From assembly GCA_016930635.1 (NCBI GenBank), contig JAFGGI010000012.1, positions 9,998-73,997 of the forward strand: a stretch of DNA of 64,000 nucleotides, in the 5' to 3' direction. Origin of the DNA: Sedimentisphaerales bacterium (GTDB lineage Bacteria; Planctomycetota; Phycisphaerae; Sedimentisphaerales; UBA12454). Made by a program: the position numbers and the translations under genes. Shown one piece after another: positions 1 to 64,000 of the stretch (the first letter of the stretch is position 1; each line of letters opens with the position of its first letter). The notes beneath the pieces were generated by a model. That model worked only from the letters and a program-made list of their open reading frames with translations, was not told where the DNA came from and did not search any database.

Positions 1-510
1 CTGGTTTACACGGTGCCAGTGTGTGCCGTAAACGTCGAGACCTATTATAAGAACGTTATCATAACTGAAGGAATAGGTGATGTTTTTTTCATCTACAGGT
101 CCGTTATCAGGTGAAGCGTAACTGCCGGAGAAGACATTATCCCAGGCCTGCTTTGTCTCATTAATATCTAATACTCCTTCGACCTCATGATTTCCCCGGA
201 TAGGGTATACACCTATGCCGGCGTCGTAGAGAGGCTGGGCAATGCTGAGCCAGTCGGTTAGTTGTGCTTCGAATTCAGCCTGAGTCTCGCAGAAATCGTC
301 GACTATATCGCCGGCGACGATTACAAAATCTACATTATCTGCAATTATTGCTGGGATGTATTCCTGAAATTCAAGCAAGTGGTCGGGAAAAGGATAATGA
401 GTATCTGAAAATGCAGCGAAACGGACAGCTTTGCTCTCATAAGTGAACAAGCAAATTGAGATAAAAACGCAGATTATGGTTAACAATATTCTCTTCTTTA
501 GTTTTTGCAT
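1..510 (-). CDS. Secreted metallophosphoesterase (calcineurin-like); C-terminal part lies beyond the left window edge
   Basis: Reverse-strand reading from the ATG at 510. It is absent from the ORF track because it runs off the edge. Translation starts MQKLKKRILLTIICVFISICLF (signal-like). It then shows metallophosphatase motifs RFAAFSDTHY (DxH), FVIVAGDIVDD (GDxxD) and PIRGNHE (GNHE). Confidence 0.7.
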   Translation of the reverse strand, partial: MQKLKKRILLTIICVFISICLFTYESKAVRFAAFSDTHYPFPDHLLEFQEYIPAIIADNVDFVIVAGDIVDDFCETQAEFEAQLTDWLSIAQPLYDAGIGVYPIRGNHEVEGVLDINETKQAWDNVFSGSYASPDNGPVDEKNITYSFSYDNVLIIGLDVYGTHWHRVNQ

Positions 511-589
511 TTTGCTTCACCGGATATATGGGTATTATACCATATTTCCGGCGGCGATACAAGCCTGCAAAGCCTTTATTTGCAAATAT

Positions 590-2257
590 TTACCATTTTA
601 ATACTGCGCCGGTATCTGCGCTTTGCGCCATGGAGGCATATTTTGCAAGACAGCCTTTTGTTATCCTTGGTTCTGGCGGTACAAAGTCGAACTTTCTTTT
701 TTCCAGCTCGTCGGCTGAGAGTTTGACGGCGAGTTTTCTTGCGGGGATATCTATTTCGATGATATCGCCTTCTTTGAGCAGTCCTATCGGTCCTCCGACA
801 GCGGCTTCAGGACTTACGTGACCGATGCAGGCGCCGTGGGTTCCGCCGCTGAATCTGCCATCGGTAATAAGAGCGACGGATTCTCCCAGTCCTGCGCCCA
901 TAATGTATCCTGTGGGCATCAGCATTTCCTGCATACCTGGTCCGCCTTTTGGACCTTCGTTTCTGATAACGACGACGTCGCCGGCCTTTACTTTTCCGGC
1001 GAGGATGCCGTCGCAGGCATCTTCCTGGCTTTCGAAGATAACGGCAGGGCCGCTGTGTATCATCATTTTTTCTGCAACACCTGCGGTTTTTACTACACCG
1101 CCATTCGGTGCGAGGTTGCCTTTGAGGATCGACAGGCCTCCGGTTTTCGAATGAGCATTTTCGAGTGTGTGTATGCAGTCGGTATTTTTGATTTTTGCAT
1201 TGGCGATATTTTCGCCGAGGGTTTTTCCTGTTACGGTAAGGCAATCGAGTTTGAGCATATTTTTTACTTTGCTTATTTCCTTCAGGATAGCACTTACCCC
1301 GCCTGCTTCGTCGACGTCCTGAACGTGCCAGTGGCTTGATGGTGAGACTTTGCAGATATTGGGGCATTTTTCGCTTATACTGTTAATTCTTTCGAGGTCA
1401 TATTGTATTTGGGCTTCATAGGCCAGAGCGAGAGCGTGGAGGACGGTATTTGTCGAGCCTCCCATAGCCATATCGAGCATAAATGCATTGTCAATTGAAT
1501 CGACGGTTATGATATCACGGGGTTTTATGTCCTGTTCGATGAGTTTTATGATCTGTGCCCCGGCGGCGGCGTATAATTTGTCTCTTTCAGGATTGATAGC
1601 CAGGACAGTACCATTTCCCGGCAGAGCCATTCCGATTGCCTCGCACAGACAGTTCATACTGTTTGCGGTAAACATACCGGAGCAGCTTCCCTCGCCCGGA
1701 CATCCGCAGCATTCAAGCTCATAGAGTTTTTTTTCGTCGATTTTGTCGGCCTTGTATTCAGCGACACCTTCGAAGACCGAGATCAAATCGGCGGTATTAC
1801 CTTTTGAGTCTTTTCCTGCTGCCATTGGTCCGCCGGAGATGAAGATCGTTGGGATATTGACACGGACAGATGCCATCAGCATTCCGGGAATTATTTTGTC
1901 GCAATTTGGAATACAGACCAGGCCGTCAAAGCAATGGGCTCTTAGCATTGATTCGACTGAGTCGGCGATGATTTCTCTTGAAGAGAGGGAGTATTTCATT
2001 CCGGTATGTCCCATAGCGACGCCGTCGCAGATAGCGATAGTGTTGAACTCGAACGGTACGCCGCCGGCAGCTCGAACGGCCTGTTTGACCTTTTGAGCTA
2101 CCTTATCGAGGTGTACGTGGCCTGGTACTATCTGGCAGAAGCTGTTTGCGATACCTATAAACGGCTTTTTCATATCCTCATCTTTAAGGCCGCAGGCCCG
2201 CAGCAGGGATCTGTGCGGGGCTCTCTGGAACCCTTTTTTTATCATGTCGCTTCTCAT
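590..2257 (-). CDS. ilvD: Dihydroxy-acid dehydratase
   Basis: ORF 590..2353(-). IlvD/Edd blocks are present: [56 protein letters not shown] moved the start to the ATG at 2257 ([18 protein letters not shown]), the usual IlvD N-terminus. The 32 upstream codons look like AT-rich leader. Confidence 0.95.
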
Positions 2258-2365
2258 ATATTTGCTCCTAAATGGTTTTAAATTAAGGAATAGGGGATTA
2301 TACACGCAAAACTCTAATAAATAAATTCTAAAAGCATAAAAAGCGGTTATCAAGTATAAAAAAAA

Positions 2366-2394
2366 TTGCTCAATAAATGCTTAACTGGTATAAT
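2366..2394 (+). promoter_or_regulatory. Sigma-70-like promoter for the lipoprotein gene pair
   Basis: TTGCTC (2366-2371), a 17-nt spacer, then TATAAT (2389-2394), about 55 nt upstream of the ATG at 2451. Confidence 0.4.
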
Positions 2395-2450
2395 CACCGG
2401 CTATTCAGGACAGATTAAATATGGCAATTGAATGGTTTTAGGAGAAAATA

Positions 2451-3410
2451 ATGAGTGCTAAACAGGTGGTTGCGGTTGCGTTTTTATCGATTTTATTGTC
2501 TATTTCGGCCGGTTGCGGCCCGGCAGTAAAAATGGGGCTTAATCTGGCACCGCAGAGCGAAGCTACTTATAAAGTAATTACCAAATTCGGCAAGGATTAT
2601 TCATTTGTTCAACCTTCAATCAATAAAACCAAAGAGCGTCATACAGCCGTTGTGTTAGAAACAGTTTTTGTACAAAACGTCGAGAGTATTGACGCGGAAG
2701 GTAATATAACAGCGAAGATTACTATAAAAGATATTAAGTATTTCACGGAAGATGCCGACGGTCAGAAAGGCATGTTTGACAGTTATTCTGATGATCTGGA
2801 ATCTAATCCTGTATTTAAAATGCTGGGTAAGAGTTATGAAGTCAAATTAACACCTAACGGCCAGGTTATAGGAGTTGATGTTGCGGAAGCTAAGGAATCT
2901 GTAACAGGGGACGATTTTGCGAGGCGATTTTGTGATAAATTCCTAAGCGAAAAAGAAGTCAGGACGCGTCATCAGGTCCTTGCGTTGATGAATGCCGGCC
3001 AGAAGCTGTACAAGAAAGGTGATAAGTGGAGCGTAGTTGTTCCGGGTCCTGAAGGTATGCTTCGTCCCAAGTCATTTGAGAAAACTTATACCCTGACAGA
3101 TGTTAAGACGCAGGGTGAAGACGAGATAGCTGTTGTAGATATGGTTGCTGTTACCAGCTCAAAGCGTGCAGACGGGGTAGCCGAAGATGATGCAAAGATG
3201 AACTTTTTTTCAAAGATGTTCGATGAAACCGACCACTATACCGGCCAGATGAAGCTTAATTTAACTACTGGCCAAATAGACAGTTATCAGGAGTCACTGA
3301 AGGCGGAATGGGTTGCGATCGAACCGTCCTCAAAGCAGCCAAGTGACAAAGGTCCTGACCAGCTGACGATGAGTTTATGGCGTATGTATAGTATTGAGAA
3401 GGTAGAATAA
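2451..3410 (+). CDS. Lipoprotein of unknown function (paralog 1)
   Basis: Signal peptide plus lipobox (LLSISAGC). It shares blocks with the next ORF: GKSYEVKLTPNGQVIGVD vs GRSFTIKITPTGKIVDY, and KKGDKWS vs KKGHKWKS. Confidence 0.7.
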   Translation: MSAKQVVAVAFLSILLSISAGCGPAVKMGLNLAPQSEATYKVITKFGKDYSFVQPSINKTKERHTAVVLETVFVQNVESIDAEGNITAKITIKDIKYFTEDADGQKGMFDSYSDDLESNPVFKMLGKSYEVKLTPNGQVIGVDVAEAKESVTGDDFARRFCDKFLSEKEVRTRHQVLALMNAGQKLYKKGDKWSVVVPGPEGMLRPKSFEKTYTLTDVKTQGEDEIAVVDMVAVTSSKRADGVAEDDAKMNFFSKMFDETDHYTGQMKLNLTTGQIDSYQESLKAEWVAIEPSSKQPSDKGPDQLTMSLWRMYSIEKVE

Positions 3411-3530
3411 CTGCGGAACACAGAAACCATCTTTAATGTTTCGAGCAAGGCGAAAATGTTGTGTTCTAAAATTTGAATTATCTTTTTTTTAGTATGAATT
3501 AGCACACGGAATTATTCGCAGGTATCTATT

Positions 3531-4523
3531 ATGAGAAAATGGATTTTTGCGGGATTTTTTTTGGGGGTAAGTTTTTTTGTTTTAACAGGTTGTCAGGAGC
3601 AGCAGAGGTCGGCTGATTTTAAAGGTCCGCTGTTATTGAGTGTGGATTTTCAGTCTGGTGTTGCGCTGAGGTATAAGTTTGTCAGTGAAAGACAGATAGA
3701 GCTTGCGTTTGAATCGTCCGGTAAAGATGCCCGGAAAAGCGGTCGCAATCAGACATACAATGAAAAGCTTGAGATGGAGATTTCTTACAATCCGACAGAG
3801 ATAGACCCTTATGGTTATTCTGTGATAGAGGCGGTTTGTGATTCTGTTAAGGTTACCCGCAGTTCGCGAGATGGGCGTGGTCATAATAAGAGCGATGCGG
3901 TTGAATCTGCTGTTGGCAGGAGTTTTACAATTAAAATTACGCCGACCGGCAAGATAGTCGATTATACATCGCTTGAAAATTTGGTCAAAGAACTTGGCGG
4001 GAAGTCTTTTACTCAAACATCGAATTCCGGCAGGGTTAAAGATCCCGATATGATTATGGATTTTATTGCGACGCAGTGGCATTTATGGGATGCGGTATCG
4101 AGTGTAAAGAACCCGTTAAAGGGTCTTAAGAAGGGGCATAAGTGGAAATCTCAGATGTTGGCGCCGATGCCGTTTGTTTCTAAGAAGGGCAGAGACGTGG
4201 AGTATACCTTTGCGGGTACGGTTGATGTGAATGGTGTTTCGCTTGCTGAGATAACGAGCAGTTATACGTTGAGTGGATTGTCGCCGGAAGGGATACCCAT
4301 GCCTTATACGGGTTCGTTTCAGATGCGTGGTACTTTTGGTTTTTTAAGGGGTTATCAGGTTAATAGTCTTACCGGCAGGGGCAGACTTTTCTATGATATA
4401 GAAAGGGGTCTTATTCAGAGCGATGTCCAGCAGTATCATACTGAGGCGGCCGCTTCTGTTTTTGGTCTGGCTACAGCGAATTTGTCGATAGATCAGACTA
4501 TAACGATGACGTTGATGGAATGA
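3531..4523 (+). CDS. Lipoprotein of unknown function (paralog 2)
   Basis: Signal peptide plus lipobox (FVLTGC). Collinear with ORF 2451..3410. Confidence 0.7.
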   Translation: MRKWIFAGFFLGVSFFVLTGCQEQQRSADFKGPLLLSVDFQSGVALRYKFVSERQIELAFESSGKDARKSGRNQTYNEKLEMEISYNPTEIDPYGYSVIEAVCDSVKVTRSSRDGRGHNKSDAVESAVGRSFTIKITPTGKIVDYTSLENLVKELGGKSFTQTSNSGRVKDPDMIMDFIATQWHLWDAVSSVKNPLKGLKKGHKWKSQMLAPMPFVSKKGRDVEYTFAGTVDVNGVSLAEITSSYTLSGLSPEGIPMPYTGSFQMRGTFGFLRGYQVNSLTGRGRLFYDIERGLIQSDVQQYHTEAAASVFGLATANLSIDQTITMTLME

Positions 4524-4545
4524 AATATGGTATCAGGAGACTGAG

Positions 4546-5055
4546 TTGAACAGGAACAACCTTTGGGCGCCGTGGAGGATCGGATATATTCAGGGTTTGA
4601 GTGAAAAACAAGATTGTTTTATCTGTCATGACGTAAAACATCCGGCACAGGACGAGGATAATTTTGTGTTATGGCGTACTGAGAGGTCTCTTGTTGTTCT
4701 CAATAGATTTCCCTACAACAATGGTCATTTACTTTTGGCTCCTGTAAGGCATATTGCCGGGCTTGATGAACTGGATGATAAAGAGATGATCGAACTTACA
4801 AAACTTATAGTAGCCTCCCAAAAAGTATTGATGCTTGCGATAAAGCCTGGCGGTTTTAATGTTGGTATGAATTTTGGCAGGTGCGCGGGTGCTGGTTTGC
4901 CGGGGCACATGCATATTCATATAGTGCCGCGGTGGGACGGCGATACGAATTTTATGGCTATTTGCGGTAATACTGATGTTATAAGCCAGTCAATGAAGGA
5001 TTTATACCGGCAGCTGAAAACCATAAGCGCGGAAAACAATCTGCCGGAAATTTAA
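4546..5055 (+). CDS. HIT-family nucleotide hydrolase/transferase (Ap4A phosphorylase-like)
   Basis: Histidine triad GHMHIHIVPRW. The N-terminal LWAPWR block is typical of the GalT-like HIT branch. Uses a TTG start. Confidence 0.85.
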   Translation: MNRNNLWAPWRIGYIQGLSEKQDCFICHDVKHPAQDEDNFVLWRTERSLVVLNRFPYNNGHLLLAPVRHIAGLDELDDKEMIELTKLIVASQKVLMLAIKPGGFNVGMNFGRCAGAGLPGHMHIHIVPRWDGDTNFMAICGNTDVISQSMKDLYRQLKTISAENNLPEI

Positions 5056-5057
5056 TT

Positions 5058-6149
5058 ATGACGGAAAGAGTGAGTTTTTTTGCTGTAACAGAGGCATCCA
5101 GTAAAGGGAGGAGATTTAATGAGCCGGAACACGCCTACCGTTCTGCATTTGAGCGGGACAGGGACAGAATAATCCATACATCTGCGTTTAGGAGGCTTGA
5201 GGGCAAAACTCAGGTTTTCATGCCTCAGACAAATGACCATTATCGGACAAGACTTACCCATAGTATTGAAGTGGCCCAGATAGGCAGAACGATTGCGAAG
5301 TCGTTCGATTTAAATGAGGCTCTGACTGAGGCGGTTTGTCTTGGGCACGATTTGGGGCACAGTCCTTTCGGTCATAGCGGCGAGGCGGCACTTGACAAAC
5401 TGATGAAAGATTATGGCGGGTTCGAGCACAACGCTCAGACGCTGCGAATTGTTGATGTGCTTGAAAAGCCTTATCCTGATTTTGCCGGTCTGAATCTGAT
5501 GTATGAGACGAGACTTGCTCTGGCAAAACACAGAACTGTTTACGATACGCCGAAGTCAGATACTTTTACGGAGAAGAACTGTTCGCTGGAAGGGCAGATC
5601 GCTGATCTTGCCGACAGGATAGCGTATAACTGTCATGACCTTGAAGACGGCCTGCGGGCAAATCTGCTTGATTATGAAAAGGTTGTAACAGTTGGGCTGT
5701 GCAGCGGGGCTGCGAAGCGTTGTCAGGCGGAGAAGATCAGCAATAGTCTTATCAGAAATACACGGATTGCGAAAACGATAATAGATATGCTTGTCGGAGA
5801 TTGTATCGAAGCGAGCAGAGCAGCGATTGATTCAGCGGATATTAATGATTTAAAGCAGGTATTAAATAGTGATAAGAATTTTATAGTATTAAGTTCTGCT
5901 GCTGATGGTGCACTGGGTGAGCTTGAGGAGTTTTTGCATCAGAGTATGTATGAACATGAAGCGGTAAAAGCAGGTTCAGCTCAGTCGGCAGGCTGGCTGG
6001 GAAAAATCTTTAAAAAGTTCTGCAAGAAACCTGAACTGATGCCGGACTATTATCAGAACCTGGTTAGCGAATTTGGTCTGGAAAGAACGGTCTGTGATTA
6101 TATCGCGGGTATGACGGACTGGTATTGTCTGGAGATGCTGAATACTTAA
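5058..6149 (+). CDS. dGTP triphosphohydrolase-like HD-domain protein
   Basis: RTRLTHSIEVAQIGR and GHDLGHSPFGHSGE (HD motif), plus the C-terminal DYIAGMTD block of the dGTPase family. Confidence 0.85.
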   Translation: MTERVSFFAVTEASSKGRRFNEPEHAYRSAFERDRDRIIHTSAFRRLEGKTQVFMPQTNDHYRTRLTHSIEVAQIGRTIAKSFDLNEALTEAVCLGHDLGHSPFGHSGEAALDKLMKDYGGFEHNAQTLRIVDVLEKPYPDFAGLNLMYETRLALAKHRTVYDTPKSDTFTEKNCSLEGQIADLADRIAYNCHDLEDGLRANLLDYEKVVTVGLCSGAAKRCQAEKISNSLIRNTRIAKTIIDMLVGDCIEASRAAIDSADINDLKQVLNSDKNFIVLSSAADGALGELEEFLHQSMYEHEAVKAGSAQSAGWLGKIFKKFCKKPELMPDYYQNLVSEFGLERTVCDYIAGMTDWYCLEMLNT

Positions 6150-6324
6150 GGATACCTCTAAAAATTTGTTCGGGCGGCAGAGCGAATCTTTTTGTCGCCG
6201 GTCTGCGTTAGACAAAAGCCACTTTATCTATTGGATAAAGCTGATTTGTCTTCCTTGCCGGCGAGCAAAAATCTTCTACTTGCCGCTCAAAAGCAATTAT
6301 TAGAGCTACCCTATAATCTTTATT

Positions 6325-6801
6325 GTGAAAATGAAGAAGCTAATTTTATCCTGTTTTGGTCTTGGTTTTCTGCCGGGGGCGCCGGGAACGTGGGGAAGTA
6401 TCCCGCCTTTGGTGATTTTTCTTGTCTTTCATTATTTTTATCCGACGGCAGTTGCTTTGAGCATCCTGCTTGTCATTATGTTAATAGTGTCATCAATATT
6501 ATGTCTGCTGTTTGCAGGTGAAGCTGAGGAGCTGGCGGCCAAAAAGGATCCGAGCTGGATAGTTATAGATGAATTTGCAGGGCAGTCGGCGGCGTTGATA
6601 GCTGCTGCTTTTACGGGTGGTAAGGTTTTGCTTATGGCGGCGGGGGCGTTTTTACTTTTCAGGATTTTCGATATTGTAAAACCCTGGCCTGTATGCAGGG
6701 CTGAAAAGTTGCCGGGGGGGTTGGGGATACTGGCTGATGATATAGCAGCAGGAGTTCTGGCGGCGATTGTGCTGGGGATTATTGAGATTTTCATCATTTA
6801 A
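6325..6801 (+). CDS. pgpA: Phosphatidylglycerophosphatase A
   Basis: GLGFLPGAPGTWGS, VIDEFAGQ and FRIFDIVKPWP blocks. GTG at 6325, with an alternative ATG at 6331. Confidence 0.85.
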   Translation: MKMKKLILSCFGLGFLPGAPGTWGSIPPLVIFLVFHYFYPTAVALSILLVIMLIVSSILCLLFAGEAEELAAKKDPSWIVIDEFAGQSAALIAAAFTGGKVLLMAAGAFLLFRIFDIVKPWPVCRAEKLPGGLGILADDIAAGVLAAIVLGIIEIFII

Positions 6802-6875
6802 TACAAATTCTTGCATAGTCTCGTGTTATGGTATATCATTTCGGCGTTATTTTATTGTCCCTTTGAGATCGCTTT

Positions 6876-9308
6876 ATGACAGTTGAATATTCGGCTCAAT
6901 TTTGCAGAGATTTAGAGTCCCGGCTCGAACAGTTATCGCTGCTTCGGCCGATGAGGCGCCAAAGATATGAGAGCGGCACAGAGCTTGACTATGATCTTGA
7001 GCCGATAGGCAGCAGCGAGAAGGTCAGGGTAAAGCTGCAGGTCGAAAAATTTGTCGGCGGGGGGTTTGCAGGGCAGGTCTATAAGGTAAAAATACTCGAA
7101 ATTAGTAATCCGGATTTGTGTCCGGATTTAGAAGTTGGGCAAATCTGTGCGATAAAGATCCTCATACCGCCTTCGGGCTTTAGCAAACTGTTTCGAAATG
7201 CACTTTACTGGGTTGGCTTCAGCGGGCCTTTTCAGCTTCAGGTAAATCCTGCAGCGGCAAAGGCAGGGGCGTTATGGCAGAAATTTATCCGCAGGGCGGC
7301 AGGGATAAAGTTCGGCGATGAAAATTGTGTCGTTAATATCTTCGGTACATTTGTTGATGAGAATATGGGCAGCTGCGGCGAGATAAGCGAATGGATCGAA
7401 GGGCGGACCTGGCAGCTTGAAGTGGATGACCATGTTGACCTGCTGAAGAAATGGCGAAAGGCTCATATTCTTGATAATCCTAAGATCGGTTCGCCTGAGT
7501 ATCGGGCGAAATATACCTTTATGCATGAATTTGTAAAGCTTTTGCATGAAGTCGGGGCGCATGAGTTCGCAAGGCAATATGAATGGACGACACTCAAGAG
7601 TCAGCCTAACTGTCTCAAGCGTCTTGATGGTCAATCCGAGCCTGGTAATGGTCTTGTTGCGGTAGATTTTCGGGCGGGGCTTGCGCTGTTACCTTTTTTG
7701 CCGATGAGTCCTGGAGATTTTAAATTAATCTTTCAGGGTCTGAATCGCGGCTCATTGGTGCAGTTCGACAGGGGTGATTTGGATAAGTTAGGAGGGTTTA
7801 TCGGAATTCACCGGGAAAAATTCGGTGATATGCTGGGGCTGTTCGATAGGCTTGCTGAAGCTGAAGATATTTACAGAAATTCTATACCTGACATAACACA
7901 TAATCATATAAGGTTGTTTACCAGCGGCAAATTGTGGTCGACTATTTTTGACAGTGCCGTTGTCGGGTGGAAAGTAAAGGGAGTTGTTGATGAAAAGGCT
8001 TTTGACAAACTTCGCAAAAGCAGGGTTGGGACTTTTCTTTTCTTTTTAATCGGTTTGCTGCCGATATTAGGCAATTGTATTCGAAAGTTTTTCTGTCATA
8101 GTGATTGGCACAGGCATTATGTCAGTATTTTGACGAGCGCAGGGTATTTCAAAAAGGCTCTGGATGGTAAAATTATCGAAATGGTTACAGCCTGGCACAG
8201 AGGCGGGAGAGTTTCGCAGGCGAAGGCTGAGAACCTTTTGATCCAAAATTGGCGGATACTTTATCATCTGCCCTGTTTGATCCTGATATTTCCATCTTTG
8301 CACAGGATTTTGACGGATTGGCAATTTGCGAAGGAAAAGCTTTACTTTTTTACTGTCAGGCCGGTGAAGTTGTATTTCAATGCATCGCTTCGCAGGGAAT
8401 GGCTTGAGGATATGATAAAACAGGGACAGAAAAAACACATTCTTACTGATGAAGATGCGAAGACAATCCTTTCTCATATTGATGAGCCTTTCATACAGAA
8501 GTATCTTCAAAGTCTTGCGGTACATATATGTACACTTCCAGTGACGCAGATCGTTTCTGTTACGATAGCGTTTATTTACTGGATGACTCACAGGTATCAG
8601 GACAATGCCTGGGCGGTAGGTCTCGGGATAATTGCAGTTTTTCAGGTGATCCCTATTTCGCCGGGCTCGCTGACTCGCGGGATGTATGTAGTTTATATGG
8701 TTATAAAGGATAAAAGTTTTAAGGATTATAATATCGCGGTATTTTTGGGATTTTTTAAATATGTAGGCTATCTTGCCTTTCCGATACAGATGACTTACCG
8801 CTATCCTGCGCTGGCAAGGTTCATGGCTGCTCACTGGGCAACTGATGCGGTGCATATTGTTCCGGTATTCGGCGAAAGGGGCGCGCTGTTTGAACATGCG
8901 ATTTTCTGCATTTTTTATAACTGGCCATTGACGATTCGCAGACGGATGCGGGTAAGGGCCCAGGTACGTGAAAAAATGGCGGAACAGTATTGGCACATAC
9001 TTCCGATAGCTCTGGTGGCCGCATTGATACTGAGATTTATCGTACAATGGCATTTTAATATAGCTGTTGTTTTGCTTTGTCTTATCAGCGGGGCACTTAC
9101 GACAATATACTGCGGAAGGGCGGGTTTGTTGAAGAGATTTTCGGCGGCGGCGCTGGCCGGCCTTTTGGCATCTGTTTTATATACGATATTCAGTGCTTCC
9201 AATATGGGCATTTCAATATTGTACTTGTATTTCAGTTTCGCGATTATAGCGGTAATTGGGGCGATTTTGACGGAATTGTCTCTGCCTGATGTCGAAAATC
9301 ATCTTTAA
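6876..9308 (+). CDS. Fusion protein: N-terminal atypical kinase-like domain plus C-terminal polytopic membrane domain (function unknown)
   Basis: 810 aa. The N-terminal part has a Gly-rich loop (FVGGGFAGQVYKV), a beta3-type Lys (ICAIKIL), a hinge-like SEWIEG and a DFG-like VAVDFRAG. The C-terminal ~430 aa has many hydrophobic helices. It carries an IPISPGSLTRG loop reminiscent of the PGGLG loop of UPF0104/LPG-synthase-TM proteins. Confidence 0.6.
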   Translation: MTVEYSAQFCRDLESRLEQLSLLRPMRRQRYESGTELDYDLEPIGSSEKVRVKLQVEKFVGGGFAGQVYKVKILEISNPDLCPDLEVGQICAIKILIPPSGFSKLFRNALYWVGFSGPFQLQVNPAAAKAGALWQKFIRRAAGIKFGDENCVVNIFGTFVDENMGSCGEISEWIEGRTWQLEVDDHVDLLKKWRKAHILDNPKIGSPEYRAKYTFMHEFVKLLHEVGAHEFARQYEWTTLKSQPNCLKRLDGQSEPGNGLVAVDFRAGLALLPFLPMSPGDFKLIFQGLNRGSLVQFDRGDLDKLGGFIGIHREKFGDMLGLFDRLAEAEDIYRNSIPDITHNHIRLFTSGKLWSTIFDSAVVGWKVKGVVDEKAFDKLRKSRVGTFLFFLIGLLPILGNCIRKFFCHSDWHRHYVSILTSAGYFKKALDGKIIEMVTAWHRGGRVSQAKAENLLIQNWRILYHLPCLILIFPSLHRILTDWQFAKEKLYFFTVRPVKLYFNASLRREWLEDMIKQGQKKHILTDEDAKTILSHIDEPFIQKYLQSLAVHICTLPVTQIVSVTIAFIYWMTHRYQDNAWAVGLGIIAVFQVIPISPGSLTRGMYVVYMVIKDKSFKDYNIAVFLGFFKYVGYLAFPIQMTYRYPALARFMAAHWATDAVHIVPVFGERGALFEHAIFCIFYNWPLTIRRRMRVRAQVREKMAEQYWHILPIALVAALILRFIVQWHFNIAVVLLCLISGALTTIYCGRAGLLKRFSAAALAGLLASVLYTIFSASNMGISILYLYFSFAIIAVIGAILTELSLPDVENHL

Positions 9309-9388
9309 AACAAGGCAGATTTTATTACTTGTCCTCAGCGGTATTTTATGAGAGAATAGGGCTGAATTGGTTTTATGGAGTAGGATTT

Positions 9389-10138
9389 ATGTCGATTAGT
9401 TATAGTTCTTTATGCGACGATTTTTTCGTTGATATGTATATAAACACCCGTTTTGACCTGCCGAACGAGAGGGATATTCTGCTGACGTTTTTTGAGAGGA
9501 TTTCCAGGCAGTTTCCTTTGATGCAGTCGCTTATACGTGACGGCGGCAGCAGTTACAGCCTTGAAGAAGACCCAAATTCAGGGCAAAACCGCTGGGTAAG
9601 TATAGACAGCGACCGTCTCGGTGCAGGTTTCGTCAATCCCGACAGTTTCGCCCAGGCCTTCGAGCTGCCCAGGCTTGTAATCGACCTTATTCCATATATG
9701 CTGTCGGTGCGAAGCCTGGATATTGACAGTCTTGACCTGACGTTCGGGATGGATTTTGACTGTTCCGGGAATCATAACGAAATAATAGCTGAGGCGTTGT
9801 TTGGCGGCTCGGCTTTTGCGAAGATTTTTGACGGCAGTCCCGGACCGCTTAATCTTTCACCTTCGGTAGTTGTAGCGACTGATGATGACTGTACTACTCG
9901 TATGAAACTGACGGTAGATTCCAAAACGGATGAGTCTGAAATCCGCAGAAAGAAATTCGATAAGGATAAACCCATAAGTCTGTATCTGACAGCAAGACAG
10001 TATCCTGCAGTGGGAAAGGATTTTAATCCGAAAGAAGTTTTTGAAAGGCTTAGCCGGGCAGCAGTTGAATTTATGGATGAAAAAGTTGTGCCGAATTTTG
10101 TGATGCCGCTGACTAATGCTATAGCGCACAGGAGATAG
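9389..10138 (+). CDS. Hypothetical cytoplasmic protein
   Basis: ORF-track entry 9329..10138. I prefer the ATG at 9389, which has GGAG 9 nt upstream (MSISYSSLCDDFF). No motif I can name. Confidence 0.55.
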   Translation: MSISYSSLCDDFFVDMYINTRFDLPNERDILLTFFERISRQFPLMQSLIRDGGSSYSLEEDPNSGQNRWVSIDSDRLGAGFVNPDSFAQAFELPRLVIDLIPYMLSVRSLDIDSLDLTFGMDFDCSGNHNEIIAEALFGGSAFAKIFDGSPGPLNLSPSVVVATDDDCTTRMKLTVDSKTDESEIRRKKFDKDKPISLYLTARQYPAVGKDFNPKEVFERLSRAAVEFMDEKVVPNFVMPLTNAIAHRR

Positions 10139-10170
10139 AAAGTACAGAGAAGAATTTATGGAGATGAGAA

Positions 10171-10632
10171 ATGGCAGTTGTAGCGCCGCTGGCAAAATTT
10201 AAAAAAACAAATTTTAAAATATATATTGCTGCTTTGCTGATCGGGGCAGCCTATTTTGCTTATGACGGTTTTTTTAATAAAAAGTTTATAGAGAAGCATA
10301 CCGTCGATGACAAGCCCGACTCTACGCTTGTTTTTAATCAGAAAGCACCGCCTTTTCTTTTGGCCGGTGCCGTGGTTATGGCAGTCTGGTTCGTGATGGT
10401 GAAGGATAAAAAGCTGATTGCTGAAGATACTGAGCTTGTTTTCAGCGATAAAGATAAGATTCCTTATAATTCGATAGAGAGTATAAACAAGACAAATTTT
10501 GAATCGAAGGGTTTTTTCTTTATAGAATATAAAACCAGTGACGGTAAAATTTCACAGCGTAAAGTAAGTGACCGGACTTATGATAATCTCGGCGCAGTTC
10601 TTGAAGTAGTTGTGTCAAAAATCACAGGCTGA
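10171..10632 (+). CDS. Small membrane protein: two TM helices plus a bacterial PH-like C-terminal domain (tentative)
   Basis: 153 aa. Two hydrophobic helices (IYIAALLIGAAYFAY, PFLLAGAVVMAVWFVMV) are followed by a ~75-aa beta-rich segment. The fold assignment is by eye only. Confidence 0.55.
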   Translation: MAVVAPLAKFKKTNFKIYIAALLIGAAYFAYDGFFNKKFIEKHTVDDKPDSTLVFNQKAPPFLLAGAVVMAVWFVMVKDKKLIAEDTELVFSDKDKIPYNSIESINKTNFESKGFFFIEYKTSDGKISQRKVSDRTYDNLGAVLEVVVSKITG

Positions 10633-10638
10633 AACTAA

Positions 10639-10732
10639 TTGAAGATTGAAAATTGAACATTGAAAAATTTAAACAATTCTGCCAGAGGCAGTTCCGCAAA
10701 TCTTCATTCTTCAATCTACAATCTTCATTTTT
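10639..10732 (+). terminator. Long imperfect hairpin plus T-run; terminator of the 6876-10632 operon
   Basis: TGAAGATTG (10639-10647) pairs with CAATCTTCA (10718-10726). Further imperfect pairing continues inward, with an apical CTGCC-AGA-GGCAG stem. TTTTTT follows at 10727-10732. Confidence 0.55.
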
Positions 10733-10768
10733 TATTTGTGTTGATTTATGTTCATTTATGGTTTTTAA

Positions 10769-12055
<1,287 letters not shown>

Positions 12056-12061
12056 AAATTT

Positions 12062-12847
12062 TTGGAATCGAAACCGCAACCATCGATAAAGGAAAATCGT
12101 ATAGCAACAGCCAAAAGACTTGGTATTGCTGAGGAAAAAATACCACGTCATATTGCGATTATAATGGACGGCAACGGCCGGTGGGCAACGAACAGAGGGC
12201 TACCGCGTTTTCATGGACACAGGCAGGGCGCTCGCGCGATAGAGAAAGTTATAGATCATTGCGTCGATGTCGGCCTGGAATGTGTTACCCTGTATTCATT
12301 CAGTCTGCAAAACTGGAAAAGACCGAAATTAGAGATAGCCTTTCTTATGAAGCTTTATATTCGGTATCTTGTCGGGATAAGAAAGACGCTGAAAGAGCAT
12401 AATGTAAGACTTGTTCATCTCGGCCGGACGGCAAAACTTCCTCCCAAACTTGTCAGGGAACTTAATAAAACGATAGAGATAACCTCGGAGTATACAGGTA
12501 TGGTTCTCGCGCTTGCATTGAACTACGGCAGCAGGGAGGAGATAGTTGATGCGACGAAAAAGATATGTCGCGATTGTGCTGATGGTAAAATGGATATTGA
12601 GCAAATCGATGAACAGTGTATAAGTGAAAATCTTTACAGTGCGACCCTGCCGGAGCCTGATCTGCTTATCCGGACTTCTAATGAGAATCGGTTGAGTAAT
12701 TTTCTCTTATGGCAGCTTTCATATGCTGAGTTTTATGTAACCGAGACTCTCTGGCCGGACTTCAGTCCTGAAGATATTGACAAGGCTATAATCGAATATT
12801 CAAAACGTTCGAGACGTATGGGTGATATTAAACCTGCTGTGATTTAA
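12062..12847 (+). CDS. uppS: Undecaprenyl-diphosphate synthase
   Basis: HIAIIMDGNGRWA and LIRTSNENRLSNFLLWQLSYAEF. Uses a TTG start. Confidence 0.9.
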   Translation: MESKPQPSIKENRIATAKRLGIAEEKIPRHIAIIMDGNGRWATNRGLPRFHGHRQGARAIEKVIDHCVDVGLECVTLYSFSLQNWKRPKLEIAFLMKLYIRYLVGIRKTLKEHNVRLVHLGRTAKLPPKLVRELNKTIEITSEYTGMVLALALNYGSREEIVDATKKICRDCADGKMDIEQIDEQCISENLYSATLPEPDLLIRTSNENRLSNFLLWQLSYAEFYVTETLWPDFSPEDIDKAIIEYSKRSRRMGDIKPAVI

Positions 12848-12867
12848 AATTTTATCGGGGACTTTTG

Positions 12868-13731
12868 ATGCTTAAACACAGACTTATTTTCGGTACGTTG
12901 ATGACTGTTGCTTTTATCGGATTGGTATTATTCGATGCCTGGCTTGACGGCAGTTTCGGTTCTGAGAAAAGTTATTGTCCTGTATATGCAACCTTGCTGA
13001 CGACTTTTCTGGTTATTGTAGCGATGCCGGCGAATCTTGAATTGTCAAGTCTGGCAAATTCTGCGGGGGCGAAAATATTTCTTCCAATTACGATTCCGGG
13101 TACAATTCTGCTTTCTACGGCTTGGTATTGGGCACAGTTTTTTGAGAACAGATATGAGTTTATGGCTTTATTTTTTGCCTTTTTTCTCTGCATTTATCTT
13201 CTTTTAATTTTTTTGTGGCAGGGAATCAAGTTTGCTTCTGTCGGTGCATTTGCCAATCTTGGCGGGAATCTTATAGCTTTAATTTATCTTGGAATGCTTA
13301 CAAGTTTAGTCCTGGCGGTGAGGATTGATTTTGGGCCCTTTGCATTTTTGATGTATATTTTTGTTGTAAAGTGTTCTGATATAGGAGCTTATACGGCAGG
13401 ACGGCTTTTCGGCAGGCACAAATTTTCACCGGTTTTAAGTCCTAAAAAAACATGGGAGGGTATGGCAGGGGCGTGTATTTTTGCCGCAGTTGTATCCTCG
13501 ATATTTGCAAAAGTCTTTGGTATAATGGGCCCGCAGCAGGCGATTTTATTCGGTATTATCTTTGCTTTTGCCGGGCAGCTTGGCGATCTGGCTGAGTCGA
13601 TGCTTAAACGTGCTGCCGAGAAAAAGGATTCGTCGGGCAGTGTTCCCGGTTTTGGCGGGATACTGGATGTGATTGACTCGCCGCTGGCAACAGGTGTTTT
13701 GGCATATTTGTTTTTTATGTTAATCAGCTGA
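12868..13731 (+). CDS. cdsA: Phosphatidate cytidylyltransferase
   Basis: Polytopic membrane protein. C-terminal signature SMLKRAAEKKDSSGSVPGFGGILDVIDS. ATG at 12868 (the ORF track starts at TTG 12865). Confidence 0.9.
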   Translation: MLKHRLIFGTLMTVAFIGLVLFDAWLDGSFGSEKSYCPVYATLLTTFLVIVAMPANLELSSLANSAGAKIFLPITIPGTILLSTAWYWAQFFENRYEFMALFFAFFLCIYLLLIFLWQGIKFASVGAFANLGGNLIALIYLGMLTSLVLAVRIDFGPFAFLMYIFVVKCSDIGAYTAGRLFGRHKFSPVLSPKKTWEGMAGACIFAAVVSSIFAKVFGIMGPQQAILFGIIFAFAGQLGDLAESMLKRAAEKKDSSGSVPGFGGILDVIDSPLATGVLAYLFFMLIS

Positions 13732-13740
13732 TTAATCTGT

Positions 13741-14688
13741 ATGGAGAAGACAATACAACTTAGTTCTGCGGGCAGTCGGCTGGAGCTTTTCGGTTCCGGC
13801 GACGAGCATCTGAAGATAATGCGTGCCCGCTGCGGTGTTAAGATTACCGCAAGGGATGACGAGGTTATTCTTAACGGGGGCAATGCTGAAATAAAAAAGG
13901 CAGCAAAAGTTCTCGAACTGATGCAAAAGCACCTGTCTAAATTCGGCAAGCTTGATGCTAATGATGTAATCGGCCTGATGAGCAAAGTCGAGGTTAATGT
14001 CGATACTGATGAGAATTTTGGTGTTCAGGTTTACTCTCCTAAAAGAACGGTGAAACCGTTTACCCGTGGTCAGAGGCGTTATATAGAGTCGATGCTGAAT
14101 TCTGATCTGACCTTTTGTACAGGGCCGGCCGGTACCGGCAAAACATATCTTGCCGTTGCGGTTGCAGTTTCGATGTTGAGGAAAAAGCAGATAAGAAAGA
14201 TAGTCCTGGCACGTCCTGCGGTCGAGGCTGGTGAGAAACTCGGATTTCTGCCCGGCGATATGCAGGCGAAGGTGAATCCGTATTTAAGGCCGCTGTTCGA
14301 CAGTCTTGAGGATATGATGGACTTTTCACAGATGCGTAAGCTGATAGATATGGATATAATAGAAGTAATTCCGCTGGCGTTTATGCGCGGCAGGACTCTG
14401 AATGAAGCGGCTGTTATCTGTGACGAGGCTCAAAATACTTCTCCATCGCAGATGCTGATGTTTCTGACAAGGATGGGCAGGGGTTCTAAGATGATTATCA
14501 CAGGCGATGTTACCCAGGTTGACCTCGAAAGGGGCAGCAGAAGCGGAATGCTTGATGCGATGGAAACTTTAGCCGGTACAGATGGAATATCTTTAATAGG
14601 TCTTGATGATACCGATATAGTAAGGCATAATCTTGTGCAGAATATTGTTCAGGCTTATGAAGCTAAAAAGAAAAAACATAAGCATTAA
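13741..14688 (+). CDS. phoH: PhoH-family ATPase
   Basis: Walker A GPAGTGKTYLAVA, Walker B-like AVICDEAQN, and an N-terminal KH-like segment. Confidence 0.9.
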   Translation: MEKTIQLSSAGSRLELFGSGDEHLKIMRARCGVKITARDDEVILNGGNAEIKKAAKVLELMQKHLSKFGKLDANDVIGLMSKVEVNVDTDENFGVQVYSPKRTVKPFTRGQRRYIESMLNSDLTFCTGPAGTGKTYLAVAVAVSMLRKKQIRKIVLARPAVEAGEKLGFLPGDMQAKVNPYLRPLFDSLEDMMDFSQMRKLIDMDIIEVIPLAFMRGRTLNEAAVICDEAQNTSPSQMLMFLTRMGRGSKMIITGDVTQVDLERGSRSGMLDAMETLAGTDGISLIGLDDTDIVRHNLVQNIVQAYEAKKKKHKH

Positions 14689-14691
14689 TTT

Positions 14692-16221
14692 ATGGCTATA
14701 CTGAAGAAAAAAATAAGTCCTCGCCGTAAACAGGTCAGGGAGAATATTGCTGCTGAAAGGTTTGCAAGGGCGAGTACGTTTATCAACAGCGGTATGCTTT
14801 TGTCGCTTTTGATGCTTATTGGTTTTGTTGGAGCGTGTTCTTTTCTCTTAAGCACTGTTACCGAGCCGGGCAGGATAAATTTTCGTCCATGGCCTCAGAT
14901 CATTTCAATTATTCTTATTACAACGGGTATTGCATTTGGGATATCGGTATATATTTATCGTTATAATCACAGGATAGTCAAAAACCACATAAGAGCTTTT
15001 GCCCTTAGCAGTTTGCTTATTTTGCTTTTAGCTATGGCAAGACTGGGTTACTTTTTTCCAAGGAACAGTATTTTTATTGCCCTGGCTTTTGCCGTAACTT
15101 GCGCGATAATTCTTACAATTGCTTATGACCAGCGGTTTGCCATTGGCATAAGTATTTTCTTCGCACCTCTTATTTGTTTTGCTATAGGCCGGGAAACGGA
15201 TTTTGCACTCTTTCTGATAATGGCGGCAGGGATTATTACGAGTTGTTTTCTGCTCAAGGAGATAAGAACTCGTACAAAGCTCCTTGAAGTGGGTGTTTTT
15301 TCCGGAGTAGCTGTTTTTGGAATATGTTTTGCAACAGGTCTTTTGGCCGATGGTTTGAGCGGTTCTCTTTTTAAAACTTCCGGATGGATGGCAGCAGCGA
15401 CGGTTCTTGTCGGCATAATTATCCAGGCGCTTTTGCCTCTTGTGGAAAAATCTTTTCGAATTGCTACCAGTATGACCCTGCTGGATTACAGCGATGCAAA
15501 TCAGCCTTTACTTAAAAGACTTGCGATGGAGGCTCCGGGGACGTTTAGTCATAGTCTGCTGATAGGTTCGATTGCAGAAACTGCTGCCGAAGCTATTGGA
15601 GCGAACGGTCTTTTGTGCAGGGTGGGGGCTTATTATCACGACATCGGAAAGATCGGCAAGCCTCGTTATTTTGTCGAAAATCAGATGGGTACAGCCAGTC
15701 GTCACGATCAGCTTTCGCCGGCAATGAGTCAATTAATCATCGTCGGCCATGTTAAAGATGGTATTGAGATGGCCAAGGAATACAGGCTGCCGGCGGTGAT
15801 AAGACAATTTATCGAGACTCATCACGGTACGACGCTTATAGAATATTTTTATGCGGAGGCAAAAAAGAAGACAGACGACCAGACTGCGCCGCCAAGCGAG
15901 TCAGAATTTCGCTATCCCGGGCCGCGGCCGCAAACCAAAGAGGCTGCGATAGTTATGCTTGCTGACGCGATTGAAGGAGCGGTTCGGTCTCTTACAGAAG
16001 TAACGCCAACGAAGATAGAGACAGTGGTTCATAATATGGCTATGAAGCGTCTTCAGGATGGTCAGTTCGATGAATGTGAACTTACGCTTCGGGAGTTGAG
16101 CAGGATAGAAGATGCAATGTCAAAAAGTCTGGCGGCCCATCATCACGGCCGAATCGCCTATCCTAAATCTGACGAAGAACCTGAACAATCTACAGAAGAT
16201 AAAGAGCAAGATGCCCGATAA
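14692..16221 (+). CDS. 7TM-HD membrane phosphohydrolase (PgpH/YqfF-like)
   Basis: The N-terminal half is multi-TM. The C-terminal half is an HD domain (FSHSLLIG, AYYHDIGK, ETHHGT). Confidence 0.8.
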   Translation: MAILKKKISPRRKQVRENIAAERFARASTFINSGMLLSLLMLIGFVGACSFLLSTVTEPGRINFRPWPQIISIILITTGIAFGISVYIYRYNHRIVKNHIRAFALSSLLILLLAMARLGYFFPRNSIFIALAFAVTCAIILTIAYDQRFAIGISIFFAPLICFAIGRETDFALFLIMAAGIITSCFLLKEIRTRTKLLEVGVFSGVAVFGICFATGLLADGLSGSLFKTSGWMAAATVLVGIIIQALLPLVEKSFRIATSMTLLDYSDANQPLLKRLAMEAPGTFSHSLLIGSIAETAAEAIGANGLLCRVGAYYHDIGKIGKPRYFVENQMGTASRHDQLSPAMSQLIIVGHVKDGIEMAKEYRLPAVIRQFIETHHGTTLIEYFYAEAKKKTDDQTAPPSESEFRYPGPRPQTKEAAIVMLADAIEGAVRSLTEVTPTKIETVVHNMAMKRLQDGQFDECELTLRELSRIEDAMSKSLAAHHHGRIAYPKSDEEPEQSTEDKEQDAR

Positions 16222-16699
16222 AAAAGATGCATCCGATATTACCGTTAATGTGAATATCAGCTGTGATACTGTAAGTTTCGATCAGCAAAAAATGATTAGT
16301 ATGATTAGTACTGTTACAGGACAGTTTGGAATAGAAAAGGCCGATATAAATTTTGCTGTTCTTGGTGATGAGGAGATAATAAAGCTGAATCAGAAATTTC
16401 TCAACAGGACTGATACTACAGATGTTATCAGTTTTGATGTCTCGGATGCGGAGGATTTAAAGGTTTTTGATATTGCTGTAAATGCCGAGATGGCGCAGAG
16501 ACAAGCCTGTCAGGCAGGACATAGCGCCGAATCGGAACTTGCGTTGTATTTTCTGCACGGTTTGCTGCATAATCTCGGGTTTGGAGATTGCTGCGATGAA
16601 GAAGCGGCTAAGATGCATAAAACCGAAGATGAAATTCTTGAAAAGTTCGGGTATGGTATTGTATATAATAAGGGCAGGGCGAATCAGCCGGATAGCTGA
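16211..16699 (+). CDS. ybeY: rRNA maturation endoribonuclease YbeY
   Basis: LHGLLHNLGFGD aligns with the YbeY HGxLHLxGYDH metal site. The third ligand position reads Asp. I set the start to the ATG at 16211 (MPDKKD), which overlaps the upstream gene by 11 nt. The ORF-track start at 16112 lies inside that upstream gene. Confidence 0.85.
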   Translation: MPDKKDASDITVNVNISCDTVSFDQQKMISMISTVTGQFGIEKADINFAVLGDEEIIKLNQKFLNRTDTTDVISFDVSDAEDLKVFDIAVNAEMAQRQACQAGHSAESELALYFLHGLLHNLGFGDCCDEEAAKMHKTEDEILEKFGYGIVYNKGRANQPDS

Positions 16700-16724
16700 T
16701 ATTTTTTGAAAGGATAGAAAGACA

Positions 16725-18002
16725 GTGGCTGGTCTTGGATGGCAAATCTTAGGAATTATTCTTCTTTTAGCGGCGGGAACGGTTTTTTCGCTGAATGCTA
16801 TTGCCGCGAGGATATTCTCGCACGTTAAGATACAGGAAATTTTCAGAAATATGAATAAAGAGGGGTATGCTGAAAAATTCTTTGCGGAAAGCCAGAAGGT
16901 AGTTTTGCTCTGTTCATTGATAGTTGTCTTTACAGATATTCTTATAACTCTTCTACTGCTGAGGCTGTTTAGTATTTCGATGGAATTGTCTCTATCGATA
17001 GCAGCGGTTTGTACTGCTTTGACGGCTTTTTTGCTGATGGGTTTTTTTGAAGTGGTTGTTGCCGGGGCATGGGCTTTATATGCCGGCGAAGAAGTACTTG
17101 GAAGGACTTACCCGATTCTGCATCTGGCCACTCTGGTTCTTTCGCCTTTCGAGTCATTTTTTAAACTGCATGATATTATAGTCCAGCGTCTTGCAGGTGT
17201 TCCTCAGGGCAGCGAAGAACAGCAGGAAGAAAAGCAGGAGGAGTTTTTAAATGTTGTCGAGCAGGGTAAAATGGAAGGTATTGTGGATGAAGTCGAACAG
17301 GAGATGATAGAGCATGTTCTTGAACTGAGCGACAAGACGGTCGAAGAGATTATGACGCCGCGAACCGATATTATAGCGATGAAAGTTGACAGTGATTTGC
17401 CGAAGGTTCTTGAGACGATAACTGCTGAAGGACATTCGAGAATACCTGTTTATGAAGAAAATATTGATACCGTAATCGGGCTTGTCTATGCGAAGGACCT
17501 GCTCGACCAGTTCGGTAAACGTTCGGAGGAATTTAAGCTGAGGGAAAAGCTAAGGGAGGCGTATTTTGTACCTGAGACAAAAACGCTTCGCCAGTTGCTG
17601 CGTGAATTTCAGGAGCAAAAGCTTCATATAGCTATCGTTCTGGATGAGTATGGCGGAACAGCGGGAATTGTTACCATAGAGGATATCATTGAAGAAGTAG
17701 TCGGCGAAATTACCGATGAATACGAAGAGCGGCCGCCGCAGAGTACTAAACGAATAGATGAATCTACGGTTGAGGTTGATGCAAGAGTGTATATAGATGA
17801 TTTTAACGAGGAATTTGAAACAGAACTGCCCGAAGAGGAAGATTATGACACTCTGGGCGGTTTTGTATTTTCACATCTGGGCTATATACCCCATAAAGAT
17901 GAGACTTTTGAATATGCAAATCTGAAGTTTACGATAACCTCTTCGGAAAAGCGGAAAATCAACCGGATAAGGATTCAAAAACTCTCACATCAGGAAGGTT
18001 AG
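16725..18002 (+). CDS. CorC/TlyC-type CBS-domain transporter-associated protein (DUF21-CBS-CorC_HlyC)
   Basis: Four N-terminal TM helices, a CBS pair (EIMTPRTDI, YGGTAGIVTIEDIIEEVVGEI) and a C-terminal CorC_HlyC-like segment. Uses a GTG start. Confidence 0.85.
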   Translation: MAGLGWQILGIILLLAAGTVFSLNAIAARIFSHVKIQEIFRNMNKEGYAEKFFAESQKVVLLCSLIVVFTDILITLLLLRLFSISMELSLSIAAVCTALTAFLLMGFFEVVVAGAWALYAGEEVLGRTYPILHLATLVLSPFESFFKLHDIIVQRLAGVPQGSEEQQEEKQEEFLNVVEQGKMEGIVDEVEQEMIEHVLELSDKTVEEIMTPRTDIIAMKVDSDLPKVLETITAEGHSRIPVYEENIDTVIGLVYAKDLLDQFGKRSEEFKLREKLREAYFVPETKTLRQLLREFQEQKLHIAIVLDEYGGTAGIVTIEDIIEEVVGEITDEYEERPPQSTKRIDESTVEVDARVYIDDFNEEFETELPEEEDYDTLGGFVFSHLGYIPHKDETFEYANLKFTITSSEKRKINRIRIQKLSHQEG

Positions 18003-18007
18003 ACCTG

Positions 18008-18763
18008 ATGCTGAGAAAGGATAAGGGAATTTGTATCCGCACAACTGATTATTCTGAAACTTCTCAGATACTTACCTTTTTTACAGCTGATACCGGCAAG
18101 TTAAGCGTAATAGCCAAGGGAGCGAAAAGACCTAAGTCATCTTTCGGGGGACCTATTGAACTTTTGACGGCGGGAGATATGGTTTTTTCCGTCAAAGATA
18201 GTGAAAAGCTCGGCACACTTACTGAATTTAATCCGACTTTTCTCGGATTTACACTTCGTAAAAAGCTTTTTGCCCTTAATTGTGCTCTATTTACCGCTGA
18301 GCTGCTGAATTTATTTACAAAAGAGCTCGATCCACATCCTTCTATCTTCGATGCGGCGATTATCCTTTTGCGAACGCTCGATAAGGACCCTGATAACCAG
18401 GCTCTGAGCAAACTTATCCTTTTTGAATTTACACTTTTAGAAGAAACAGGCTCAAGTCCTGTTTTTGACAGATGTATAAACTGTAAAAGAGATTTTGATG
18501 CGAACTGGAAACAATATTACTTTGCTGTGTCGGATAACGGTATAGTCTGCCGCGACTGCGAAGCGGCCTTTGTTGATAAAAGAGTGATAAGCAGAGAGAC
18601 GGCAGCCTATCTGAACAAATCTGATAATATCCCTCAGGCCGATTGGGGCGTGCTGGTGTCTATACAAAATCTTTTGATTGAATATATCACGCATATTCTT
18701 GAAAGGCCGCCGAGAACTGCAGTAACGATTTTAAAGCTTATAAACTCAAAAAAACAGATATAG
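18008..18763 (+). CDS. recO: DNA repair protein RecO
   Basis: N-terminal OB-fold pattern (GICIRTTDYSETSQILTFFT, KGAKRPKS) and a Cys4 zinc finger (CINC ... CRDC). Sits in the conserved position after ybeY/corC. Confidence 0.85.
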   Translation: MLRKDKGICIRTTDYSETSQILTFFTADTGKLSVIAKGAKRPKSSFGGPIELLTAGDMVFSVKDSEKLGTLTEFNPTFLGFTLRKKLFALNCALFTAELLNLFTKELDPHPSIFDAAIILLRTLDKDPDNQALSKLILFEFTLLEETGSSPVFDRCINCKRDFDANWKQYYFAVSDNGIVCRDCEAAFVDKRVISRETAAYLNKSDNIPQADWGVLVSIQNLLIEYITHILERPPRTAVTILKLINSKKQI

Positions 18764-18895
18764 CTGAAGATTTATATGAAAATGAACTATGCGCTTTGCT
18801 AAAGACAGATATAAGTTTTGTGATATACTCTTATAAGAAATGGACCAGAGAACAGCTGGTTACTGTGAAATTTAAAAATAGCAGATGGAGTAATT

Positions 18896-19852
18896 TTGTT
18901 CTATGTAATTTTGGTATTAGGTTTTATTCTGGTTATAAAAGGAGCAGGATTTCTTGTTGATGGGAGTTCGGCTCTGGCAAAGAGGCTTCGTGTCTCCAAT
19001 CTTGTGATAGGCTTAACCATCGTTGCATTTGGCACTTCTTTACCTGAGTTGTTTGTTAATATTTTTGCCAGTATCCAGGGAAATTCGGAAATTGCTATTG
19101 GCAATATACTTGGCAGTAATACAGCCAATATTCTGCTTATTCTCGGGTTATCTGCGGTTATTTATCCGCTTCAGGTTGGTAAGGGAACGGTTTGGAAGGA
19201 AATACCGTTCAGTCTTTTGGCAGTTTTGGTTCTTGCGGTTATGATAAATGACCGCCTGATTAACCGGGAGCAATTTTCTCTCCTGACAAGAAGCGACGGT
19301 TATATTCTTATAACGTTTTTTATTATTTTTTTATATTACTCAGTTAGTATTGCCAAAGGCAGTGAGCATCTGCAGGAATGTGTCTTAGAACGGGACATGG
19401 TATTTAGCAAGTCAGTTGCATGGATATTTTTGGGGCTTATACTGCTTATCGCGGGTGGTAAACTGATTGTAGATGGAGCCGTTTTCGTTGCAGGCAAATT
19501 CGGTCTGAGTGAATCCATGATTGGTCTTACAATTGTAGCAGTGGGAACATCTGTTCCAGAGCTTGCGACGTCGGTCATAGCGGCAATCAAGAAAAATCCC
19601 GAAATTGCCGTTGGTAATGTTGTTGGCTCGAATATATTCAATATCTTTTTTATTTTGGGCATCAGTTCAATAATCAAACCATTGCCTATTGTCGCTAAGA
19701 CCAATATAGATATCAGTATTGTGCTTATTGCTACTATTATATTGTTTATATGCATGTTTACCGGAAAAAAACTTTTTTTAGACAGGTGGGAAGGAGGACT
19801 TTTACTGATTTTTTATATTGGATATGTTACATTCCTTGTTATCCAGGGTTAA
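18896..19852 (+). CDS. Ca2+/Na+ (cation) antiporter, CaCA/YrbG family
   Basis: Two alpha-repeats, GTSLPEL and GTSVPEL, in a ~10-TM protein. TTG start with GGAG 5 nt upstream. Confidence 0.85.
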   Translation: MFYVILVLGFILVIKGAGFLVDGSSALAKRLRVSNLVIGLTIVAFGTSLPELFVNIFASIQGNSEIAIGNILGSNTANILLILGLSAVIYPLQVGKGTVWKEIPFSLLAVLVLAVMINDRLINREQFSLLTRSDGYILITFFIIFLYYSVSIAKGSEHLQECVLERDMVFSKSVAWIFLGLILLIAGGKLIVDGAVFVAGKFGLSESMIGLTIVAVGTSVPELATSVIAAIKKNPEIAVGNVVGSNIFNIFFILGISSIIKPLPIVAKTNIDISIVLIATIILFICMFTGKKLFLDRWEGGLLLIFYIGYVTFLVIQG

Positions 19853-19917
19853 AATTGTTTTATGAATGGTAAATTAAATGGCGTTGGGGCTATTGAAAAA
19901 GTCAAAATCGGATGATT

Positions 19918-19956
19918 GAGATTGCCTCGGCCTGTTTCACAGGCCTCGCAATGACA
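19918..19956 (-). repeat. Small palindromic intergenic repeat (TGTCATTGCGAG...GCAATCTC type), copy 1
   Basis: The reverse complement reads TGTCATTGCGAG-GCCTGTGAAACAGGCC-GAGGCAATCTC. The same termini recur at 58037-58065. ORF-track entry 19912..20193 simply translates it (EIAS...LAMT). Confidence 0.6.
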
Positions 19957-19980
19957 ACCCCTGACCGCGAATGTCGGGAC

Positions 19981-20011
19981 AAAACAAAACCCTGCCATAG
20001 TGATGGCAGGG
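19981..20011 (-). terminator. Rho-independent terminator downstream of the E2 gene
   Basis: Perfect 9-bp stem: CCCTGCCAT (19990-19998), loop AGTG, ATGGCAGGG (20003-20011). On the minus strand it is followed by TTTTGTTTT (19989-19981). Confidence 0.6.
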
Positions 20012-20083
20012 CTAAATATTATATTGAATTCTCTTTGTTCTCTGTGAGCTCTGTGGCTGAAAATAAATTTATGAACTCTGTGG

Positions 20084-21136
20084 CTATATTAATTTTTCCG
20101 GTTCTTCGAGCAGTTTTCCGACCAGGCCTAAAAATTGTGCGGCTTCTGCGCCGTTTGCTATTCTGTGGTCAACTGCCAGCGTCATCTTCATAGATTTTCC
20201 TGCTATTACGCCGCCATCGCCCGGCACGCAGGTATCTGTAATTTTTCCGACGCCGAGAATACTGCACTGGCCCGGCACGACAATGGGAGTAAATGAGTCA
20301 ATGCCCAGAGAACTGAGATTGCCTATGGTAATGCATGCACCTTCGAGGTCCTCGAGAGCCAGTTTTCCGGTATTTGTGCGTTCGAGAAGAGCAGTTCGGT
20401 ATTCAGCAATCTCTGTGATATTTTTTTTGCCAACATCTTTGACGACCGCTCCGATCATTCCTGCTGATGTAATTACGGCAAGGCCCACACCGATCGAATC
20501 AGCTAAAAAGATCTCATCGCCTGCAATTTGGCCTGTCATTATCGGCCAGTGTTCAAAGCCGATTGACAAGACACGGATCAAAAAATCATCTATTGTTATT
20601 TCAACCTTGTTTTTCTTTTTCAGTTTTTCCTGATATTCGATGAGACCAGCGGCGTCGACGGAGATATTCAGATAAAAGCAGGGTATCTGCGATTTTGACT
20701 GGGCCATTTTTTCCGCGGTGATTTTTGCCAGTTTAGCCAGATGAACTTTCTGGCCGAGCTTGTATTTGCCCTGGTCTTTGGCAGCGGCGTTTAAGTCGGT
20801 CTGGGTTATTTCGCCATTTGAGGTTTTTATAACTGCTGAAGCAGTTATTCTTGATTTTTGGTTTTGACTGACAACGGCATCGGTGTTAATTTCATCATTT
20901 TCGTCGCCGAGCAGTAATAGAACCTGATCAACTAATATAGTTTGGCCTTTCTTGGCAACAATAGCTTTTACGTAACCTTCTTCGGGTGATTCGAGCTCGA
21001 GAGTAACCTTGTCGGTTTCTATTTCGAACAGGTAATCACCTTTTTTGACGTGCTGACCGATTTCGACCAGGCACTCCAGAATAGCGCCTTCTTCCATTGA
21101 CTGGCCCAGTTGCGGCAGTTTGACTTCCTTTATCAT
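20084..21136 (-). CDS. 2-oxoacid dehydrogenase E2-type lipoyl acyltransferase (short, stand-alone)
   Basis: N-terminal lipoyl domain (FEIETDKVTLELESPEEG) and C-terminal catalytic domain (LAVDHRIANGAEAAQF). No peripheral-subunit-binding domain is recognisable between them. Confidence 0.85.
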   Translation of the reverse strand: MIKEVKLPQLGQSMEEGAILECLVEIGQHVKKGDYLFEIETDKVTLELESPEEGYVKAIVAKKGQTILVDQVLLLLGDENDEINTDAVVSQNQKSRITASAVIKTSNGEITQTDLNAAAKDQGKYKLGQKVHLAKLAKITAEKMAQSKSQIPCFYLNISVDAAGLIEYQEKLKKKNKVEITIDDFLIRVLSIGFEHWPIMTGQIAGDEIFLADSIGVGLAVITSAGMIGAVVKDVGKKNITEIAEYRTALLERTNTGKLALEDLEGACITIGNLSSLGIDSFTPIVVPGQCSILGVGKITDTCVPGDGGVIAGKSMKMTLAVDHRIANGAEAAQFLGLVGKLLEEPEKLI

Positions 21137-21266
21137 AATTTGCTTTCCATCTTTGGTTAATTTCTATGGAAAATACTTTAATAAGTATATATTGTCAATA
21201 CTTGAAAATTCGGTCAGAATTAGTTAGGGTAGTGGCGAATTAGAGATTGTTTATTCGACTTAAAAT

Positions 21267-21578
21267 ATGGCTCAGAACAAAATTGATATAGAACAGGTAA
21301 AACAGGTCGCCAAACTGGCCAGGCTGGACCTGACCGAGGCCGAAATCTCTCAATTTACTACCCAGCTCGGTGCAATCCTCGAATATGTGGAAAAACTCAA
21401 CCAGCTTGATACGAGTAAAGTAGAGCCTTTGGCCCATTGTCTGCCTATAAATAACTGTCTCAGGGCCGATGAGGTGAAAGAATCTTTAGGAACTGACAAA
21501 ACTGTCACAAATGCTCCCCAAACTGACGGCCGGTTTTTCCTGGTGCCGAGAATATTGGAAGAATCCGGGGGATTTTAA
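21267..21578 (+). CDS. gatC: Asp/Glu-tRNA amidotransferase subunit C
   Basis: 103 aa. VKQVAKLARLDLTEAEI ... LEYVEKLNQLDT pattern. Lies directly upstream of gatA. Confidence 0.9.
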   Translation: MAQNKIDIEQVKQVAKLARLDLTEAEISQFTTQLGAILEYVEKLNQLDTSKVEPLAHCLPINNCLRADEVKESLGTDKTVTNAPQTDGRFFLVPRILEESGGF

Positions 21579-21583
21579 CAAAT

Positions 21584-23056
21584 ATGAGTCAAGAGATATT
21601 AAATCTTACCTGCAAACAATTGCGTGATTCGATCGCTAAAGGCGATGTGAAAAGCAGCGATGCTGTTTCCGCGGTTTTTGAAAGGATAGAAAAGTATGAT
21701 ACCCGGATAGGCGCGTTTTTGAGCACCTTTAAAACCGAGGCTCTTACGCAGGCAGGGAAAGTCGATGAAAAAATCGCTAAGGGCCAGTCAGTAGGCGCCC
21801 TTGCAGGTGTGCCGATAGCTGTTAAGGATAATATGTGCACGACGTTCGGCCCGACAAGCTGCGCATCGAAAATACTTGAGAATTTCCATTCGCCTTATAA
21901 CGCGACGGTAATAGAAAAACTTCTGGCTGCTGATGCAGTCATAATCGGCAAGACAAATCTTGATGAATTCGCGATGGGCTCGAGTACTGAAAACTCCGGC
22001 CTGAAAAAAACTGTCAATCCCTGGGATAAAGACAGGGTGCCGGGCGGAAGCAGCGGCGGCTCGGCTGCTGCGGTAGCAGCGCAGATGTGTTTTGCCGCGA
22101 TGGGGAGTGATACAGGCGGTTCTATCAGACAGCCTGCAAGTTTCTGCGGGGTGGCAGGACTTAAGCCGACCTACGGCAGAGTTTCACGATACGGACTTGT
22201 TGCCTACGGTTCAAGTCTCGACCAAATCGGGCCACTGACGAAAAATATCGAAGATTGTGCACTTATGCTTAATGTTATCGCAGGTCATGATGAAAAAGAC
22301 AGCACAAGTGTTGATGAAACAACCGCATTTTTATGTGATTTTCTAAGCGGTGCTAATAAAGAGGTTAAGGATTTGAAGATTGCTGTTGTGCCGCAGTTAT
22401 TTGAAGGTGCTGATGAACAAGTTATTCAGAGCATTAAAGATGCCATTGAGGTTTATAAAAAACTCGGCGCCCAGATAATTGAAATACAGATGCCGCATTT
22501 CGAATATGCGATAGCAGCATATTATTTGATCGCTACCGCTGAGGCATCGAGTAATCTTGCCCGCTATGATGGTGTGCATTACGGCCACAGAACTAAAAAT
22601 GCTGGTGATTATATTGAAGTTTATACAAAGTCACGCGCCGAGGCATTCGGGACGGAAGTAAAAAGGCGTATCATGCTCGGAACGTATGCACTGTCCAGTG
22701 GATATTATGATGCTTATTATCTAAAGGCTCTGAAGGTACGTAATCTTATACGCGGCGATTTTACTGCAGCGTTTGAAAAAACAGATTGCATTATAATGCC
22801 GACGAGTCCGACAACGGCATTTAAGATAGGCGAAAAGACTGCTGACCCGCTGCAGATGTATTTGGCTGATGTTTATACTATAGCTGCTAATCTTGCAGGT
22901 ATTCCTGCTATCAGTATTCCGTGCGGATTCGATAAAAATAATCTTCCTATAGGGTTGCAGATAATTGCACCTGCCTTTGGTGAAAAAAAACTGTTGCAAA
23001 TAGCTCGTATGTTTGAAAGCCAGACCGATTTCCATAAGAAAAATCCTCAGTTATGA
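21584..23056 (+). CDS. gatA: Asp/Glu-tRNA amidotransferase subunit A
   Basis: Amidase signature GGSSGGSAAAVAA and GSDTGGSIRQPASFCG. Confidence 0.95.
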   Translation: MSQEILNLTCKQLRDSIAKGDVKSSDAVSAVFERIEKYDTRIGAFLSTFKTEALTQAGKVDEKIAKGQSVGALAGVPIAVKDNMCTTFGPTSCASKILENFHSPYNATVIEKLLAADAVIIGKTNLDEFAMGSSTENSGLKKTVNPWDKDRVPGGSSGGSAAAVAAQMCFAAMGSDTGGSIRQPASFCGVAGLKPTYGRVSRYGLVAYGSSLDQIGPLTKNIEDCALMLNVIAGHDEKDSTSVDETTAFLCDFLSGANKEVKDLKIAVVPQLFEGADEQVIQSIKDAIEVYKKLGAQIIEIQMPHFEYAIAAYYLIATAEASSNLARYDGVHYGHRTKNAGDYIEVYTKSRAEAFGTEVKRRIMLGTYALSSGYYDAYYLKALKVRNLIRGDFTAAFEKTDCIIMPTSPTTAFKIGEKTADPLQMYLADVYTIAANLAGIPAISIPCGFDKNNLPIGLQIIAPAFGEKKLLQIARMFESQTDFHKKNPQL

Positions 23057-24519
23057 CAGATAGTGATTATAAGATTATTGTTGGTTTAGAGATACACGTG
23101 CAGTTGGCTACGCGGACGAAGATGTTCTGCGGCTGTGAGCTTGCATTTGCTGAAGATCCGAACAGCAGGGTCTGTCCTACCTGTCTTGGGCTGCCGGGCG
23201 CTTTGCCTGTTATGAATGCCCAGGCTGTTGAGTTTGCAATCCTTACCGCGACGGCACTCAACTGTAAGATAGCGGAATTCACCAAGTGGGACAGGAAAAG
23301 TTATTACTATCCGGATTTGCCGAAGAATTATCAGATAAGCCAGTACGATCTGCCGATAGGTTCTAATGGTTTTATAGAAATTCCTCTTTCAGATGGACAG
23401 ACCAAAAAAATCAGGATTTTAAGAGTACATTTGGAAGAAGATGCGGGCAAAAACGTTCATACCTCCGGCAATTTTTCACAGGTTGACCTCAACAGGGCAG
23501 GAACGCCTTTATTGGAAATTGTAACCGAGCCTGATATGAACAGTGCCGAGGAGGTAAGGGCTCTTGCGATAGAGCTGCAGAGAATCGTTCGATTTCTCGG
23601 TGTCTCGCAAGCTGATATGCAGAAAGGGCACATGCGGTTCGAGCCTAATGTTAATCTTCATATTGAAAGAGGCGGCAGTACAAGTAAGACCCCGATAACA
23701 GAGGTTAAAAATCTTAACAGCTTCAAGGCTCTTGAAAAGAGCGTGGCTTTCGAGGCGGTAAGGCAGTTCGATGAGTTTCTCGATACCGGTATTTGTCTGC
23801 AAAGCGGCAACAAAAAGACCTTCGGCTGGGATGATGTCAAGGAAGTTACTGTTTTGCAGAGGGAAAAGGAAGAAGCTCATGATTATCGTTATTTCCCGGA
23901 CCCCGACCTTGTGCCTGTAGTGGTTAATGAAGAATGGTTGGAGCGGATAAAAACAAAGCTTTGTGAGTTACCTTTAAAAATGCAGAGCCGATTTATCAGC
24001 GAGTATGGTTTGAGTGATTATGATGCCGGCGTTTTGACGACAGACAAGGAAATGGCGAAGTATTTTGATGATACAGTAAAGACCGGGGCGGATGCAAAGA
24101 GGGTTTGCAATCTCATTACACAAACAGGAATCAAAATTGCCAACGAAAAAGGATGCGGTGTTGCCCAGCTTGGTATAGAGCCGACAAGACTTGCTGCTCT
24201 CGCAAAGATAACCGATGATGGAAAAATAAGCGCGACGGCGGCTGTTACGGTATTTGAAAAAATGCTCGAAAGTAAAGATTCCCCTGACAAAATAGCCCAG
24301 CAGCTTGATCTTCTCCAGAGGAGTGACGAAGGTGAGCTTGAAAAAATCGTCGATGAGGTTATTACAGCAAATGCCCAGGCCGTCGAAGATGTCAAAAGCG
24401 GCGGCAAAAAGAGTAAAAAGGCGCACGGCTTTTTAATGGGCCAGGTAATGCAAAAGAGCAAGGGTAAAGCAAATCCCCAGATAGTAGCGAAAATCCTGGG
24501 CTCGAAATTAGGGAGCTAA
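23053..24519 (+). CDS. gatB: Asp/Glu-tRNA amidotransferase subunit B
   Basis: IVGLEIHVQL, KMFCGC, LEEDAGK, RFEPNVN and a C-terminal GatB_Yqey tail. The ATGA start overlaps the gatA stop. Confidence 0.95.
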   Translation: MTDSDYKIIVGLEIHVQLATRTKMFCGCELAFAEDPNSRVCPTCLGLPGALPVMNAQAVEFAILTATALNCKIAEFTKWDRKSYYYPDLPKNYQISQYDLPIGSNGFIEIPLSDGQTKKIRILRVHLEEDAGKNVHTSGNFSQVDLNRAGTPLLEIVTEPDMNSAEEVRALAIELQRIVRFLGVSQADMQKGHMRFEPNVNLHIERGGSTSKTPITEVKNLNSFKALEKSVAFEAVRQFDEFLDTGICLQSGNKKTFGWDDVKEVTVLQREKEEAHDYRYFPDPDLVPVVVNEEWLERIKTKLCELPLKMQSRFISEYGLSDYDAGVLTTDKEMAKYFDDTVKTGADAKRVCNLITQTGIKIANEKGCGVAQLGIEPTRLAALAKITDDGKISATAAVTVFEKMLESKDSPDKIAQQLDLLQRSDEGELEKIVDEVITANAQAVEDVKSGGKKSKKAHGFLMGQVMQKSKGKANPQIVAKILGSKLGS

Positions 24520-24522
24520 TTC

Positions 24523-24550
24523 TAAACCCTATACCCTAAACCCTATACCC
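24523..24550. repeat. Two tandem copies of the 14-mer TAAACCCTATACCC (plus a partial third)
   Basis: Read directly at 24523-24536 and 24537-24550, followed by TAAACA. Lies immediately after the gatB stop. Confidence 0.8.
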
Positions 24551-24582
24551 TAAACAACTTACATATATTTCTTTTTTTGGCC

Positions 24583-24610
24583 TTGCAAATGTTTGGCAAA
24601 TCCTTATAAT
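24583..24610 (+). promoter_or_regulatory. Sigma-70-like promoter of rpmB
   Basis: TTGCAA (24583-24588), a 16-nt spacer, then TATAAT (24605-24610). Confidence 0.4.
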
Positions 24611-24663
24611 TACACGACTTTAAAGGGCCTAACATTATTTAATCTAATTGGAACCAGAGACTT

Positions 24664-24918
24664 ATGGCAAGAAAATGTCATTTTTTAGGTAAAAGAACGA
24701 CGACAGGTAATACGATTTCCCGTCGCGGCAAGGCTAAATACCTTGGCGGTGTCGGTGTAAAGACTACCGGTATAACCAAAAGGAAATTCAAGCCTAACAT
24801 TCAGAAGGTCCGTGCTATTGTCGATGGTAAAGTCTGCCGGATAAAGGTCTCTGCAAAGGCGATTAGAATGGGCCTGATTGAAAAGCCTATGAAAAGGGAC
24901 TACAAGCCCAAGGCATAA
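24664..24918 (+). CDS. rpmB: 50S ribosomal protein L28
   Basis: MARKCHFLGKRTTTGNTISRRG ... KFKPNIQKVR is a typical L28 sequence. Confidence 0.9.
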   Translation: MARKCHFLGKRTTTGNTISRRGKAKYLGGVGVKTTGITKRKFKPNIQKVRAIVDGKVCRIKVSAKAIRMGLIEKPMKRDYKPKA

Positions 24919-24943
24919 TTTAAAAATGAAAATTAAAATTCTA

Positions 24944-24984
24944 CCCCTGTGCTTTCTTGCGGAAGCAGGAACAGGGGTTTTTTT
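24944..24984 (+). terminator. Rho-independent terminator of rpmB
   Basis: CCCCTGT (24944-24950) pairs with ACAGGGG (24971-24977). An inner stem extends it (TGCTTTC/GGAAGCA). TTTTTTT follows at 24978-24984. Confidence 0.75.
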
Positions 24985-24987
24985 ATG

Positions 24988-25698
24988 TCAAATCTTCTTG
25001 AGGTAGTCTATCTCGGCCTTGGTTAGTTTTCGATATCTGCCGACGCCGAGGTGGTGAAGAGAGATTTTTCCGATCTTTGTTCTTTTGAGTGAAGTTACTT
25101 TATAGCCTACTTTGGCCATCACTCTGCGGATTTGTCTGTTCAGGCCCTGGTGGAGTTTTATTTCGATTATACTCTCGGTGTGATGGGCCTTTAAGACTTT
25201 CACTTTCATCGGTGCGGTTTTGCCTTCAGCGAGCCAAATACCTTTTTTCAGTTTTTCGACCGCTTCTGTTGTGACTTTACCTTTAACACAAACCACATAG
25301 GTTTTGGTGAACTGATGCCTGGGATGGGTTACCTGGTTGGAAATAGCAGTATCATTAGTCAAAATTATTGCCCCTATAGTATCAGCGTCGAGTCTGCCGA
25401 TGCAGAAAATCCGGCCTTTATAGTCGACTAAATCTATCGCTTTTGTTCTGCCTCCGGGGTCGCTGTTTGTACATATAACGCCTTTGGGCTTATTGAGCAG
25501 ATAGTAGACTTTCTGCTTCGGCCGGAGTTTTTTGCCATCTACCGTGATACAATCGGTCTCTGTATCCGCAAAGGCAGGCAGAGTATCGACAATTTTCCCG
25601 TTTACTCTTATAAAGCCGTCAAGAATCAGCTGTTCGCAGTTCCTGCGGGAATCTATTCCAGCGGCGGCAAGAATCTTCTGTAATCGCTCTTTTGGCAT
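24988..25698 (-). CDS. Pseudouridine synthase, RsuA/RluB family
   Basis: N-terminal S4 domain (RLQKILAAAGIDSRRNCEQLILDGFIRVNGK) and catalytic GRLDADTIGAIILTND. Confidence 0.85.
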   Translation of the reverse strand: MPKERLQKILAAAGIDSRRNCEQLILDGFIRVNGKIVDTLPAFADTETDCITVDGKKLRPKQKVYYLLNKPKGVICTNSDPGGRTKAIDLVDYKGRIFCIGRLDADTIGAIILTNDTAISNQVTHPRHQFTKTYVVCVKGKVTTEAVEKLKKGIWLAEGKTAPMKVKVLKAHHTESIIEIKLHQGLNRQIRRVMAKVGYKVTSLKRTKIGKISLHHLGVGRYRKLTKAEIDYLKKI

Positions 25699-25790
25699 AT
25701 AAACAGCTCAAAAATATTGGTTTTGCCATAAGTATATAGCCTTAAAACCGCTTATGCCACAAAGACTTTGAGGATTTAGGTAAATTTTAG

Positions 25791-25819
25791 TTGACTGAAA
25801 GGCCATTTTATAGGATAAT
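25791..25819 (+). promoter_or_regulatory. Sigma-70-like promoter of the 25887 gene
   Basis: TTGACT (25791-25796), a 17-nt spacer, then GATAAT (25814-25819). Confidence 0.35.
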
Positions 25820-25886
25820 TGCCCTATACATTGGGTTCGTAAATATAGAATTTAACTGTTTTAATACCCGTTTCAGGAGATTTTAG

Positions 25887-27332
25887 ATGGCTGTTTCTCG
25901 CCAAAGTCAAAGCAGTACAATGCTTTATACTGCTGTTATGTTTGTCGGTCTGTTCGTTATCACTATGATTGGAACAGTTGTATTTTATTTAAAGTCAGAA
26001 GACTGGCGAAACCAGTACGTCATAAGCCAACAGGACCAGTCTAAGTTTGCTACTCAGACCGAAATGCGTAACATTGGCGCACTTGTCGGCCAATCACAGA
26101 AAAAAGGAAGCATACTTGGCCAGCTTCTCGGATATATCGATGAGATGTATGTTTTGTTTATCGGTCTTGACCCGCAGGAAACAAGTGCAGAAGTAAAAGT
26201 GTCTCAGATGAAAGAAAAGTATAATGATGCACTGATAAAGTTATCAAAGGAGGCGGTATTTTCTACAGATGCCAATGGTCCTGGTGTTGCCAAATTGTTG
26301 GAAATATATGACAGTAAGCTGACACAACAAATAGAACTTTCCAGTCAGTTACAATCGCAGTTCGACAAATTGAATGACGAATATGATATTGCCAGGCAGT
26401 CTTCTGCAGAGCAGGAAAAAGCACTAAGAGCGAAGATCAGGACTGCACAGGAAGATGCGAACAATGTTCAGCAAAGTTATGATGAGCTTGAAGAGCTTAT
26501 GAAACAAAAAGCTGATGAGCAGGTGCAGACGCTTATGAAGCAGAGAGATGCCGCTGTTGAGGACAAGAACAAAACCAGGCAGGAGTTACTGGAGACTCTC
26601 AGCAAGTTAAGTATCACACAGACCAGGCTGGAAGAAGCTTTAAGCAGGCTTGATGTTTTGAAACCAAGACCTAAAGAAGATATAGCAGCCTATCAACCAG
26701 ATGGACAGGTTATTACAGTTGATAATGCGACGAATGTCGTGTTTATAGATATTGGGCGCCAGGACAAGGTTTATGCGGGACTGACCTTTTCTGTTTATGA
26801 CAAGAATGCACCTATTCCAACGGACGGTTCAAGCAAGGCAGAGATCGAAGTATTTAATGTTGATCAGAACACTGCTATTGCAAGAATAAACAAGTTCAGC
26901 AAGAAGAACCCTATTGCTGAGGGTGATATAATTATAAATCTTATCTGGGACGGCCAAGCTGTTAACAGATTTGTTGTTGCCGGCGACTTTGATTTTGACG
27001 GTGATGGAAATGTCGACTCTGATGGTGCAATGAAGATAAAACAGCTTGTTGAGAACTGGGGTGGAAAAGTTGAAAACGTTGTAACGATTGATACGGATTT
27101 CGTTGTACTTGGTGCTCCGCCTCAGGTTAATAAAAAACCGACACTTGACGAGATAGAGGCAGACCCGATGGCTACAGACAAGTATGAAGCCTCTCTAAAG
27201 GCATCCGAGCAGTATCAGGAAGTCAAGGCTCAGGCTAAGGATCTTTTTATTCCGGTTTTTGGTGTAAGAAGATTTCTTAACTTTATCGGCTACGAATCTA
27301 CAGCGTCAGGCACAAGGCTGAAAGTGTACTAA
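25887..27332 (+). CDS. Membrane-anchored coiled-coil protein with C-terminal BRCT-like domain (function unknown)
   Basis: 481 aa. One N-terminal TM helix (LYTAVMFVGLFVITMIGTVVFYL) and ~170 aa of heptad-rich Q/E/K/L sequence. The C-terminus reads RFVVAGDF...IKQLVENWGGKVENVVTIDTDFVVLG...FIPVFGVRRFLNFIG, which follows the BRCT pattern. Confidence 0.6.
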   Translation: MAVSRQSQSSTMLYTAVMFVGLFVITMIGTVVFYLKSEDWRNQYVISQQDQSKFATQTEMRNIGALVGQSQKKGSILGQLLGYIDEMYVLFIGLDPQETSAEVKVSQMKEKYNDALIKLSKEAVFSTDANGPGVAKLLEIYDSKLTQQIELSSQLQSQFDKLNDEYDIARQSSAEQEKALRAKIRTAQEDANNVQQSYDELEELMKQKADEQVQTLMKQRDAAVEDKNKTRQELLETLSKLSITQTRLEEALSRLDVLKPRPKEDIAAYQPDGQVITVDNATNVVFIDIGRQDKVYAGLTFSVYDKNAPIPTDGSSKAEIEVFNVDQNTAIARINKFSKKNPIAEGDIIINLIWDGQAVNRFVVAGDFDFDGDGNVDSDGAMKIKQLVENWGGKVENVVTIDTDFVVLGAPPQVNKKPTLDEIEADPMATDKYEASLKASEQYQEVKAQAKDLFIPVFGVRRFLNFIGYESTASGTRLKVY

Positions 27333-27333
27333 A

Positions 27334-28041
27334 TCAGGATAAAGTCTTTTTCTCTGCCGGTTCGATACCGATAGAAGCAATATAAACTTTTCCTGTATAT
27401 TCTGATGAGGATTCGTTTGCAAATCCCTTTTTAGCTGCGGCAAATGTAACCGTTATAGCTGCTTTTATTGCTGTTCCTTCCGCAAGTCCTGCATCACAAT
27501 CAAGACCTGATGGGATATCAACAGCTATTATTGGTTTGCCGAGTGAATTTATTGTATTTACAATATTTTTAAACCCGCCACGAAGCCGGCCCGAAAAACC
27601 TGTTCCAAAAATTGCATCTACAATAAGATCGCTGTTACCGGCCGAGTTTTTGATATTACTTTCAATGTCCTCGCAGTCTGGGTCAAGCAGGTATGTTGAA
27701 ATTTCTGATTTACAGGCAATATTATAATTTATCAGGGCGTCACCCTTTATTTTAGAATTTGGTCCGCAGAGAACTATTTTTGCTTCGAAACCGGCATTTT
27801 TCAGATGCCTTGCGATTACGAAGCCGTCGCCGCCGTTGTTTCCGGTGCCGCAGAAGATGCAAACCTTTCTGCCGTCTGATTTTTTTAGTTCATCCATTAC
27901 AATTTCCGCACATCCCCGGCCGGCATTTTCCATTAAAACTACACCAGGCACGTGAGCCTGATTTATCGCCCATGCGTCAAAATCACGCATTTGCTGTCTT
28001 GTGAGCGTCAGGTCGTTTTTTCGGTCAAATTCTCTTATCAT
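27334..28041 (-). CDS. NAD(P)H-hydrate epimerase (YjeF N-terminal domain only)
   Basis: CGTGNNGGDGFVIARHL and AVDIPSGLD blocks. No C-terminal dehydratase domain. Confidence 0.8.
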   Translation of the reverse strand: MIREFDRKNDLTLTRQQMRDFDAWAINQAHVPGVVLMENAGRGCAEIVMDELKKSDGRKVCIFCGTGNNGGDGFVIARHLKNAGFEAKIVLCGPNSKIKGDALINYNIACKSEISTYLLDPDCEDIESNIKNSAGNSDLIVDAIFGTGFSGRLRGGFKNIVNTINSLGKPIIAVDIPSGLDCDAGLAEGTAIKAAITVTFAAAKKGFANESSSEYTGKVYIASIGIEPAEKKTLS

Positions 28042-28234
28042 ACTCCTGATTATACTGTCAAATCGCAGACCGTCAATTAGCTGTTGATTATAATAAGCTA
28101 TAAGGTACTATGTTTACTGATGAATCCCGAATCTTCTAAGTATTCGGTGCATTACATAAGTCTTTTTAAGAAACGAAAAGGCAGATTTATATGTCAGGTA
28201 TGTATATATTTTTTAATAAAAATAAGGTAACGGG

Positions 28235-28978
28235 ATGAATATTCTGCTGACAAATGATGATGGTGTTTTTGCGGATGGTATAGCAGCAGCTTATGCTGAA
28301 TTGGTCAATCTGGGCGAAGTAACCGTTGTCGCACCTTCCGGAAGAATGAGCGGTGCAGGTCACAGCATAACTGTTTTTGAACCTTTAGCCTGTGAGAAGG
28401 TCGAGGTGCACGACCAGTTTACTGCTTATGCGGTAAGCGGTTCCCCGGCAGATTGTGTCAAACTTGCTGTTTTGCAACTGTGTCCCCAAAGACCTGATTT
28501 GGTTGTCAGCGGGATTAATAACGGTGCAAATGTAGGTATCAATGTATATTATTCAGGTACGGTAGCAGCAGCTATAGAGGCGGCATTCTACCGGATACCT
28601 GCTGTTGCCCTGAGCTGCGCTCATGAAGAACAAATGGACTTTAAGACGGCTGCTAAATATGCTGTCGAGGTTTTGAATAAAATCCCGGTTGCAGATTTGT
28701 CAGGAGTTATAAATATCAATATTCCCAGGCTTTCAAAGGGCCGGCCCAAAGGCGTCAAAGTAGTGCCCCAGTCAACTCTGGGTTTTAAAGAAGGCTTCGT
28801 AAAAAAGGAAGGAGACTCAAGTCGACAGCTCTATCAGCTTACAGGCGGAGACCCCCTGGATAAAAATATACCTGCGGATACACTTGGGCTGACTGAAGGC
28901 TTTATTACTGTTACTGCTTTGGGGTTTGATATGACGGATTATAAAAATATGGAAAAACTTCATCAGATAAAATGGTGA
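28235..28978 (+). CDS. surE: 5'/3'-nucleotidase SurE
   Basis: ILLTNDDGVFADGI, SGINNGANVG, YSGTVAAA. Confidence 0.9.
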   Translation: MNILLTNDDGVFADGIAAAYAELVNLGEVTVVAPSGRMSGAGHSITVFEPLACEKVEVHDQFTAYAVSGSPADCVKLAVLQLCPQRPDLVVSGINNGANVGINVYYSGTVAAAIEAAFYRIPAVALSCAHEEQMDFKTAAKYAVEVLNKIPVADLSGVININIPRLSKGRPKGVKVVPQSTLGFKEGFVKKEGDSSRQLYQLTGGDPLDKNIPADTLGLTEGFITVTALGFDMTDYKNMEKLHQIKW

Positions 28979-28992
28979 TTTAAGGAAATTTT

Positions 28993-29283
28993 ATGGCTTC
29001 CAAAAAACAACCCAAAATATGTATTGTTACTGTTATAGGTAAAGACCGTGTAGGTATAATCGCCAAACTGGCCAATACTATGGCTCGGGCGAATATCAAT
29101 ATTCTCGATGTCAATCAGAAGGTTATGGAAAACTACTTTGTTATGACTATGGCAGTCGATGTCGCAAAAGCTGCTATCAGTATAGTTCAGGTCCACAAAC
29201 GGCTGGACAAAATCGCCAATGAAATGAAGCTGAAGATTATCTTTCAGGATGAAAATATCTTCAAGATGATGCACCGAATCTGA
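28993..29283 (+). CDS. Stand-alone ACT-domain protein (UPF0237-like)
   Basis: ICIVTVIGKDRVGIIAKLANTMARANINILDVNQ is a typical ACT beta-alpha-beta opening. 96 aa. Confidence 0.75.
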   Translation: MASKKQPKICIVTVIGKDRVGIIAKLANTMARANINILDVNQKVMENYFVMTMAVDVAKAAISIVQVHKRLDKIANEMKLKIIFQDENIFKMMHRI

Positions 29284-29421
29284 AAAAATACGCCAAAATG
29301 GGGGGTAGGAGTGCAAAATAGTGAAAAATTTTGCGCTTCAGGCATTTTTTATTTTTATTGTTTAAATAAGTGTAACGTTAGGAAACTAACTATACGTCCT
29401 ATAATGTAAGGATAAGTATTT

Positions 29422-29595
29422 ATGCCTGAACCACTTGAATACTGGCCTGAAATAGTAGATGACGAGGATGAGTTGCTCGAGCCTGGCGAAAAACGTGAAG
29501 GCCAGGACCAGCGAAAATTTTCCTTCGGATATCCAGGTCCTGATCGCAGGAGTGGCAAAGACCGCAGGAGCGGCGGAGAGGAAATACTGGATTAA
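29422..29595 (+). CDS. Possible small protein (57 aa), acidic N-terminus and Arg-rich repeat C-terminus
   Basis: Below the ORF-track cutoff. ATG at 29422 with AAGGA 10 nt upstream. A candidate promoter is TTAGGA (29378-29383), 16 nt, TATAAT (29400-29405). Translation: MPEPLEYWPEIVDDEDELLEPGEKREGQDQRKFSFGYPGPDRRSGKDRRSGGEEILD. Confidence 0.4.
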   Translation: MPEPLEYWPEIVDDEDELLEPGEKREGQDQRKFSFGYPGPDRRSGKDRRSGGEEILD

Positions 29596-29630
29596 GAGAA
29601 TATTACACCCTTACGGAGCAGCTTTAAATA

Positions 29631-30401
29631 TCAATTCCTGAATTCAGCGACGAGGAATGTATGGTCGCTGGGCTTTTCGAGCATTCGCGGTTTTATGTCT
29701 ATCCAGCAGTTTGTGCATTTTTTTGCCATTGGTTCTGTGCCCATTATATGGTCGATCCGCCAGCCGAGATTTCTTTTAAAACCATTAGGCTGACGATAAT
29801 CCCAGAACGTAAACCTGCCGCCCGATGTATCATGCAGCCGGAAGAGGTCGACAAATCCCCAATCAATAAACTTCTGCAGTAAAGCTGTAACTTCCGGATT
29901 AAAACAGACATGCCCTGCCAGAGCGGCAGGATCATGGACATCCTTTGAGTCTGGAGCGATATTAAAATCGCCCATCCATAGTATCTTATCTGTCGGCTTG
30001 AAGTTATTTTTGAAGTACTTGAGCAATCTTTTGAGCCAGTCGAGTTTGTATTGATATTGTTCTGAATCAATTTCTCTGCCCTGTGGAATATAGGTATTAA
30101 TGATGGTGAAACCTGCTGTTTTCGCCTTTATCATCCTTGCCTCATCTTTGGGCTCACTGTCAAGGCCGAACTCGACAGCAGTGATTTTTTCCCTGCTGAA
30201 CACTGCCACACCGTTATAACTCTTTTGACCTTTGAATACAAACTCATAACCTGTCTGGGCGAAGGTATCGACTGGGAAATCCTTGTCCTGGGCCTTGGTC
30301 TCCTGTACGCAGAGGACGTCGGGTTTATTTTCTGCCAGCCAGTCGATAATTATTTGTATCCGCGTGCGTATAGAATTGGCATTGAAAGTGGCCGTCTTCA
30401 T
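29631..30401 (-). CDS. xth: Exodeoxyribonuclease III
   Basis: MKTATFNANSIRTR, VLCVQETK, GDFNIAP, WDYR and RIDHI blocks of the ExoIII/AP-endonuclease family. Confidence 0.9.
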   Translation of the reverse strand: MKTATFNANSIRTRIQIIIDWLAENKPDVLCVQETKAQDKDFPVDTFAQTGYEFVFKGQKSYNGVAVFSREKITAVEFGLDSEPKDEARMIKAKTAGFTIINTYIPQGREIDSEQYQYKLDWLKRLLKYFKNNFKPTDKILWMGDFNIAPDSKDVHDPAALAGHVCFNPEVTALLQKFIDWGFVDLFRLHDTSGGRFTFWDYRQPNGFKRNLGWRIDHIMGTEPMAKKCTNCWIDIKPRMLEKPSDHTFLVAEFRN

Positions 30402-30519
30402 CCCGTTAGACCTTTTTCACATAAAAAAACGAGTATCGAAATGTACCTGATTTTTTCATATTTGAAACCTGCGCACAAATCAACAGAAGTCTGACGGGAT
30501 TCATCTAAAGACCTCATTT

Positions 30520-32865
30520 TTAGAGAGTTTCCTCGATGGGCTTTGAGCCGTTATCGGCGGGGATATCCTTCAATGAGAGCTTATGCAGTTCTTCGTCGAG
30601 AGCATCCTTTTCGGTCTTTGGGATAATGGTTTTCTGCGTAGCTGTAAAACTTTCGACAACATTAAGCAGCGCCAGCAAAAAGCTTACCATACTCTCGGCG
30701 CCCTGGTTGATATTTACCCCTCCGACACCGAGCCCGTCACAGCAGCCTTTGGTTTGAAAATCATATACCGGAACATGCAGGTCATTTTCGCCCAGGAACC
30801 AGTCGAAAGCCTTTCTCTGCAGCTTGAGATATTCCGGATTCATAGTTGCCTCATAGGCGTTCCTCAGCATTATTACCGTACTTGCCGCTTCAATCGGCTG
30901 CTGGTCGAATTTTGCTTTGGATTTGCCTTTAGGATACCAGCCGTTGGAACCTATGAAACTGAAATGCCTGCCGTTGTAGGTGTTTTCAAGCAGAAAATCA
31001 CAGGTTTTTTCCGCAACTTTAAGATATTTCTTTTCGCCCAGTGTCAAAGAAGCAACGAAAAGCGCCGCAGGCAGGATGGCATTGTCGTAAGCAATGATTT
31101 CTTCGAACCATTCCCAGTCCCGGGAGGAATTTTTCTTATAAAGCTCAATGAGATAATCCGCAGCTACTGCCAGCAGTCTCTTTATTTCATTTGCGCCCGG
31201 GAATTGCTGTAGATAATCGGCAAGCCCGAGTATCGAATAGGCCATACCTCTTACCGAAAGGGACGGAATATGTTTTGCCGCATCATCAAAGAAGTGCTTG
31301 ATAACTGAAAGGTAAAGAGGGGCAGGCGGAGTTGCGATTACGTTGCCAATCGCCCACAGGCTTCTGCCGAGGGCATCGTGGGCAGGTTCGCTTTCCCACC
31401 AGTTTCTGTTATAATTCATGAAATTATGGATTGTGCCGTCCGGCTTAATAGCGTGGCAGGTAAATGACAAGTACGTTTCAAACAGTTTTAGCGCCTCAGG
31501 CTCAGAATACTGCTTGTAATATTTTGTCATAACCAGCAGTGCTCTTGCATTATCATCGGTGCAGTAGCCATTGATCCGTTCCGGTATAGTAAACTTAGCA
31601 TGCTGAATAATTCCTGTATCATCGGTAAGCCGTTTTAAATGGTCGAGCGGCGGTTCAGGCAGTTCGAGCAGTGTTGATGAAGGTATTGCATGAGTTGCTG
31701 TCAGGGAAAGTGATATAAAACTTCTTGCTTTTGAAAACAGCTTCCAGTAAGGCTCACCCAGCCGCGGCCAGGTTCGCGTCCTGCCATAGTCATAGGCCTT
31801 TCGCCGCATGGAGTGAAAAAGCGACTCATCATTGAGTACTTCTATAACGGCTTTAGCCAGACTTTTGGAATCACCGAAAGGTACCAGTTTGCCTCTGCCT
31901 TCGTCTAAAAGCTCCTGTGCTGCCCAATAAGGTGTTGATACTACGGCCTTTCCTGCACCTACCGCAAAAGCCAGGGTTCCGCTTGTAAGCTGTTCGGGCT
32001 GGAGATAAGGTGTTATATATAAATCAGTTGCGCACAGAAAATCATGCAGCTCTGAGTCGCTGACGAATCTGTTATAGAAGATTACGTTATTTTCAATGCC
32101 CAGTTCCTTGACCATTCGCTGCAGACTGAATCGGTAGGATTCACCTTCAAATTTTACCAATTCGGGATGTGTAACACCGAGAATAACATATATTGCACGA
32201 GGCTCCGCCTTGATTATTTCAGGCATTGCACTTAGCATTATTTCAAGACCTTTACCTCTGCCGATAAGACCGAAACTCAGAATGGTCTTTCGACCATCAA
32301 ATTCGAATTTATGTTTATAATAACTGCTGTCAACGAAGGGCAGATCGGGCAGGCCGTGAGGTATAAGCTCTATTTTTTCTACGGGCACATTATAAATTTC
32401 GTTAAGCATTTTTATGCCCCGGCCGTTCATCACTACAAGCCTGTCGGATAAATTACAGAGCTGGACCATAGACTTGTAATAATCCGGCTTGGGTTCGTTT
32501 ATGATCGTATGAAGTGTGGTAATTACAGGCGCATTTACATTATCTAAAAACAGCGACAGATAGCTCCCGGCCGGTCCGCCGAACAGACCGAATTCGTGCT
32601 GAACACTAACCGCGTGAATGTTGCTGAAGTTCAGATATTCTGCTGCGCATATATAATCATTTTTGACGTTGGGGCGAATCTCGAATTCGACCGGTTCTCG
32701 GTAATCATATTGGCCGTTGGACATTGCCACTACGAGCGGAGAAAATTCACTGCCTGCATACGCTTTTACGCTGTTGATCAGGTCATTAGTGAAAGTCGCG
32801 ATACCGCATTTTCTTGGCAAAAATGAAGATATAAGAGCTATTTTTTTGGGCAAGCTCTTTGTCAT
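30520..32865 (-). CDS. Fusion of a GT4-type glycosyltransferase with a C-terminal (alpha/alpha)-barrel-like domain
   Basis: 781 aa. The N-terminal ~390 aa has the GT-B/GT4 pattern (KIALISSFLPRKCGIATF ... TPYLQPEQLTSGTLAFAVGAGKAVVSTP). The C-terminal ~390 aa is helical-repeat rich (GYCTDDNARAL, DALGRSLWAIG, AYDNAILPAAL, DQQPIEAAS, NQGAES). Confidence 0.65.
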   Translation of the reverse strand: MTKSLPKKIALISSFLPRKCGIATFTNDLINSVKAYAGSEFSPLVVAMSNGQYDYREPVEFEIRPNVKNDYICAAEYLNFSNIHAVSVQHEFGLFGGPAGSYLSLFLDNVNAPVITTLHTIINEPKPDYYKSMVQLCNLSDRLVVMNGRGIKMLNEIYNVPVEKIELIPHGLPDLPFVDSSYYKHKFEFDGRKTILSFGLIGRGKGLEIMLSAMPEIIKAEPRAIYVILGVTHPELVKFEGESYRFSLQRMVKELGIENNVIFYNRFVSDSELHDFLCATDLYITPYLQPEQLTSGTLAFAVGAGKAVVSTPYWAAQELLDEGRGKLVPFGDSKSLAKAVIEVLNDESLFHSMRRKAYDYGRTRTWPRLGEPYWKLFSKARSFISLSLTATHAIPSSTLLELPEPPLDHLKRLTDDTGIIQHAKFTIPERINGYCTDDNARALLVMTKYYKQYSEPEALKLFETYLSFTCHAIKPDGTIHNFMNYNRNWWESEPAHDALGRSLWAIGNVIATPPAPLYLSVIKHFFDDAAKHIPSLSVRGMAYSILGLADYLQQFPGANEIKRLLAVAADYLIELYKKNSSRDWEWFEEIIAYDNAILPAALFVASLTLGEKKYLKVAEKTCDFLLENTYNGRHFSFIGSNGWYPKGKSKAKFDQQPIEAASTVIMLRNAYEATMNPEYLKLQRKAFDWFLGENDLHVPVYDFQTKGCCDGLGVGGVNINQGAESMVSFLLALLNVVESFTATQKTIIPKTEKDALDEELHKLSLKDIPADNGSKPIEETL

Positions 32866-33038
32866 TATTCACTCCCTCTGGCCTAAACAATAAAATCGTT
32901 TTATATAAGTCGGCCCTCCTGAATTATTGTAGATTGGCCCTGGGCTTCTGTCAAGTACTAAAAACTCTTGCATATACATAAAAAAGAGTCCAAAAATCTA
33001 TTATTTTTGTTAATTTTCTGCATTTTTTACGCACAGTA

Positions 33039-33067
33039 TTGACAATGGTTCGTATAATTTATAAAAT
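33039..33067 (+). promoter_or_regulatory. Sigma-70-like promoter of the Rrf2-cys-nif operon
   Basis: TTGACA (33039-33044), a 17-nt spacer, then TAAAAT (33062-33067). An internal TATAAT at 33053-33058 is too close to the -35 element. Confidence 0.4.
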
Positions 33068-33101
33068 TACTACTAAAACCATAGGAATATAGGAGAAATT
33101 T

Positions 33102-33539
33102 ATGAAAATTTCGACAAGAACAAGATATGGGATGCGGGCAATTCTCGAATTGGCGATGGCTCATAAATCAGAGCCTTTGCAGATTAAGGTGATCGCCGAG
33201 AGGCAGAAGATATCTAATAAATATCTTGAGCAGCTTGTTGCCATAATGAAATCAGCGGGGCTTGTACGCAGTATTAGAGGCCCTCATGGCGGGTATTTGT
33301 TGGCAAAGGAGCCCAAAGATATAAAGTTAAGTGAGGTCTTTACTATTCTTGAAGGCCCTGTACTTACCGTCGAGTGTGTTGACCATAAGGAGATCTGTCT
33401 CAGTTGTGCCGACTGTATAACAAGGCAACTATGGATGCAGATGAATGATGCAATACTGGAAGTGCTTGACAGAGAAACGCTGCAGGACCTTGTAGATATG
33501 GCTCACAAAAGTAATAACAGTGTAAGTTATCAGATATAA
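33102..33539 (+). CDS. Rrf2-family transcriptional regulator (IscR/CymR-like, Cys-rich)
   Basis: MKISTRTRYGMRAILELA is a winged-helix N-terminus. A Cys cluster (ECVDHKEICLSCADC) sits at the position of the Fe-S ligands. Confidence 0.85.
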   Translation: MKISTRTRYGMRAILELAMAHKSEPLQIKVIAERQKISNKYLEQLVAIMKSAGLVRSIRGPHGGYLLAKEPKDIKLSEVFTILEGPVLTVECVDHKEICLSCADCITRQLWMQMNDAILEVLDRETLQDLVDMAHKSNNSVSYQI

Positions 33540-33557
33540 AGTTAAACGGAGATTATT

Positions 33558-34478
33558 ATGGCGCAGATTTATAATAATCTGACTGAGACTATTGGTAATA
33601 CACCATTAGTAAGAATTAATTCACTCGCTCCTTCTGATGTGCAGGTGCTTGGCAAGGTAGAGTTTTTTAATCCCTGTGCCAGTATAAAAGACAGAATAGC
33701 ACTTGCGATGATCAAGGCAGCCGAAAAGCAGGGCGGTATCAACGATAATACGGTATTTGTTGAGCCGACAAGCGGAAATACCGGTATAGGACTGGCTTTT
33801 GTCTGTGCGGTAAAGGGATATAAACTTAAGCTTGTAATGCCCGAGTCGATGAGTATCGAAAGGCGGAAAATTCTTCAAATTCTTGGGGCAGAACTTGTAC
33901 TTACCCCTGCCGCTGATGGTATGAAAGGAGCTGTTAACGAAGCTGAAAGGATTGTCGCTGAGAACAAAAACGCAGTTATACTGCAGCAGTTTGAAAATAT
34001 CGCTAATCCCCGGATACATCGCGAAACTACCGCAGAAGAGATTTGGCAGGATACCGACGGGGCCGTGGATATATTTGTTGCCGGAATTGGTACAGGCGGT
34101 ACAATTACCGGTTGCGGCCAGGTTCTTAAAAAGCATAAGCCTTCTGTAAAGGTCGTTGCGGTTGAGCCTGCCGATTCGCCTGTACTTTCAGGCGGAGTTC
34201 CGGGCCCGCACAAAATTCAGGGCATAGGTGCAGGCTTTGTTCCGCAGGTGCTCGATACGAAAGTTTATGACGAGATCATCTGTGTTAAAAATGACGATGC
34301 GATGGAAACTGCTCGCCGGCTTGCCGCTAAGGAAGGTATTCTCGCGGGTATAAGTTCCGGTGCGAATGTTTTTGCCGCATTACAGCTTGCAAATAGAAAA
34401 GAGAATAAAGGAAAGACCATCGTAACGATTATCTGTGATACAGGTGAAAGATATATCTCGACCGAACTGTTTCAGTAA
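33558..34478 (+). CDS. cysK: Cysteine synthase A (O-acetylserine sulfhydrylase)
   Basis: PLP lysine block [11 protein letters not shown], plus SGNTGIGLA and [10 protein letters not shown]. Confidence 0.95.
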
Positions 34479-34494
34479 GAGATCAGGCATATGG

Positions 34495-34573
34495 ATCCCG
34501 TTAGAAATTTGCTATCAACGGGATATAGGTTAAAGACTTGAAACTAAATGCTGAAAAAGGATTTCTAACGGGA
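34495..34573 (+). promoter_or_regulatory. Alternative-pairing RNA element in the cysK-cysE spacer that reaches the cysE start codon
   Basis: TCCCGTTAGAAAT (34496-34508) is perfectly complementary to ATTTCTAACGGGA (34561-34573; the cysE ATG is 34573-34575). The same 5' segment can instead form an 8-bp local hairpin, ATCCCGTT (34495-34502) with AACGGGAT (34517-34524). Confidence 0.4.
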
Positions 34574-35481
34574 TGGACCAGAAAAAAATAGATAATATTG
34601 TAAAAGCGCTGCTCGATACCTATCAGGCTGATTCGGGCATAAACTTTATAGATACGAAAAATCTGCCTTTGCGTGACCGGATACTGGAGATTCTCGATTT
34701 ACTTATGGAGGTAGTTTTCCCGGGTTATAAAGGAACAAAGGAAGTTACCAGCTCGAACGTCAGTTTTATTATAGGCGATATTTTATGCAGGGTTTATGAC
34801 CAGCTTGCCGAGCAGATAGAAAGGGCACTTATTCATCTGTGCAGGATGAAAGATTGTGACAGTTGCGGTTGTCATGATATGGCCCATCGGGTTGCAGAGT
34901 ATCTTTTGACACAGTTGCCGGCCATCAGAAAGATACTCAAGACCGATATACAGGCGGCCTTTGACGGTGACCCAGCCGCTTCGAGTTTTGAAGAAATCGT
35001 TCTAAGTTATCCGGGCCTGAGGGCGATTGCTACACACAGGATTGCCCACGAACTTTATTTGAAGGATATTCCGCTGATACCGCGGATTATGAGCGAGCGA
35101 GCCCATCATGAAACCGGTATTGATATTCATCCCGGTGCCAGGATTGGTGAAAGATTTTTTATCGACCACGGCACAGGTATAGTTATAGGTGAGACTGCAA
35201 TTATAGGAAAGAATGTAAAGATATATCAGGGTGTAACTCTTGGTGCACTTGCACCGGCGGCAGGGCAGAGCCTGCGGGGTGTTAAGAGACATCCGACTAT
35301 TGAAGATGATGTTACTATTTATGCTGCTGCTACAATTTTAGGCAATGTGACTATCGGCAAAGGTGCGACAATCAGCGGAAATGTCTGGATAAAAGAATCA
35401 ATCCCGCCGGGCGTTACTGTTTCAATGACAAGTCCTGAACTTCTTTACAGTCAGCATAACAAAAAGGATAAGACTAAATGA
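34573..35481 (+). CDS. cysE: Serine O-acetyltransferase (long form)
   Basis: Helical N-terminal SATase domain plus hexapeptide repeats GARIGERFFIDHGTGIVIGETAIIGKNVKIYQGVTLG. Confidence 0.9.
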   Translation: MDQKKIDNIVKALLDTYQADSGINFIDTKNLPLRDRILEILDLLMEVVFPGYKGTKEVTSSNVSFIIGDILCRVYDQLAEQIERALIHLCRMKDCDSCGCHDMAHRVAEYLLTQLPAIRKILKTDIQAAFDGDPAASSFEEIVLSYPGLRAIATHRIAHELYLKDIPLIPRIMSERAHHETGIDIHPGARIGERFFIDHGTGIVIGETAIIGKNVKIYQGVTLGALAPAAGQSLRGVKRHPTIEDDVTIYAAATILGNVTIGKGATISGNVWIKESIPPGVTVSMTSPELLYSQHNKKDKTK

Positions 35482-36395
35482 CACAGGCTATCATCGAAAA
35501 GATAAATAAACTGAAGAAAGAAAGAAACGCCTGTCTGCTTGCCCATAATTATCAGCCGGGAGAGATTCAGGATATTGCTGACTTTACCGGTGATTCGCTT
35601 GAATTGAGCAGGAAAGCGTCAAGCTGTGATGCTGATATAATTGTTTTCTGCGGTGTTTTATTTATGGCAGAGACTGCTTCGATACTTTCTCCGCAAAAAA
35701 CAGTGCTGCTGCCGGACAAAGATGCGGGCTGTCCGATGGCAGATATGATTACTGCGGCTCAACTTGCTGAATTGAAGCAGAAATATCCGGATGCTGTTGT
35801 CGTTTGTTATGTTAACAGTCCTGCCGAGGTAAAAGCGATAAGCGATTATTGCTGTACAAGCTCAAATGCTGTTGATGTGGTAAATTCAATAGATGCGGAC
35901 AGGCAGATACTCTTTGTGCCGGACAAAAATCTGGGCCAGTTTACAAAAGAAAAGACAGGCAGGGATATTGTTCTTTGGCCTGGTTACTGTCCTACTCATA
36001 TTTTCGCAACGGCTGAAGATGTAAAAAAAATCCGGACTGAGCATCCGGATGCGGTTACTCTTGCTCATCCTGAGTGTCCCGGACCTGTCAGGGCTTGTGC
36101 TGATGAACATTTAAGTACCGGCCAGATGTTGAAATTTGTCAAAAACAGCGACAAAACCGAATTTATTATCGCAACAGAAATCGGGATTATTCATACATTG
36201 AAAAAAGAAAATCCTGAAAAGACATTTTACCCAGCCTCAGAAAAGTTTATTTGTCCTAATATGAAAAAAATAACGCTCGAAAAAGTATTGTTTGCTTTAG
36301 AAGATAATAAGTATGTCATCAAAGTGCCTGATGACGTTGCTGCCAGGGCGAGAAAGGCACTTGACAGAATGGTAGCAATATTACCGAAGGGATAA
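35478..36395 (+). CDS. nadA: Quinolinate synthase
   Basis: [29 protein letters not shown] and a threefold repeat architecture. The ATGA start overlaps the cysE stop. Confidence 0.9.
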
Positions 36396-36397
36396 GA

Positions 36398-37684
36398 ATG
36401 GAAGAAAAGAACTATCGTATTGAAACAAAGGCTCTGCACGCAGGTCAGGAAGTTGACCCGACTACGCAGAGCAGGGCAGTACCGATTTATCAGACAACCA
36501 GTTATCTGTTTAAGGACACTGACCACGCTGCAAATCTTTTTGCGCTTAAGGAATTCGGCAATATTTATACCCGCCTGATGAATCCTACTACCGATGTTCT
36601 TGAAAAAAGGCTTGCTGCGATGGAAGGCGGTGTTGGTGGTCTGTGTTTCAGCTCAGGCCAGTCGGCGATATATACGAGCGTTTTCAATATCTGCGGCACT
36701 GGCGGACATATTGTTGCTTCCAGTTCACTTTACGGCGGGACGGTTACACTCTTTAGCCAGACATTCAAAAAACTCGGTATAGATGTCACCTTTGTTGATC
36801 CTACCGAGCCGGGGAATTTTGCCAGGGAGATAAAGGAAAATACAAGATTGGTCTATATTGAGACTATCGGTAATCCGAAAAATGACATTCTTGATTATGA
36901 AAAAATCGCCCAGATAGCTCATGATAATGGTATGCCTGTGATATGCGACAATACCGTTGCGACACCGATACTGTTTCGTCCTATAGAGCACGGTATCGAT
37001 ATTGTTGTCCATAGCTGTACAAAGTTTATCGGCGGCCATGGCACAAGTATCGGCGGGGCGATTATAGATTCCGGAAATTTCGACTGGACTAACGGCAGGT
37101 ATCCTGAATTGACTGAACCTGACCCGAGTTATCACGGCGTAAAATATGTCGAAGCCGTGGGCCCGTTGGCATATATCATAAAAGCCAGGACACAGTTCCT
37201 GCGTGATATGGGCTCCTGTATGTCGCCTTTTAATGCGTTTTTGTTCCTGCAGGGCACCGAGACACTTCATTTGAGAATGCAGCGGCATAGTGAAAACGCA
37301 CTTACTCTTGCAAAGTGGCTCGAAAAACATAATGCGGTCAGTTGGGTAAACTATCCGGGCCTGAAATCTCATCCGGATTATAAACTTACCCAAAAGTATC
37401 TGCCTGACGGACAGGGGTCGATACTTGGTTTCGGGATTAAAGGCGGCAGTAAAGCAGGCATTAAATTTATCAATTCTGTTGAACTTGCCAGTCATCTTGC
37501 TAATATCGGAGACAGTAAGACGCTTGTGATCCATCCTGCAAGCACGACTCATCAGCAGTTGACCGAAGCCGAGCAGCTTGCAGCAGGCGTAACGAATGAT
37601 TACATTCGTGTTTCTGTCGGAACGGAGCATATTGATGATATAATTGATGACTTTGATAACGCATTGAAAAAGGCTCAAAGTTAA
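36398..37684 (+). CDS. metY: O-acetylhomoserine (thiol)-lyase / sulfhydrylase
   Basis: Cys/Met-metabolism PLP family: [23 protein letters not shown] (PLP Lys) and HPASTTH. Confidence 0.9.
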
Positions 37685-37695
37685 GGACTAAAAAT

Positions 37696-38589
37696 ATGTG
37701 GGACTATACCGAAGAAGTTATGGACCATTTTCTTAATCCGAAAAATGTCGGGGAAATTGAAAACCCTGACGGTGTAGGAGAAGAAGGTTCTCTTGCCTGC
37801 GGCGATGCGCTTAAGCTGACTTTTAAACTTGGTGAAGACGGCAAAATTGCTGATGCTAAATTTAAAACATTCGGCTGCGCAAGCGCTATTGCCTCAGCTT
37901 CGATGATGACCGAGATGATAAAGGGGCTTACTATTGAAGAAGCTGAAAAAGTCAGTAATAAAGATATTGCTGAAAAGCTTGGCGGTCTGCCGGAGCAGAA
38001 AATGCACTGTTCGGTGATGGGCGCCGAGGCCCTTGCTGCTGCGATTGAAAATTATCGCTCAGGCAAAGGTAAGCAATCAAAAAAAATTGAAGGCAAAATA
38101 GTTTGTACCTGCTTCGGTGTAACGGACAGGGAAATCGAGAAGGTGATACTCGAGAACGATATTGATACTGTCGAGGGAGTTACTAATTATTGTAAAGCAG
38201 GCGGCGGCTGCGGTTCCTGTCATGGCGAAATTGGGAAAATTATCGAAAGACTTCGTGGTAAAAAAGTAAAAAAGCCTGAAGTTAAGCCTAAACCCAAGAA
38301 AATTACTAATCTTCAGAAGATACAGCTTGTCCAGCGGACAATCAATGAGCAGGTCAGGCCTTTATTGAAATCTCATGGCGGAGATATTGACCTTGTCGAT
38401 GTTGACGGCAATAAGGTCATTGTTGCCTTTCGCGGGATGTGTTCGCAGTGCAGAACTGCTGAGTTTACCCTGAAAGAAGTGGTCGAGGCAAAATTGAAGG
38501 AATTTGTCAGCGATGATATTATAGTCGAAGATGAGAAGAAGAATGTTGATGAATCTCATATACATAAAGATATCCAGGGGGTCCAGTGA
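37696..38589 (+). CDS. nifU: NifU-type Fe-S scaffold (IscU-like N-domain, BFD-like [2Fe-2S] middle, NifU C-domain)
   Basis: GSLACGDALKL, FKTFGCASAIASAS and KMHCSVMG. Then CTCFGVTD...CKAGGGCGSC. Then GMCSQC in the C-terminal domain. Confidence 0.9.
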   Translation: MWDYTEEVMDHFLNPKNVGEIENPDGVGEEGSLACGDALKLTFKLGEDGKIADAKFKTFGCASAIASASMMTEMIKGLTIEEAEKVSNKDIAEKLGGLPEQKMHCSVMGAEALAAAIENYRSGKGKQSKKIEGKIVCTCFGVTDREIEKVILENDIDTVEGVTNYCKAGGGCGSCHGEIGKIIERLRGKKVKKPEVKPKPKKITNLQKIQLVQRTINEQVRPLLKSHGGDIDLVDVDGNKVIVAFRGMCSQCRTAEFTLKEVVEAKLKEFVSDDIIVEDEKKNVDESHIHKDIQGVQ

Positions 38590-39746
38590 TGACTGTAATT
38601 TATATGGACAACAATGCCACGACTAAAGTGGCTCCCGAAGTACTTGATGCGATGCTGCCTTTTCTCGGTGAGCTTTACGGTAATCCTTCGAGTATGCATA
38701 CCTTTGGCGGCCAGGTCGAGAGGTATATAAAAAACAGCAGAGAGCAGATAGCCAGGCTGCTTGGCTGTGACAGTTCTGAGATAATCTTTACCAGCGGCGG
38801 AACTGAAAGCGATAATGCTGCTATAAAGGGTGTTCTTTCTGCTGTGCCGGAGAAAAGAAAGATTATTACTACCCGCGTTGAACATCCTGCTGTTCTTACT
38901 ACCTGCCGGGAACTTGAAGGGCAGGGTTTCGGCCTTGTCGAGCTCGGCGTTGATAAAGACGGACAGATAAGTCTGGATGAATTAAAAGAAGAAGTCGATG
39001 AAGATACTGCTGTTGTTTCCATAATGTACGCCAACAATGAAACAGGCGTGATTTTCCCGATAGATAAGATTGTCGAAATTGTAAAAGCTAAAGGCGCCGT
39101 TTTTCATACCGATGCTGTCCAGGCGGTCGGCAAGATACCTCTTGACCTTTCCAAAAGTAATATTGACCTGTTGAGTCTTTCCGGCCACAAGCTCCATGGG
39201 CCCAAAGGTGTAGGTGTTCTTTACGTCAAAAAGGGCACAAGGATTTCACCTTTCATCATCGGCGGGCATCAGGAAAGGAACAGAAGGGCAGGTACGGAAA
39301 ATGTTGCAGGTATTGTAGCTCTTGGCAAAGCAGCCGAGCTTGCCCAAAAAGAGATAGACCAGGAAAATACAAAGGTAAGAAAACTTCGGGATAAACTTGA
39401 AAAAGCTGTCCTCAAAACCTGTACAGGTGCGATGCTCAACGGCGATGAGGCAAATCGTCTGCCGAATACAGCGAATATCAGTTTCGAATATATTGAAGGA
39501 GAAGCTATATTGCTGTTGCTCGACCAGCTTGGTATCTGTGCCAGCAGCGGTTCTGCCTGTACATCCGGCTCGCTTGAGCCCAGCCATGTTCTGCGTGCGA
39601 TGGGTGTGCCGTTCACAGCCGCCCACGGCTCGGTGAGATTCAGCCTGAGCAGATACAATACGGAAAAAGAGGTGGATTTTGTGATTGAAAAAATGCCGGG
39701 TATTGTAAATCGCCTAAGGGAACTGAGCCCGTTTGTTAAATCCTGA
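38586..39746 (+). CDS. nifS: Cysteine desulfurase (NifS type)
   Basis: IFTSGGTESDN, SLSGHKLHGPKGVG (PLP Lys) and SSGSACTSGS (active-site Cys). The start overlaps the nifU stop. Confidence 0.92.
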   Translation: MMTVIYMDNNATTKVAPEVLDAMLPFLGELYGNPSSMHTFGGQVERYIKNSREQIARLLGCDSSEIIFTSGGTESDNAAIKGVLSAVPEKRKIITTRVEHPAVLTTCRELEGQGFGLVELGVDKDGQISLDELKEEVDEDTAVVSIMYANNETGVIFPIDKIVEIVKAKGAVFHTDAVQAVGKIPLDLSKSNIDLLSLSGHKLHGPKGVGVLYVKKGTRISPFIIGGHQERNRRAGTENVAGIVALGKAAELAQKEIDQENTKVRKLRDKLEKAVLKTCTGAMLNGDEANRLPNTANISFEYIEGEAILLLLDQLGICASSGSACTSGSLEPSHVLRAMGVPFTAAHGSVRFSLSRYNTEKEVDFVIEKMPGIVNRLRELSPFVKS

Positions 39747-39856
39747 TTATTGTATAGTGTAAAGATGTGTTGATTTACATATGCCCTATACATATAATAA
39801 AGACCGAATTCTGATATAAAATTTCTATTTGTCTGGTTTGGACAAGGGAGTTTTTA

Positions 39857-41443
39857 GTGCGGTCTATATTAGACTCAGGTATTGAAGAGATAAATACACC
39901 AACTCGGCGAGGTGGTCTTTACCTGAAACATCTCTGTATATTATGTGCTTTCCAATTTTTCTTGGGCATATTTTATATTGGCTCTGTACCGCGGATTTAT
40001 GCGGATGAGGCGTGGGATGCTTCGCTTGGCTATGAATTAGCCCAAACAGGAATATTGCGTCATCCATTTATAAATCATTTAGGCGGAATGGAAATTTATT
40101 ATCTTCCTCCACGGGTTATGTTGCCCATTATATGTGCGGGCATATTTAAGGTTGCAGGTTACAGCATTGCGATTTCCCGATTACCGGCCCTTTTGTTTGG
40201 GACTCTGGCGATAATAGTTCTTTATAATATTTCGAAGCAGTTCTTCAGGGATAAGGAGGCTTTTTTTATATGTTTGTTTGCTGTTATACATCCGTGGTTC
40301 TGGAGTAATTGTCGCCGCTGCAGGCCCGAGATGTTGTACACCGCTCTGGCTTTAATTCTTTTATGGCTGATGATTTGCTATTTTCGACGTAGCAGATTAT
40401 TGACGGCTTTTTTAGCAGGGATAATAACAGGCTTGTCTTCTCTGTCTCATCCTAATGGACTGCTTATTACGGTTTCGATCGGTATAGGCTGGCTTGTGTG
40501 GAAAGAAAAATCGCATTTACTTAAGTTTATAATGTGGGCACTGGCAGGATTTATTCTGGCAATTTTGCCTTATGTAATTTATGTTCTCTGGGCGACCAGG
40601 CATCCGGATGTGAGTTTTGTCAGACAGATGCACTCGAATCTTCTGGGCAGCTCAGTAATAGCGGGAGAAATTACACGATGGCAAAGTTTTCTTCGATTGC
40701 CGTTCGGTTTTCCGTTAGGTTTGGTTATGTTTGCAAGTTGGCTTGCTGCCTGGTGGAAGTCCACACGGCAAGATAAGTTTGCAGCTACTGCGGTGACTAT
40801 TTACATACTTGTTCTGCCGATGTTTAGTGTAAACGACCTGGCAGATTATCTAATTCCTATAATACCTTTGTTCAGCATGCTTATAGTCAGACTCATTTTT
40901 CGTCTGCCTGAATTCGGTTTTCTGATTAGCTCGAAAAGAGTGTATTATGCTACCGGCTTTGTTATAATGTTGATCTATGTAGTTTCTTCACTGCCTCTGA
41001 TTCTGTTTATGCTGTATTGGCAGCACAGTGATGCCGATTTCAATAAGGTTGTTAATGAAGTGACTGTTGTCGTAGGCCCGAATGAAAGAATACATGCGGA
41101 TCCTATTTTCTGGGTTGGTCATGACAGGTACAATTATGGCCCGTATCTTATGACTTACGATCCTGTACCCATTACGATTGAGGAATCTTTACAGTGGGCT
41201 TATTTTCATTCATTTGATTATGCTGTCAGAACTATCTGGATTGATATACCTCCACGTGGATTTTGGAAGCCGCCCCAAAAGCTGCCGGAATTCCGTTTAT
41301 ATTTTGTTACAGATAATTTATGTAAGTTATTTGGTACCAAAGTGCACGAATTTTACAGCAAAGGCTATGGTCCTATTGAGATTTACAAAATTGACTGGTC
41401 CCGTGCTGCGAAATTGGGTCTTAAAAAACAAGATATCAAATAA
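39857..41443 (+). CDS. GT-C superfamily membrane glycosyltransferase, PMT_2/ArnT-like (paralog A1)
   Basis: 528 aa, more than 10 TM helices. YADEAWDAS sits directly after TM1 (loop-1 acidic motif). SRLPALLFGTLAIIVLY helix and NCRRCRPE block. ~140-aa soluble C-terminal domain. Uses a GTG start. Confidence 0.7.
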   Translation: MRSILDSGIEEINTPTRRGGLYLKHLCILCAFQFFLGIFYIGSVPRIYADEAWDASLGYELAQTGILRHPFINHLGGMEIYYLPPRVMLPIICAGIFKVAGYSIAISRLPALLFGTLAIIVLYNISKQFFRDKEAFFICLFAVIHPWFWSNCRRCRPEMLYTALALILLWLMICYFRRSRLLTAFLAGIITGLSSLSHPNGLLITVSIGIGWLVWKEKSHLLKFIMWALAGFILAILPYVIYVLWATRHPDVSFVRQMHSNLLGSSVIAGEITRWQSFLRLPFGFPLGLVMFASWLAAWWKSTRQDKFAATAVTIYILVLPMFSVNDLADYLIPIIPLFSMLIVRLIFRLPEFGFLISSKRVYYATGFVIMLIYVVSSLPLILFMLYWQHSDADFNKVVNEVTVVVGPNERIHADPIFWVGHDRYNYGPYLMTYDPVPITIEESLQWAYFHSFDYAVRTIWIDIPPRGFWKPPQKLPEFRLYFVTDNLCKLFGTKVHEFYSKGYGPIEIYKIDWSRAAKLGLKKQDIK

Positions 41444-41462
41444 TGAGTTAAGGGATTTATAA

Positions 41463-43031
41463 TTGATTGAAACTTGTTCAGATATGTCGATTTCGAGAAA
41501 AAATCGTATTATATATTTGCTTATATTATGTGCTGTTCAAATTTTGCTTGGTGTGTTTTATCTTAGCTCTGTTCCACGGCTGTGTGTGGATGAGGTATGG
41601 GACGCTTCAATTGGTTACGAGTTTGCTACAACTGGTATGTTACGTCAGCCGTTCATACATAATTTCGGTGGGATGGAGGTTTATTTCATGCAGCCGCGGG
41701 TCTTGTTACCTGTCATTTGCTCAGGCGTGTTCAAACTGACAGATTACAGCATTGCTGCTTCTCGTCTGCCTTCATTAATATTAGGACTTTTGGCTGTCAT
41801 TGCTCTTTATCACGCGGCGGGAAAACTTTTTAACAGCAAACAAAGTTTTTTTATTACCCTGGCGGTTATTATAAATCCATGGTTCTGGCTGAATTGTCGT
41901 CGCTGTCGGCCGGAGATTTATTGTACTGCTTTTGGCTTGTTTTTCTTGTGGCTGGTCATTTTGTATTTTCGTAAGGACCGTCCGCTATATGCTTTTCTGG
42001 CCGGGATGATGGTGGCTTTGGCGTTACTGTCGCATATTAACGGCTTGATTATAACAGCGGCGATCAGTATCAGTTGGCTGATATGGAAAGAAAAGCCGCA
42101 CTTACTTAAATTTGTTTTTTGGGCATTGCCGGCATTTATTTTAACTATTTTGCCTTACGTGATCTATACATTTTGGGCCGACAGGTATCCGGATGTGAGT
42201 TTTCTTGAGCAGATGAGAATAAACAGCCCGCACGCCTCAGCATTGGTGGGGCTAAAAGGAGAAATAACACGATGGAGGATTTTCCTTCAGTTGCCATTAG
42301 GCATTCCATTTGCTTTGGTTATGTTTGGAAGCTTGGTAACAGCCTGGTGGAGATCTGCTTCTGAAGATAAATTTGCAGCTACTGTTGTGATTATTTATAT
42401 ATTAGTTTTGCCGTTTTTTACCGTTAATGTTATTGCAGATTATCTGCTTGCCGCAGTTCCATTTTTCTGTGTGCTTATTGTCAGGTTTATTTGTCGTTTA
42501 TCTGAGTTTAGCTTCTTAAGCAGATCAAAAAGAATACATTATATTATCAGGCTTTGTGTGATACTTATTTATGTGGCTACTTCTCTGTCGCCAATTGCGA
42601 TAATGTTTTATCGGCTGAGCGGCAAAGGTGATTTTAATCATGTTATCAAAGAGGTAACTAAAGTTATTGAACCGGGTTCAAAAGTTGATGCAATTTCTGT
42701 TTTCTGGATTGGGCATAAAAAATATGAATACGGCCCATATCTTATGACATACTCAGGAGCACTGTCGCTTAAAGATGCGTTAGAGTGGGCATATTCTCAG
42801 TCATTTGATTATTCGATCAGAACCTCCTGGAATGGCGATCCACTGGGATTTAAAAAACTCCCCGATAATATGCCGGAGTTTCGTCCTTATTATATTACTG
42901 ATAATATATGCAAGATGTTTGGCACTAAAGTCCACGAGTTTTACAGTGAGTATTATGGCCCTATGGAAATTTATAAAATCGACTGGTCTAATGCCTATAA
43001 GCACGGTCTGAGAAGAAAGGAGATCAAGTAA
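41463..43031 (+). CDS. GT-C superfamily membrane glycosyltransferase, PMT_2/ArnT-like (paralog A2)
   Basis: 522 aa, collinear with A1 (CVDEVWDAS, SRLPSLILGLLAVIALY, NCRRCRPE, FGTKVHEFYS). TTG at 41463 or ATG at 41484. Confidence 0.7.
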   Translation: MIETCSDMSISRKNRIIYLLILCAVQILLGVFYLSSVPRLCVDEVWDASIGYEFATTGMLRQPFIHNFGGMEVYFMQPRVLLPVICSGVFKLTDYSIAASRLPSLILGLLAVIALYHAAGKLFNSKQSFFITLAVIINPWFWLNCRRCRPEIYCTAFGLFFLWLVILYFRKDRPLYAFLAGMMVALALLSHINGLIITAAISISWLIWKEKPHLLKFVFWALPAFILTILPYVIYTFWADRYPDVSFLEQMRINSPHASALVGLKGEITRWRIFLQLPLGIPFALVMFGSLVTAWWRSASEDKFAATVVIIYILVLPFFTVNVIADYLLAAVPFFCVLIVRFICRLSEFSFLSRSKRIHYIIRLCVILIYVATSLSPIAIMFYRLSGKGDFNHVIKEVTKVIEPGSKVDAISVFWIGHKKYEYGPYLMTYSGALSLKDALEWAYSQSFDYSIRTSWNGDPLGFKKLPDNMPEFRPYYITDNICKMFGTKVHEFYSEYYGPMEIYKIDWSNAYKHGLRRKEIK

Positions 43032-43032
43032 A

Positions 43033-43065
43033 GGTTTGAAAGGGCTGGTTTTATTAATTCAAACC
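43033..43065. terminator. Hairpin between the convergent A2 and B1 genes
   Basis: GGTTTGAA (43033-43040) pairs with TTCAAACC (43058-43065), with a 17-nt loop. The 3' arm overlaps the last codons of the minus-strand gene. There is no clean U-run. Confidence 0.3.
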
Positions 43066-43977
43066 AAAATGCTCAGGGTAGCGGTATTTTGTCTGGCATA
43101 AAAGCCATAATGCCTGTATTGTTGCGTGTTGATCGCTTGGAGGCTGTTTATTGAATACAGGCCGTTTTCGGTGTTCTATGGACTCGAAACATAACCATCT
43201 GTCATTCCATCCGCCGTCTGTCCCCTGATTTTTTATGACTCTTTCAATCCATCTTCGACGGATTTTTTCCGGGCAGCCTGCATAAAGTACGAAAGCTATT
43301 TTTTGAAAATAAGAATCAGCCACAGTCATCTCAAAGGTGAGTTTATGTGTGATTCTATTACAGAGATGTTCTATAAGCTCTTCATTGTCCATCTCCGGCT
43401 TGATTTTCCTTAGGTGAATCAGAGCCCAAAGCTGATGTGTCAATTGCCAGTAATTCCATTTATCGGGCAGAAGAAATTCCATTTGCTCAGGTGTAATTCC
43501 TGCCTTATCAGGGGCCATTGCGTATAGAATCCACTTGTTATCGATACATTCGTTTTTTATTGTTTGATTCAGTTCCCATTTCTGAATGGGAAAGTTGGGA
43601 TCAATAAGAGCTTTCCAGCATGCCGGTTTTACAGGAGTAGCCATAAATTTATCATGAATCACATCAAAATTACCTTCCGGGTAAAGAGTGATGCAATCCT
43701 GTAACATTTTTATTAATGCTGCGTTTTTTACTCTGAGGATGTCTTCTTCGTTGTCATGTACCCAGGCAGTTGCTTTTTCAATAGCCTTATCAATTTTGTT
43801 GGAAAATTTCCTGTCGCTCCATAGGGAATAGTTATTAAAAACCATTGCCAGAACACAACTAAGTATAGATGCAACTAAAATTATAGCTGCAAGCATCCAC
43901 CAGTTTAGCTTGAAATGCTTTCGAACAGTTTCGCTCTTATTCTGGCAGTCGATTGTATCTGTATTCTCATCTGTCAT
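43054..43977 (-). CDS. Single-TM membrane-anchored helical protein, unknown family (paralog B1)
   Basis: 307 aa. One TM helix (WWMLAAIILVASILSCVLAMVF), then a helix-rich domain with THQLWALIHLRK and TDGGWNDRW motifs. Confidence 0.65.
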   Translation of the reverse strand: MTDENTDTIDCQNKSETVRKHFKLNWWMLAAIILVASILSCVLAMVFNNYSLWSDRKFSNKIDKAIEKATAWVHDNEEDILRVKNAALIKMLQDCITLYPEGNFDVIHDKFMATPVKPACWKALIDPNFPIQKWELNQTIKNECIDNKWILYAMAPDKAGITPEQMEFLLPDKWNYWQLTHQLWALIHLRKIKPEMDNEELIEHLCNRITHKLTFEMTVADSYFQKIAFVLYAGCPEKIRRRWIERVIKNQGTDGGWNDRWLCFESIEHRKRPVFNKQPPSDQHATIQALWLLCQTKYRYPEHFGLN

Positions 43978-44046
43978 AAATCTGACTTTCTCAAATAAGA
44001 TTAGTTTTAATCAATTTTAAAAAATTTTTAACAGACGGAAATTTTG

Positions 44047-45018
44047 TTACTTTAGCCCGAAGTATTCAGGATACTGATATTTTACCTGATATAAAACCCA
44101 TAAAGCTTCTATTGTTCCATGAGGATTGCTTGGTGGCCTGCCAAGGGTAAGTAGCGACTGTATCCGGCGTTCTCGGGACTCGAAACGAAACCATCTGTCA
44201 TTCCAACCGCCATCTGTAAGCTGATTGTTTATAGTTTTTTCTACCCATCGTCGGCGGACTTTTTCAGGATAGCCGGCATAGAGTATAAATCCTATTTTCT
44301 GGATAGTGTGATCTATTGGTTCCGGGTTAAAGGTCAATACAAAGACAATTCTGTTGCAGAGCAGTTCAATAAGACCGTCAACGTCGGCCTGTTGGTCTGT
44401 TTTTCGCAGGTGAGTTAATGCCCAGAGCTGATGTACTGTTGGTATTATCTTTCGTTTCTTGTTTGAAAAAAGTCCTATCTGCTCAGGTGTAACGTCTGCT
44501 TTATCCGGAGCTATTGCATATAAAATCCATTTATTGTCGATATAAGGTTCCTCTTTAATAGCCTTGTTTAATTCCCACTTATAGACAGACAGATTTGGAT
44601 CTATAAGGGTTTTCCAGCAGGCTGGCCTAAGAGGTATTGCCATAAACTTATCATATATTGAGTTGAAGTTATCTTTCCGGGAAAGATTATCACATTGGCG
44701 CAGCATTTTTATCAACGCTACATTGGTCGAACTTACAACTTCTTCCTCATGACTGTTTATCCAGTTGGTTCCGTTTTCGATAGCCTCATCAAGCCTGGTA
44801 GAAAATTCCTGGTCACTCCACATTGGATAGTTGTTTAAGGCAATTGTAATGGCATAGCCGGCTATGGCTGTGATTATCATAAGCACAACTGCTGCTGCAA
44901 ACCATTTGAGTTTAGAGCGTTTGCGTACAGTTATGCCGTTATTTGGGCTGGGCTGACTGGATTTTTCTGTATCACCGGCTTCCATAGACTGTTTCCTTAA
45001 GCGATAATGACACGACAT
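44047..45018 (-). CDS. Single-TM membrane-anchored helical protein, unknown family (paralog B2)
   Basis: 323 aa, collinear with B1 (VHQLWALTHLRK, TDGGWNDRW, YPEYFGLK). The start could be the internal Met (MEAGD). Confidence 0.65.
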   Translation of the reverse strand: MSCHYRLRKQSMEAGDTEKSSQPSPNNGITVRKRSKLKWFAAAVVLMIITAIAGYAITIALNNYPMWSDQEFSTRLDEAIENGTNWINSHEEEVVSSTNVALIKMLRQCDNLSRKDNFNSIYDKFMAIPLRPACWKTLIDPNLSVYKWELNKAIKEEPYIDNKWILYAIAPDKADVTPEQIGLFSNKKRKIIPTVHQLWALTHLRKTDQQADVDGLIELLCNRIVFVLTFNPEPIDHTIQKIGFILYAGYPEKVRRRWVEKTINNQLTDGGWNDRWFRFESRERRIQSLLTLGRPPSNPHGTIEALWVLYQVKYQYPEYFGLK

Positions 45019-45159
45019 CGCTAATTCTAAGTAATTTTAGAGATTTTTCCACCTGTTAAATTAAGGAAAAAGTCATTAGGCTCGTTTTCTAACTGGAAAA
45101 GGGGGATTTTGTGCGATAAAATAGGCAAAGTATAAATGGTATCTTTGGATTTTCTGCTC

Positions 45160-45187
45160 TTGACAGAAGAAAATACTTTAATATAAC
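45160..45187 (+). promoter_or_regulatory. Sigma-70-like promoter of the TIM-barrel isomerase gene
   Basis: TTGACA (45160-45165), a 16-nt spacer, then TATAAC (45182-45187). Confidence 0.3.
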
Positions 45188-45245
45188 CGTATGTTTACTT
45201 TGTTAGCTGCAGGTAAAGCCGAAACTACAGAGGCGGGTTTAATCT

Positions 45246-46052
45246 GTGAAATCGAGTGTAACAATATCTCTTGTCGAAGCCATAAAGGGCTGCTGGGTTT
45301 TTAAAGAAGACCTTTCGATCAGTATCCCCATGGCAAAAGAGATAGGTTTCGATGCCGTCGAGCTTTTCCCGGGAAGTGCCGATGATATTGATAGTGAGCT
45401 TTTGCGTCGGCTTCTTGCTGAGAATCAAATCGAGTTGTCAGCTATTGCCACAGGTGCCGGCGAAGTTTTATATGGCTTTACTTTAGCAAGCGAAGATTTG
45501 ACCGTTCGTGTGAACGCGGTTAATTTTATAGAGAGAATAATAGATGTTGCATCTTCTCTTGGGGTTCCTGTAATAATAGGCTCGATGCAGGGCTATATCG
45601 GCAAGGACAACCGCCGCCAAAAACTGGCTGAATTTGTCAGTATCCTTGGCAAATTGGCTCAGTATGCTGCTGACAGGAATGTGGGAATCCTTTTCGAACC
45701 TTTAAATCGCCGTCAGGCCGGTATTGCAAATACTCTTGCCGATGGTGTTGAAATTATAAAAGCAACCGGTGCGAGTAATATAAAACTTCTTGCTGATTTT
45801 TTCCATATGGGTATTGAAGAAGAAAATATAGCCCGGAGCATAAAAAATGCTGCTGAGTATATCGGCTATGTCCATTTTGTTGACAGTTACCGCAAGCCGG
45901 CAGGGACGGGCCATATAGATATAAAGTCTGCTGTCGAGGCTCTAAAAGAAATCGGCTACGATGGTTTTTTATCTGCCGAGGCCTTGCCTTTCCCTGATTC
46001 GAGAGCCGCTGCCCAGCAGACTATAAAAATGTTCAGACTTTTGTGTAAATAG
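45246..46052 (+). CDS. Sugar phosphate isomerase/epimerase (xylose-isomerase-like TIM barrel)
   Basis: 268 aa. The pattern GFDAVEL ... FEPLNR ... DFFHMGIEE ... HFVD fits the AP-endonuclease-2/XylA-like TIM-barrel family. Uses a GTG start. Confidence 0.7.
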   Translation: MKSSVTISLVEAIKGCWVFKEDLSISIPMAKEIGFDAVELFPGSADDIDSELLRRLLAENQIELSAIATGAGEVLYGFTLASEDLTVRVNAVNFIERIIDVASSLGVPVIIGSMQGYIGKDNRRQKLAEFVSILGKLAQYAADRNVGILFEPLNRRQAGIANTLADGVEIIKATGASNIKLLADFFHMGIEEENIARSIKNAAEYIGYVHFVDSYRKPAGTGHIDIKSAVEALKEIGYDGFLSAEALPFPDSRAAAQQTIKMFRLLCK

Positions 46053-46070
46053 CTACGGCACAATCAAGTC

Positions 46071-47021
46071 TTAAAATATCTTCTTATAGCTGTGACAATA
46101 TGGCGCTTTGCCGGTTCTCTCATAATAATCCTGATGATATTGTTCAGCCGGCCAGAACGTATCTGCTTTTTTGATCTCTGTTTTTACATTGTACCCTTTT
46201 TCTCTGAGAGCATTGACTAATTTCGCAGCTATTTCCTTTTGCTCATTATCAAGGTAATAGATACCGCTGCGATATTGTGTTCCAATGTCAGGGCCTTGTC
46301 TGTTTAACAGTGTGAAATCGTGAATTTCGAAAAACAGTTTTGTTAGTTTTTCATAGTTTGTTTGTGCCGGGTTATAAACAATCTCAACAGCTTCTGCATG
46401 TCCTGTCTTGCCTGAGCAGACTTGTTCGTAAGTTGGTTTTTCCGTGCCGCCTCCGATATATCCTGATGTTACCGATATTACGCCGGGCACATTTTCGAAA
46501 TGATATTCCACTCCCCAAAAACAGCCGCCGGCAAATATTGCCCGCTGACCTTTTGATACGAAATCCATTGAGATTGAGTTAATGCAGAATCTTGTATTTT
46601 TTTCAGTGTAACCTTCGCCTTTAAAAACATGTCCGAGATGTCCGCCGCAGTTGGCGCATATATTTTCTGTTCTGCGTCCATCCGCATCTTGCTGTGATAT
46701 TACCGCCCCGGGTATCTGTTCGTCGAAGCTCGGCCAGCCGCAGTAAGATGTAAATTTTGCCGATGATTCGAACAATGCCTTGCCGCATCTTCTGCATATG
46801 TAAAGGCCTTCTTCGAAAAAGTCATCGTATTTACCGGTAAACGGCCTTTCAGTTCCCTTATGAACAATTATCTGTTCTTCTCGCGGTGTGAGTTTTCTAT
46901 ACATATTCCTGACCTTTTTGAAATCATTTTTTTGGATTGTTTCCGTGCTATCCATACGGTCTTTACAACCTGCTGCCAGCAAAAGCAATATAAATCCTGT
47001 AAGTTTTAATAAACGTTCCAT
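46071..47021 (-). CDS. Exported bifunctional methionine sulfoxide reductase, MsrB-MsrA order, lipoprotein signal
   Basis: Lipobox LLLAAGC. MsrB part: CRRCGKALF, CANCGGHLGHVF, RFCINS. MsrA part: GGCFWGVEYHF, GYIGG. Confidence 0.88.
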   Translation of the reverse strand: MERLLKLTGFILLLLAAGCKDRMDSTETIQKNDFKKVRNMYRKLTPREEQIIVHKGTERPFTGKYDDFFEEGLYICRRCGKALFESSAKFTSYCGWPSFDEQIPGAVISQQDADGRRTENICANCGGHLGHVFKGEGYTEKNTRFCINSISMDFVSKGQRAIFAGGCFWGVEYHFENVPGVISVTSGYIGGGTEKPTYEQVCSGKTGHAEAVEIVYNPAQTNYEKLTKLFFEIHDFTLLNRQGPDIGTQYRSGIYYLDNEQKEIAAKLVNALREKGYNVKTEIKKADTFWPAEQYHQDYYERTGKAPYCHSYKKIF

Positions 47022-47117
47022 TACTATATATACCTTGATTTGCCTGCGGTTGTTTATAAAAAAAGCCTCTGTATCGCTGAAGATATAGAAGCTTTTTCCT
47101 GTCTTTTTAAATACTTA

Positions 47118-49211
47118 TTATTTTCCGAATTCGAGTTCCTGCAGTTTTTTAAGGTCAGGTCTTACACTGGCGATTTTCATCGACTCTTCGTAAAGTTTGT
47201 TAAGATCTCCCAGCTTTATTTTTGCCCCTTTGCGAATGAATATCGGTATCTTATGAAGAGGTGTATCTACCAGAAGGGTTTGGCCGCCTGTGTAAACTTT
47301 ATCAGTATTCCATGCATCGATCCATTCTTCACCGGCCGGCAGGTATACCGGATGCTGCGTTTTACCCTTTCGCCATATAGCCGAGACAAGGATATCAGGC
47401 CCATACATATATGTTTTCCAGTCGTTCCATGCTTCTTTCTGCTCGGGATAAAGAATAAACAGCGGCCTTGCTATAGGCATACCTGTCTTTCGAGCTTCTT
47501 TTGCATATTCGTAAGAATAGTCGATTAGTTCCGTATGGATTTTTGAATACAATCTCCATATTGCAATAAGTTTGGTATCATATGCAGGTTCTTCTTTCAG
47601 GCTCCAGAATCCCCTGTCTTCGATGGGTCCGACTTCCATCACCGGACAAAAACAACTGAATGCCAGCCATCTTGCCGTAACTTCATGGTCAATAAAATTT
47701 GAGCTGTATCCGCCTGTATCAGACCCCCATATTGGAAATCCAATTACTGAAGACCTTAGCAGAGCTATTATAGCAGCCCGCAATGCCTCCGGCACAACTT
47801 TACATCCTTTCTTGGTTGCTCCAATGTCCCCGCCCCAGAATATTGCATATCGGCTGCTGTTACTGTAACCGGCCCGCGGCAGCAATACGAAATCATCGCC
47901 GCAAATCTTCTTGCTGATATCGTAAGTGGCTTTGGTATACAGACGCGGATAGTCGTTGTGATATTCTCGAGATGTTCTGCTGTCGAAAGCCTTATTTTCG
48001 TAATCATTCGGCACAAGCTGCTCAGCCCGGTCGAGTTTGAATCCCCTGACTCCCTGGTTGAGCACTTTGGCCAGTCCTTTTTCCTGCCACCATGTTACTG
48101 CTTCCGGATTTGTGTAATCTATAAGAGCGCGGTAATGCTGATCACGCGGGTCGCTGAGCTGTCCTTGTACTGTATAACCTTTTTCTTTGGCTTCGATAGC
48201 CATATCACCCATTATCCACGGTCCTATCCACAGCACAAACTTGACATCTTTATCATTTATCCATTTGATCATTTCAACGGCATTTGGAAAGCGTACAGGG
48301 TCCCATTCAAAATCGTCATAGCCTCTTGGACCCTTGGCCCAGGGCCTGTCAACCCAGTAGATGCTCATCGGGATATCAAAAGCTTTCATCATAAGAAAAT
48401 CTTCCACCGTCTCGCTGTTATACGGTGCTGTAACTTTCGTCCCGTCGTAATATGTTTCTCTATGTACGTGATTATTTCGCCATCGCCAGGGCCCGAATGC
48501 CCACTTCGGCGGAACTATCGTCGGCCCGACATTAAGCGAGTGTGCCTGTATTAATTCTGCAGGACCCGCTGCTGTATTAAGAATCATCGAAACACTTGGC
48601 CCTTCGAAGGTAATTTTAACGAGACCTGGATTGTCTCTGCAAAAATCATAAGTTCCGGGCCATGTGCCTTCGACAAAAAGGCTGTAATTTCGTGATGATA
48701 TATAGAACGGACAGTAGAGCGAAACTGTCGGCTTAACTACTGTTGTGAGGTACTCGCCTTTGAGGTTCATTGCAGTTCGAGTCTGTGGTGCCCAGGAAAG
48801 ATCCTGCTCGCCGTCAACTACACGTTCCATAAGGCCGGTAAAATATTCGTTCTCGGTGGCGTCTAACGAAAAACCCCATTTATATATATCGTCAACCCCA
48901 ACTGCTTTAAGATCGATATTGACAGAGTCTTTATTTACGACGAAACCAACGGTTACTTTTTTTCCGCCGGTCAGGTCCCACACAGCGGTGAGACTATTTT
49001 TGTCTCTGGTAATGACCGGCTCATCTTTAAGGAAGAATTTTTCCTTACGGGTTTGAAGGAACATGGGGATTTTTCTGGAGCCTATTGATAAGGGCTGTTT
49101 CAGATGAGGTGAAGTTACAATAAATGAGCTGTCTTTGTATTCAACTTCGGCTTTTGCGAATACACAGCTTGCCAGACTTAAGATCGTCAGAAGAAGTACA
49201 ATGCGTTTCAT
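47118..49211 (-). CDS. Glycoside hydrolase family 31 (alpha-glucosidase/alpha-xylosidase-like), exported
   Basis: Signal/lipobox LSLASC. GVRGFKLDRAE aligns with the GH31 nucleophile block (e.g. FKTDFGE). IFWGGDIGAT aligns with the xWxGD acid/base region. Confidence 0.8.
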   Translation of the reverse strand: MKRIVLLLTILSLASCVFAKAEVEYKDSSFIVTSPHLKQPLSIGSRKIPMFLQTRKEKFFLKDEPVITRDKNSLTAVWDLTGGKKVTVGFVVNKDSVNIDLKAVGVDDIYKWGFSLDATENEYFTGLMERVVDGEQDLSWAPQTRTAMNLKGEYLTTVVKPTVSLYCPFYISSRNYSLFVEGTWPGTYDFCRDNPGLVKITFEGPSVSMILNTAAGPAELIQAHSLNVGPTIVPPKWAFGPWRWRNNHVHRETYYDGTKVTAPYNSETVEDFLMMKAFDIPMSIYWVDRPWAKGPRGYDDFEWDPVRFPNAVEMIKWINDKDVKFVLWIGPWIMGDMAIEAKEKGYTVQGQLSDPRDQHYRALIDYTNPEAVTWWQEKGLAKVLNQGVRGFKLDRAEQLVPNDYENKAFDSRTSREYHNDYPRLYTKATYDISKKICGDDFVLLPRAGYSNSSRYAIFWGGDIGATKKGCKVVPEALRAAIIALLRSSVIGFPIWGSDTGGYSSNFIDHEVTARWLAFSCFCPVMEVGPIEDRGFWSLKEEPAYDTKLIAIWRLYSKIHTELIDYSYEYAKEARKTGMPIARPLFILYPEQKEAWNDWKTYMYGPDILVSAIWRKGKTQHPVYLPAGEEWIDAWNTDKVYTGGQTLLVDTPLHKIPIFIRKGAKIKLGDLNKLYEESMKIASVRPDLKKLQELEFGK

Positions 49212-49356
49212 TTTTGACTCCTTTCGAATGGTTTTTCAACTCTATTATACGAATAGGGTATTATAGTATAGTTTTAGCAGAATTGCAAAATTGTAACACA
49301 GGCCCGGATTTGAAGAATTTTTTACAGGACTTTTGTTGTCCACATGTCTTTTTATA

Positions 49357-51318
49357 TTATTGCATCCAGTTTTCGGCCAATGCCGCAAAATCTATGGCAT
49401 TTACGTTGTTATCGTTGTCCAAATCAGCCCCGCTGCAATAGCCGCAATCGGTATCCAGCCAGTTATAAATCAGACAAGCCAAGTCGGCCCAGTCAATATC
49501 GCCGTCAGGTTCACAATCTCCGGTTAATTCTGCGCGTTCAAATGCTCCCAGCTCAGGTGCGCTGCCGACGAAAGGCCGGCCTACATCAGTCCCCGAATTT
49601 ATCATTGAACTATCGGCAGCTAAACGAAGGAAACCGAGTTTAGGCAATTCACCGTTTGGCCCTCTGGGACCATCTATTCCGGTTTCATCAAGACTTATAA
49701 AATCGGCACTGGTAACTGTAAAACCGTTCCAGGAATTATACGTGTCGTCAATCAGTGACCCGATATTTACTGTACCTGCATATGAGATATTATTGCGCAA
49801 TACGTGAACCGCACCGGTAGTCGGATTAAGGAAAGTAAAATTACTGATGCTATTATTTAGGCCGGTACAATTATAAAGTGTAACTCCTGTTGCATCTGCT
49901 GTAGAGCGGTTCAGGTCGAATCCTTTGCTTGTATGGTCATACGCAACACAGCCAATCAGGATATGTTCCCCTCCGCCCTGGCCGAGTTTGAAGCCGTTGG
50001 CATTTCCCGTAAAATTCGGATCGCCCCAGACGTTATCGCCATTGCGAAATGCCCAGCAATTCTCAACTAACACACCATTACCTGCCCACCAGAAATCGAA
50101 CCCGTCATCAGAGTTATTCCATGACCGGCAACCGCGAAATACATTACCCAATCCGATACTTGCGCCTCCGCCGGTTGGACCTTTTGCCCCGAAACCGTCG
50201 GCATCTTCACCGAACTCTTCCGGGTCATAGTTAAGATACGAATCGCAGTTCAATACCAGATTATAAGCCGCATCTACAGTCAGATGAATGCCGGTATCAC
50301 CATTTTGACGTGCGATGAGCCTTTCGAGTGTATTGTAAGAGCCGCTGACATATATCGCGGTATCATCAGTGTATTGGACTGTAAAATTCTTAAAGTGCCA
50401 GTAGCTGCCGTCTATTTTAATTCCCTTCTTTTTACTTTCATATCCCTGACCTGAAAAATCCAGGATAACGGTTTCGTCCAGGTAAGCCTGCATTGTTAGG
50501 GGGTATGCTGATGTGCCGCTTGTTGAAATTGTGATAGTGTCCGAATAGTAATGTATCCCGCCGCACAGATAAATAGTATCACTGGGCAAAGCCATAGATA
50601 CTGCTTTGGGTATTGTAGCAAAAGGATAATCTATGGAACCATCACCGGTGGTATCATTGCCGTCCGGTGCGACAAAATAAACACTATAATCCGGCAGCGA
50701 AAACGTCAGCACGGGCGGATGTATCGAGCCTGCATTATAGAAGTAAGTTGTCCAGCCCGGCGTCATAATAAAAGTAACAATTCCATCGGTATCCGTATTC
50801 AAAAATGAGACAAGATCGCTTGATGTGCAGGTATCCGTAGTTCCGTCGCCGGGTTGAATTGTGCCGGTATATAGGTTAGCTGTTGTGACGGCCGGGTCGA
50901 GATTCGCATCTATTATGTTATTGCCCGGTGCATTGTTCCATGTCAGGGTATCCGGGTCCCAATCTTCCATATCTGCCGCATCGTTTAGGCCATTGACCAT
51001 GTATAACTTGGGCTGTGTATTATCTGCCGTTCCGGTAAAGGTCAGGGTGGCTATCACAATATTTCCCTTTAAGCCGGGATTGGCTGTATAAATAGCGTTA
51101 AGGTCGAACTGCAGCCACGATTTGTAGTTTGTGTTGTCTGATTCACGAGTCCGAAGCCTTATATCTGACTGAACCGTATCTGCCGCGGAAGGATTAGTCC
51201 AGTCCATGCACGTGCATTTGCCCTGCGTAGCGGCGGCCACAATATCAGCCTGTAAGGTTGAGAGTTGCACCAGCAAGGAGAACATTACGCATATGATCAG
51301 AAACCACATGCTTTTCAT
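49357..51318 (-). CDS. Secreted right-handed beta-helix polysaccharide lyase (PL9-like) with N-terminal DNRLRE/CBM-like module and C-terminal dockerin-like domain
   Basis: Has a signal peptide. N-terminal module: SDIRLRTRESDNTNYKSWLQFDL ... LTWNNAPG. Lyase core: YFVAPDGNDTTGDGSIDYPFATIPKAV, EDADGFGAKG, NNSDDGFDFW, NANGFKLGQGG. C-terminus: DGDIDWADLACLIYNWL ... DLDNDNNVNAIDFAALAENW. Confidence 0.75.
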   Translation of the reverse strand: MKSMWFLIICVMFSLLVQLSTLQADIVAAATQGKCTCMDWTNPSAADTVQSDIRLRTRESDNTNYKSWLQFDLNAIYTANPGLKGNIVIATLTFTGTADNTQPKLYMVNGLNDAADMEDWDPDTLTWNNAPGNNIIDANLDPAVTTANLYTGTIQPGDGTTDTCTSSDLVSFLNTDTDGIVTFIMTPGWTTYFYNAGSIHPPVLTFSLPDYSVYFVAPDGNDTTGDGSIDYPFATIPKAVSMALPSDTIYLCGGIHYYSDTITISTSGTSAYPLTMQAYLDETVILDFSGQGYESKKKGIKIDGSYWHFKNFTVQYTDDTAIYVSGSYNTLERLIARQNGDTGIHLTVDAAYNLVLNCDSYLNYDPEEFGEDADGFGAKGPTGGGASIGLGNVFRGCRSWNNSDDGFDFWWAGNGVLVENCWAFRNGDNVWGDPNFTGNANGFKLGQGGGEHILIGCVAYDHTSKGFDLNRSTADATGVTLYNCTGLNNSISNFTFLNPTTGAVHVLRNNISYAGTVNIGSLIDDTYNSWNGFTVTSADFISLDETGIDGPRGPNGELPKLGFLRLAADSSMINSGTDVGRPFVGSAPELGAFERAELTGDCEPDGDIDWADLACLIYNWLDTDCGYCSGADLDNDNNVNAIDFAALAENWMQ

Positions 51319-51337
51319 TATCTAACACCCTTTATTT

Positions 51338-54205
51338 TTATTGCCAGCACTGGCCTGAAGGCTCTCGATTACACGTCAGCCAGTCTAATGCAAATTCGGC
51401 TATATCATTAAGGTCCAGTATGCCGTCTTCCCATTCATCGGCAAGGATAGTATAGTCGAAGAGATCTACCTGGCAATTTTCATCAAGGTCAGAAATAATC
51501 GGATTTGTACAGTAGTAGTTAGAAACACCTGCGCCGTTATATATCTCGATTATTTGTTCCTGGGTAAGTGCATAAGGATAAATACGGACATCGTCTATTG
51601 AGCCGGGTGTGAAAACACCGTCAGCTAAATACAGAGGTTCAGTCTGGCTGATATCGCCTGTGTTATCCGTCGTAGAGCCCCTGAGGACTGTATCAGCATA
51701 AAGCCTGGTCTGGTTTGCCACAGTATCGCGGACTGCAACTACGTGTACCCAGTTGCCTGTACAGAAATCTGTTGTGGGAATAGAGACTTCTGATTTTGTC
51801 ACGTTATCATCGATCGCAAAGCGGAAATTCGAATCCTTACGATATAGTTCATACCGCTTGCCGCTTCCCGGAAATGCTCCGCTGCCGATAGTGCCCTTAA
51901 TAAAGAGTTCATACTGGCCGCTGAAAGATACAGGCTGTATAGCCCACAGCGATACTGAGAAATCTTCATCGCCGAAGTCTATTGCATCACTGCTTGGTAC
52001 AGTAACCGCTCCGCCATTTCCATGAAATTCGAGACCGTAGCCAAAACGTCCCATTGCCCAACTCGGTGGTGTAGCACCTTGCAAAGTTCCCTCGAGTAAG
52101 GAATCGCCTGTTACCTCGTGAGCAACTAAGCCACTGCCCTCGTCAAGCGTCCAGTAAGCGACAGGTGGACTGATCGTTGTCGGTGAAAGAGTTGTATCGC
52201 TTGCCGGAGATGACCAATCGGTTTCATTTTGAAGCGGACTTTTATCACGAGCCTTGACCTGATATGTATAAGTTGTCTCGGGCTCAAGACCTGTATCTGT
52301 ATATGAGGTGCTGTCCTGCCAGCCGGAATCGTGGTTGGCATCTGTGATATTTGCAAAGTAATATTCTACGCCTGTTATATCGCTGGCAGTGGTTGCTGTC
52401 ATCGTTATCATAGTCGAAAGTATCGCTTCAGGCTCGGCTGCCCATGTCATCGGGTCAGGCGTCGGGGGTGTCATATCAGGCTGTGGTGCTGCAGAAGCAG
52501 AACTGGACCAGCCGGTCTCGTGGTTATAAGGACTAAGGTCGCGAGCCTTTACCTGGTAAGTATAACTTACGCCTGTTGTCAGGCCTGAATCTATATAAGT
52601 CGAGCTGTCCTGCCAGCCGGAGTCGTGATTTGCATCTGTAATATTGGCGAAGTAATACTGTACCCCGCCCGGGTCGATTGCAGTAGTTGCTGTCATTGTT
52701 ATTTGTGTTGCACTTAGAGACTCTGGCTCGGCCGCCCATGTCATCGGGTCGGGTGTTGGTGGTGCCGTGTCTTCTGTATATGTGCCGGGAGGGATGAGAC
52801 TGTTCAAATATACCTCGAGATTTGTATACGCCAAATCAAGATCATAGTCATTCCTGTCGCTTGCGTCATTAAGATCTAAGCCGTTTGCTGTTTCCCATGC
52901 ATCCGGCATTCCATCCTGGTCCGTATCTGTCGGGGCTGGTGCGGAATTAAGCGTCGGCCAGCCGCCGACCTCGCCCTGTGTATCTATTACCTGGCCGGTA
53001 CCGTTTATAACATCATTTACAACTCTCGTATCTACCGAGTCTCTTGCAGGCAGACTTGTACCGGCATGGTTAATCACCCTTGTATAAGCATCGACGGCGG
53101 TATCTGTAGTAATCGGGTTTGTGGGAAAAGGCACGGATTGCTTGTAAGCATCTTTTTGTGCCTGTGTCCATCCGCCTTTCGATGTGCTCCAATATACCCA
53201 CTGCCAGTCATCTGCGGAGTAGGTGCCGTTGAAGTAATTACCTGTATAATAACCTTTAAAATATGTGCATGCGGCGCTATACAGATAACCTGCTGTGCCG
53301 TTGTAGCCCGGTTTTGCCCAGTTGCCTACATAATTATATCTGCAGACACTGTCAAGGTCTGCATCATAGCCTGGATAGCTGCCGCCCCAGTTATAAATTA
53401 CATTGTTCCGGAAATCGAACTGCAATCCGCACGGGTCTTCCCAGTATGGGTTGCCATCGGATACAGTACTGTCGTAATTACCGGGTCTTGGATTTCGCGA
53501 AATATTATGAGCAAAAAGATTATGATGATATGTGTACTTCGCATCGTAACAGCCTCGTATCAGTGCACCGTAACTATGAGTACCTTTACCGTGTATGCTG
53601 TGCCAGAGTGCCTCAGAGATGATACTCCACTGAACAGTAACATGACTGAGAGTCGGATTTGCTGTTGAGCAGGAGAAAACCTCGTCAACGCTCCAGCTTG
53701 CCGAGATATGGTCCATAATAATATGGTTTCCGCTGTTTATCGATATCGCATCGGATTCAGTCAGGCTTTCATCGCCGAGCCGGCTGCGGATATAACGTAT
53801 AACAATGTGATCTGCACTTATTGTGATAGGGTAGTCTCGAACGCATATACCATCTCCGGGCGCTGTCTGGCCGGCAATGGTTATATAGGATTTGTAAATA
53901 TTGAGAGGCGCGGTCAGTCGTATAGTACCTGAAACATCAAAAACTATTGTCCGAGGCGTTTCAGCCGTTCCTCCTGCAGTTATTATTCCGTATCGCAGCG
54001 AGCCGACATTGACATCATCCACAGTTGTTACGTGATAAACATCGCCGCCTCTGCCGCCCATCGCATAGGCGCCCCAGCCTTCTGCGCCGGGGAAAGCCGC
54101 TACATCACCATAAGAATTAGACGCAAACAGCGAAAATGTTACCGCTAAAATTATTGCCGGGATTATCTTCTTTTTCATCATTTTTGCTCCAAAATTTCTT
54201 TTCAA
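51338..54205 (-). CDS. Secreted multidomain pectate lyase: PL1 catalytic domain, two Fn3 repeats, LamG/ConA-like domain, dockerin-like C-terminus
   Basis: Has a signal peptide. AAFPGAEGWGAYAMGGRGGDVYHVTT, IAGQTAPGDGI and IIMDHISASWSVDE give the PL1 pattern. There are two 98-aa repeats. LEFHGNGGAVTVPSS...DFSVSLWA...WVHVVAVRD fits LamG. C-terminus: SDLDENCQVDLFDYTILADEW. Confidence 0.8.
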   Translation of the reverse strand: MKRNFGAKMMKKKIIPAIILAVTFSLFASNSYGDVAAFPGAEGWGAYAMGGRGGDVYHVTTVDDVNVGSLRYGIITAGGTAETPRTIVFDVSGTIRLTAPLNIYKSYITIAGQTAPGDGICVRDYPITISADHIVIRYIRSRLGDESLTESDAISINSGNHIIMDHISASWSVDEVFSCSTANPTLSHVTVQWSIISEALWHSIHGKGTHSYGALIRGCYDAKYTYHHNLFAHNISRNPRPGNYDSTVSDGNPYWEDPCGLQFDFRNNVIYNWGGSYPGYDADLDSVCRYNYVGNWAKPGYNGTAGYLYSAACTYFKGYYTGNYFNGTYSADDWQWVYWSTSKGGWTQAQKDAYKQSVPFPTNPITTDTAVDAYTRVINHAGTSLPARDSVDTRVVNDVINGTGQVIDTQGEVGGWPTLNSAPAPTDTDQDGMPDAWETANGLDLNDASDRNDYDLDLAYTNLEVYLNSLIPPGTYTEDTAPPTPDPMTWAAEPESLSATQITMTATTAIDPGGVQYYFANITDANHDSGWQDSSTYIDSGLTTGVSYTYQVKARDLSPYNHETGWSSSASAAPQPDMTPPTPDPMTWAAEPEAILSTMITMTATTASDITGVEYYFANITDANHDSGWQDSTSYTDTGLEPETTYTYQVKARDKSPLQNETDWSSPASDTTLSPTTISPPVAYWTLDEGSGLVAHEVTGDSLLEGTLQGATPPSWAMGRFGYGLEFHGNGGAVTVPSSDAIDFGDEDFSVSLWAIQPVSFSGQYELFIKGTIGSGAFPGSGKRYELYRKDSNFRFAIDDNVTKSEVSIPTTDFCTGNWVHVVAVRDTVANQTRLYADTVLRGSTTDNTGDISQTEPLYLADGVFTPGSIDDVRIYPYALTQEQIIEIYNGAGVSNYYCTNPIISDLDENCQVDLFDYTILADEWEDGILDLNDIAEFALDWLTCNREPSGQCWQ
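52178..52765 (-). repeat. Intragenic tandem duplication (2 x 294 bp) encoding the two Fn3-like modules
   Basis: The CCATGTCATCGGGTC block (PDPMTW) occurs at 52736 and again at 52442, exactly 294 nt apart. The flanking peptide blocks repeat too: TPPTPDPMTWAAEPE ... YYFANITDANHDSGWQDS ... TYTYQVKARD. Confidence 0.85.
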
Positions 54206-54402
54206 AACCCTAAAAATATTTTTTCCTGCCCCGGCACATACCCCCTGAAACTGAAATTATACTTGCTCTTTGAGGCGACGCAAAATGGCCTGCCGAGTCG
54301 TAGTTCGATGCGATAACTATAATGATTTTTATTGTCCGTCTTCGTCCCTTAACGGGACTTCGACGCGACAGTATTCATTCTCTGCAAGCATCAAACGAAG
54401 AC

Positions 54403-54755
54403 TGGAGGCGGGGAGATTCGAACTCCCGTCCCGAAACGTTTCAAAACAGACTTCTACATGCTTAGTTATTCTTTTGTATCTCGCCTTACCAATCGCCGAA
54501 TAACAGGCTTTTGATTTAGCCAGTTTGTTAGAGTTTCGCTTTATTTGGACAAACCGCCTTACAAAGCTATCCCGCAAGTTGGCGCCCGTGTAAAATCAGC
54601 GGGAATGATTTCACAGGACGGGCCGCTTAATTAAGCAGCCATTGCTAATTGGTAGTTGCCAATTAATTTTTGTGCCGGATGATTAGCCAGGCCAACCGGC
54701 GTCCTGAACATGCAACCTGTTTCTCTACCCGTCCGGTCGAAGCCTTTCGCCCCCG
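54403..54755 (-). ncRNA. ssrA: tmRNA (transfer-messenger RNA)
   Basis: The 5' end GGGGGCGAAAGGCTTCGACC pairs with the 3' end CGCCTCC-A, giving a 7-bp acceptor stem with a G3:U pair. T-arm is GGGAG-TTCGAAT-CTCCC. The internal tag reading frame is ...GGC AAC TAC CAA TTA GCA ATG GCT GCT TAA TTAA. The PK1 region (GGTTGGCCTGGCTAATCATCCGGCACAAAAA) is collinear with E. coli ssrA. Confidence 0.92.
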
Positions 54756-55116
54756 AACAAGCATAAATATCGGTGAATTTTAAAAGAGCTGGGCATGCAT
54801 CAATAGTTTCAACAACACTATACCATAAGTTGCCGTAAAAGTCAAGAAGAACTATATTTACGAAATCTATGCGGCAAAAATTCATTGAAAATCGTCCTGT
54901 TTTCCGATATAATAGGAGAGTCAGGTTTCCCCTGCGGTGTACGACAGGAAAGTTCATATTTGAAGAACCGATACCCTTATTCAGGGAAGTCAGAACTTGG
55001 TGGATCGAAAAAGCCTGCCTGACAGGACTTTTGGACGCCAAAAGCCGACTACCCACTTTGAAATACAGGGTTCTTTAAATTGCTTTTCATCGGCACAGGC
55101 GGAGGTGACCAGCTTT

Positions 55117-55144
55117 AAAAAAAAGGTCTGTTACAATCAGGCCT
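55117..55144 (-). terminator. Rho-independent terminator of glgP (potentially bidirectional)
   Basis: AGGTCTG (55124-55130) pairs with CAGGCCT (55138-55144), with one G:U pair. It is flanked by an A-run (55117-55124) and a T-run (55144-55149). Confidence 0.6.
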
Positions 55145-55207
55145 TTTTTATTGCGCAAAATTTGAATCTTGGATTAGTTAAAAAATTAATGGTGGAAACT
55201 TTAAAAA

Positions 55208-57820
55208 TTATTTTCCGTCGCCGTTTGTTGATTCCCAGGTAATCAGTCCCGGCTCATAGATTTCATCCAGTTCGGTATGTTTCGGTATAACACGTATAGC
55301 GAATCCGCATTTTCCGCTGCGGGTGCATTTTATCGTGCCTGTAAATATGTGTGTATTTCCTTTTTGTTCTGTATCTTCCATTTTTTTAACGCTTCCGTGG
55401 TCGATATTACCCCACGAATCTACGATGCCGTGGTATATCTGTACGGAGACATCGTTTGCTTCGAGTGTTCCCAGCCGGACATTTGCACTTATTTGCAGTT
55501 CGCATCCGACCTCGAGTGAGCTGCCGTTATTACTGCTAAGCGGTACGGTTCCTTTGCCGTTTCTTATCTGTACATCGACATCGTCTACTTTGATGTTGTC
55601 CCACTGCTCTTTGATCCTGTTTTTCCAGAGTGAAATATCTTTGGCTTTTTCCATTCCTGATTTTTCGAAATCCAGCCACGTTTGCGCAGCGGGCTTATAG
55701 AATCTGCCGGCATATTCTGCAACCATTCTGTGCGTGTTGAATCTCGGCGCTATATATTTTATGGAATTTTTCATCCTGTGTATCCATGCCCTCGGCAGAT
55801 TATCTGCTGAGCGGGTATAGAAAAGCGGAACGATCTCATTTTCAAAGAGATTGAAGATGGTCTCTGACTCTACCTTGTCCTGGTAATCGTAATCATCGTA
55901 TGTTTCGCCTGCGCCTATTACCCATCCGCCGTTAAGTGTGTATCCTTCGCACCACCATCCATCCAGTGTTGAGACATTCAGCGCACCGTTCATTGCAGCT
56001 TTCATTCCGCTTGTGCCTGAAGCTTCCATAGGCGGACGCGGATTATTTAACCAGACATCAACGCCCTGGACGAGATACCTGGCGATGTCAATGTTATAGT
56101 CCTCGAGGAAAATAAGCCTTCGTCTGACATCATTTCTGGCAGCGAAATGTATTAACTGCCTGATGATTTCTTTGCCCTGCTCATCATTGGGATGAGCTTT
56201 GCCGGCATAAATGATCTGGACAGGCATTTCAGTCCTGTTCAATAACTTGACAAACCTTTCAGCGTCTTTTAACAACAGATTGCCTCGCTTATAAGTTGCA
56301 AACCTCCTGGCAAATCCGATAGTCAGGGCCTCAGGGTCGAGAACTTCCTCGGCCCAGCCCAGTTCAGTATGATATGTACCTCTTCGCTGAAGCTGGTTTT
56401 TAAGCTGTTTGCGGACGAAACTTACCAGATTCTCCTTGCACCTCTGGTGAATTCGCCACAGTTCCTCATCCGGTATCTGGTCGGCACAGTCCCAGAGGTC
56501 CTCATCAGAAATCTCCTCATCCCAGTTAACACCAAGATACCTTTCAAAAAGAGATATTAATTCAGGCGAAGTGAAACTCTTTGCGTGTGTTCCATTCGTT
56601 ATGGATTGAATAGGCACCTCGGAAGTAGGCAGTTTGGGCCATAAGTCAGCCCACATTGCACGTGATACTTTACCGTGCAGTTTGCTTACGCCGTTTCTGT
56701 ATGCGCTGGTCTGAATGGCCAATACCGGCATCTTGAAAGTTTCGCTATCCTTGTCAGGATCGATCCTTCCCAGTGCAAGGAACTGGTCTTTATTAAGACC
56801 GAGCTTTGGGAAATAGCTGCCGAAATATTTGCTTACCAGCTCAGGGGTAAACTCGTCGTTACCTGCCTTTACCGGCGTATGTATTGTAAAGACGTTACTC
56901 AATTTAGTTGCTTCAAGCGCTTCGTCAAAGGACAGGTTCTTCATAGTGCACATGTGCCTGATTCTCTCGAGCGCCATAAATGCAGCGTGTCCTTCGTTCA
57001 TATGACAGACCGAAGGCTCAAGACCCATTGCAAGCAGCGCTTTATATCCGCCGATGCCGATTAGTATTTCCTGCTGAATTCTCATTTCTGAGCCGCCCGA
57101 GTAAAGGCCTGATGTTATCAGTCTGTCCTGCGGCGAATTCGCAGCGACATTGGTATCAAGCAGAAACAGCTTGACCCTTCCGACTGTTACCTGCCAGATC
57201 TGTGCTGCGAGCTGGCGTTGCGGGAATGTAAGTTTTATCGTCAGCGGTTTTCCGCTTTTCTTTTTTACCAGTTCGACCGGCATATTGAAAAAGTCGTTGT
57301 CTTCATATCTTTCCTGCTGCCAGCCGTCGGCGTTTAGATACTGTCTGAAATATCCTTTCTGATACAAAAGTCCAACACCGACAAGAGGCAGGTTTAAATC
57401 AGATGCGCTCTTGAGATGGTCGCCTGCGAGAATGCCAAGACCGCCGGAGTAGATAGGCAGCGATTCGTGGATGCCGAACTCAAGACTGAAATATGCGATC
57501 ACCGGCCTGGATTCCCGTGTCCATACTTTATCGAACCAGCCGGGAGAATTTAAATAATGCTGTAATTTTTCCTCGGCCTGTGTCAGTTGATATATAAATC
57601 CCTGCTTTGCGGCAAGGTCGTTGAGTCTGCTTTGACTGACTGTGCCCAGGAGTTTAACCGGGTTGTGCCCGCAGGCATGCCACCTGTCGTGGTCTATCTG
57701 GCGGAACAGTTCTGCAAATTCCGGATTCCAGCACCAGAACATATTATGTGCGATCGTTCTGAGTGCTTTTAAGGATTGCGGCAGTGATGGTAAAACCGTA
57801 AAGTTTCGTATCTTTTGCAT
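55208..57820 (-). CDS. glgP: Alpha-glucan (glycogen/maltodextrin) phosphorylase, GT35, long bacterial/archaeal type
   Basis: EASGTSGMKAAMNGALN (PLP-Lys block), GGLGILAGDHLKSASD and HMNEGHAAF. I set the start to the ATG at 57820 (MQKIRNF); the ORF track extends 22 codons further. Confidence 0.92.
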   Translation of the reverse strand: MQKIRNFTVLPSLPQSLKALRTIAHNMFWCWNPEFAELFRQIDHDRWHACGHNPVKLLGTVSQSRLNDLAAKQGFIYQLTQAEEKLQHYLNSPGWFDKVWTRESRPVIAYFSLEFGIHESLPIYSGGLGILAGDHLKSASDLNLPLVGVGLLYQKGYFRQYLNADGWQQERYEDNDFFNMPVELVKKKSGKPLTIKLTFPQRQLAAQIWQVTVGRVKLFLLDTNVAANSPQDRLITSGLYSGGSEMRIQQEILIGIGGYKALLAMGLEPSVCHMNEGHAAFMALERIRHMCTMKNLSFDEALEATKLSNVFTIHTPVKAGNDEFTPELVSKYFGSYFPKLGLNKDQFLALGRIDPDKDSETFKMPVLAIQTSAYRNGVSKLHGKVSRAMWADLWPKLPTSEVPIQSITNGTHAKSFTSPELISLFERYLGVNWDEEISDEDLWDCADQIPDEELWRIHQRCKENLVSFVRKQLKNQLQRRGTYHTELGWAEEVLDPEALTIGFARRFATYKRGNLLLKDAERFVKLLNRTEMPVQIIYAGKAHPNDEQGKEIIRQLIHFAARNDVRRRLIFLEDYNIDIARYLVQGVDVWLNNPRPPMEASGTSGMKAAMNGALNVSTLDGWWCEGYTLNGGWVIGAGETYDDYDYQDKVESETIFNLFENEIVPLFYTRSADNLPRAWIHRMKNSIKYIAPRFNTHRMVAEYAGRFYKPAAQTWLDFEKSGMEKAKDISLWKNRIKEQWDNIKVDDVDVQIRNGKGTVPLSSNNGSSLEVGCELQISANVRLGTLEANDVSVQIYHGIVDSWGNIDHGSVKKMEDTEQKGNTHIFTGTIKCTRSGKCGFAIRVIPKHTELDEIYEPGLITWESTNGDGK

Positions 57821-58036
57821 AAGCTTCCTGTCAAAGAATCCTGTTAGTAGCCGGTCCTGGTTTTTCCGACAACACCGGATACTCATTTAATCGTCATTTT
57901 CAGCAGTTTGCTTAATCGCAGAGGTAAATAAGTTGCCTTGTTATAGGACCAGATGACGAATAATTATTGTGTATTTGATGGTTTATCGGACTATATCATT
58001 GATTTTTGGCCGTAATTGTGGTAGCCTGATATTATA

Positions 58037-58065
58037 TGTCATTGCGAGCGAAGCGAAGCAATCTC
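58037..58065 (+). repeat. Small palindromic intergenic repeat (TGTCATTGCGAG...GCAATCTC type), copy 2
   Basis: TGTCATTGCGAG-CGAAGC-GAAGCAATCTC. It has the same termini as the copy at 19918-19956, in opposite orientation. Confidence 0.6.
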
Positions 58066-58071
58066 GATTAG

Positions 58072-58144
58072 CCCCCGGACCTGCTTGTCCTCCGTAGTCT
58101 TGACGAAGGACGGATGCCGGGGGAACAGGGCCGCGACCGTAAGG
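58072..58144 (+). repeat. GC-rich nested hairpin / REP-like element
   Basis: CCCCCGG (58072-58078) pairs with CCGGGGG (58117-58123). This encloses GTCCT...AGGAC and CGT...ACG stems. AACAGGGCCGCGACCGTAAGG follows. Local GC is far above the AT-rich surroundings. Confidence 0.5.
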
Positions 58145-58198
58145 AAGCGGTATATTGAGTGGAGTAATATACAGGGGATAATTTTGTAACGGAGGATT

Positions 58199-60469
58199 TT
58201 GATGATGGCCAGTTCATATCACAAGGTTTTGTTGATCAGCGGGATTATTTTATATCTACTTTCGTCTGCTTTTGCTGGTGAAGGTGAAATTATAGGCTGG
58301 GGATGGAACTATTTAGGTCAATGCAATGTACCACAACCCAATTCCGAATTTGTGGCTATAGCGTCAGGTTCGGACCACTCACTTGGTCTCAAGGCTAACG
58401 GTTCTATTATTGGTTGGGGACTTAACATGTACGGTGAATGTGATGTGCCAAATCCCAATACAGATTTTATAGCTATTGCGGTCGGCACTCATCACTCGCT
58501 GGGGCTGAAAAGTGATAGTTCAATTATAGCTTGGGGATACAATTCTACCGGTCAATGTGATGTGCCGAGTCCCAATACTGATTTTGTAGCTATTGAGTGT
58601 GGTGAATATTATTCACTTGGTCTCAAAATTGATGGATCAATAATTGCTTGGGGAGACAACTACTTTGGTCAATGTGATGTTCCGAGCCCTAATACAGATT
58701 TTGCAGCTATTGGGTCTGGCTCGACCCACTCACTTGGCCTTAAGGCTGACGGTTCTATCATAGCCTGGGGAAATAACCATTTCGGTGTGTGCAATGTACC
58801 AAGCCCTAATACGAACTTCGTGGCGATTGCAGCTGGAACATATCACAGCCTTGGACTCAAGTCCGACGGTTCTGTTATTTGCTGGGGAAATAACTCTTTC
58901 GGTCAGTGTAATATTCCTGAGCCTAATACGGACTTTTTAGCTATTGCCTCTGGTTGTCACACACATCACTCACTTGGTCTAAAGGCCGACAGCTCACTTG
59001 TTGCCTGGGGAAACAATGATCATGGTCAGTGTAATGTGCCCGAGCCTAATATAGATTTTGTAGCTATTGCGACCGGCCAAGGTCATTCATTGGGTCTGAA
59101 ATCAATCCGGAAATATTCCGGCGGGACTGGTGGGCCGAATGACCCATATCGAATCGCAGATGTAAATGATCTGCGCCAACTGGCTTCTGATGTGAACGAT
59201 TACAATGATTGTTTCGTCCTTGCAAATGATATAGATTTGACTGATTATAACTTTCCAACTGCCATTATTGCGCCGGATATTAGCACTTCCTGGGGTTTTC
59301 AAGGAGCGGTCTTTACGGGTATTTTTGACGGCGGTGGTCATGTGATATCAAATCTAAGTATTAATACCAACAATCAGCGTTATATAGGTCTTTTTGGATG
59401 TACAGGTCTAAACAGTGCGATAAAAAATCTTGGTATTGAAGATGCCAATATAATTGGCATTGAGTATATTGGTGGAATAGTTGGATCTAACAGAGGCAGT
59501 CTTATCAACTGTTATAGTACCGGTACAATCAGTGGTATCCGTAATGTCGGTGGTTTGTCAGGATATGATAATGGCAGCATAACAAATTGTTATAATACAG
59601 GTTCAATCAGCGGCAGTAATAATTATATCGGCGGATTGGTAGGAAGAACTGGTTATGATAGTATTATTATCAATTGTTATAATACCGGCAATATCACGGG
59701 AGAAGGCGGCATTGGTGGTTTAGTAGGGGTTATCAACGGAGATGTTATCAACTGTTATAACATGGGGGTAGTCAATGGAGACGAAAGTGTTGGTGGACTG
59801 GTAGGAACAAATTGCGGCAACATGATATATTGTTATAGTACAGGGGCTGTCAGCGGCTATGGTACTGCTGGCCAAATTGGCGGACTAATAGGATTTAATA
59901 ATGGTGGTATTGCAACAAGCTGTTACAGTTCAGGGTTGGTTGATGGCTACCTCTCTGTCGGTGGACTGACGGGATATAATAACGGCATTATAATAGACTG
60001 TTATTCTACAGGAGCAGTCAACGGAGCTGGTTACGTTGGCGGATTCGCGGGTAGGAATATAGGAGGTGGCAGCAATATTATTACTAATTCTTTCTGGGAC
60101 ATTGAGACTTCCGGGCAAACGTATAGCGCCGGCGGGGAGGGTAAAACCACAGCCGAGATGCAACAGATGATTACATATACAGATGCTGGTTGGGATTTTT
60201 CATATACAGACGGCGATGATGCCGACTGGTTTATACAGATAGATGAGTATCCTATTCTTACCTGGCAGATATCGCCTGCGGATCTTTATACCGACGGCAG
60301 GAATGACTTCAGGGATTTTTCAGTACTTGCGCAGTTCTGGCTGCGTGACGATTGCAGAATTCAAAACTGGTACTGCGACTGGGCAGACCTGGATTTCGAC
60401 GGCGATATTGATATAGACGACCTTGCGGTATTGATGGATTACTGGCTGGAAATTGGGATATATAATTAA
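58199..60469 (+). CDS. Secreted protein: 7 short RCC1-like repeats, then a GLUG-motif beta-helix region, then a dockerin-like C-terminus
   Basis: Has a signal peptide. Seven ~41-aa repeats follow the pattern WG.N..GQC.VP.PN.DFVAIA.G..HSLGLK.DGSIIAWG. Next come repeated NCY(S/N)TG.(I/V).G...(I/V)GGL(V/T)G units. C-terminus: DLDFDGDIDIDDLAVLMDYW. Start is TTG 58199 or ATG 58202. Confidence 0.8.
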   Translation: MMMASSYHKVLLISGIILYLLSSAFAGEGEIIGWGWNYLGQCNVPQPNSEFVAIASGSDHSLGLKANGSIIGWGLNMYGECDVPNPNTDFIAIAVGTHHSLGLKSDSSIIAWGYNSTGQCDVPSPNTDFVAIECGEYYSLGLKIDGSIIAWGDNYFGQCDVPSPNTDFAAIGSGSTHSLGLKADGSIIAWGNNHFGVCNVPSPNTNFVAIAAGTYHSLGLKSDGSVICWGNNSFGQCNIPEPNTDFLAIASGCHTHHSLGLKADSSLVAWGNNDHGQCNVPEPNIDFVAIATGQGHSLGLKSIRKYSGGTGGPNDPYRIADVNDLRQLASDVNDYNDCFVLANDIDLTDYNFPTAIIAPDISTSWGFQGAVFTGIFDGGGHVISNLSINTNNQRYIGLFGCTGLNSAIKNLGIEDANIIGIEYIGGIVGSNRGSLINCYSTGTISGIRNVGGLSGYDNGSITNCYNTGSISGSNNYIGGLVGRTGYDSIIINCYNTGNITGEGGIGGLVGVINGDVINCYNMGVVNGDESVGGLVGTNCGNMIYCYSTGAVSGYGTAGQIGGLIGFNNGGIATSCYSSGLVDGYLSVGGLTGYNNGIIIDCYSTGAVNGAGYVGGFAGRNIGGGSNIITNSFWDIETSGQTYSAGGEGKTTAEMQQMITYTDAGWDFSYTDGDDADWFIQIDEYPILTWQISPADLYTDGRNDFRDFSVLAQFWLRDDCRIQNWYCDWADLDFDGDIDIDDLAVLMDYWLEIGIYN
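58277..59103 (+). repeat. Seven tandem coding repeats (~120 bp each) encoding the RCC1-like blades
   Basis: The motif GGTCA(A/G)TG(T/C)(G/A)ATGT(G/A)CC recurs at regular ~120-nt spacing. The peptide repeats are listed above. Confidence 0.8.
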
Positions 60470-60924
60470 TCTGTTTCTTTTTCACTGATGAGTTTGTAGA
60501 GTTCTTCAGCGTTTGCGGCGTTTTGAAGCTTGTTCTTGAATTCCTCGTCGAGCATTAATCTGCTTATTCTCGCAAGTGCCTGGATATGCGGGCCGGTCTT
60601 GTCTATGGGCGAGGCGAGCAGAACAACAATATGTACCGGCTTGGAATCAATACTCTGAAAATCTATGTCTTCGCGACAAACTCCCATAGCCATCACGAGT
60701 TCTTTGACGCCTTTGCATTTGCCGTGGGGGATAGCGATGCCGGCACCAATGCCGGTACTCCTGGTCTTTTCCCTGGTCAGTACGGACATGAGGACCCCGT
60801 TTTTGTCAGTCAGCAGCTTATTTGCATCGAGCAGTTCGACGAGTTCGGTTATGACAGATTCCTTGTCCTTACCCTCAAGCGGGACTTTTACGCAGGCTGA
60901 TTCAAGAATTTGTGTTAACAGCAT
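60466..60924 (-). CDS. ptsN: PTS EIIA-Ntr-type regulatory protein
   Basis: 152 aa. RSTGIGAGIAIPHGKC is the phosphorylatable-His block of the EIIA fructose/Ntr family. Its stop overlaps the stop of the convergent 58199 gene (TTAA at 60466-60469). Confidence 0.8.
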   Translation of the reverse strand: MLLTQILESACVKVPLEGKDKESVITELVELLDANKLLTDKNGVLMSVLTREKTRSTGIGAGIAIPHGKCKGVKELVMAMGVCREDIDFQSIDSKPVHIVVLLASPIDKTGPHIQALARISRLMLDEEFKNKLQNAANAEELYKLISEKETD

Positions 60925-61064
60925 TTCTAATATCTCAAGTTATGAACGTTACAAAGAAAAATTCACAATCACAGAACCAAGGATTCTATAGATTTTTGGC
61001 CAAAAAGGCAAACACTTTAATATTTATATGTAACTTGTTGTAGATTAAAGGATTATGGCGATTT

Positions 61065-62111
61065 TTACCTTATAATCATACAGTCGCCATAGGAGTAAAA
61101 GCGGTATTTTTGCTCAATTGCGTGCCTGTAGGCGGCCAGTATTTTATCCAAACCCGCAAAGGCACCGACCAGGGCAAGCAGGGTTGATTTGGGCAGATGG
61201 AAGTTTGTGATAATAGAGTCAACAATTTTGAATTCAAAGCCTGGCGTTATGAACAAATCCGTTTGGCCGGTGGAGGCTTTTACATTTTTTCCCTGGGCGA
61301 GGGCCTCAAGGGTCCTGACAGAAGTGGTTCCAACGGCGACAATTTTTCCCCCTGACGAAATTGTGTTATTTATGATATCTGCATTGGTCTGGTCGATAGA
61401 AAATTGTTCGCTATGCATCTTATGCTCTTCGAGGGTTTGTGTTTTTACAGGCAGGAAGGTTCCGGCTCCGACGTGGAGAGTTAGCTGGGAGATATTTATA
61501 CCTTTGGTTTTGAGCTGCTCAAGTATTTTTTCGGTAAAATGCAATCCTGCTGTTGGAGCGGCGATAGCACCGTTTTGCTGAGCATAAACAGTCTGATACC
61601 GGTTGTGGTCCAGGTCGTGCTGCAGTTGCGGCTGAGGCCTTTTTATATAAGGAGGCAGGGGGGTAAAACCGACTGCTTCTAATATCTTTTCAGCGGTCAG
61701 GGGCGATTCAGGTTTAATAAGCCATTGACCTTCGGAAAGCCTGTTTATAATACTGATAGGGCAGTATTGCTTTTTATCCCTGTCGAGCAGGTGCAGGGTT
61801 TGCCCCTCTTTAATACGGGATGAGTTTTTGAGCATTACCTTCCATTGGCCTTGCCGACAGGTCAGAAAAAGGCCTTCGATATTAGCGCCGGTGGTTTTTT
61901 GTGCGAAAAATTTGGCTGGTATGACTTTTGTGTTGTTTATTACCAGGCAGTCACCTTCGTTCAGATGGGTAGAAATATTGCTGAAATCATCGTCTGTAAC
62001 TTTTCCCGTAGAGCGGTCCAGAACTAAGAGCCTGCTGCCGGGCCGATTTGGCACGGGTTCCTGGGCGATGAGCTCAGGCGGCAGGTCATAATTAAGCTTT
62101 TCGATGTTCAT
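61065..62111 (-). CDS. queA: S-adenosylmethionine:tRNA ribosyltransferase-isomerase
   Basis: YDLPPELIAQEP, SRLLVL, PLPPYIKR, APTAGLHFT, GTTSVRTLE and YRFYSYGDCMII. I set the start to the ATG at 62111 (MNIEKLNYDLP). Confidence 0.92.
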   Translation of the reverse strand: MNIEKLNYDLPPELIAQEPVPNRPGSRLLVLDRSTGKVTDDDFSNISTHLNEGDCLVINNTKVIPAKFFAQKTTGANIEGLFLTCRQGQWKVMLKNSSRIKEGQTLHLLDRDKKQYCPISIINRLSEGQWLIKPESPLTAEKILEAVGFTPLPPYIKRPQPQLQHDLDHNRYQTVYAQQNGAIAAPTAGLHFTEKILEQLKTKGINISQLTLHVGAGTFLPVKTQTLEEHKMHSEQFSIDQTNADIINNTISSGGKIVAVGTTSVRTLEALAQGKNVKASTGQTDLFITPGFEFKIVDSIITNFHLPKSTLLALVGAFAGLDKILAAYRHAIEQKYRFYSYGDCMIIR

Positions 62112-62282
62112 AAAGAACAAGTTATCAGACCATACGAAAAATAACAGAAAAAATTCGCTGCACCATTTTGCGGAAAAATCATTTTTTACAAGTGTTGATT
62201 TTTTTATGAAAAGCCGAGGCAAATACCTTCCGATAAGAACAGCAGAAGCGGGTTAATTTGATTTTTTCAGGACAACGGTCAA

Positions 62283-62483
62283 ATGAGCGAAACGGACAGA
62301 TATGAACGAATGGCAGGGATGGTAGCATCGCTGGACAGAAATTCAGTTATCAGGAAAATCAAAAATTTCAAAGGCCGATTCAGACTCGATTTTACCGATG
62401 AATATCTCAAAGGATTAACGTTAGACCGCTTGAGACATATCCTCTTTGCTGCGTTATCAACTAAATGCAAAAAGCACAATTGA
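62283..62483 (+). CDS. Possible small basic protein (66 aa), unknown function
   Basis: The ATG ORF reads MSETDRYERMAGMVASLDRNSVIRKIKNFKGRFRLDFTDEYLKGLTLDRLRHILFAALSTKCKKHN, a helical-looking sequence with a balanced composition. The fully overlapping antisense ORF 62279..62479 looks less protein-like. Confidence 0.4.
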   Translation: MSETDRYERMAGMVASLDRNSVIRKIKNFKGRFRLDFTDEYLKGLTLDRLRHILFAALSTKCKKHN

Positions 62484-62591
62484 TTTAGTCGAGCCGATAT
62501 TTTGGGCCGAGTTGTATTTTCTTGAATAATATGATTCTGTTGTATATAAATTCAGCCTGGTTTATTTATTATAATCTGAATAGATAATTAT

Positions 62592-63368
62592 ATGACCGAT
62601 AATTTTGATGATTTGCGAAACAGTGTCATCCTGTCAGAGCTTGGGGGCTATGGCAACGGGATATTCTGCGCTCAATATGCCAAAGGTGCCTCTGTTGTTA
62701 TGATGGGCACGTATATAATAGATTCCGCCAGGAATATTCATTATCCGCCTGAATTTATATTTCGGCCTGGAGGCAATTACAGGTCATATTTCGAGGCACA
62801 TATCAAAGAGGCCAGGCTCAGCGGCGCAAAGGTAGCTGTAAGCGCGATCGGCTCAGAGCTTAAGGATGTCATAGATATGCTGGTTACCGCTGAACAGTGC
62901 GGTGCCGATTTTATATCGCTTTGTGCACATTCTGCAATGGAGTTATATACCAAACAAGGCCTGGGTTATAAACTGTGTATGCCGGAGAACAGGGACAATC
63001 TTAAAAGATGGATCAGCGAGATACTTTCTGCTACGAGCAAGCCTTTGATACTCAAGCCCGGCTCGGTCTGGCATGATTATATAGTCGAATCTGTCAGCAT
63101 AGCGGCTCAATCAGGCACACCGATAGTGCATGCCAATCTCGGCCTTGCTTTTGAGCCTGAAGCGATTGCGACTATCGGTGAGCTGTCGCAAATTTTCGAT
63201 TTTGTAATAGCAGGAGGCGGAATAACCGGTATAGATGGTGCCAAAGAGGTATTAGAAGCCGGGGCCGGGGCAGTATCGGTAGCAAAGGCGGCTATACAGG
63301 ATGTGCATTTCATCGAGCAGCTGGGGCGGGAATTGAAAGAAATAGTCATTTCAAAATCAGCGCAATAA
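62592..63368 (+). CDS. TIM-barrel protein of the FMN-oxidoreductase type (DHOD/DUS-like), specific function unknown
   Basis: 258 aa. The C-terminal VIAGGGITGIDGAKEVLEAGAGAVSVAKAAIQD matches the phosphate-binding end of FMN-dependent (beta/alpha)8 barrels. The N-terminal LSELGGYGNGIFCAQ is not assignable by eye. Confidence 0.5.
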   Translation: MTDNFDDLRNSVILSELGGYGNGIFCAQYAKGASVVMMGTYIIDSARNIHYPPEFIFRPGGNYRSYFEAHIKEARLSGAKVAVSAIGSELKDVIDMLVTAEQCGADFISLCAHSAMELYTKQGLGYKLCMPENRDNLKRWISEILSATSKPLILKPGSVWHDYIVESVSIAAQSGTPIVHANLGLAFEPEAIATIGELSQIFDFVIAGGGITGIDGAKEVLEAGAGAVSVAKAAIQDVHFIEQLGRELKEIVISKSAQ

Positions 63369-63695
63369 AAAAGGCTCAGGTCATTCAACCTAAGCCTTAC
63401 TGAAGCAAAACCCTTCGTTATTTATTATATAGAACCATTGGGTTATAAAAAAAATATTCTGCTTCAGTTAAACCAAAACCATTCATATAAGAAAAAAAGA
63501 GCATGAATACTTATACATATTATATGCTAAGTCGTTGTTTTTGCAATGGTTTTTTTTGATTTTTTGTAAAAATAGTAAAAAAAGTTGCCAAAAGACGAGC
63601 AATCTGGTAGATATTAGCAGATTTTTGGGCGAAATTAGCTCAAAAAAACAGGTGTGATTTCAATTAGAGGACTGTATTTATCTGGAATTAAGACT

Positions 63696-64000
63696 ATGTT
63701 AGCTCGTCTTTTTAGCGTAACACTTGACGGTATAGAGGGTGTTATTTGTGAGGTTGAGGTCCATGTGACCAGAGGGGGGTTTGAAAAGTCACTTATCGTC
63801 GGTCTGCCTGATACTGCTGTCAAAGAAAGTATCGAGCGTGTCCAAAGCGCGATAACCAATTCAGGATATAACTATCCCAAGACCAAAAGTGTTATCAATC
63901 TTGCGCCTGCTGATGTCAAGAAGGTCGGTCCTGCATTCGATTTGCCTATTGCGCTGGGAGTTCTGCTTGGCTCAAAAGCAATAGAAAGTGACTGTGTTAA
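63696..64000 (+). CDS. Mg-chelatase-like ATPase YifB/ComM, N-terminal part (continues beyond the window)
   Basis: Read from the ATG at 63696: MLARLFSVTLDGIEGVICEVEVHV ... INLAPADVKKVGPAFDLPIALGVLLG. This is the Lon-like N-domain typical of ComM/YifB. It is not in the ORF track because it runs off the edge. Confidence 0.8.
   Translation, partial: MLARLFSVTLDGIEGVICEVEVHVTRGGFEKSLIVGLPDTAVKESIERVQSAITNSGYNYPKTKSVINLAPADVKKVGPAFDLPIALGVLLGSKAIESDCV

Follow-up and report, generated by a model that had tools for sequence, protein, structure and literature searches.

PgpA, the phosphatidylglycerophosphate (PGP) phosphatase, is the final enzyme in the synthesis of the membrane lipid phosphatidylglycerol (PG). 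Proteins of the protein-kinase-like (PKL) fold that act on lipids as ATPases have a precedent in UbiB/COQ8, for which the kinase-fold domain has been proposed to serve as an ATPase motor. The role of PgpA relatives is not uniform: B. subtilis can make PG without its PgpA-family homologs (PMC11804483), and deletion of pgpA in E. coli lowered the signal of a TPP reporter (PMC11143247).

The locus described here lies in a 64,000-nt stretch (the window) of a Sedimentisphaerales (Planctomycetota) genome, in which an ORF on the forward strand (6876-9308) encodes an 810-aa protein that comprises a kinase-like domain, a helical linker, a new membrane module and a clade-specific tail of four transmembrane (TM) helices. 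More than 3000 homologs, every one labelled 'hypothetical', form 559 clusters at 50% identity and occur in at least 585 GTDB species genomes. The protein had no match in Pfam, NCBIfam, PDB sequences, PADLOC or PHROGs. The initial annotation, made from the sequence alone, named no described system with such an architecture, and this was borne out by the database profile and sequence searches, which returned no matching family. Within the present analysis the protein is the founding member of an unnamed, widespread, multi-phylum bacterial family, previously undescribed, that combines a kinase-shaped domain with a membrane domain of a new kind. The large gene is housekeeping in character: its conservation, compared over the same loci, is similar to that of uppS and phoH, and none of the defence or phage families was matched.

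Fold and motifs of the kinase-like domain

The PKL domain (residues ~1-345; 6876..7910, + strand), presumed to be cytoplasmic, is supported by Foldseek matches and by the order of its secondary-structure elements. In the AF2 model of the whole protein (96 sequences; pLDDT 88.5, pTM 0.84), this order agrees with that of a kinase N-lobe and C-lobe, and the conserved kinase motifs sit on the expected elements. All 50 of the 50 Foldseek matches listed from the PDB were protein kinases or pseudokinases (probability ~1.0), with marginal E-values (best 1.8e-3, none below 1e-3 among the matches listed), TM-scores of only ~0.3 when normalised to the kinase targets, and RMSD of 6-20 Å; a weaker first model gave the identical outcome. 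No sequence profile ties the domain to any kinase family, and no conserved Glu was seen in the helix equivalent to alphaC (125-146). Taken as predicted, the structure supports a protein-kinase-like fold for the N-terminal ~345 aa.

The motifs quoted in the initial annotation are all present where it had placed them, namely FVGGGFAGQVYKVKIL (residues 59-74), ICAIKIL (90-96), GEISEWIEGRTW (168-179), HEVGAHEFARQYEWTTLKSQPNCL (224-247), LVAVDFRAGLA (260-270) and, in the membrane part, IPISPGSLTRG (592-602). They are far from chance: 96 sequences with identity down to 23% all share G63, G66, V68, K94, N245, D264, G268, P593, P596 and R601. The Gly-rich loop GGGFAGQVY (residues 61-69; 7056..7082, +), of the GxGxxGxV type, lies between predicted strands 50-62 and 67-76, and conservation of its G61, F64, A65 and Q67 reaches at least 90% among these 96 sequences. 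The 'VAIK'-type beta3 lysine (A92-I-K94; 7149..7157, +) falls within predicted strand 90-95; K94 is invariant in alignment A4 and at least 90% conserved in alignment A2, and the homolog P0264 reads YALRVF at this position. The DFG-like motif D264-F-R-A-G268 (7665..7679, +; family consensus D-x-R-x-G) follows predicted strand 260-262, with D264 and G268 invariant and R266 at least 90% conserved.

The equivalent of the catalytic loop, RQYEWTTLKSQPN (residues 233-245; 7572..7610, +), differs from that of canonical kinases. Among members of 23-50% identity it has four invariant residues (R233, Q234, W237 and N245) and three with conservation of 90% or more (T239, S242 and Q243). No aligned member has the HRD catalytic Asp, position 240 (N245 minus 5) being taken by a variable hydrophobic residue. 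The region had been read as lacking an obvious HxD...N; the HxD is indeed absent from HEVGAHEFARQYEWTTLKSQPNCL, and N245 is nevertheless invariant. Because the nucleotide- and Mg-binding motifs are kept without an HRD-type catalytic Asp, the domain is atypical or pseudokinase-like, in agreement with the earlier view, and its motifs indicate that it is probably ATP-binding. The narrower identities proposed with that view were not supported. For an ABC1/UbiB-like kinase there was no Pfam match, and hhalign against E. coli UbiB gave 0.3% probability; against a Kdo/WaaP-like kinase the indications are indirect, namely that there was likewise no Pfam match and that the fold matches listed are eukaryote-type protein kinases.

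The membrane part of the protein

The first hydrophobic element is a helix-break-helix (residues 383-407; 8022..8096, +) kinked at the invariant P396, with a hydropathy peak at 384-402 and DSSP helices at 383-393 and 398-407; as modelled, it may either span the membrane as the first TM helix or re-enter it as a hairpin. Residues 403-533 are soluble and helical. Within them, the all-helical region 409-533 (8100..8474, +) carries conserved H414, Y424, W440, R477, R506 and W509, and its family-averaged hydropathy is at or below ~0.5 except in one short helix (465-469, 1.30).

The conserved membrane module (residues 538-698; 8487..8969, +), defined by hydropathy and invariant residues (P593, P596, R601, G631, P663, G666 and P684), contains a long hydrophobic helix (538-571), amphipathic helices, a PVFGxRG motif (663-669) and an Arg-rich C-terminal helix, and the PISPGS..R motif (residues 593-601; nt 8652-8678) is located within one of its helix-break-helix elements. 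Its hydrophobicity is moderate only, and it contains helix-break-helix hairpins. The module showed no similarity to YbhN/PF03706, UbiB or PgpA, no membrane-protein fold was found among the 50 Foldseek matches listed, and it is new. A resemblance of IPISPGSLTRG to the TM domain of UPF0104/LPG synthase, suggested at first, was not supported, as PF03706 was detected in 0 of 38 members, hhalign against E. coli YbhN gave 0.1%, and MprF was absent among the 50 fold matches listed.

A clade-specific tail (residues ~705-802; 8988..9281, +) adds four TM helices of high hydrophobicity (hydropathy 2.0-2.7). It is missing from the ~680-770-aa Chloroflexota proteins and other divergent members, and in a clade of fusion proteins a PgpA domain takes its place, joined to the core at about the same point. 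Weak DUF3792/YrzE matches in the tail account for the occasional 'YrzE family' label. The C-terminal ~430 aa, described at first as polytopic, are not so throughout: the clearly hydrophobic TM helices are the four at 708-802, residues 403-533 are soluble and the core 538-698 is moderately hydrophobic. The weight of the module is illustrated by a reduced family member, P0299, which has lost the G-loop and the Asn and lacks most of the all-helical region 409-533. Its kinase motifs are degraded and its 494-696 module, the best-preserved part of the protein, is well kept, which argues that the membrane module is important.

Association with PgpA and possible functions

The gene immediately upstream, recognised as pgpA from the start, encodes a 158-aa protein of the phosphatidylglycerophosphatase A family (6325..6801, +; Pfam PF04608, 128 bits, E 2.8e-37) and ends 75 nt before the large gene. 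Of 66 species loci, 53 show the same arrangement, with pgpA directly upstream on the same strand at a median distance of ~53 nt, and in Phycisphaerae it is near-universal. Moreover, two homologs, P0253 and P0264, end in a PgpA domain that Pfam recognises at 90 and 57 bits, respectively, against a cutoff of 28; in P0253 this domain occupies residues 735-877, after the core. These fusions, which belong to one divergent clade, were found in independent JGI, Logan and NCBI assemblies. Full-length identity between the two is 42%, which makes the fusion old and maintained, and a read-through artefact is excluded by its order (large protein, then PgpA), opposite to that of the genes in the present locus. 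The envelope-lipid role put forward in the initial annotation is much strengthened by these natural fusions and by the near-universal adjacency in Phycisphaerae. Most plausibly, pgpA is the first gene of the unit, which it heads instead of the large gene, and its functional partner.

We consider, with a probability of roughly 0.45, that the 810-aa protein is a membrane protein with a non-canonical kinase fold, that it binds ATP and that it acts together with PgpA in the metabolism of anionic phospholipids. A cytoplasmic PKL domain would be rigidly joined to the new, partly re-entrant membrane module and would keep all that is needed for ATP-Mg, namely the GxGxxGxV loop, the beta3 Lys94, Asn245 and the DFG-like Asp264. 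Binding of a nucleotide, or its slow hydrolysis, might act as a conformational switch controlling a lipid-head-group site; this site would be built by the membrane module, whose invariant motifs of Arg, Pro and Gly would lie at the cytoplasmic leaflet. As a partner of the PGP phosphatase PgpA, the protein would either act in or regulate the branch of anionic phospholipid metabolism that leads from PGP to PG, or a related step at a lipid phosphate; a member of the PgpA family need not be a PGP phosphatase, so the lipid concerned may not be PGP. The local unit would then consist of pgpA, the large gene and two lineage-specific accessory genes, for a 249-aa soluble protein and a 153-aa membrane-anchored small domain.

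It is possible, if doubtful, that the protein is instead a true enzyme, a non-canonical membrane-embedded phosphotransferase such as a lipid or lipid-phosphate kinase cycling with the PgpA phosphatase, whose acceptor would already be anionic (phosphate, carboxylate) and would need no Asp as general base. The invariance of the G-loop, K94, N245 and D264 over four phyla points to extreme purifying selection, which typifies catalytic proteins more than scaffolds; the arginines (R107, R233, R506 and R601 invariant; R177, R266, R334 and R477 at least 90% conserved) fit an anionic substrate, and fusion or adjacency to a lipid-phosphate phosphatase suits a logic of opposing activities. However, no other conserved acidic residue stands at the position equivalent to the absent catalytic Asp, which the known small-molecule and lipid kinases of the kinase fold (APH, choline kinase, WaaP, UbiB) keep, and the P0299 subfamily has dispensed with the G-loop and Asn while retaining the membrane module.

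An ATP-driven lipid transporter or extractor, modelled on UbiB/COQ8, in which a kinase-fold motor moves PG, PGP or another lipid through the membrane module, between leaflets or out of the membrane, is unlikely. The conserved core looks partly monotopic or re-entrant, and its few clearly membrane-spanning helices make a poor fit for a translocation pathway; there is also no catalytic Asp for hydrolysis and no similarity to UbiB (hhalign 0.3%) or to the MprF/UPF0104 flippase domains. What speaks for transport is that the nucleotide-binding domain is predicted to be rigidly coupled to the membrane module (pTM 0.84) and that PG produced by PgpA arises on the cytoplasmic leaflet and must be flipped, the PG flippase being one of the steps still to be identified in the pathway scheme (PMC11804483).

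A further reading is that the protein is unrelated to lipids and is a housekeeping sensor or scaffold pseudokinase of the membrane, taking part for instance in signalling for the cell envelope or for division, with pgpA adjacency as inherited synteny and the PgpA fusion as a neutral joining of two membrane proteins. Beyond Phycisphaerae and the fusion clade, the context varies and is mostly non-lipid, no lipid gene consistently adjoining the large gene in the loci examined; the Phycisphaerae block is a mixed housekeeping cluster with purA, phoH and a 7TMR-HD gene, plus ybeY and recO in relatives, and part of the adjacency there could be inherited with it. We nevertheless regard this reading as quite unlikely: the fusion was maintained down to 42% identity, one fusion gene faces, in convergent orientation, a PgsA-like gene and a pgpA that stands by itself, pgpA remains ~50 nt from the large gene even in loci with other genes upstream, and translational coupling links the P0299 gene to a SIS+CBS gene of the KdsD type, which is again an envelope context.

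Downstream genes and extent of the unit

The gene for the 249-aa soluble protein (9389..10138, +), a Phycisphaerae-restricted neighbour, starts at ATG 9389, as its homologs all begin with MSISY, and not at the mechanical ORF start TTG 9329; none of its 366 homologs is annotated, and no match was found in Pfam, NCBIfam, PDB, PADLOC or PHROGs. The 153-aa protein (10171..10632, +) has two N-terminal TM helices (13-35 and 59-77) and a ~75-aa beta-rich C-terminal domain with a final helix. DUF986 matched 4 of its 24 orthologs (best E 2.3e-4) and bPH_3 matched 2 of 24 (E 0.077), and hhalign against E. coli YobD gave a probability of 57% (E 1e-4, 80 collinear columns). From these similarities the domain is possibly DUF986/YobD-like or bacterial-PH-like, and the PH-like claim made earlier is plausible.

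These genes had been described as a three-gene operon led by the kinase-like protein. The two genes do follow it, the 249-aa gene in 38 and the 153-aa gene in 41 of 43 eligible Phycisphaerae-type loci, but they are absent next to the large gene in the loci examined from other groups, and the leading position belongs more plausibly to pgpA. In the Chloroflexota, Kiritimatiellia and Desulfobacterales-type loci examined the large gene stands alone, and the Desulfobacterales-type proteins are 55-57% identical and of full length, tail included. The large protein is self-sufficient, the 249-aa and 153-aa genes being partners within Phycisphaerae only, and the unit, which sits within an 18-gene co-directional run, is better delimited as pgpA plus three genes. 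That the two small proteins are obligatory partners in a dedicated three-gene module is highly improbable despite their frequency in Phycisphaerae-type loci and the short intergenic gaps, since they are not beside the large gene in at least 12 Desulfobacterales-type loci or in the Chloroflexota, Kiritimatiellia and fusion-clade loci examined, four Phycisphaerae-type loci lack the 249-aa gene and keep the 153-aa gene, a radical-SAM/SPASM gene separates the large gene from the 249-aa gene in 11 of 43 loci, and the downstream hairpin is not conserved. Further downstream, purA, uppS and cdsA were identified by orthology to Pfam-annotated neighbours, which confirmed the earlier placement of uppS and cdsA.

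The hairpin (10640..10737, +) is long, AU-rich and imperfect; in it a GC mini-stem is flanked by TTGAAnn heptads and the reverse complement of these. The hairpin first described does exist (10640-10727, MFE -22.1 kcal/mol) and is followed by a U-tract. Its z-score against shuffles is only -1.79, and of five relatives folded it is retained in one, the closest (L004); another relative (L005) has a different GC hairpin, and three (L002, L010 and L013) have 46-57-nt gaps without a hairpin. A simple terminator scan missed the long hairpin and reported the GC mini-stem alone, on the opposite strand. The long hairpin occurs once in the window and is a possible local terminator.

Family of the 810-aa protein and its kinase-like domain

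In this Sedimentisphaerales (Planctomycetota, Phycisphaerae) metagenome-assembled genome, the large gene (6876-9308, + strand) encodes an 810-aa protein that is 100% identical to NCBI JW806_01795, and residue numbers refer to this protein unless another is named. We rate its family as a new, deeply divergent PKL family that carries a new membrane module and has a new, well-supported association with PgpA. More than 3000 homologs are present in a 90% clustered database, every one of them labeled "hypothetical", and exhaustive scanning with HMMER recovered 559 clusters (50% identity). Relatives were found in at least 585 GTDB species genomes, the best 80 loci of the GTDB scan all being relatives of at least 55% identity, and the named sources are Phycisphaerae/Sedimentisphaerales, other Planctomycetota, Kiritimatiellia, Desulfobacterales-type MAGs, and Chloroflexota. 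Across the compared loci, the family is as conserved as uppS.

Pfam, NCBIfam, and the PDB have no entry for this family. Searches of Pfam and NCBIfam returned no kinase-family match for the protein, its halves, or 27 further close members (E <= 1), nor for 10 divergent members (E <= 0.1); the curated kinase HMMs sought without a match included Pkinase, ABC1, APH, RIO, and Kdo. Queried with the single sequence or with any of three profiles, the PDB sequences gave chance-level matches alone, and no description of this family, or of a kinase-like/PgpA or kinase-like/polytopic bacterial family, was found in the searchable literature. The "YrzE family" label attached to two homologs is not meaningful (weak DUF3792 matches in 2 of 28 members, best E 0.0085). 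A defence-system or phage origin was also rejected, as PADLOC gave no match at all, PHROGs gave one sub-threshold match only, for the large protein (E 0.08), and the context is a housekeeping one.

The fold was examined with two AF2 models. The first, based on 28 close homologs, had a pLDDT of 69 and a poor catalytic segment (residues 237-297, pLDDT ~30); with the Chloroflexota clade added (96 sequences), the second reached a pLDDT of 88.5 and a pTM of 0.84, with every segment at 50 or higher. All of the 50 matches listed by Foldseek for the better model against the PDB were kinases or pseudokinases, including GSK3-beta (1q5k), VRK1 (6csw), BubR1 (6jkk), CK2-alpha, Mps1, AAK1, and ROP5/18, with probabilities of 0.6-1.0 (mostly ~1.0) over 213-460 aligned columns, and the same kinase matches were obtained with the first, weaker model. 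The best E-value was 1.8e-3, the target-normalised TM-score was ~0.3, and identity was ~13-18%; such marginal E-values and TM-scores indicate that the domain is very divergent. Judged from the models, the N-terminal domain very probably has a kinase fold. The initial annotation had called it kinase-like, and both the fold search and the positions of the motifs on the matching structural elements agree with this.

Predicted strands 50-62 and 67-76 flank the Gly-rich loop GxGxxGxV (G61-G-G63-F-A-G66-Q-V68), whose G63, G66, and V68 do not vary across the 96 aligned sequences. The beta3 lysine (VAIK) is found as A92-I-K94 in strand 90-95; K94 is invariant in the 96-sequence family alignment and at least 90% conserved in the alignment of divergent members, where the PgpA fusion protein P0264 has YALRVF. 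N245, just ahead of strand 246-249, and D264, in a D264-x-R-x-G motif after strand 260-262, are invariant in both alignments, and the kinase motifs are kept down to 23% identity. A helical insert (residues 101-123) stands between beta3 and alphaC. No conserved Glu was found in the alphaC helix (125-146), in which A127, G131, W134, Q135, and R139 are conserved. Position 240 (N245 minus 5), that of the HRD/HxD Asp, is variable (L, W, C, M, F, or V), no H-x-D occurs anywhere in residues 224-247, and the HRD Asp is absent in all aligned members, which bears out the earlier remark that the catalytic loop has no obvious HxD...N, although its Asn (N245) is invariant.

Pseudokinases are operationally defined by the loss of at least one of the VAIK-Lys, the HRD-Asp, and the DFG-Asp (PMC12599244, PMC4718504). 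All aligned members lack the HRD Asp and keep the Lys and the DFG-Asp, so that, by its sequence, the N-terminal domain is of pseudokinase type under this operational definition, with the putative nucleotide and metal ligands retained, and we infer that it binds ATP. The family thus adds to the PKL superfamily a deeply divergent branch in which the nucleotide-binding residues are present and the catalytic Asp is absent, and it bears on the uses of pseudokinase-type domains in bacteria.

Membrane module, gene neighborhood and association with PgpA

The kinase-like domain is followed by a hydrophobic helix-break-helix (residues 383-407), kinked at the invariant P396, a soluble stretch made up of helices alone (409-533), where H414, Y424, W440, R477, R506, and W509 are conserved, and a conserved, moderately hydrophobic module (538-698). 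This module contains a long hydrophobic helix, a helix-break-helix at an invariant P-I-S-P-G-S..R, amphipathic helices, a PVFGxRG motif, and an Arg-rich helix. A clade-specific tail (708-802) adds four very hydrophobic TM helices. The C-terminal ~430 aa had been described as polytopic; this is only partly right, since residues 409-533 are soluble and 538-698 only moderately hydrophobic. Divergent members (23-42% identity, ~680-770 aa) span profile positions ~20-690 only, which puts the end of the conserved core at about residue 700. If the two Pro-kinked hairpins are re-entrant, as they may be, all of the conserved core would lie on the cytoplasmic leaflet. No membrane-protein structure was among the 50 fold matches listed. 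The idea that a cryptic PgpA domain hides in the membrane module or the 4-TM tail was rejected: hhalign of the 96-sequence family alignment against a PgpA alignment gave a probability of 0.1%, and for the same reason the likeness of PISPGS to PGAPGT of PgpA is not taken as homology.

In P0299 (504 aa), a reduced family member, neither the Gly-loop nor the RQYEW..N segment nor residues ~277-490 remain, but the module 494-696 is well kept. This pattern suggests that the indispensable function resides in the membrane module and that the kinase-like domain modulates it. At L096:6029-8515 and L097:5078-7564, the start of P0299 abuts the stop of a SIS+CBS gene with the architecture of a KdsD/KpsF-type arabinose-5-phosphate isomerase, to which it is translationally coupled, and a PpiD-like chaperone gene lies downstream, suggesting that this sub-family is tied to Kdo/LPS or envelope biogenesis.

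The pgpA gene (6325-6801, + strand) lies upstream of the large gene. Its product matches Pfam PgpA (PF04608) with 128.2 bits (cutoff 28) over profile positions 2-140 of 141, and it scores 76 bits against the NCBIfam equivalog PRK11068 (cutoff 226), so that it is a member of the family rather than a proven PGP-phosphatase equivalog. PgpA-family proteins are not always PGP phosphatases (PMC11804483), and deletion of pgpA in E. coli has a thiamine-reporter phenotype (PMC11143247). Downstream of the large gene lie p249 (9389-10138, + strand; product 100% identical to NCBI JW806_01800), for which ATG 9389 is the true start because MSISY begins all homologs, and p153 (10171-10632, + strand), followed by purA, uppS, cdsA, phoH, and a 7TMR-HD gene, which were identified via orthologs with recorded Pfam families. 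All of these belong to a run of 18 co-directional genes (2451-19852). The initial annotation had named the three ORFs, pgpA upstream, and uppS/cdsA downstream; the ORF call, the Pfam score of PgpA, and orthology, respectively, confirmed them, and all the motifs that it quoted were found in place.

The 810-aa protein is probably linked in function to PgpA, and its association with PgpA is well supported. Of the 80 species loci fetched, 66 had enough flank, and in 53 of these a same-strand pgpA immediately precedes the large gene, with a median gap of ~53 nt, and the adjacency is kept where the genes further upstream differ. Moreover, two family members, P0253 (890 aa) and P0264 (876 aa), carry a PgpA domain at the C-terminus of the core (90 and 57 bits, cutoff 28). 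Their full-length identity, counting the PgpA domain, is 42%, which implies an old and maintained fusion; such fusions are present in several independent assemblies, and their domain order is opposite to the gene order in the window, which excludes a read-through artefact. At L086 and L087, a separate pgpA and a gene for a CDP-alcohol phosphatidyltransferase run convergently to the fusion gene; the transferase is one whose best match is PgsA TIGR00560 (96.5 bits, cutoff 109). Among the loci examined outside Phycisphaerae, conserved neighbors were found only at this fusion locus (pgsA-like, pgpA) and at P0299 (KdsD-type).

The proposal of a three-gene operon holds in one lineage only. At Phycisphaerae-type loci, p153 follows the large gene in 41 of 43 cases and p249 in 38 of 43; in four of them the large gene leads to p153 without p249, and in 11 of the 43 a radical-SAM/SPASM gene (>1 kb insert; e.g., L001:10573-11997, 474 aa) separates the large gene from p249. 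The best NCBIfam matches of the inserted gene (mycofactocin maturase, NirJ2, AhbD) were all far below cutoff, and no lipid-specific assignment emerged from them. At least 12 loci labeled Desulfobacterales, Desulfatibia, or delta-proteobacterium have a full-length copy of the large gene (55-57% identical, tail present) in varied flanks from which pgpA, p249, and p153 are all absent, and none of these partners accompanies the copies examined from Chloroflexota, Kiritimatiellia, and other Planctomycetota. The absence of the partners outside Phycisphaerae-type loci indicates that the large protein is self-sufficient and that p249 and p153 are accessory at most.

No match to p249 was found in Pfam, NCBIfam, PDB, PADLOC, or PHROGs. 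The p153 protein has two TM helices and a small beta-rich domain and matches E. coli YobD/DUF986 moderately (hhalign probability 57%, E 1e-4, 80 collinear columns); of its orthologs, 4 of 24 match DUF986 (best E 2.3e-4, below the gathering score) and 2 of 24 match bPH_3 weakly (E 0.077). A PH-like character of p153 is plausible from these profile matches.

Two side observations concern the spread and architecture of the family. The Desulfobacterales-type full-length copies (L031, L037, L046, L049, L061-L063, L067, L070, L072-L075, L077, L083) share with the Phycisphaerae protein a 4-TM tail that is otherwise clade-specific, at 55-57% identity and in unrelated contexts; their MAG labels are Desulfobacterales, Desulfatibia, and delta-proteobacterium, with a few Cloacimonadota, Cytophagia, and Pseudomonadota, which points to inter-phylum transfer of the large gene alone or to systematic mis-binning. 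The Planctomycetota member P0267 (1216 aa; L092:8001-11651) is extended at its C-terminus by ~500 aa that include additional hydrophobic segments and match a GDSL lipase weakly (E 0.02), and a GDSL lipase gene (L091:13924-14571) lies 3.7 kb from the divergent member P0259; these observations are a possible further lipid link, too weak to be used.

Putative mechanism and comparison with known systems

Based on the conserved residues and the PgpA association, a mechanism with a probability of about 0.45 can be proposed: the kinase-like domain would bind ATP-Mg, the bound nucleotide would switch a lipid-head-group site in the membrane module, and the 810-aa protein, together with PgpA, would act on the PGP/PG branch or a related lipid phosphate. 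The retained Lys, Asn, and DFG-type Asp and the same association are also consistent with a true non-canonical phosphotransferase that acts on an anionic acceptor in a cycle with PgpA; with the HRD Asp missing from every aligned member, this reading is doubtful. A more specific proposal is that the family represents a new class of membrane-embedded kinase-fold enzymes that, without the canonical Asp, carry out an ATP-dependent phosphorylation or activation of an anionic lipid head group at the cytoplasmic leaflet, with PgpA as the dedicated opposing or downstream phosphatase, and this we consider unlikely. A kinase-fold ATPase that moves lipid is improbable. A non-lipid sensor or scaffold, for which the pgpA synteny would be incidental, could explain the copies that occur without pgpA, and is made quite improbable by the old fusion and by an adjacency that outlasts changes further upstream. 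An obligatory three-protein module agrees with the gene order at Phycisphaerae-type loci and is highly improbable given the copies elsewhere that stand without p249 and p153.

If the proposal of a new class of membrane-embedded kinase-fold enzymes is correct, there would be an unrecognised ATP-dependent step or regulatory cycle in phosphatidylglycerol/cardiolipin or lipid-carrier metabolism in Planctomycetota, Kiritimatiellia, Desulfobacterales, and Chloroflexota. Bacterial phospholipid synthesis is commonly held to be fully mapped, but gaps persist. The family offers a concrete candidate, open to testing, for a regulatory or enzymatic part that anionic-lipid metabolism still lacks, and it sits in phyla with poorly understood envelopes, namely Planctomycetota, other PVC bacteria, and Chloroflexota.

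By analogy, the closest parallel to the working of the 810-aa protein would be a membrane protein that is regulated by its kinase-fold domain. With eukaryote-like protein kinases and pseudokinases it shares the bilobal fold, as found by the fold search, and the GxGxxGxV, A-x-K, catalytic-loop Asn, and DFG-type Asp on corresponding elements; it differs in the absence of the HRD Asp and of an obvious alphaC Glu, in the helical insert 101-123, in the lack of detected sequence-profile similarity, and in its fusion to a large new membrane module.

The nearest architectural analogue is MviN/MurJ of Mycobacterium tuberculosis, which has an intracellular pseudokinase domain of the ActPs3 family that has lost all three catalytic motifs and ATP binding (PMC12599244). 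MviN is a membrane protein that handles an envelope-lipid intermediate, joined to a cytoplasmic kinase-fold domain that lacks catalytic residues and serves regulation rather than catalysis, and the 810-aa protein would share this plan. The membrane domain of MviN is N-terminal and is a MurJ flippase, whereas the 810-aa protein begins with its kinase-like domain and has a membrane module for which no relative is known; unlike MviN, the 810-aa protein keeps the Lys, Asn, Asp, and Gly-loop, and no sequence relationship was detected between the two.

UbiB/ABC1/COQ8 proteins have a kinase-like fold, membrane anchoring, and a lipid-related role, and behave as ATPases or switches rather than protein kinases. 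UbiB/COQ8 would be the nearest functional analogue, though similarity is not detectable: UbiB has the catalytic Asp and the KxGQ and Ala-rich-loop signatures, which the 810-aa protein lacks, and only one or two C-terminal TM helices. Membership in UbiB/ABC1 (PF03109), raised in the initial annotation, was rejected (no Pfam match; family-profile hhalign against E. coli UbiB, probability 0.3%).

The suggestion that the PISPGS loop marks a UPF0104/LPG_synthase_TM domain (PF03706; YbhN, MprF flippase domain) did not survive either: PF03706 matched 0 of 38 family members (E <= 1 or 0.1), the probability from hhalign with YbhN of E. coli was 0.1%, and MprF was not among the fold matches listed. The likeness is confined to a short loop, rich in Pro and Gly, that joins hydrophobic helices, and to the presence of phospholipid genes nearby, as ybhN adjoins clsB in E. 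coli. PgpA, for its part, is membrane-embedded, with an active site that in E. coli probably faces the cytoplasm, and is both a neighboring gene and a fusion partner, but the 810-aa protein itself is not PgpA-like.

Intergenic elements and other features of the window

A hairpin follows p153 (10639-10728). Its left arm consists of four tandem TTGAAnn heptads and its right arm of their reverse complement, with a short GC stem in the middle (CTGCCAGAGGCAG), and it is unique in the window, with self-matches only (0.08 expected by chance). It had been described as a long terminator that ends the unit; the hairpin itself is real, but its z-score is modest (z = -1.8) and it is not conserved. Of the five relatives folded, only the closest (L004, 84% identical) keeps it, with one heptad more, and three others (L002, L010, L013) have gaps of 46-57 nt before purA without a hairpin; its role as a conserved terminator or unit boundary was rejected on this basis. 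It could instead be a protein-binding palindrome.

Just upstream of purA, a motif (A/C)(A/T)TTCGT(G/A)(G/A/T)TTTTTT followed by a purine-rich stretch was seen by eye in several relatives (L002:11827-11883, L004:4547-4696, L005:6690-6775, L010:11797-11849, L013:11880-11925), and a weaker version, CATTTATGGTTTTTAAGGG, occurs at ~10745-10777 of the window. Judged from these sequences, the motif may be a conserved leader or regulatory element of purA.

After the 7TMR-HD gene, the tightly packed co-directional run is broken by 504 nt (16222-16724) that hold no ORF of 100 aa or more and no Rfam family at the gathering threshold. Farther along the window, a tmRNA gene (54400-54754, - strand; Rfam 169 bits), for which ARAGORN gives the tag peptide GNYQLAMAA, lies ~170 nt from an opposite-strand gene for 6S RNA (54926-55109, + strand; 74.7 bits). 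A mechanically called ORF of 141 aa (54631-55056, - strand) overlaps both RNA genes and is almost certainly spurious.
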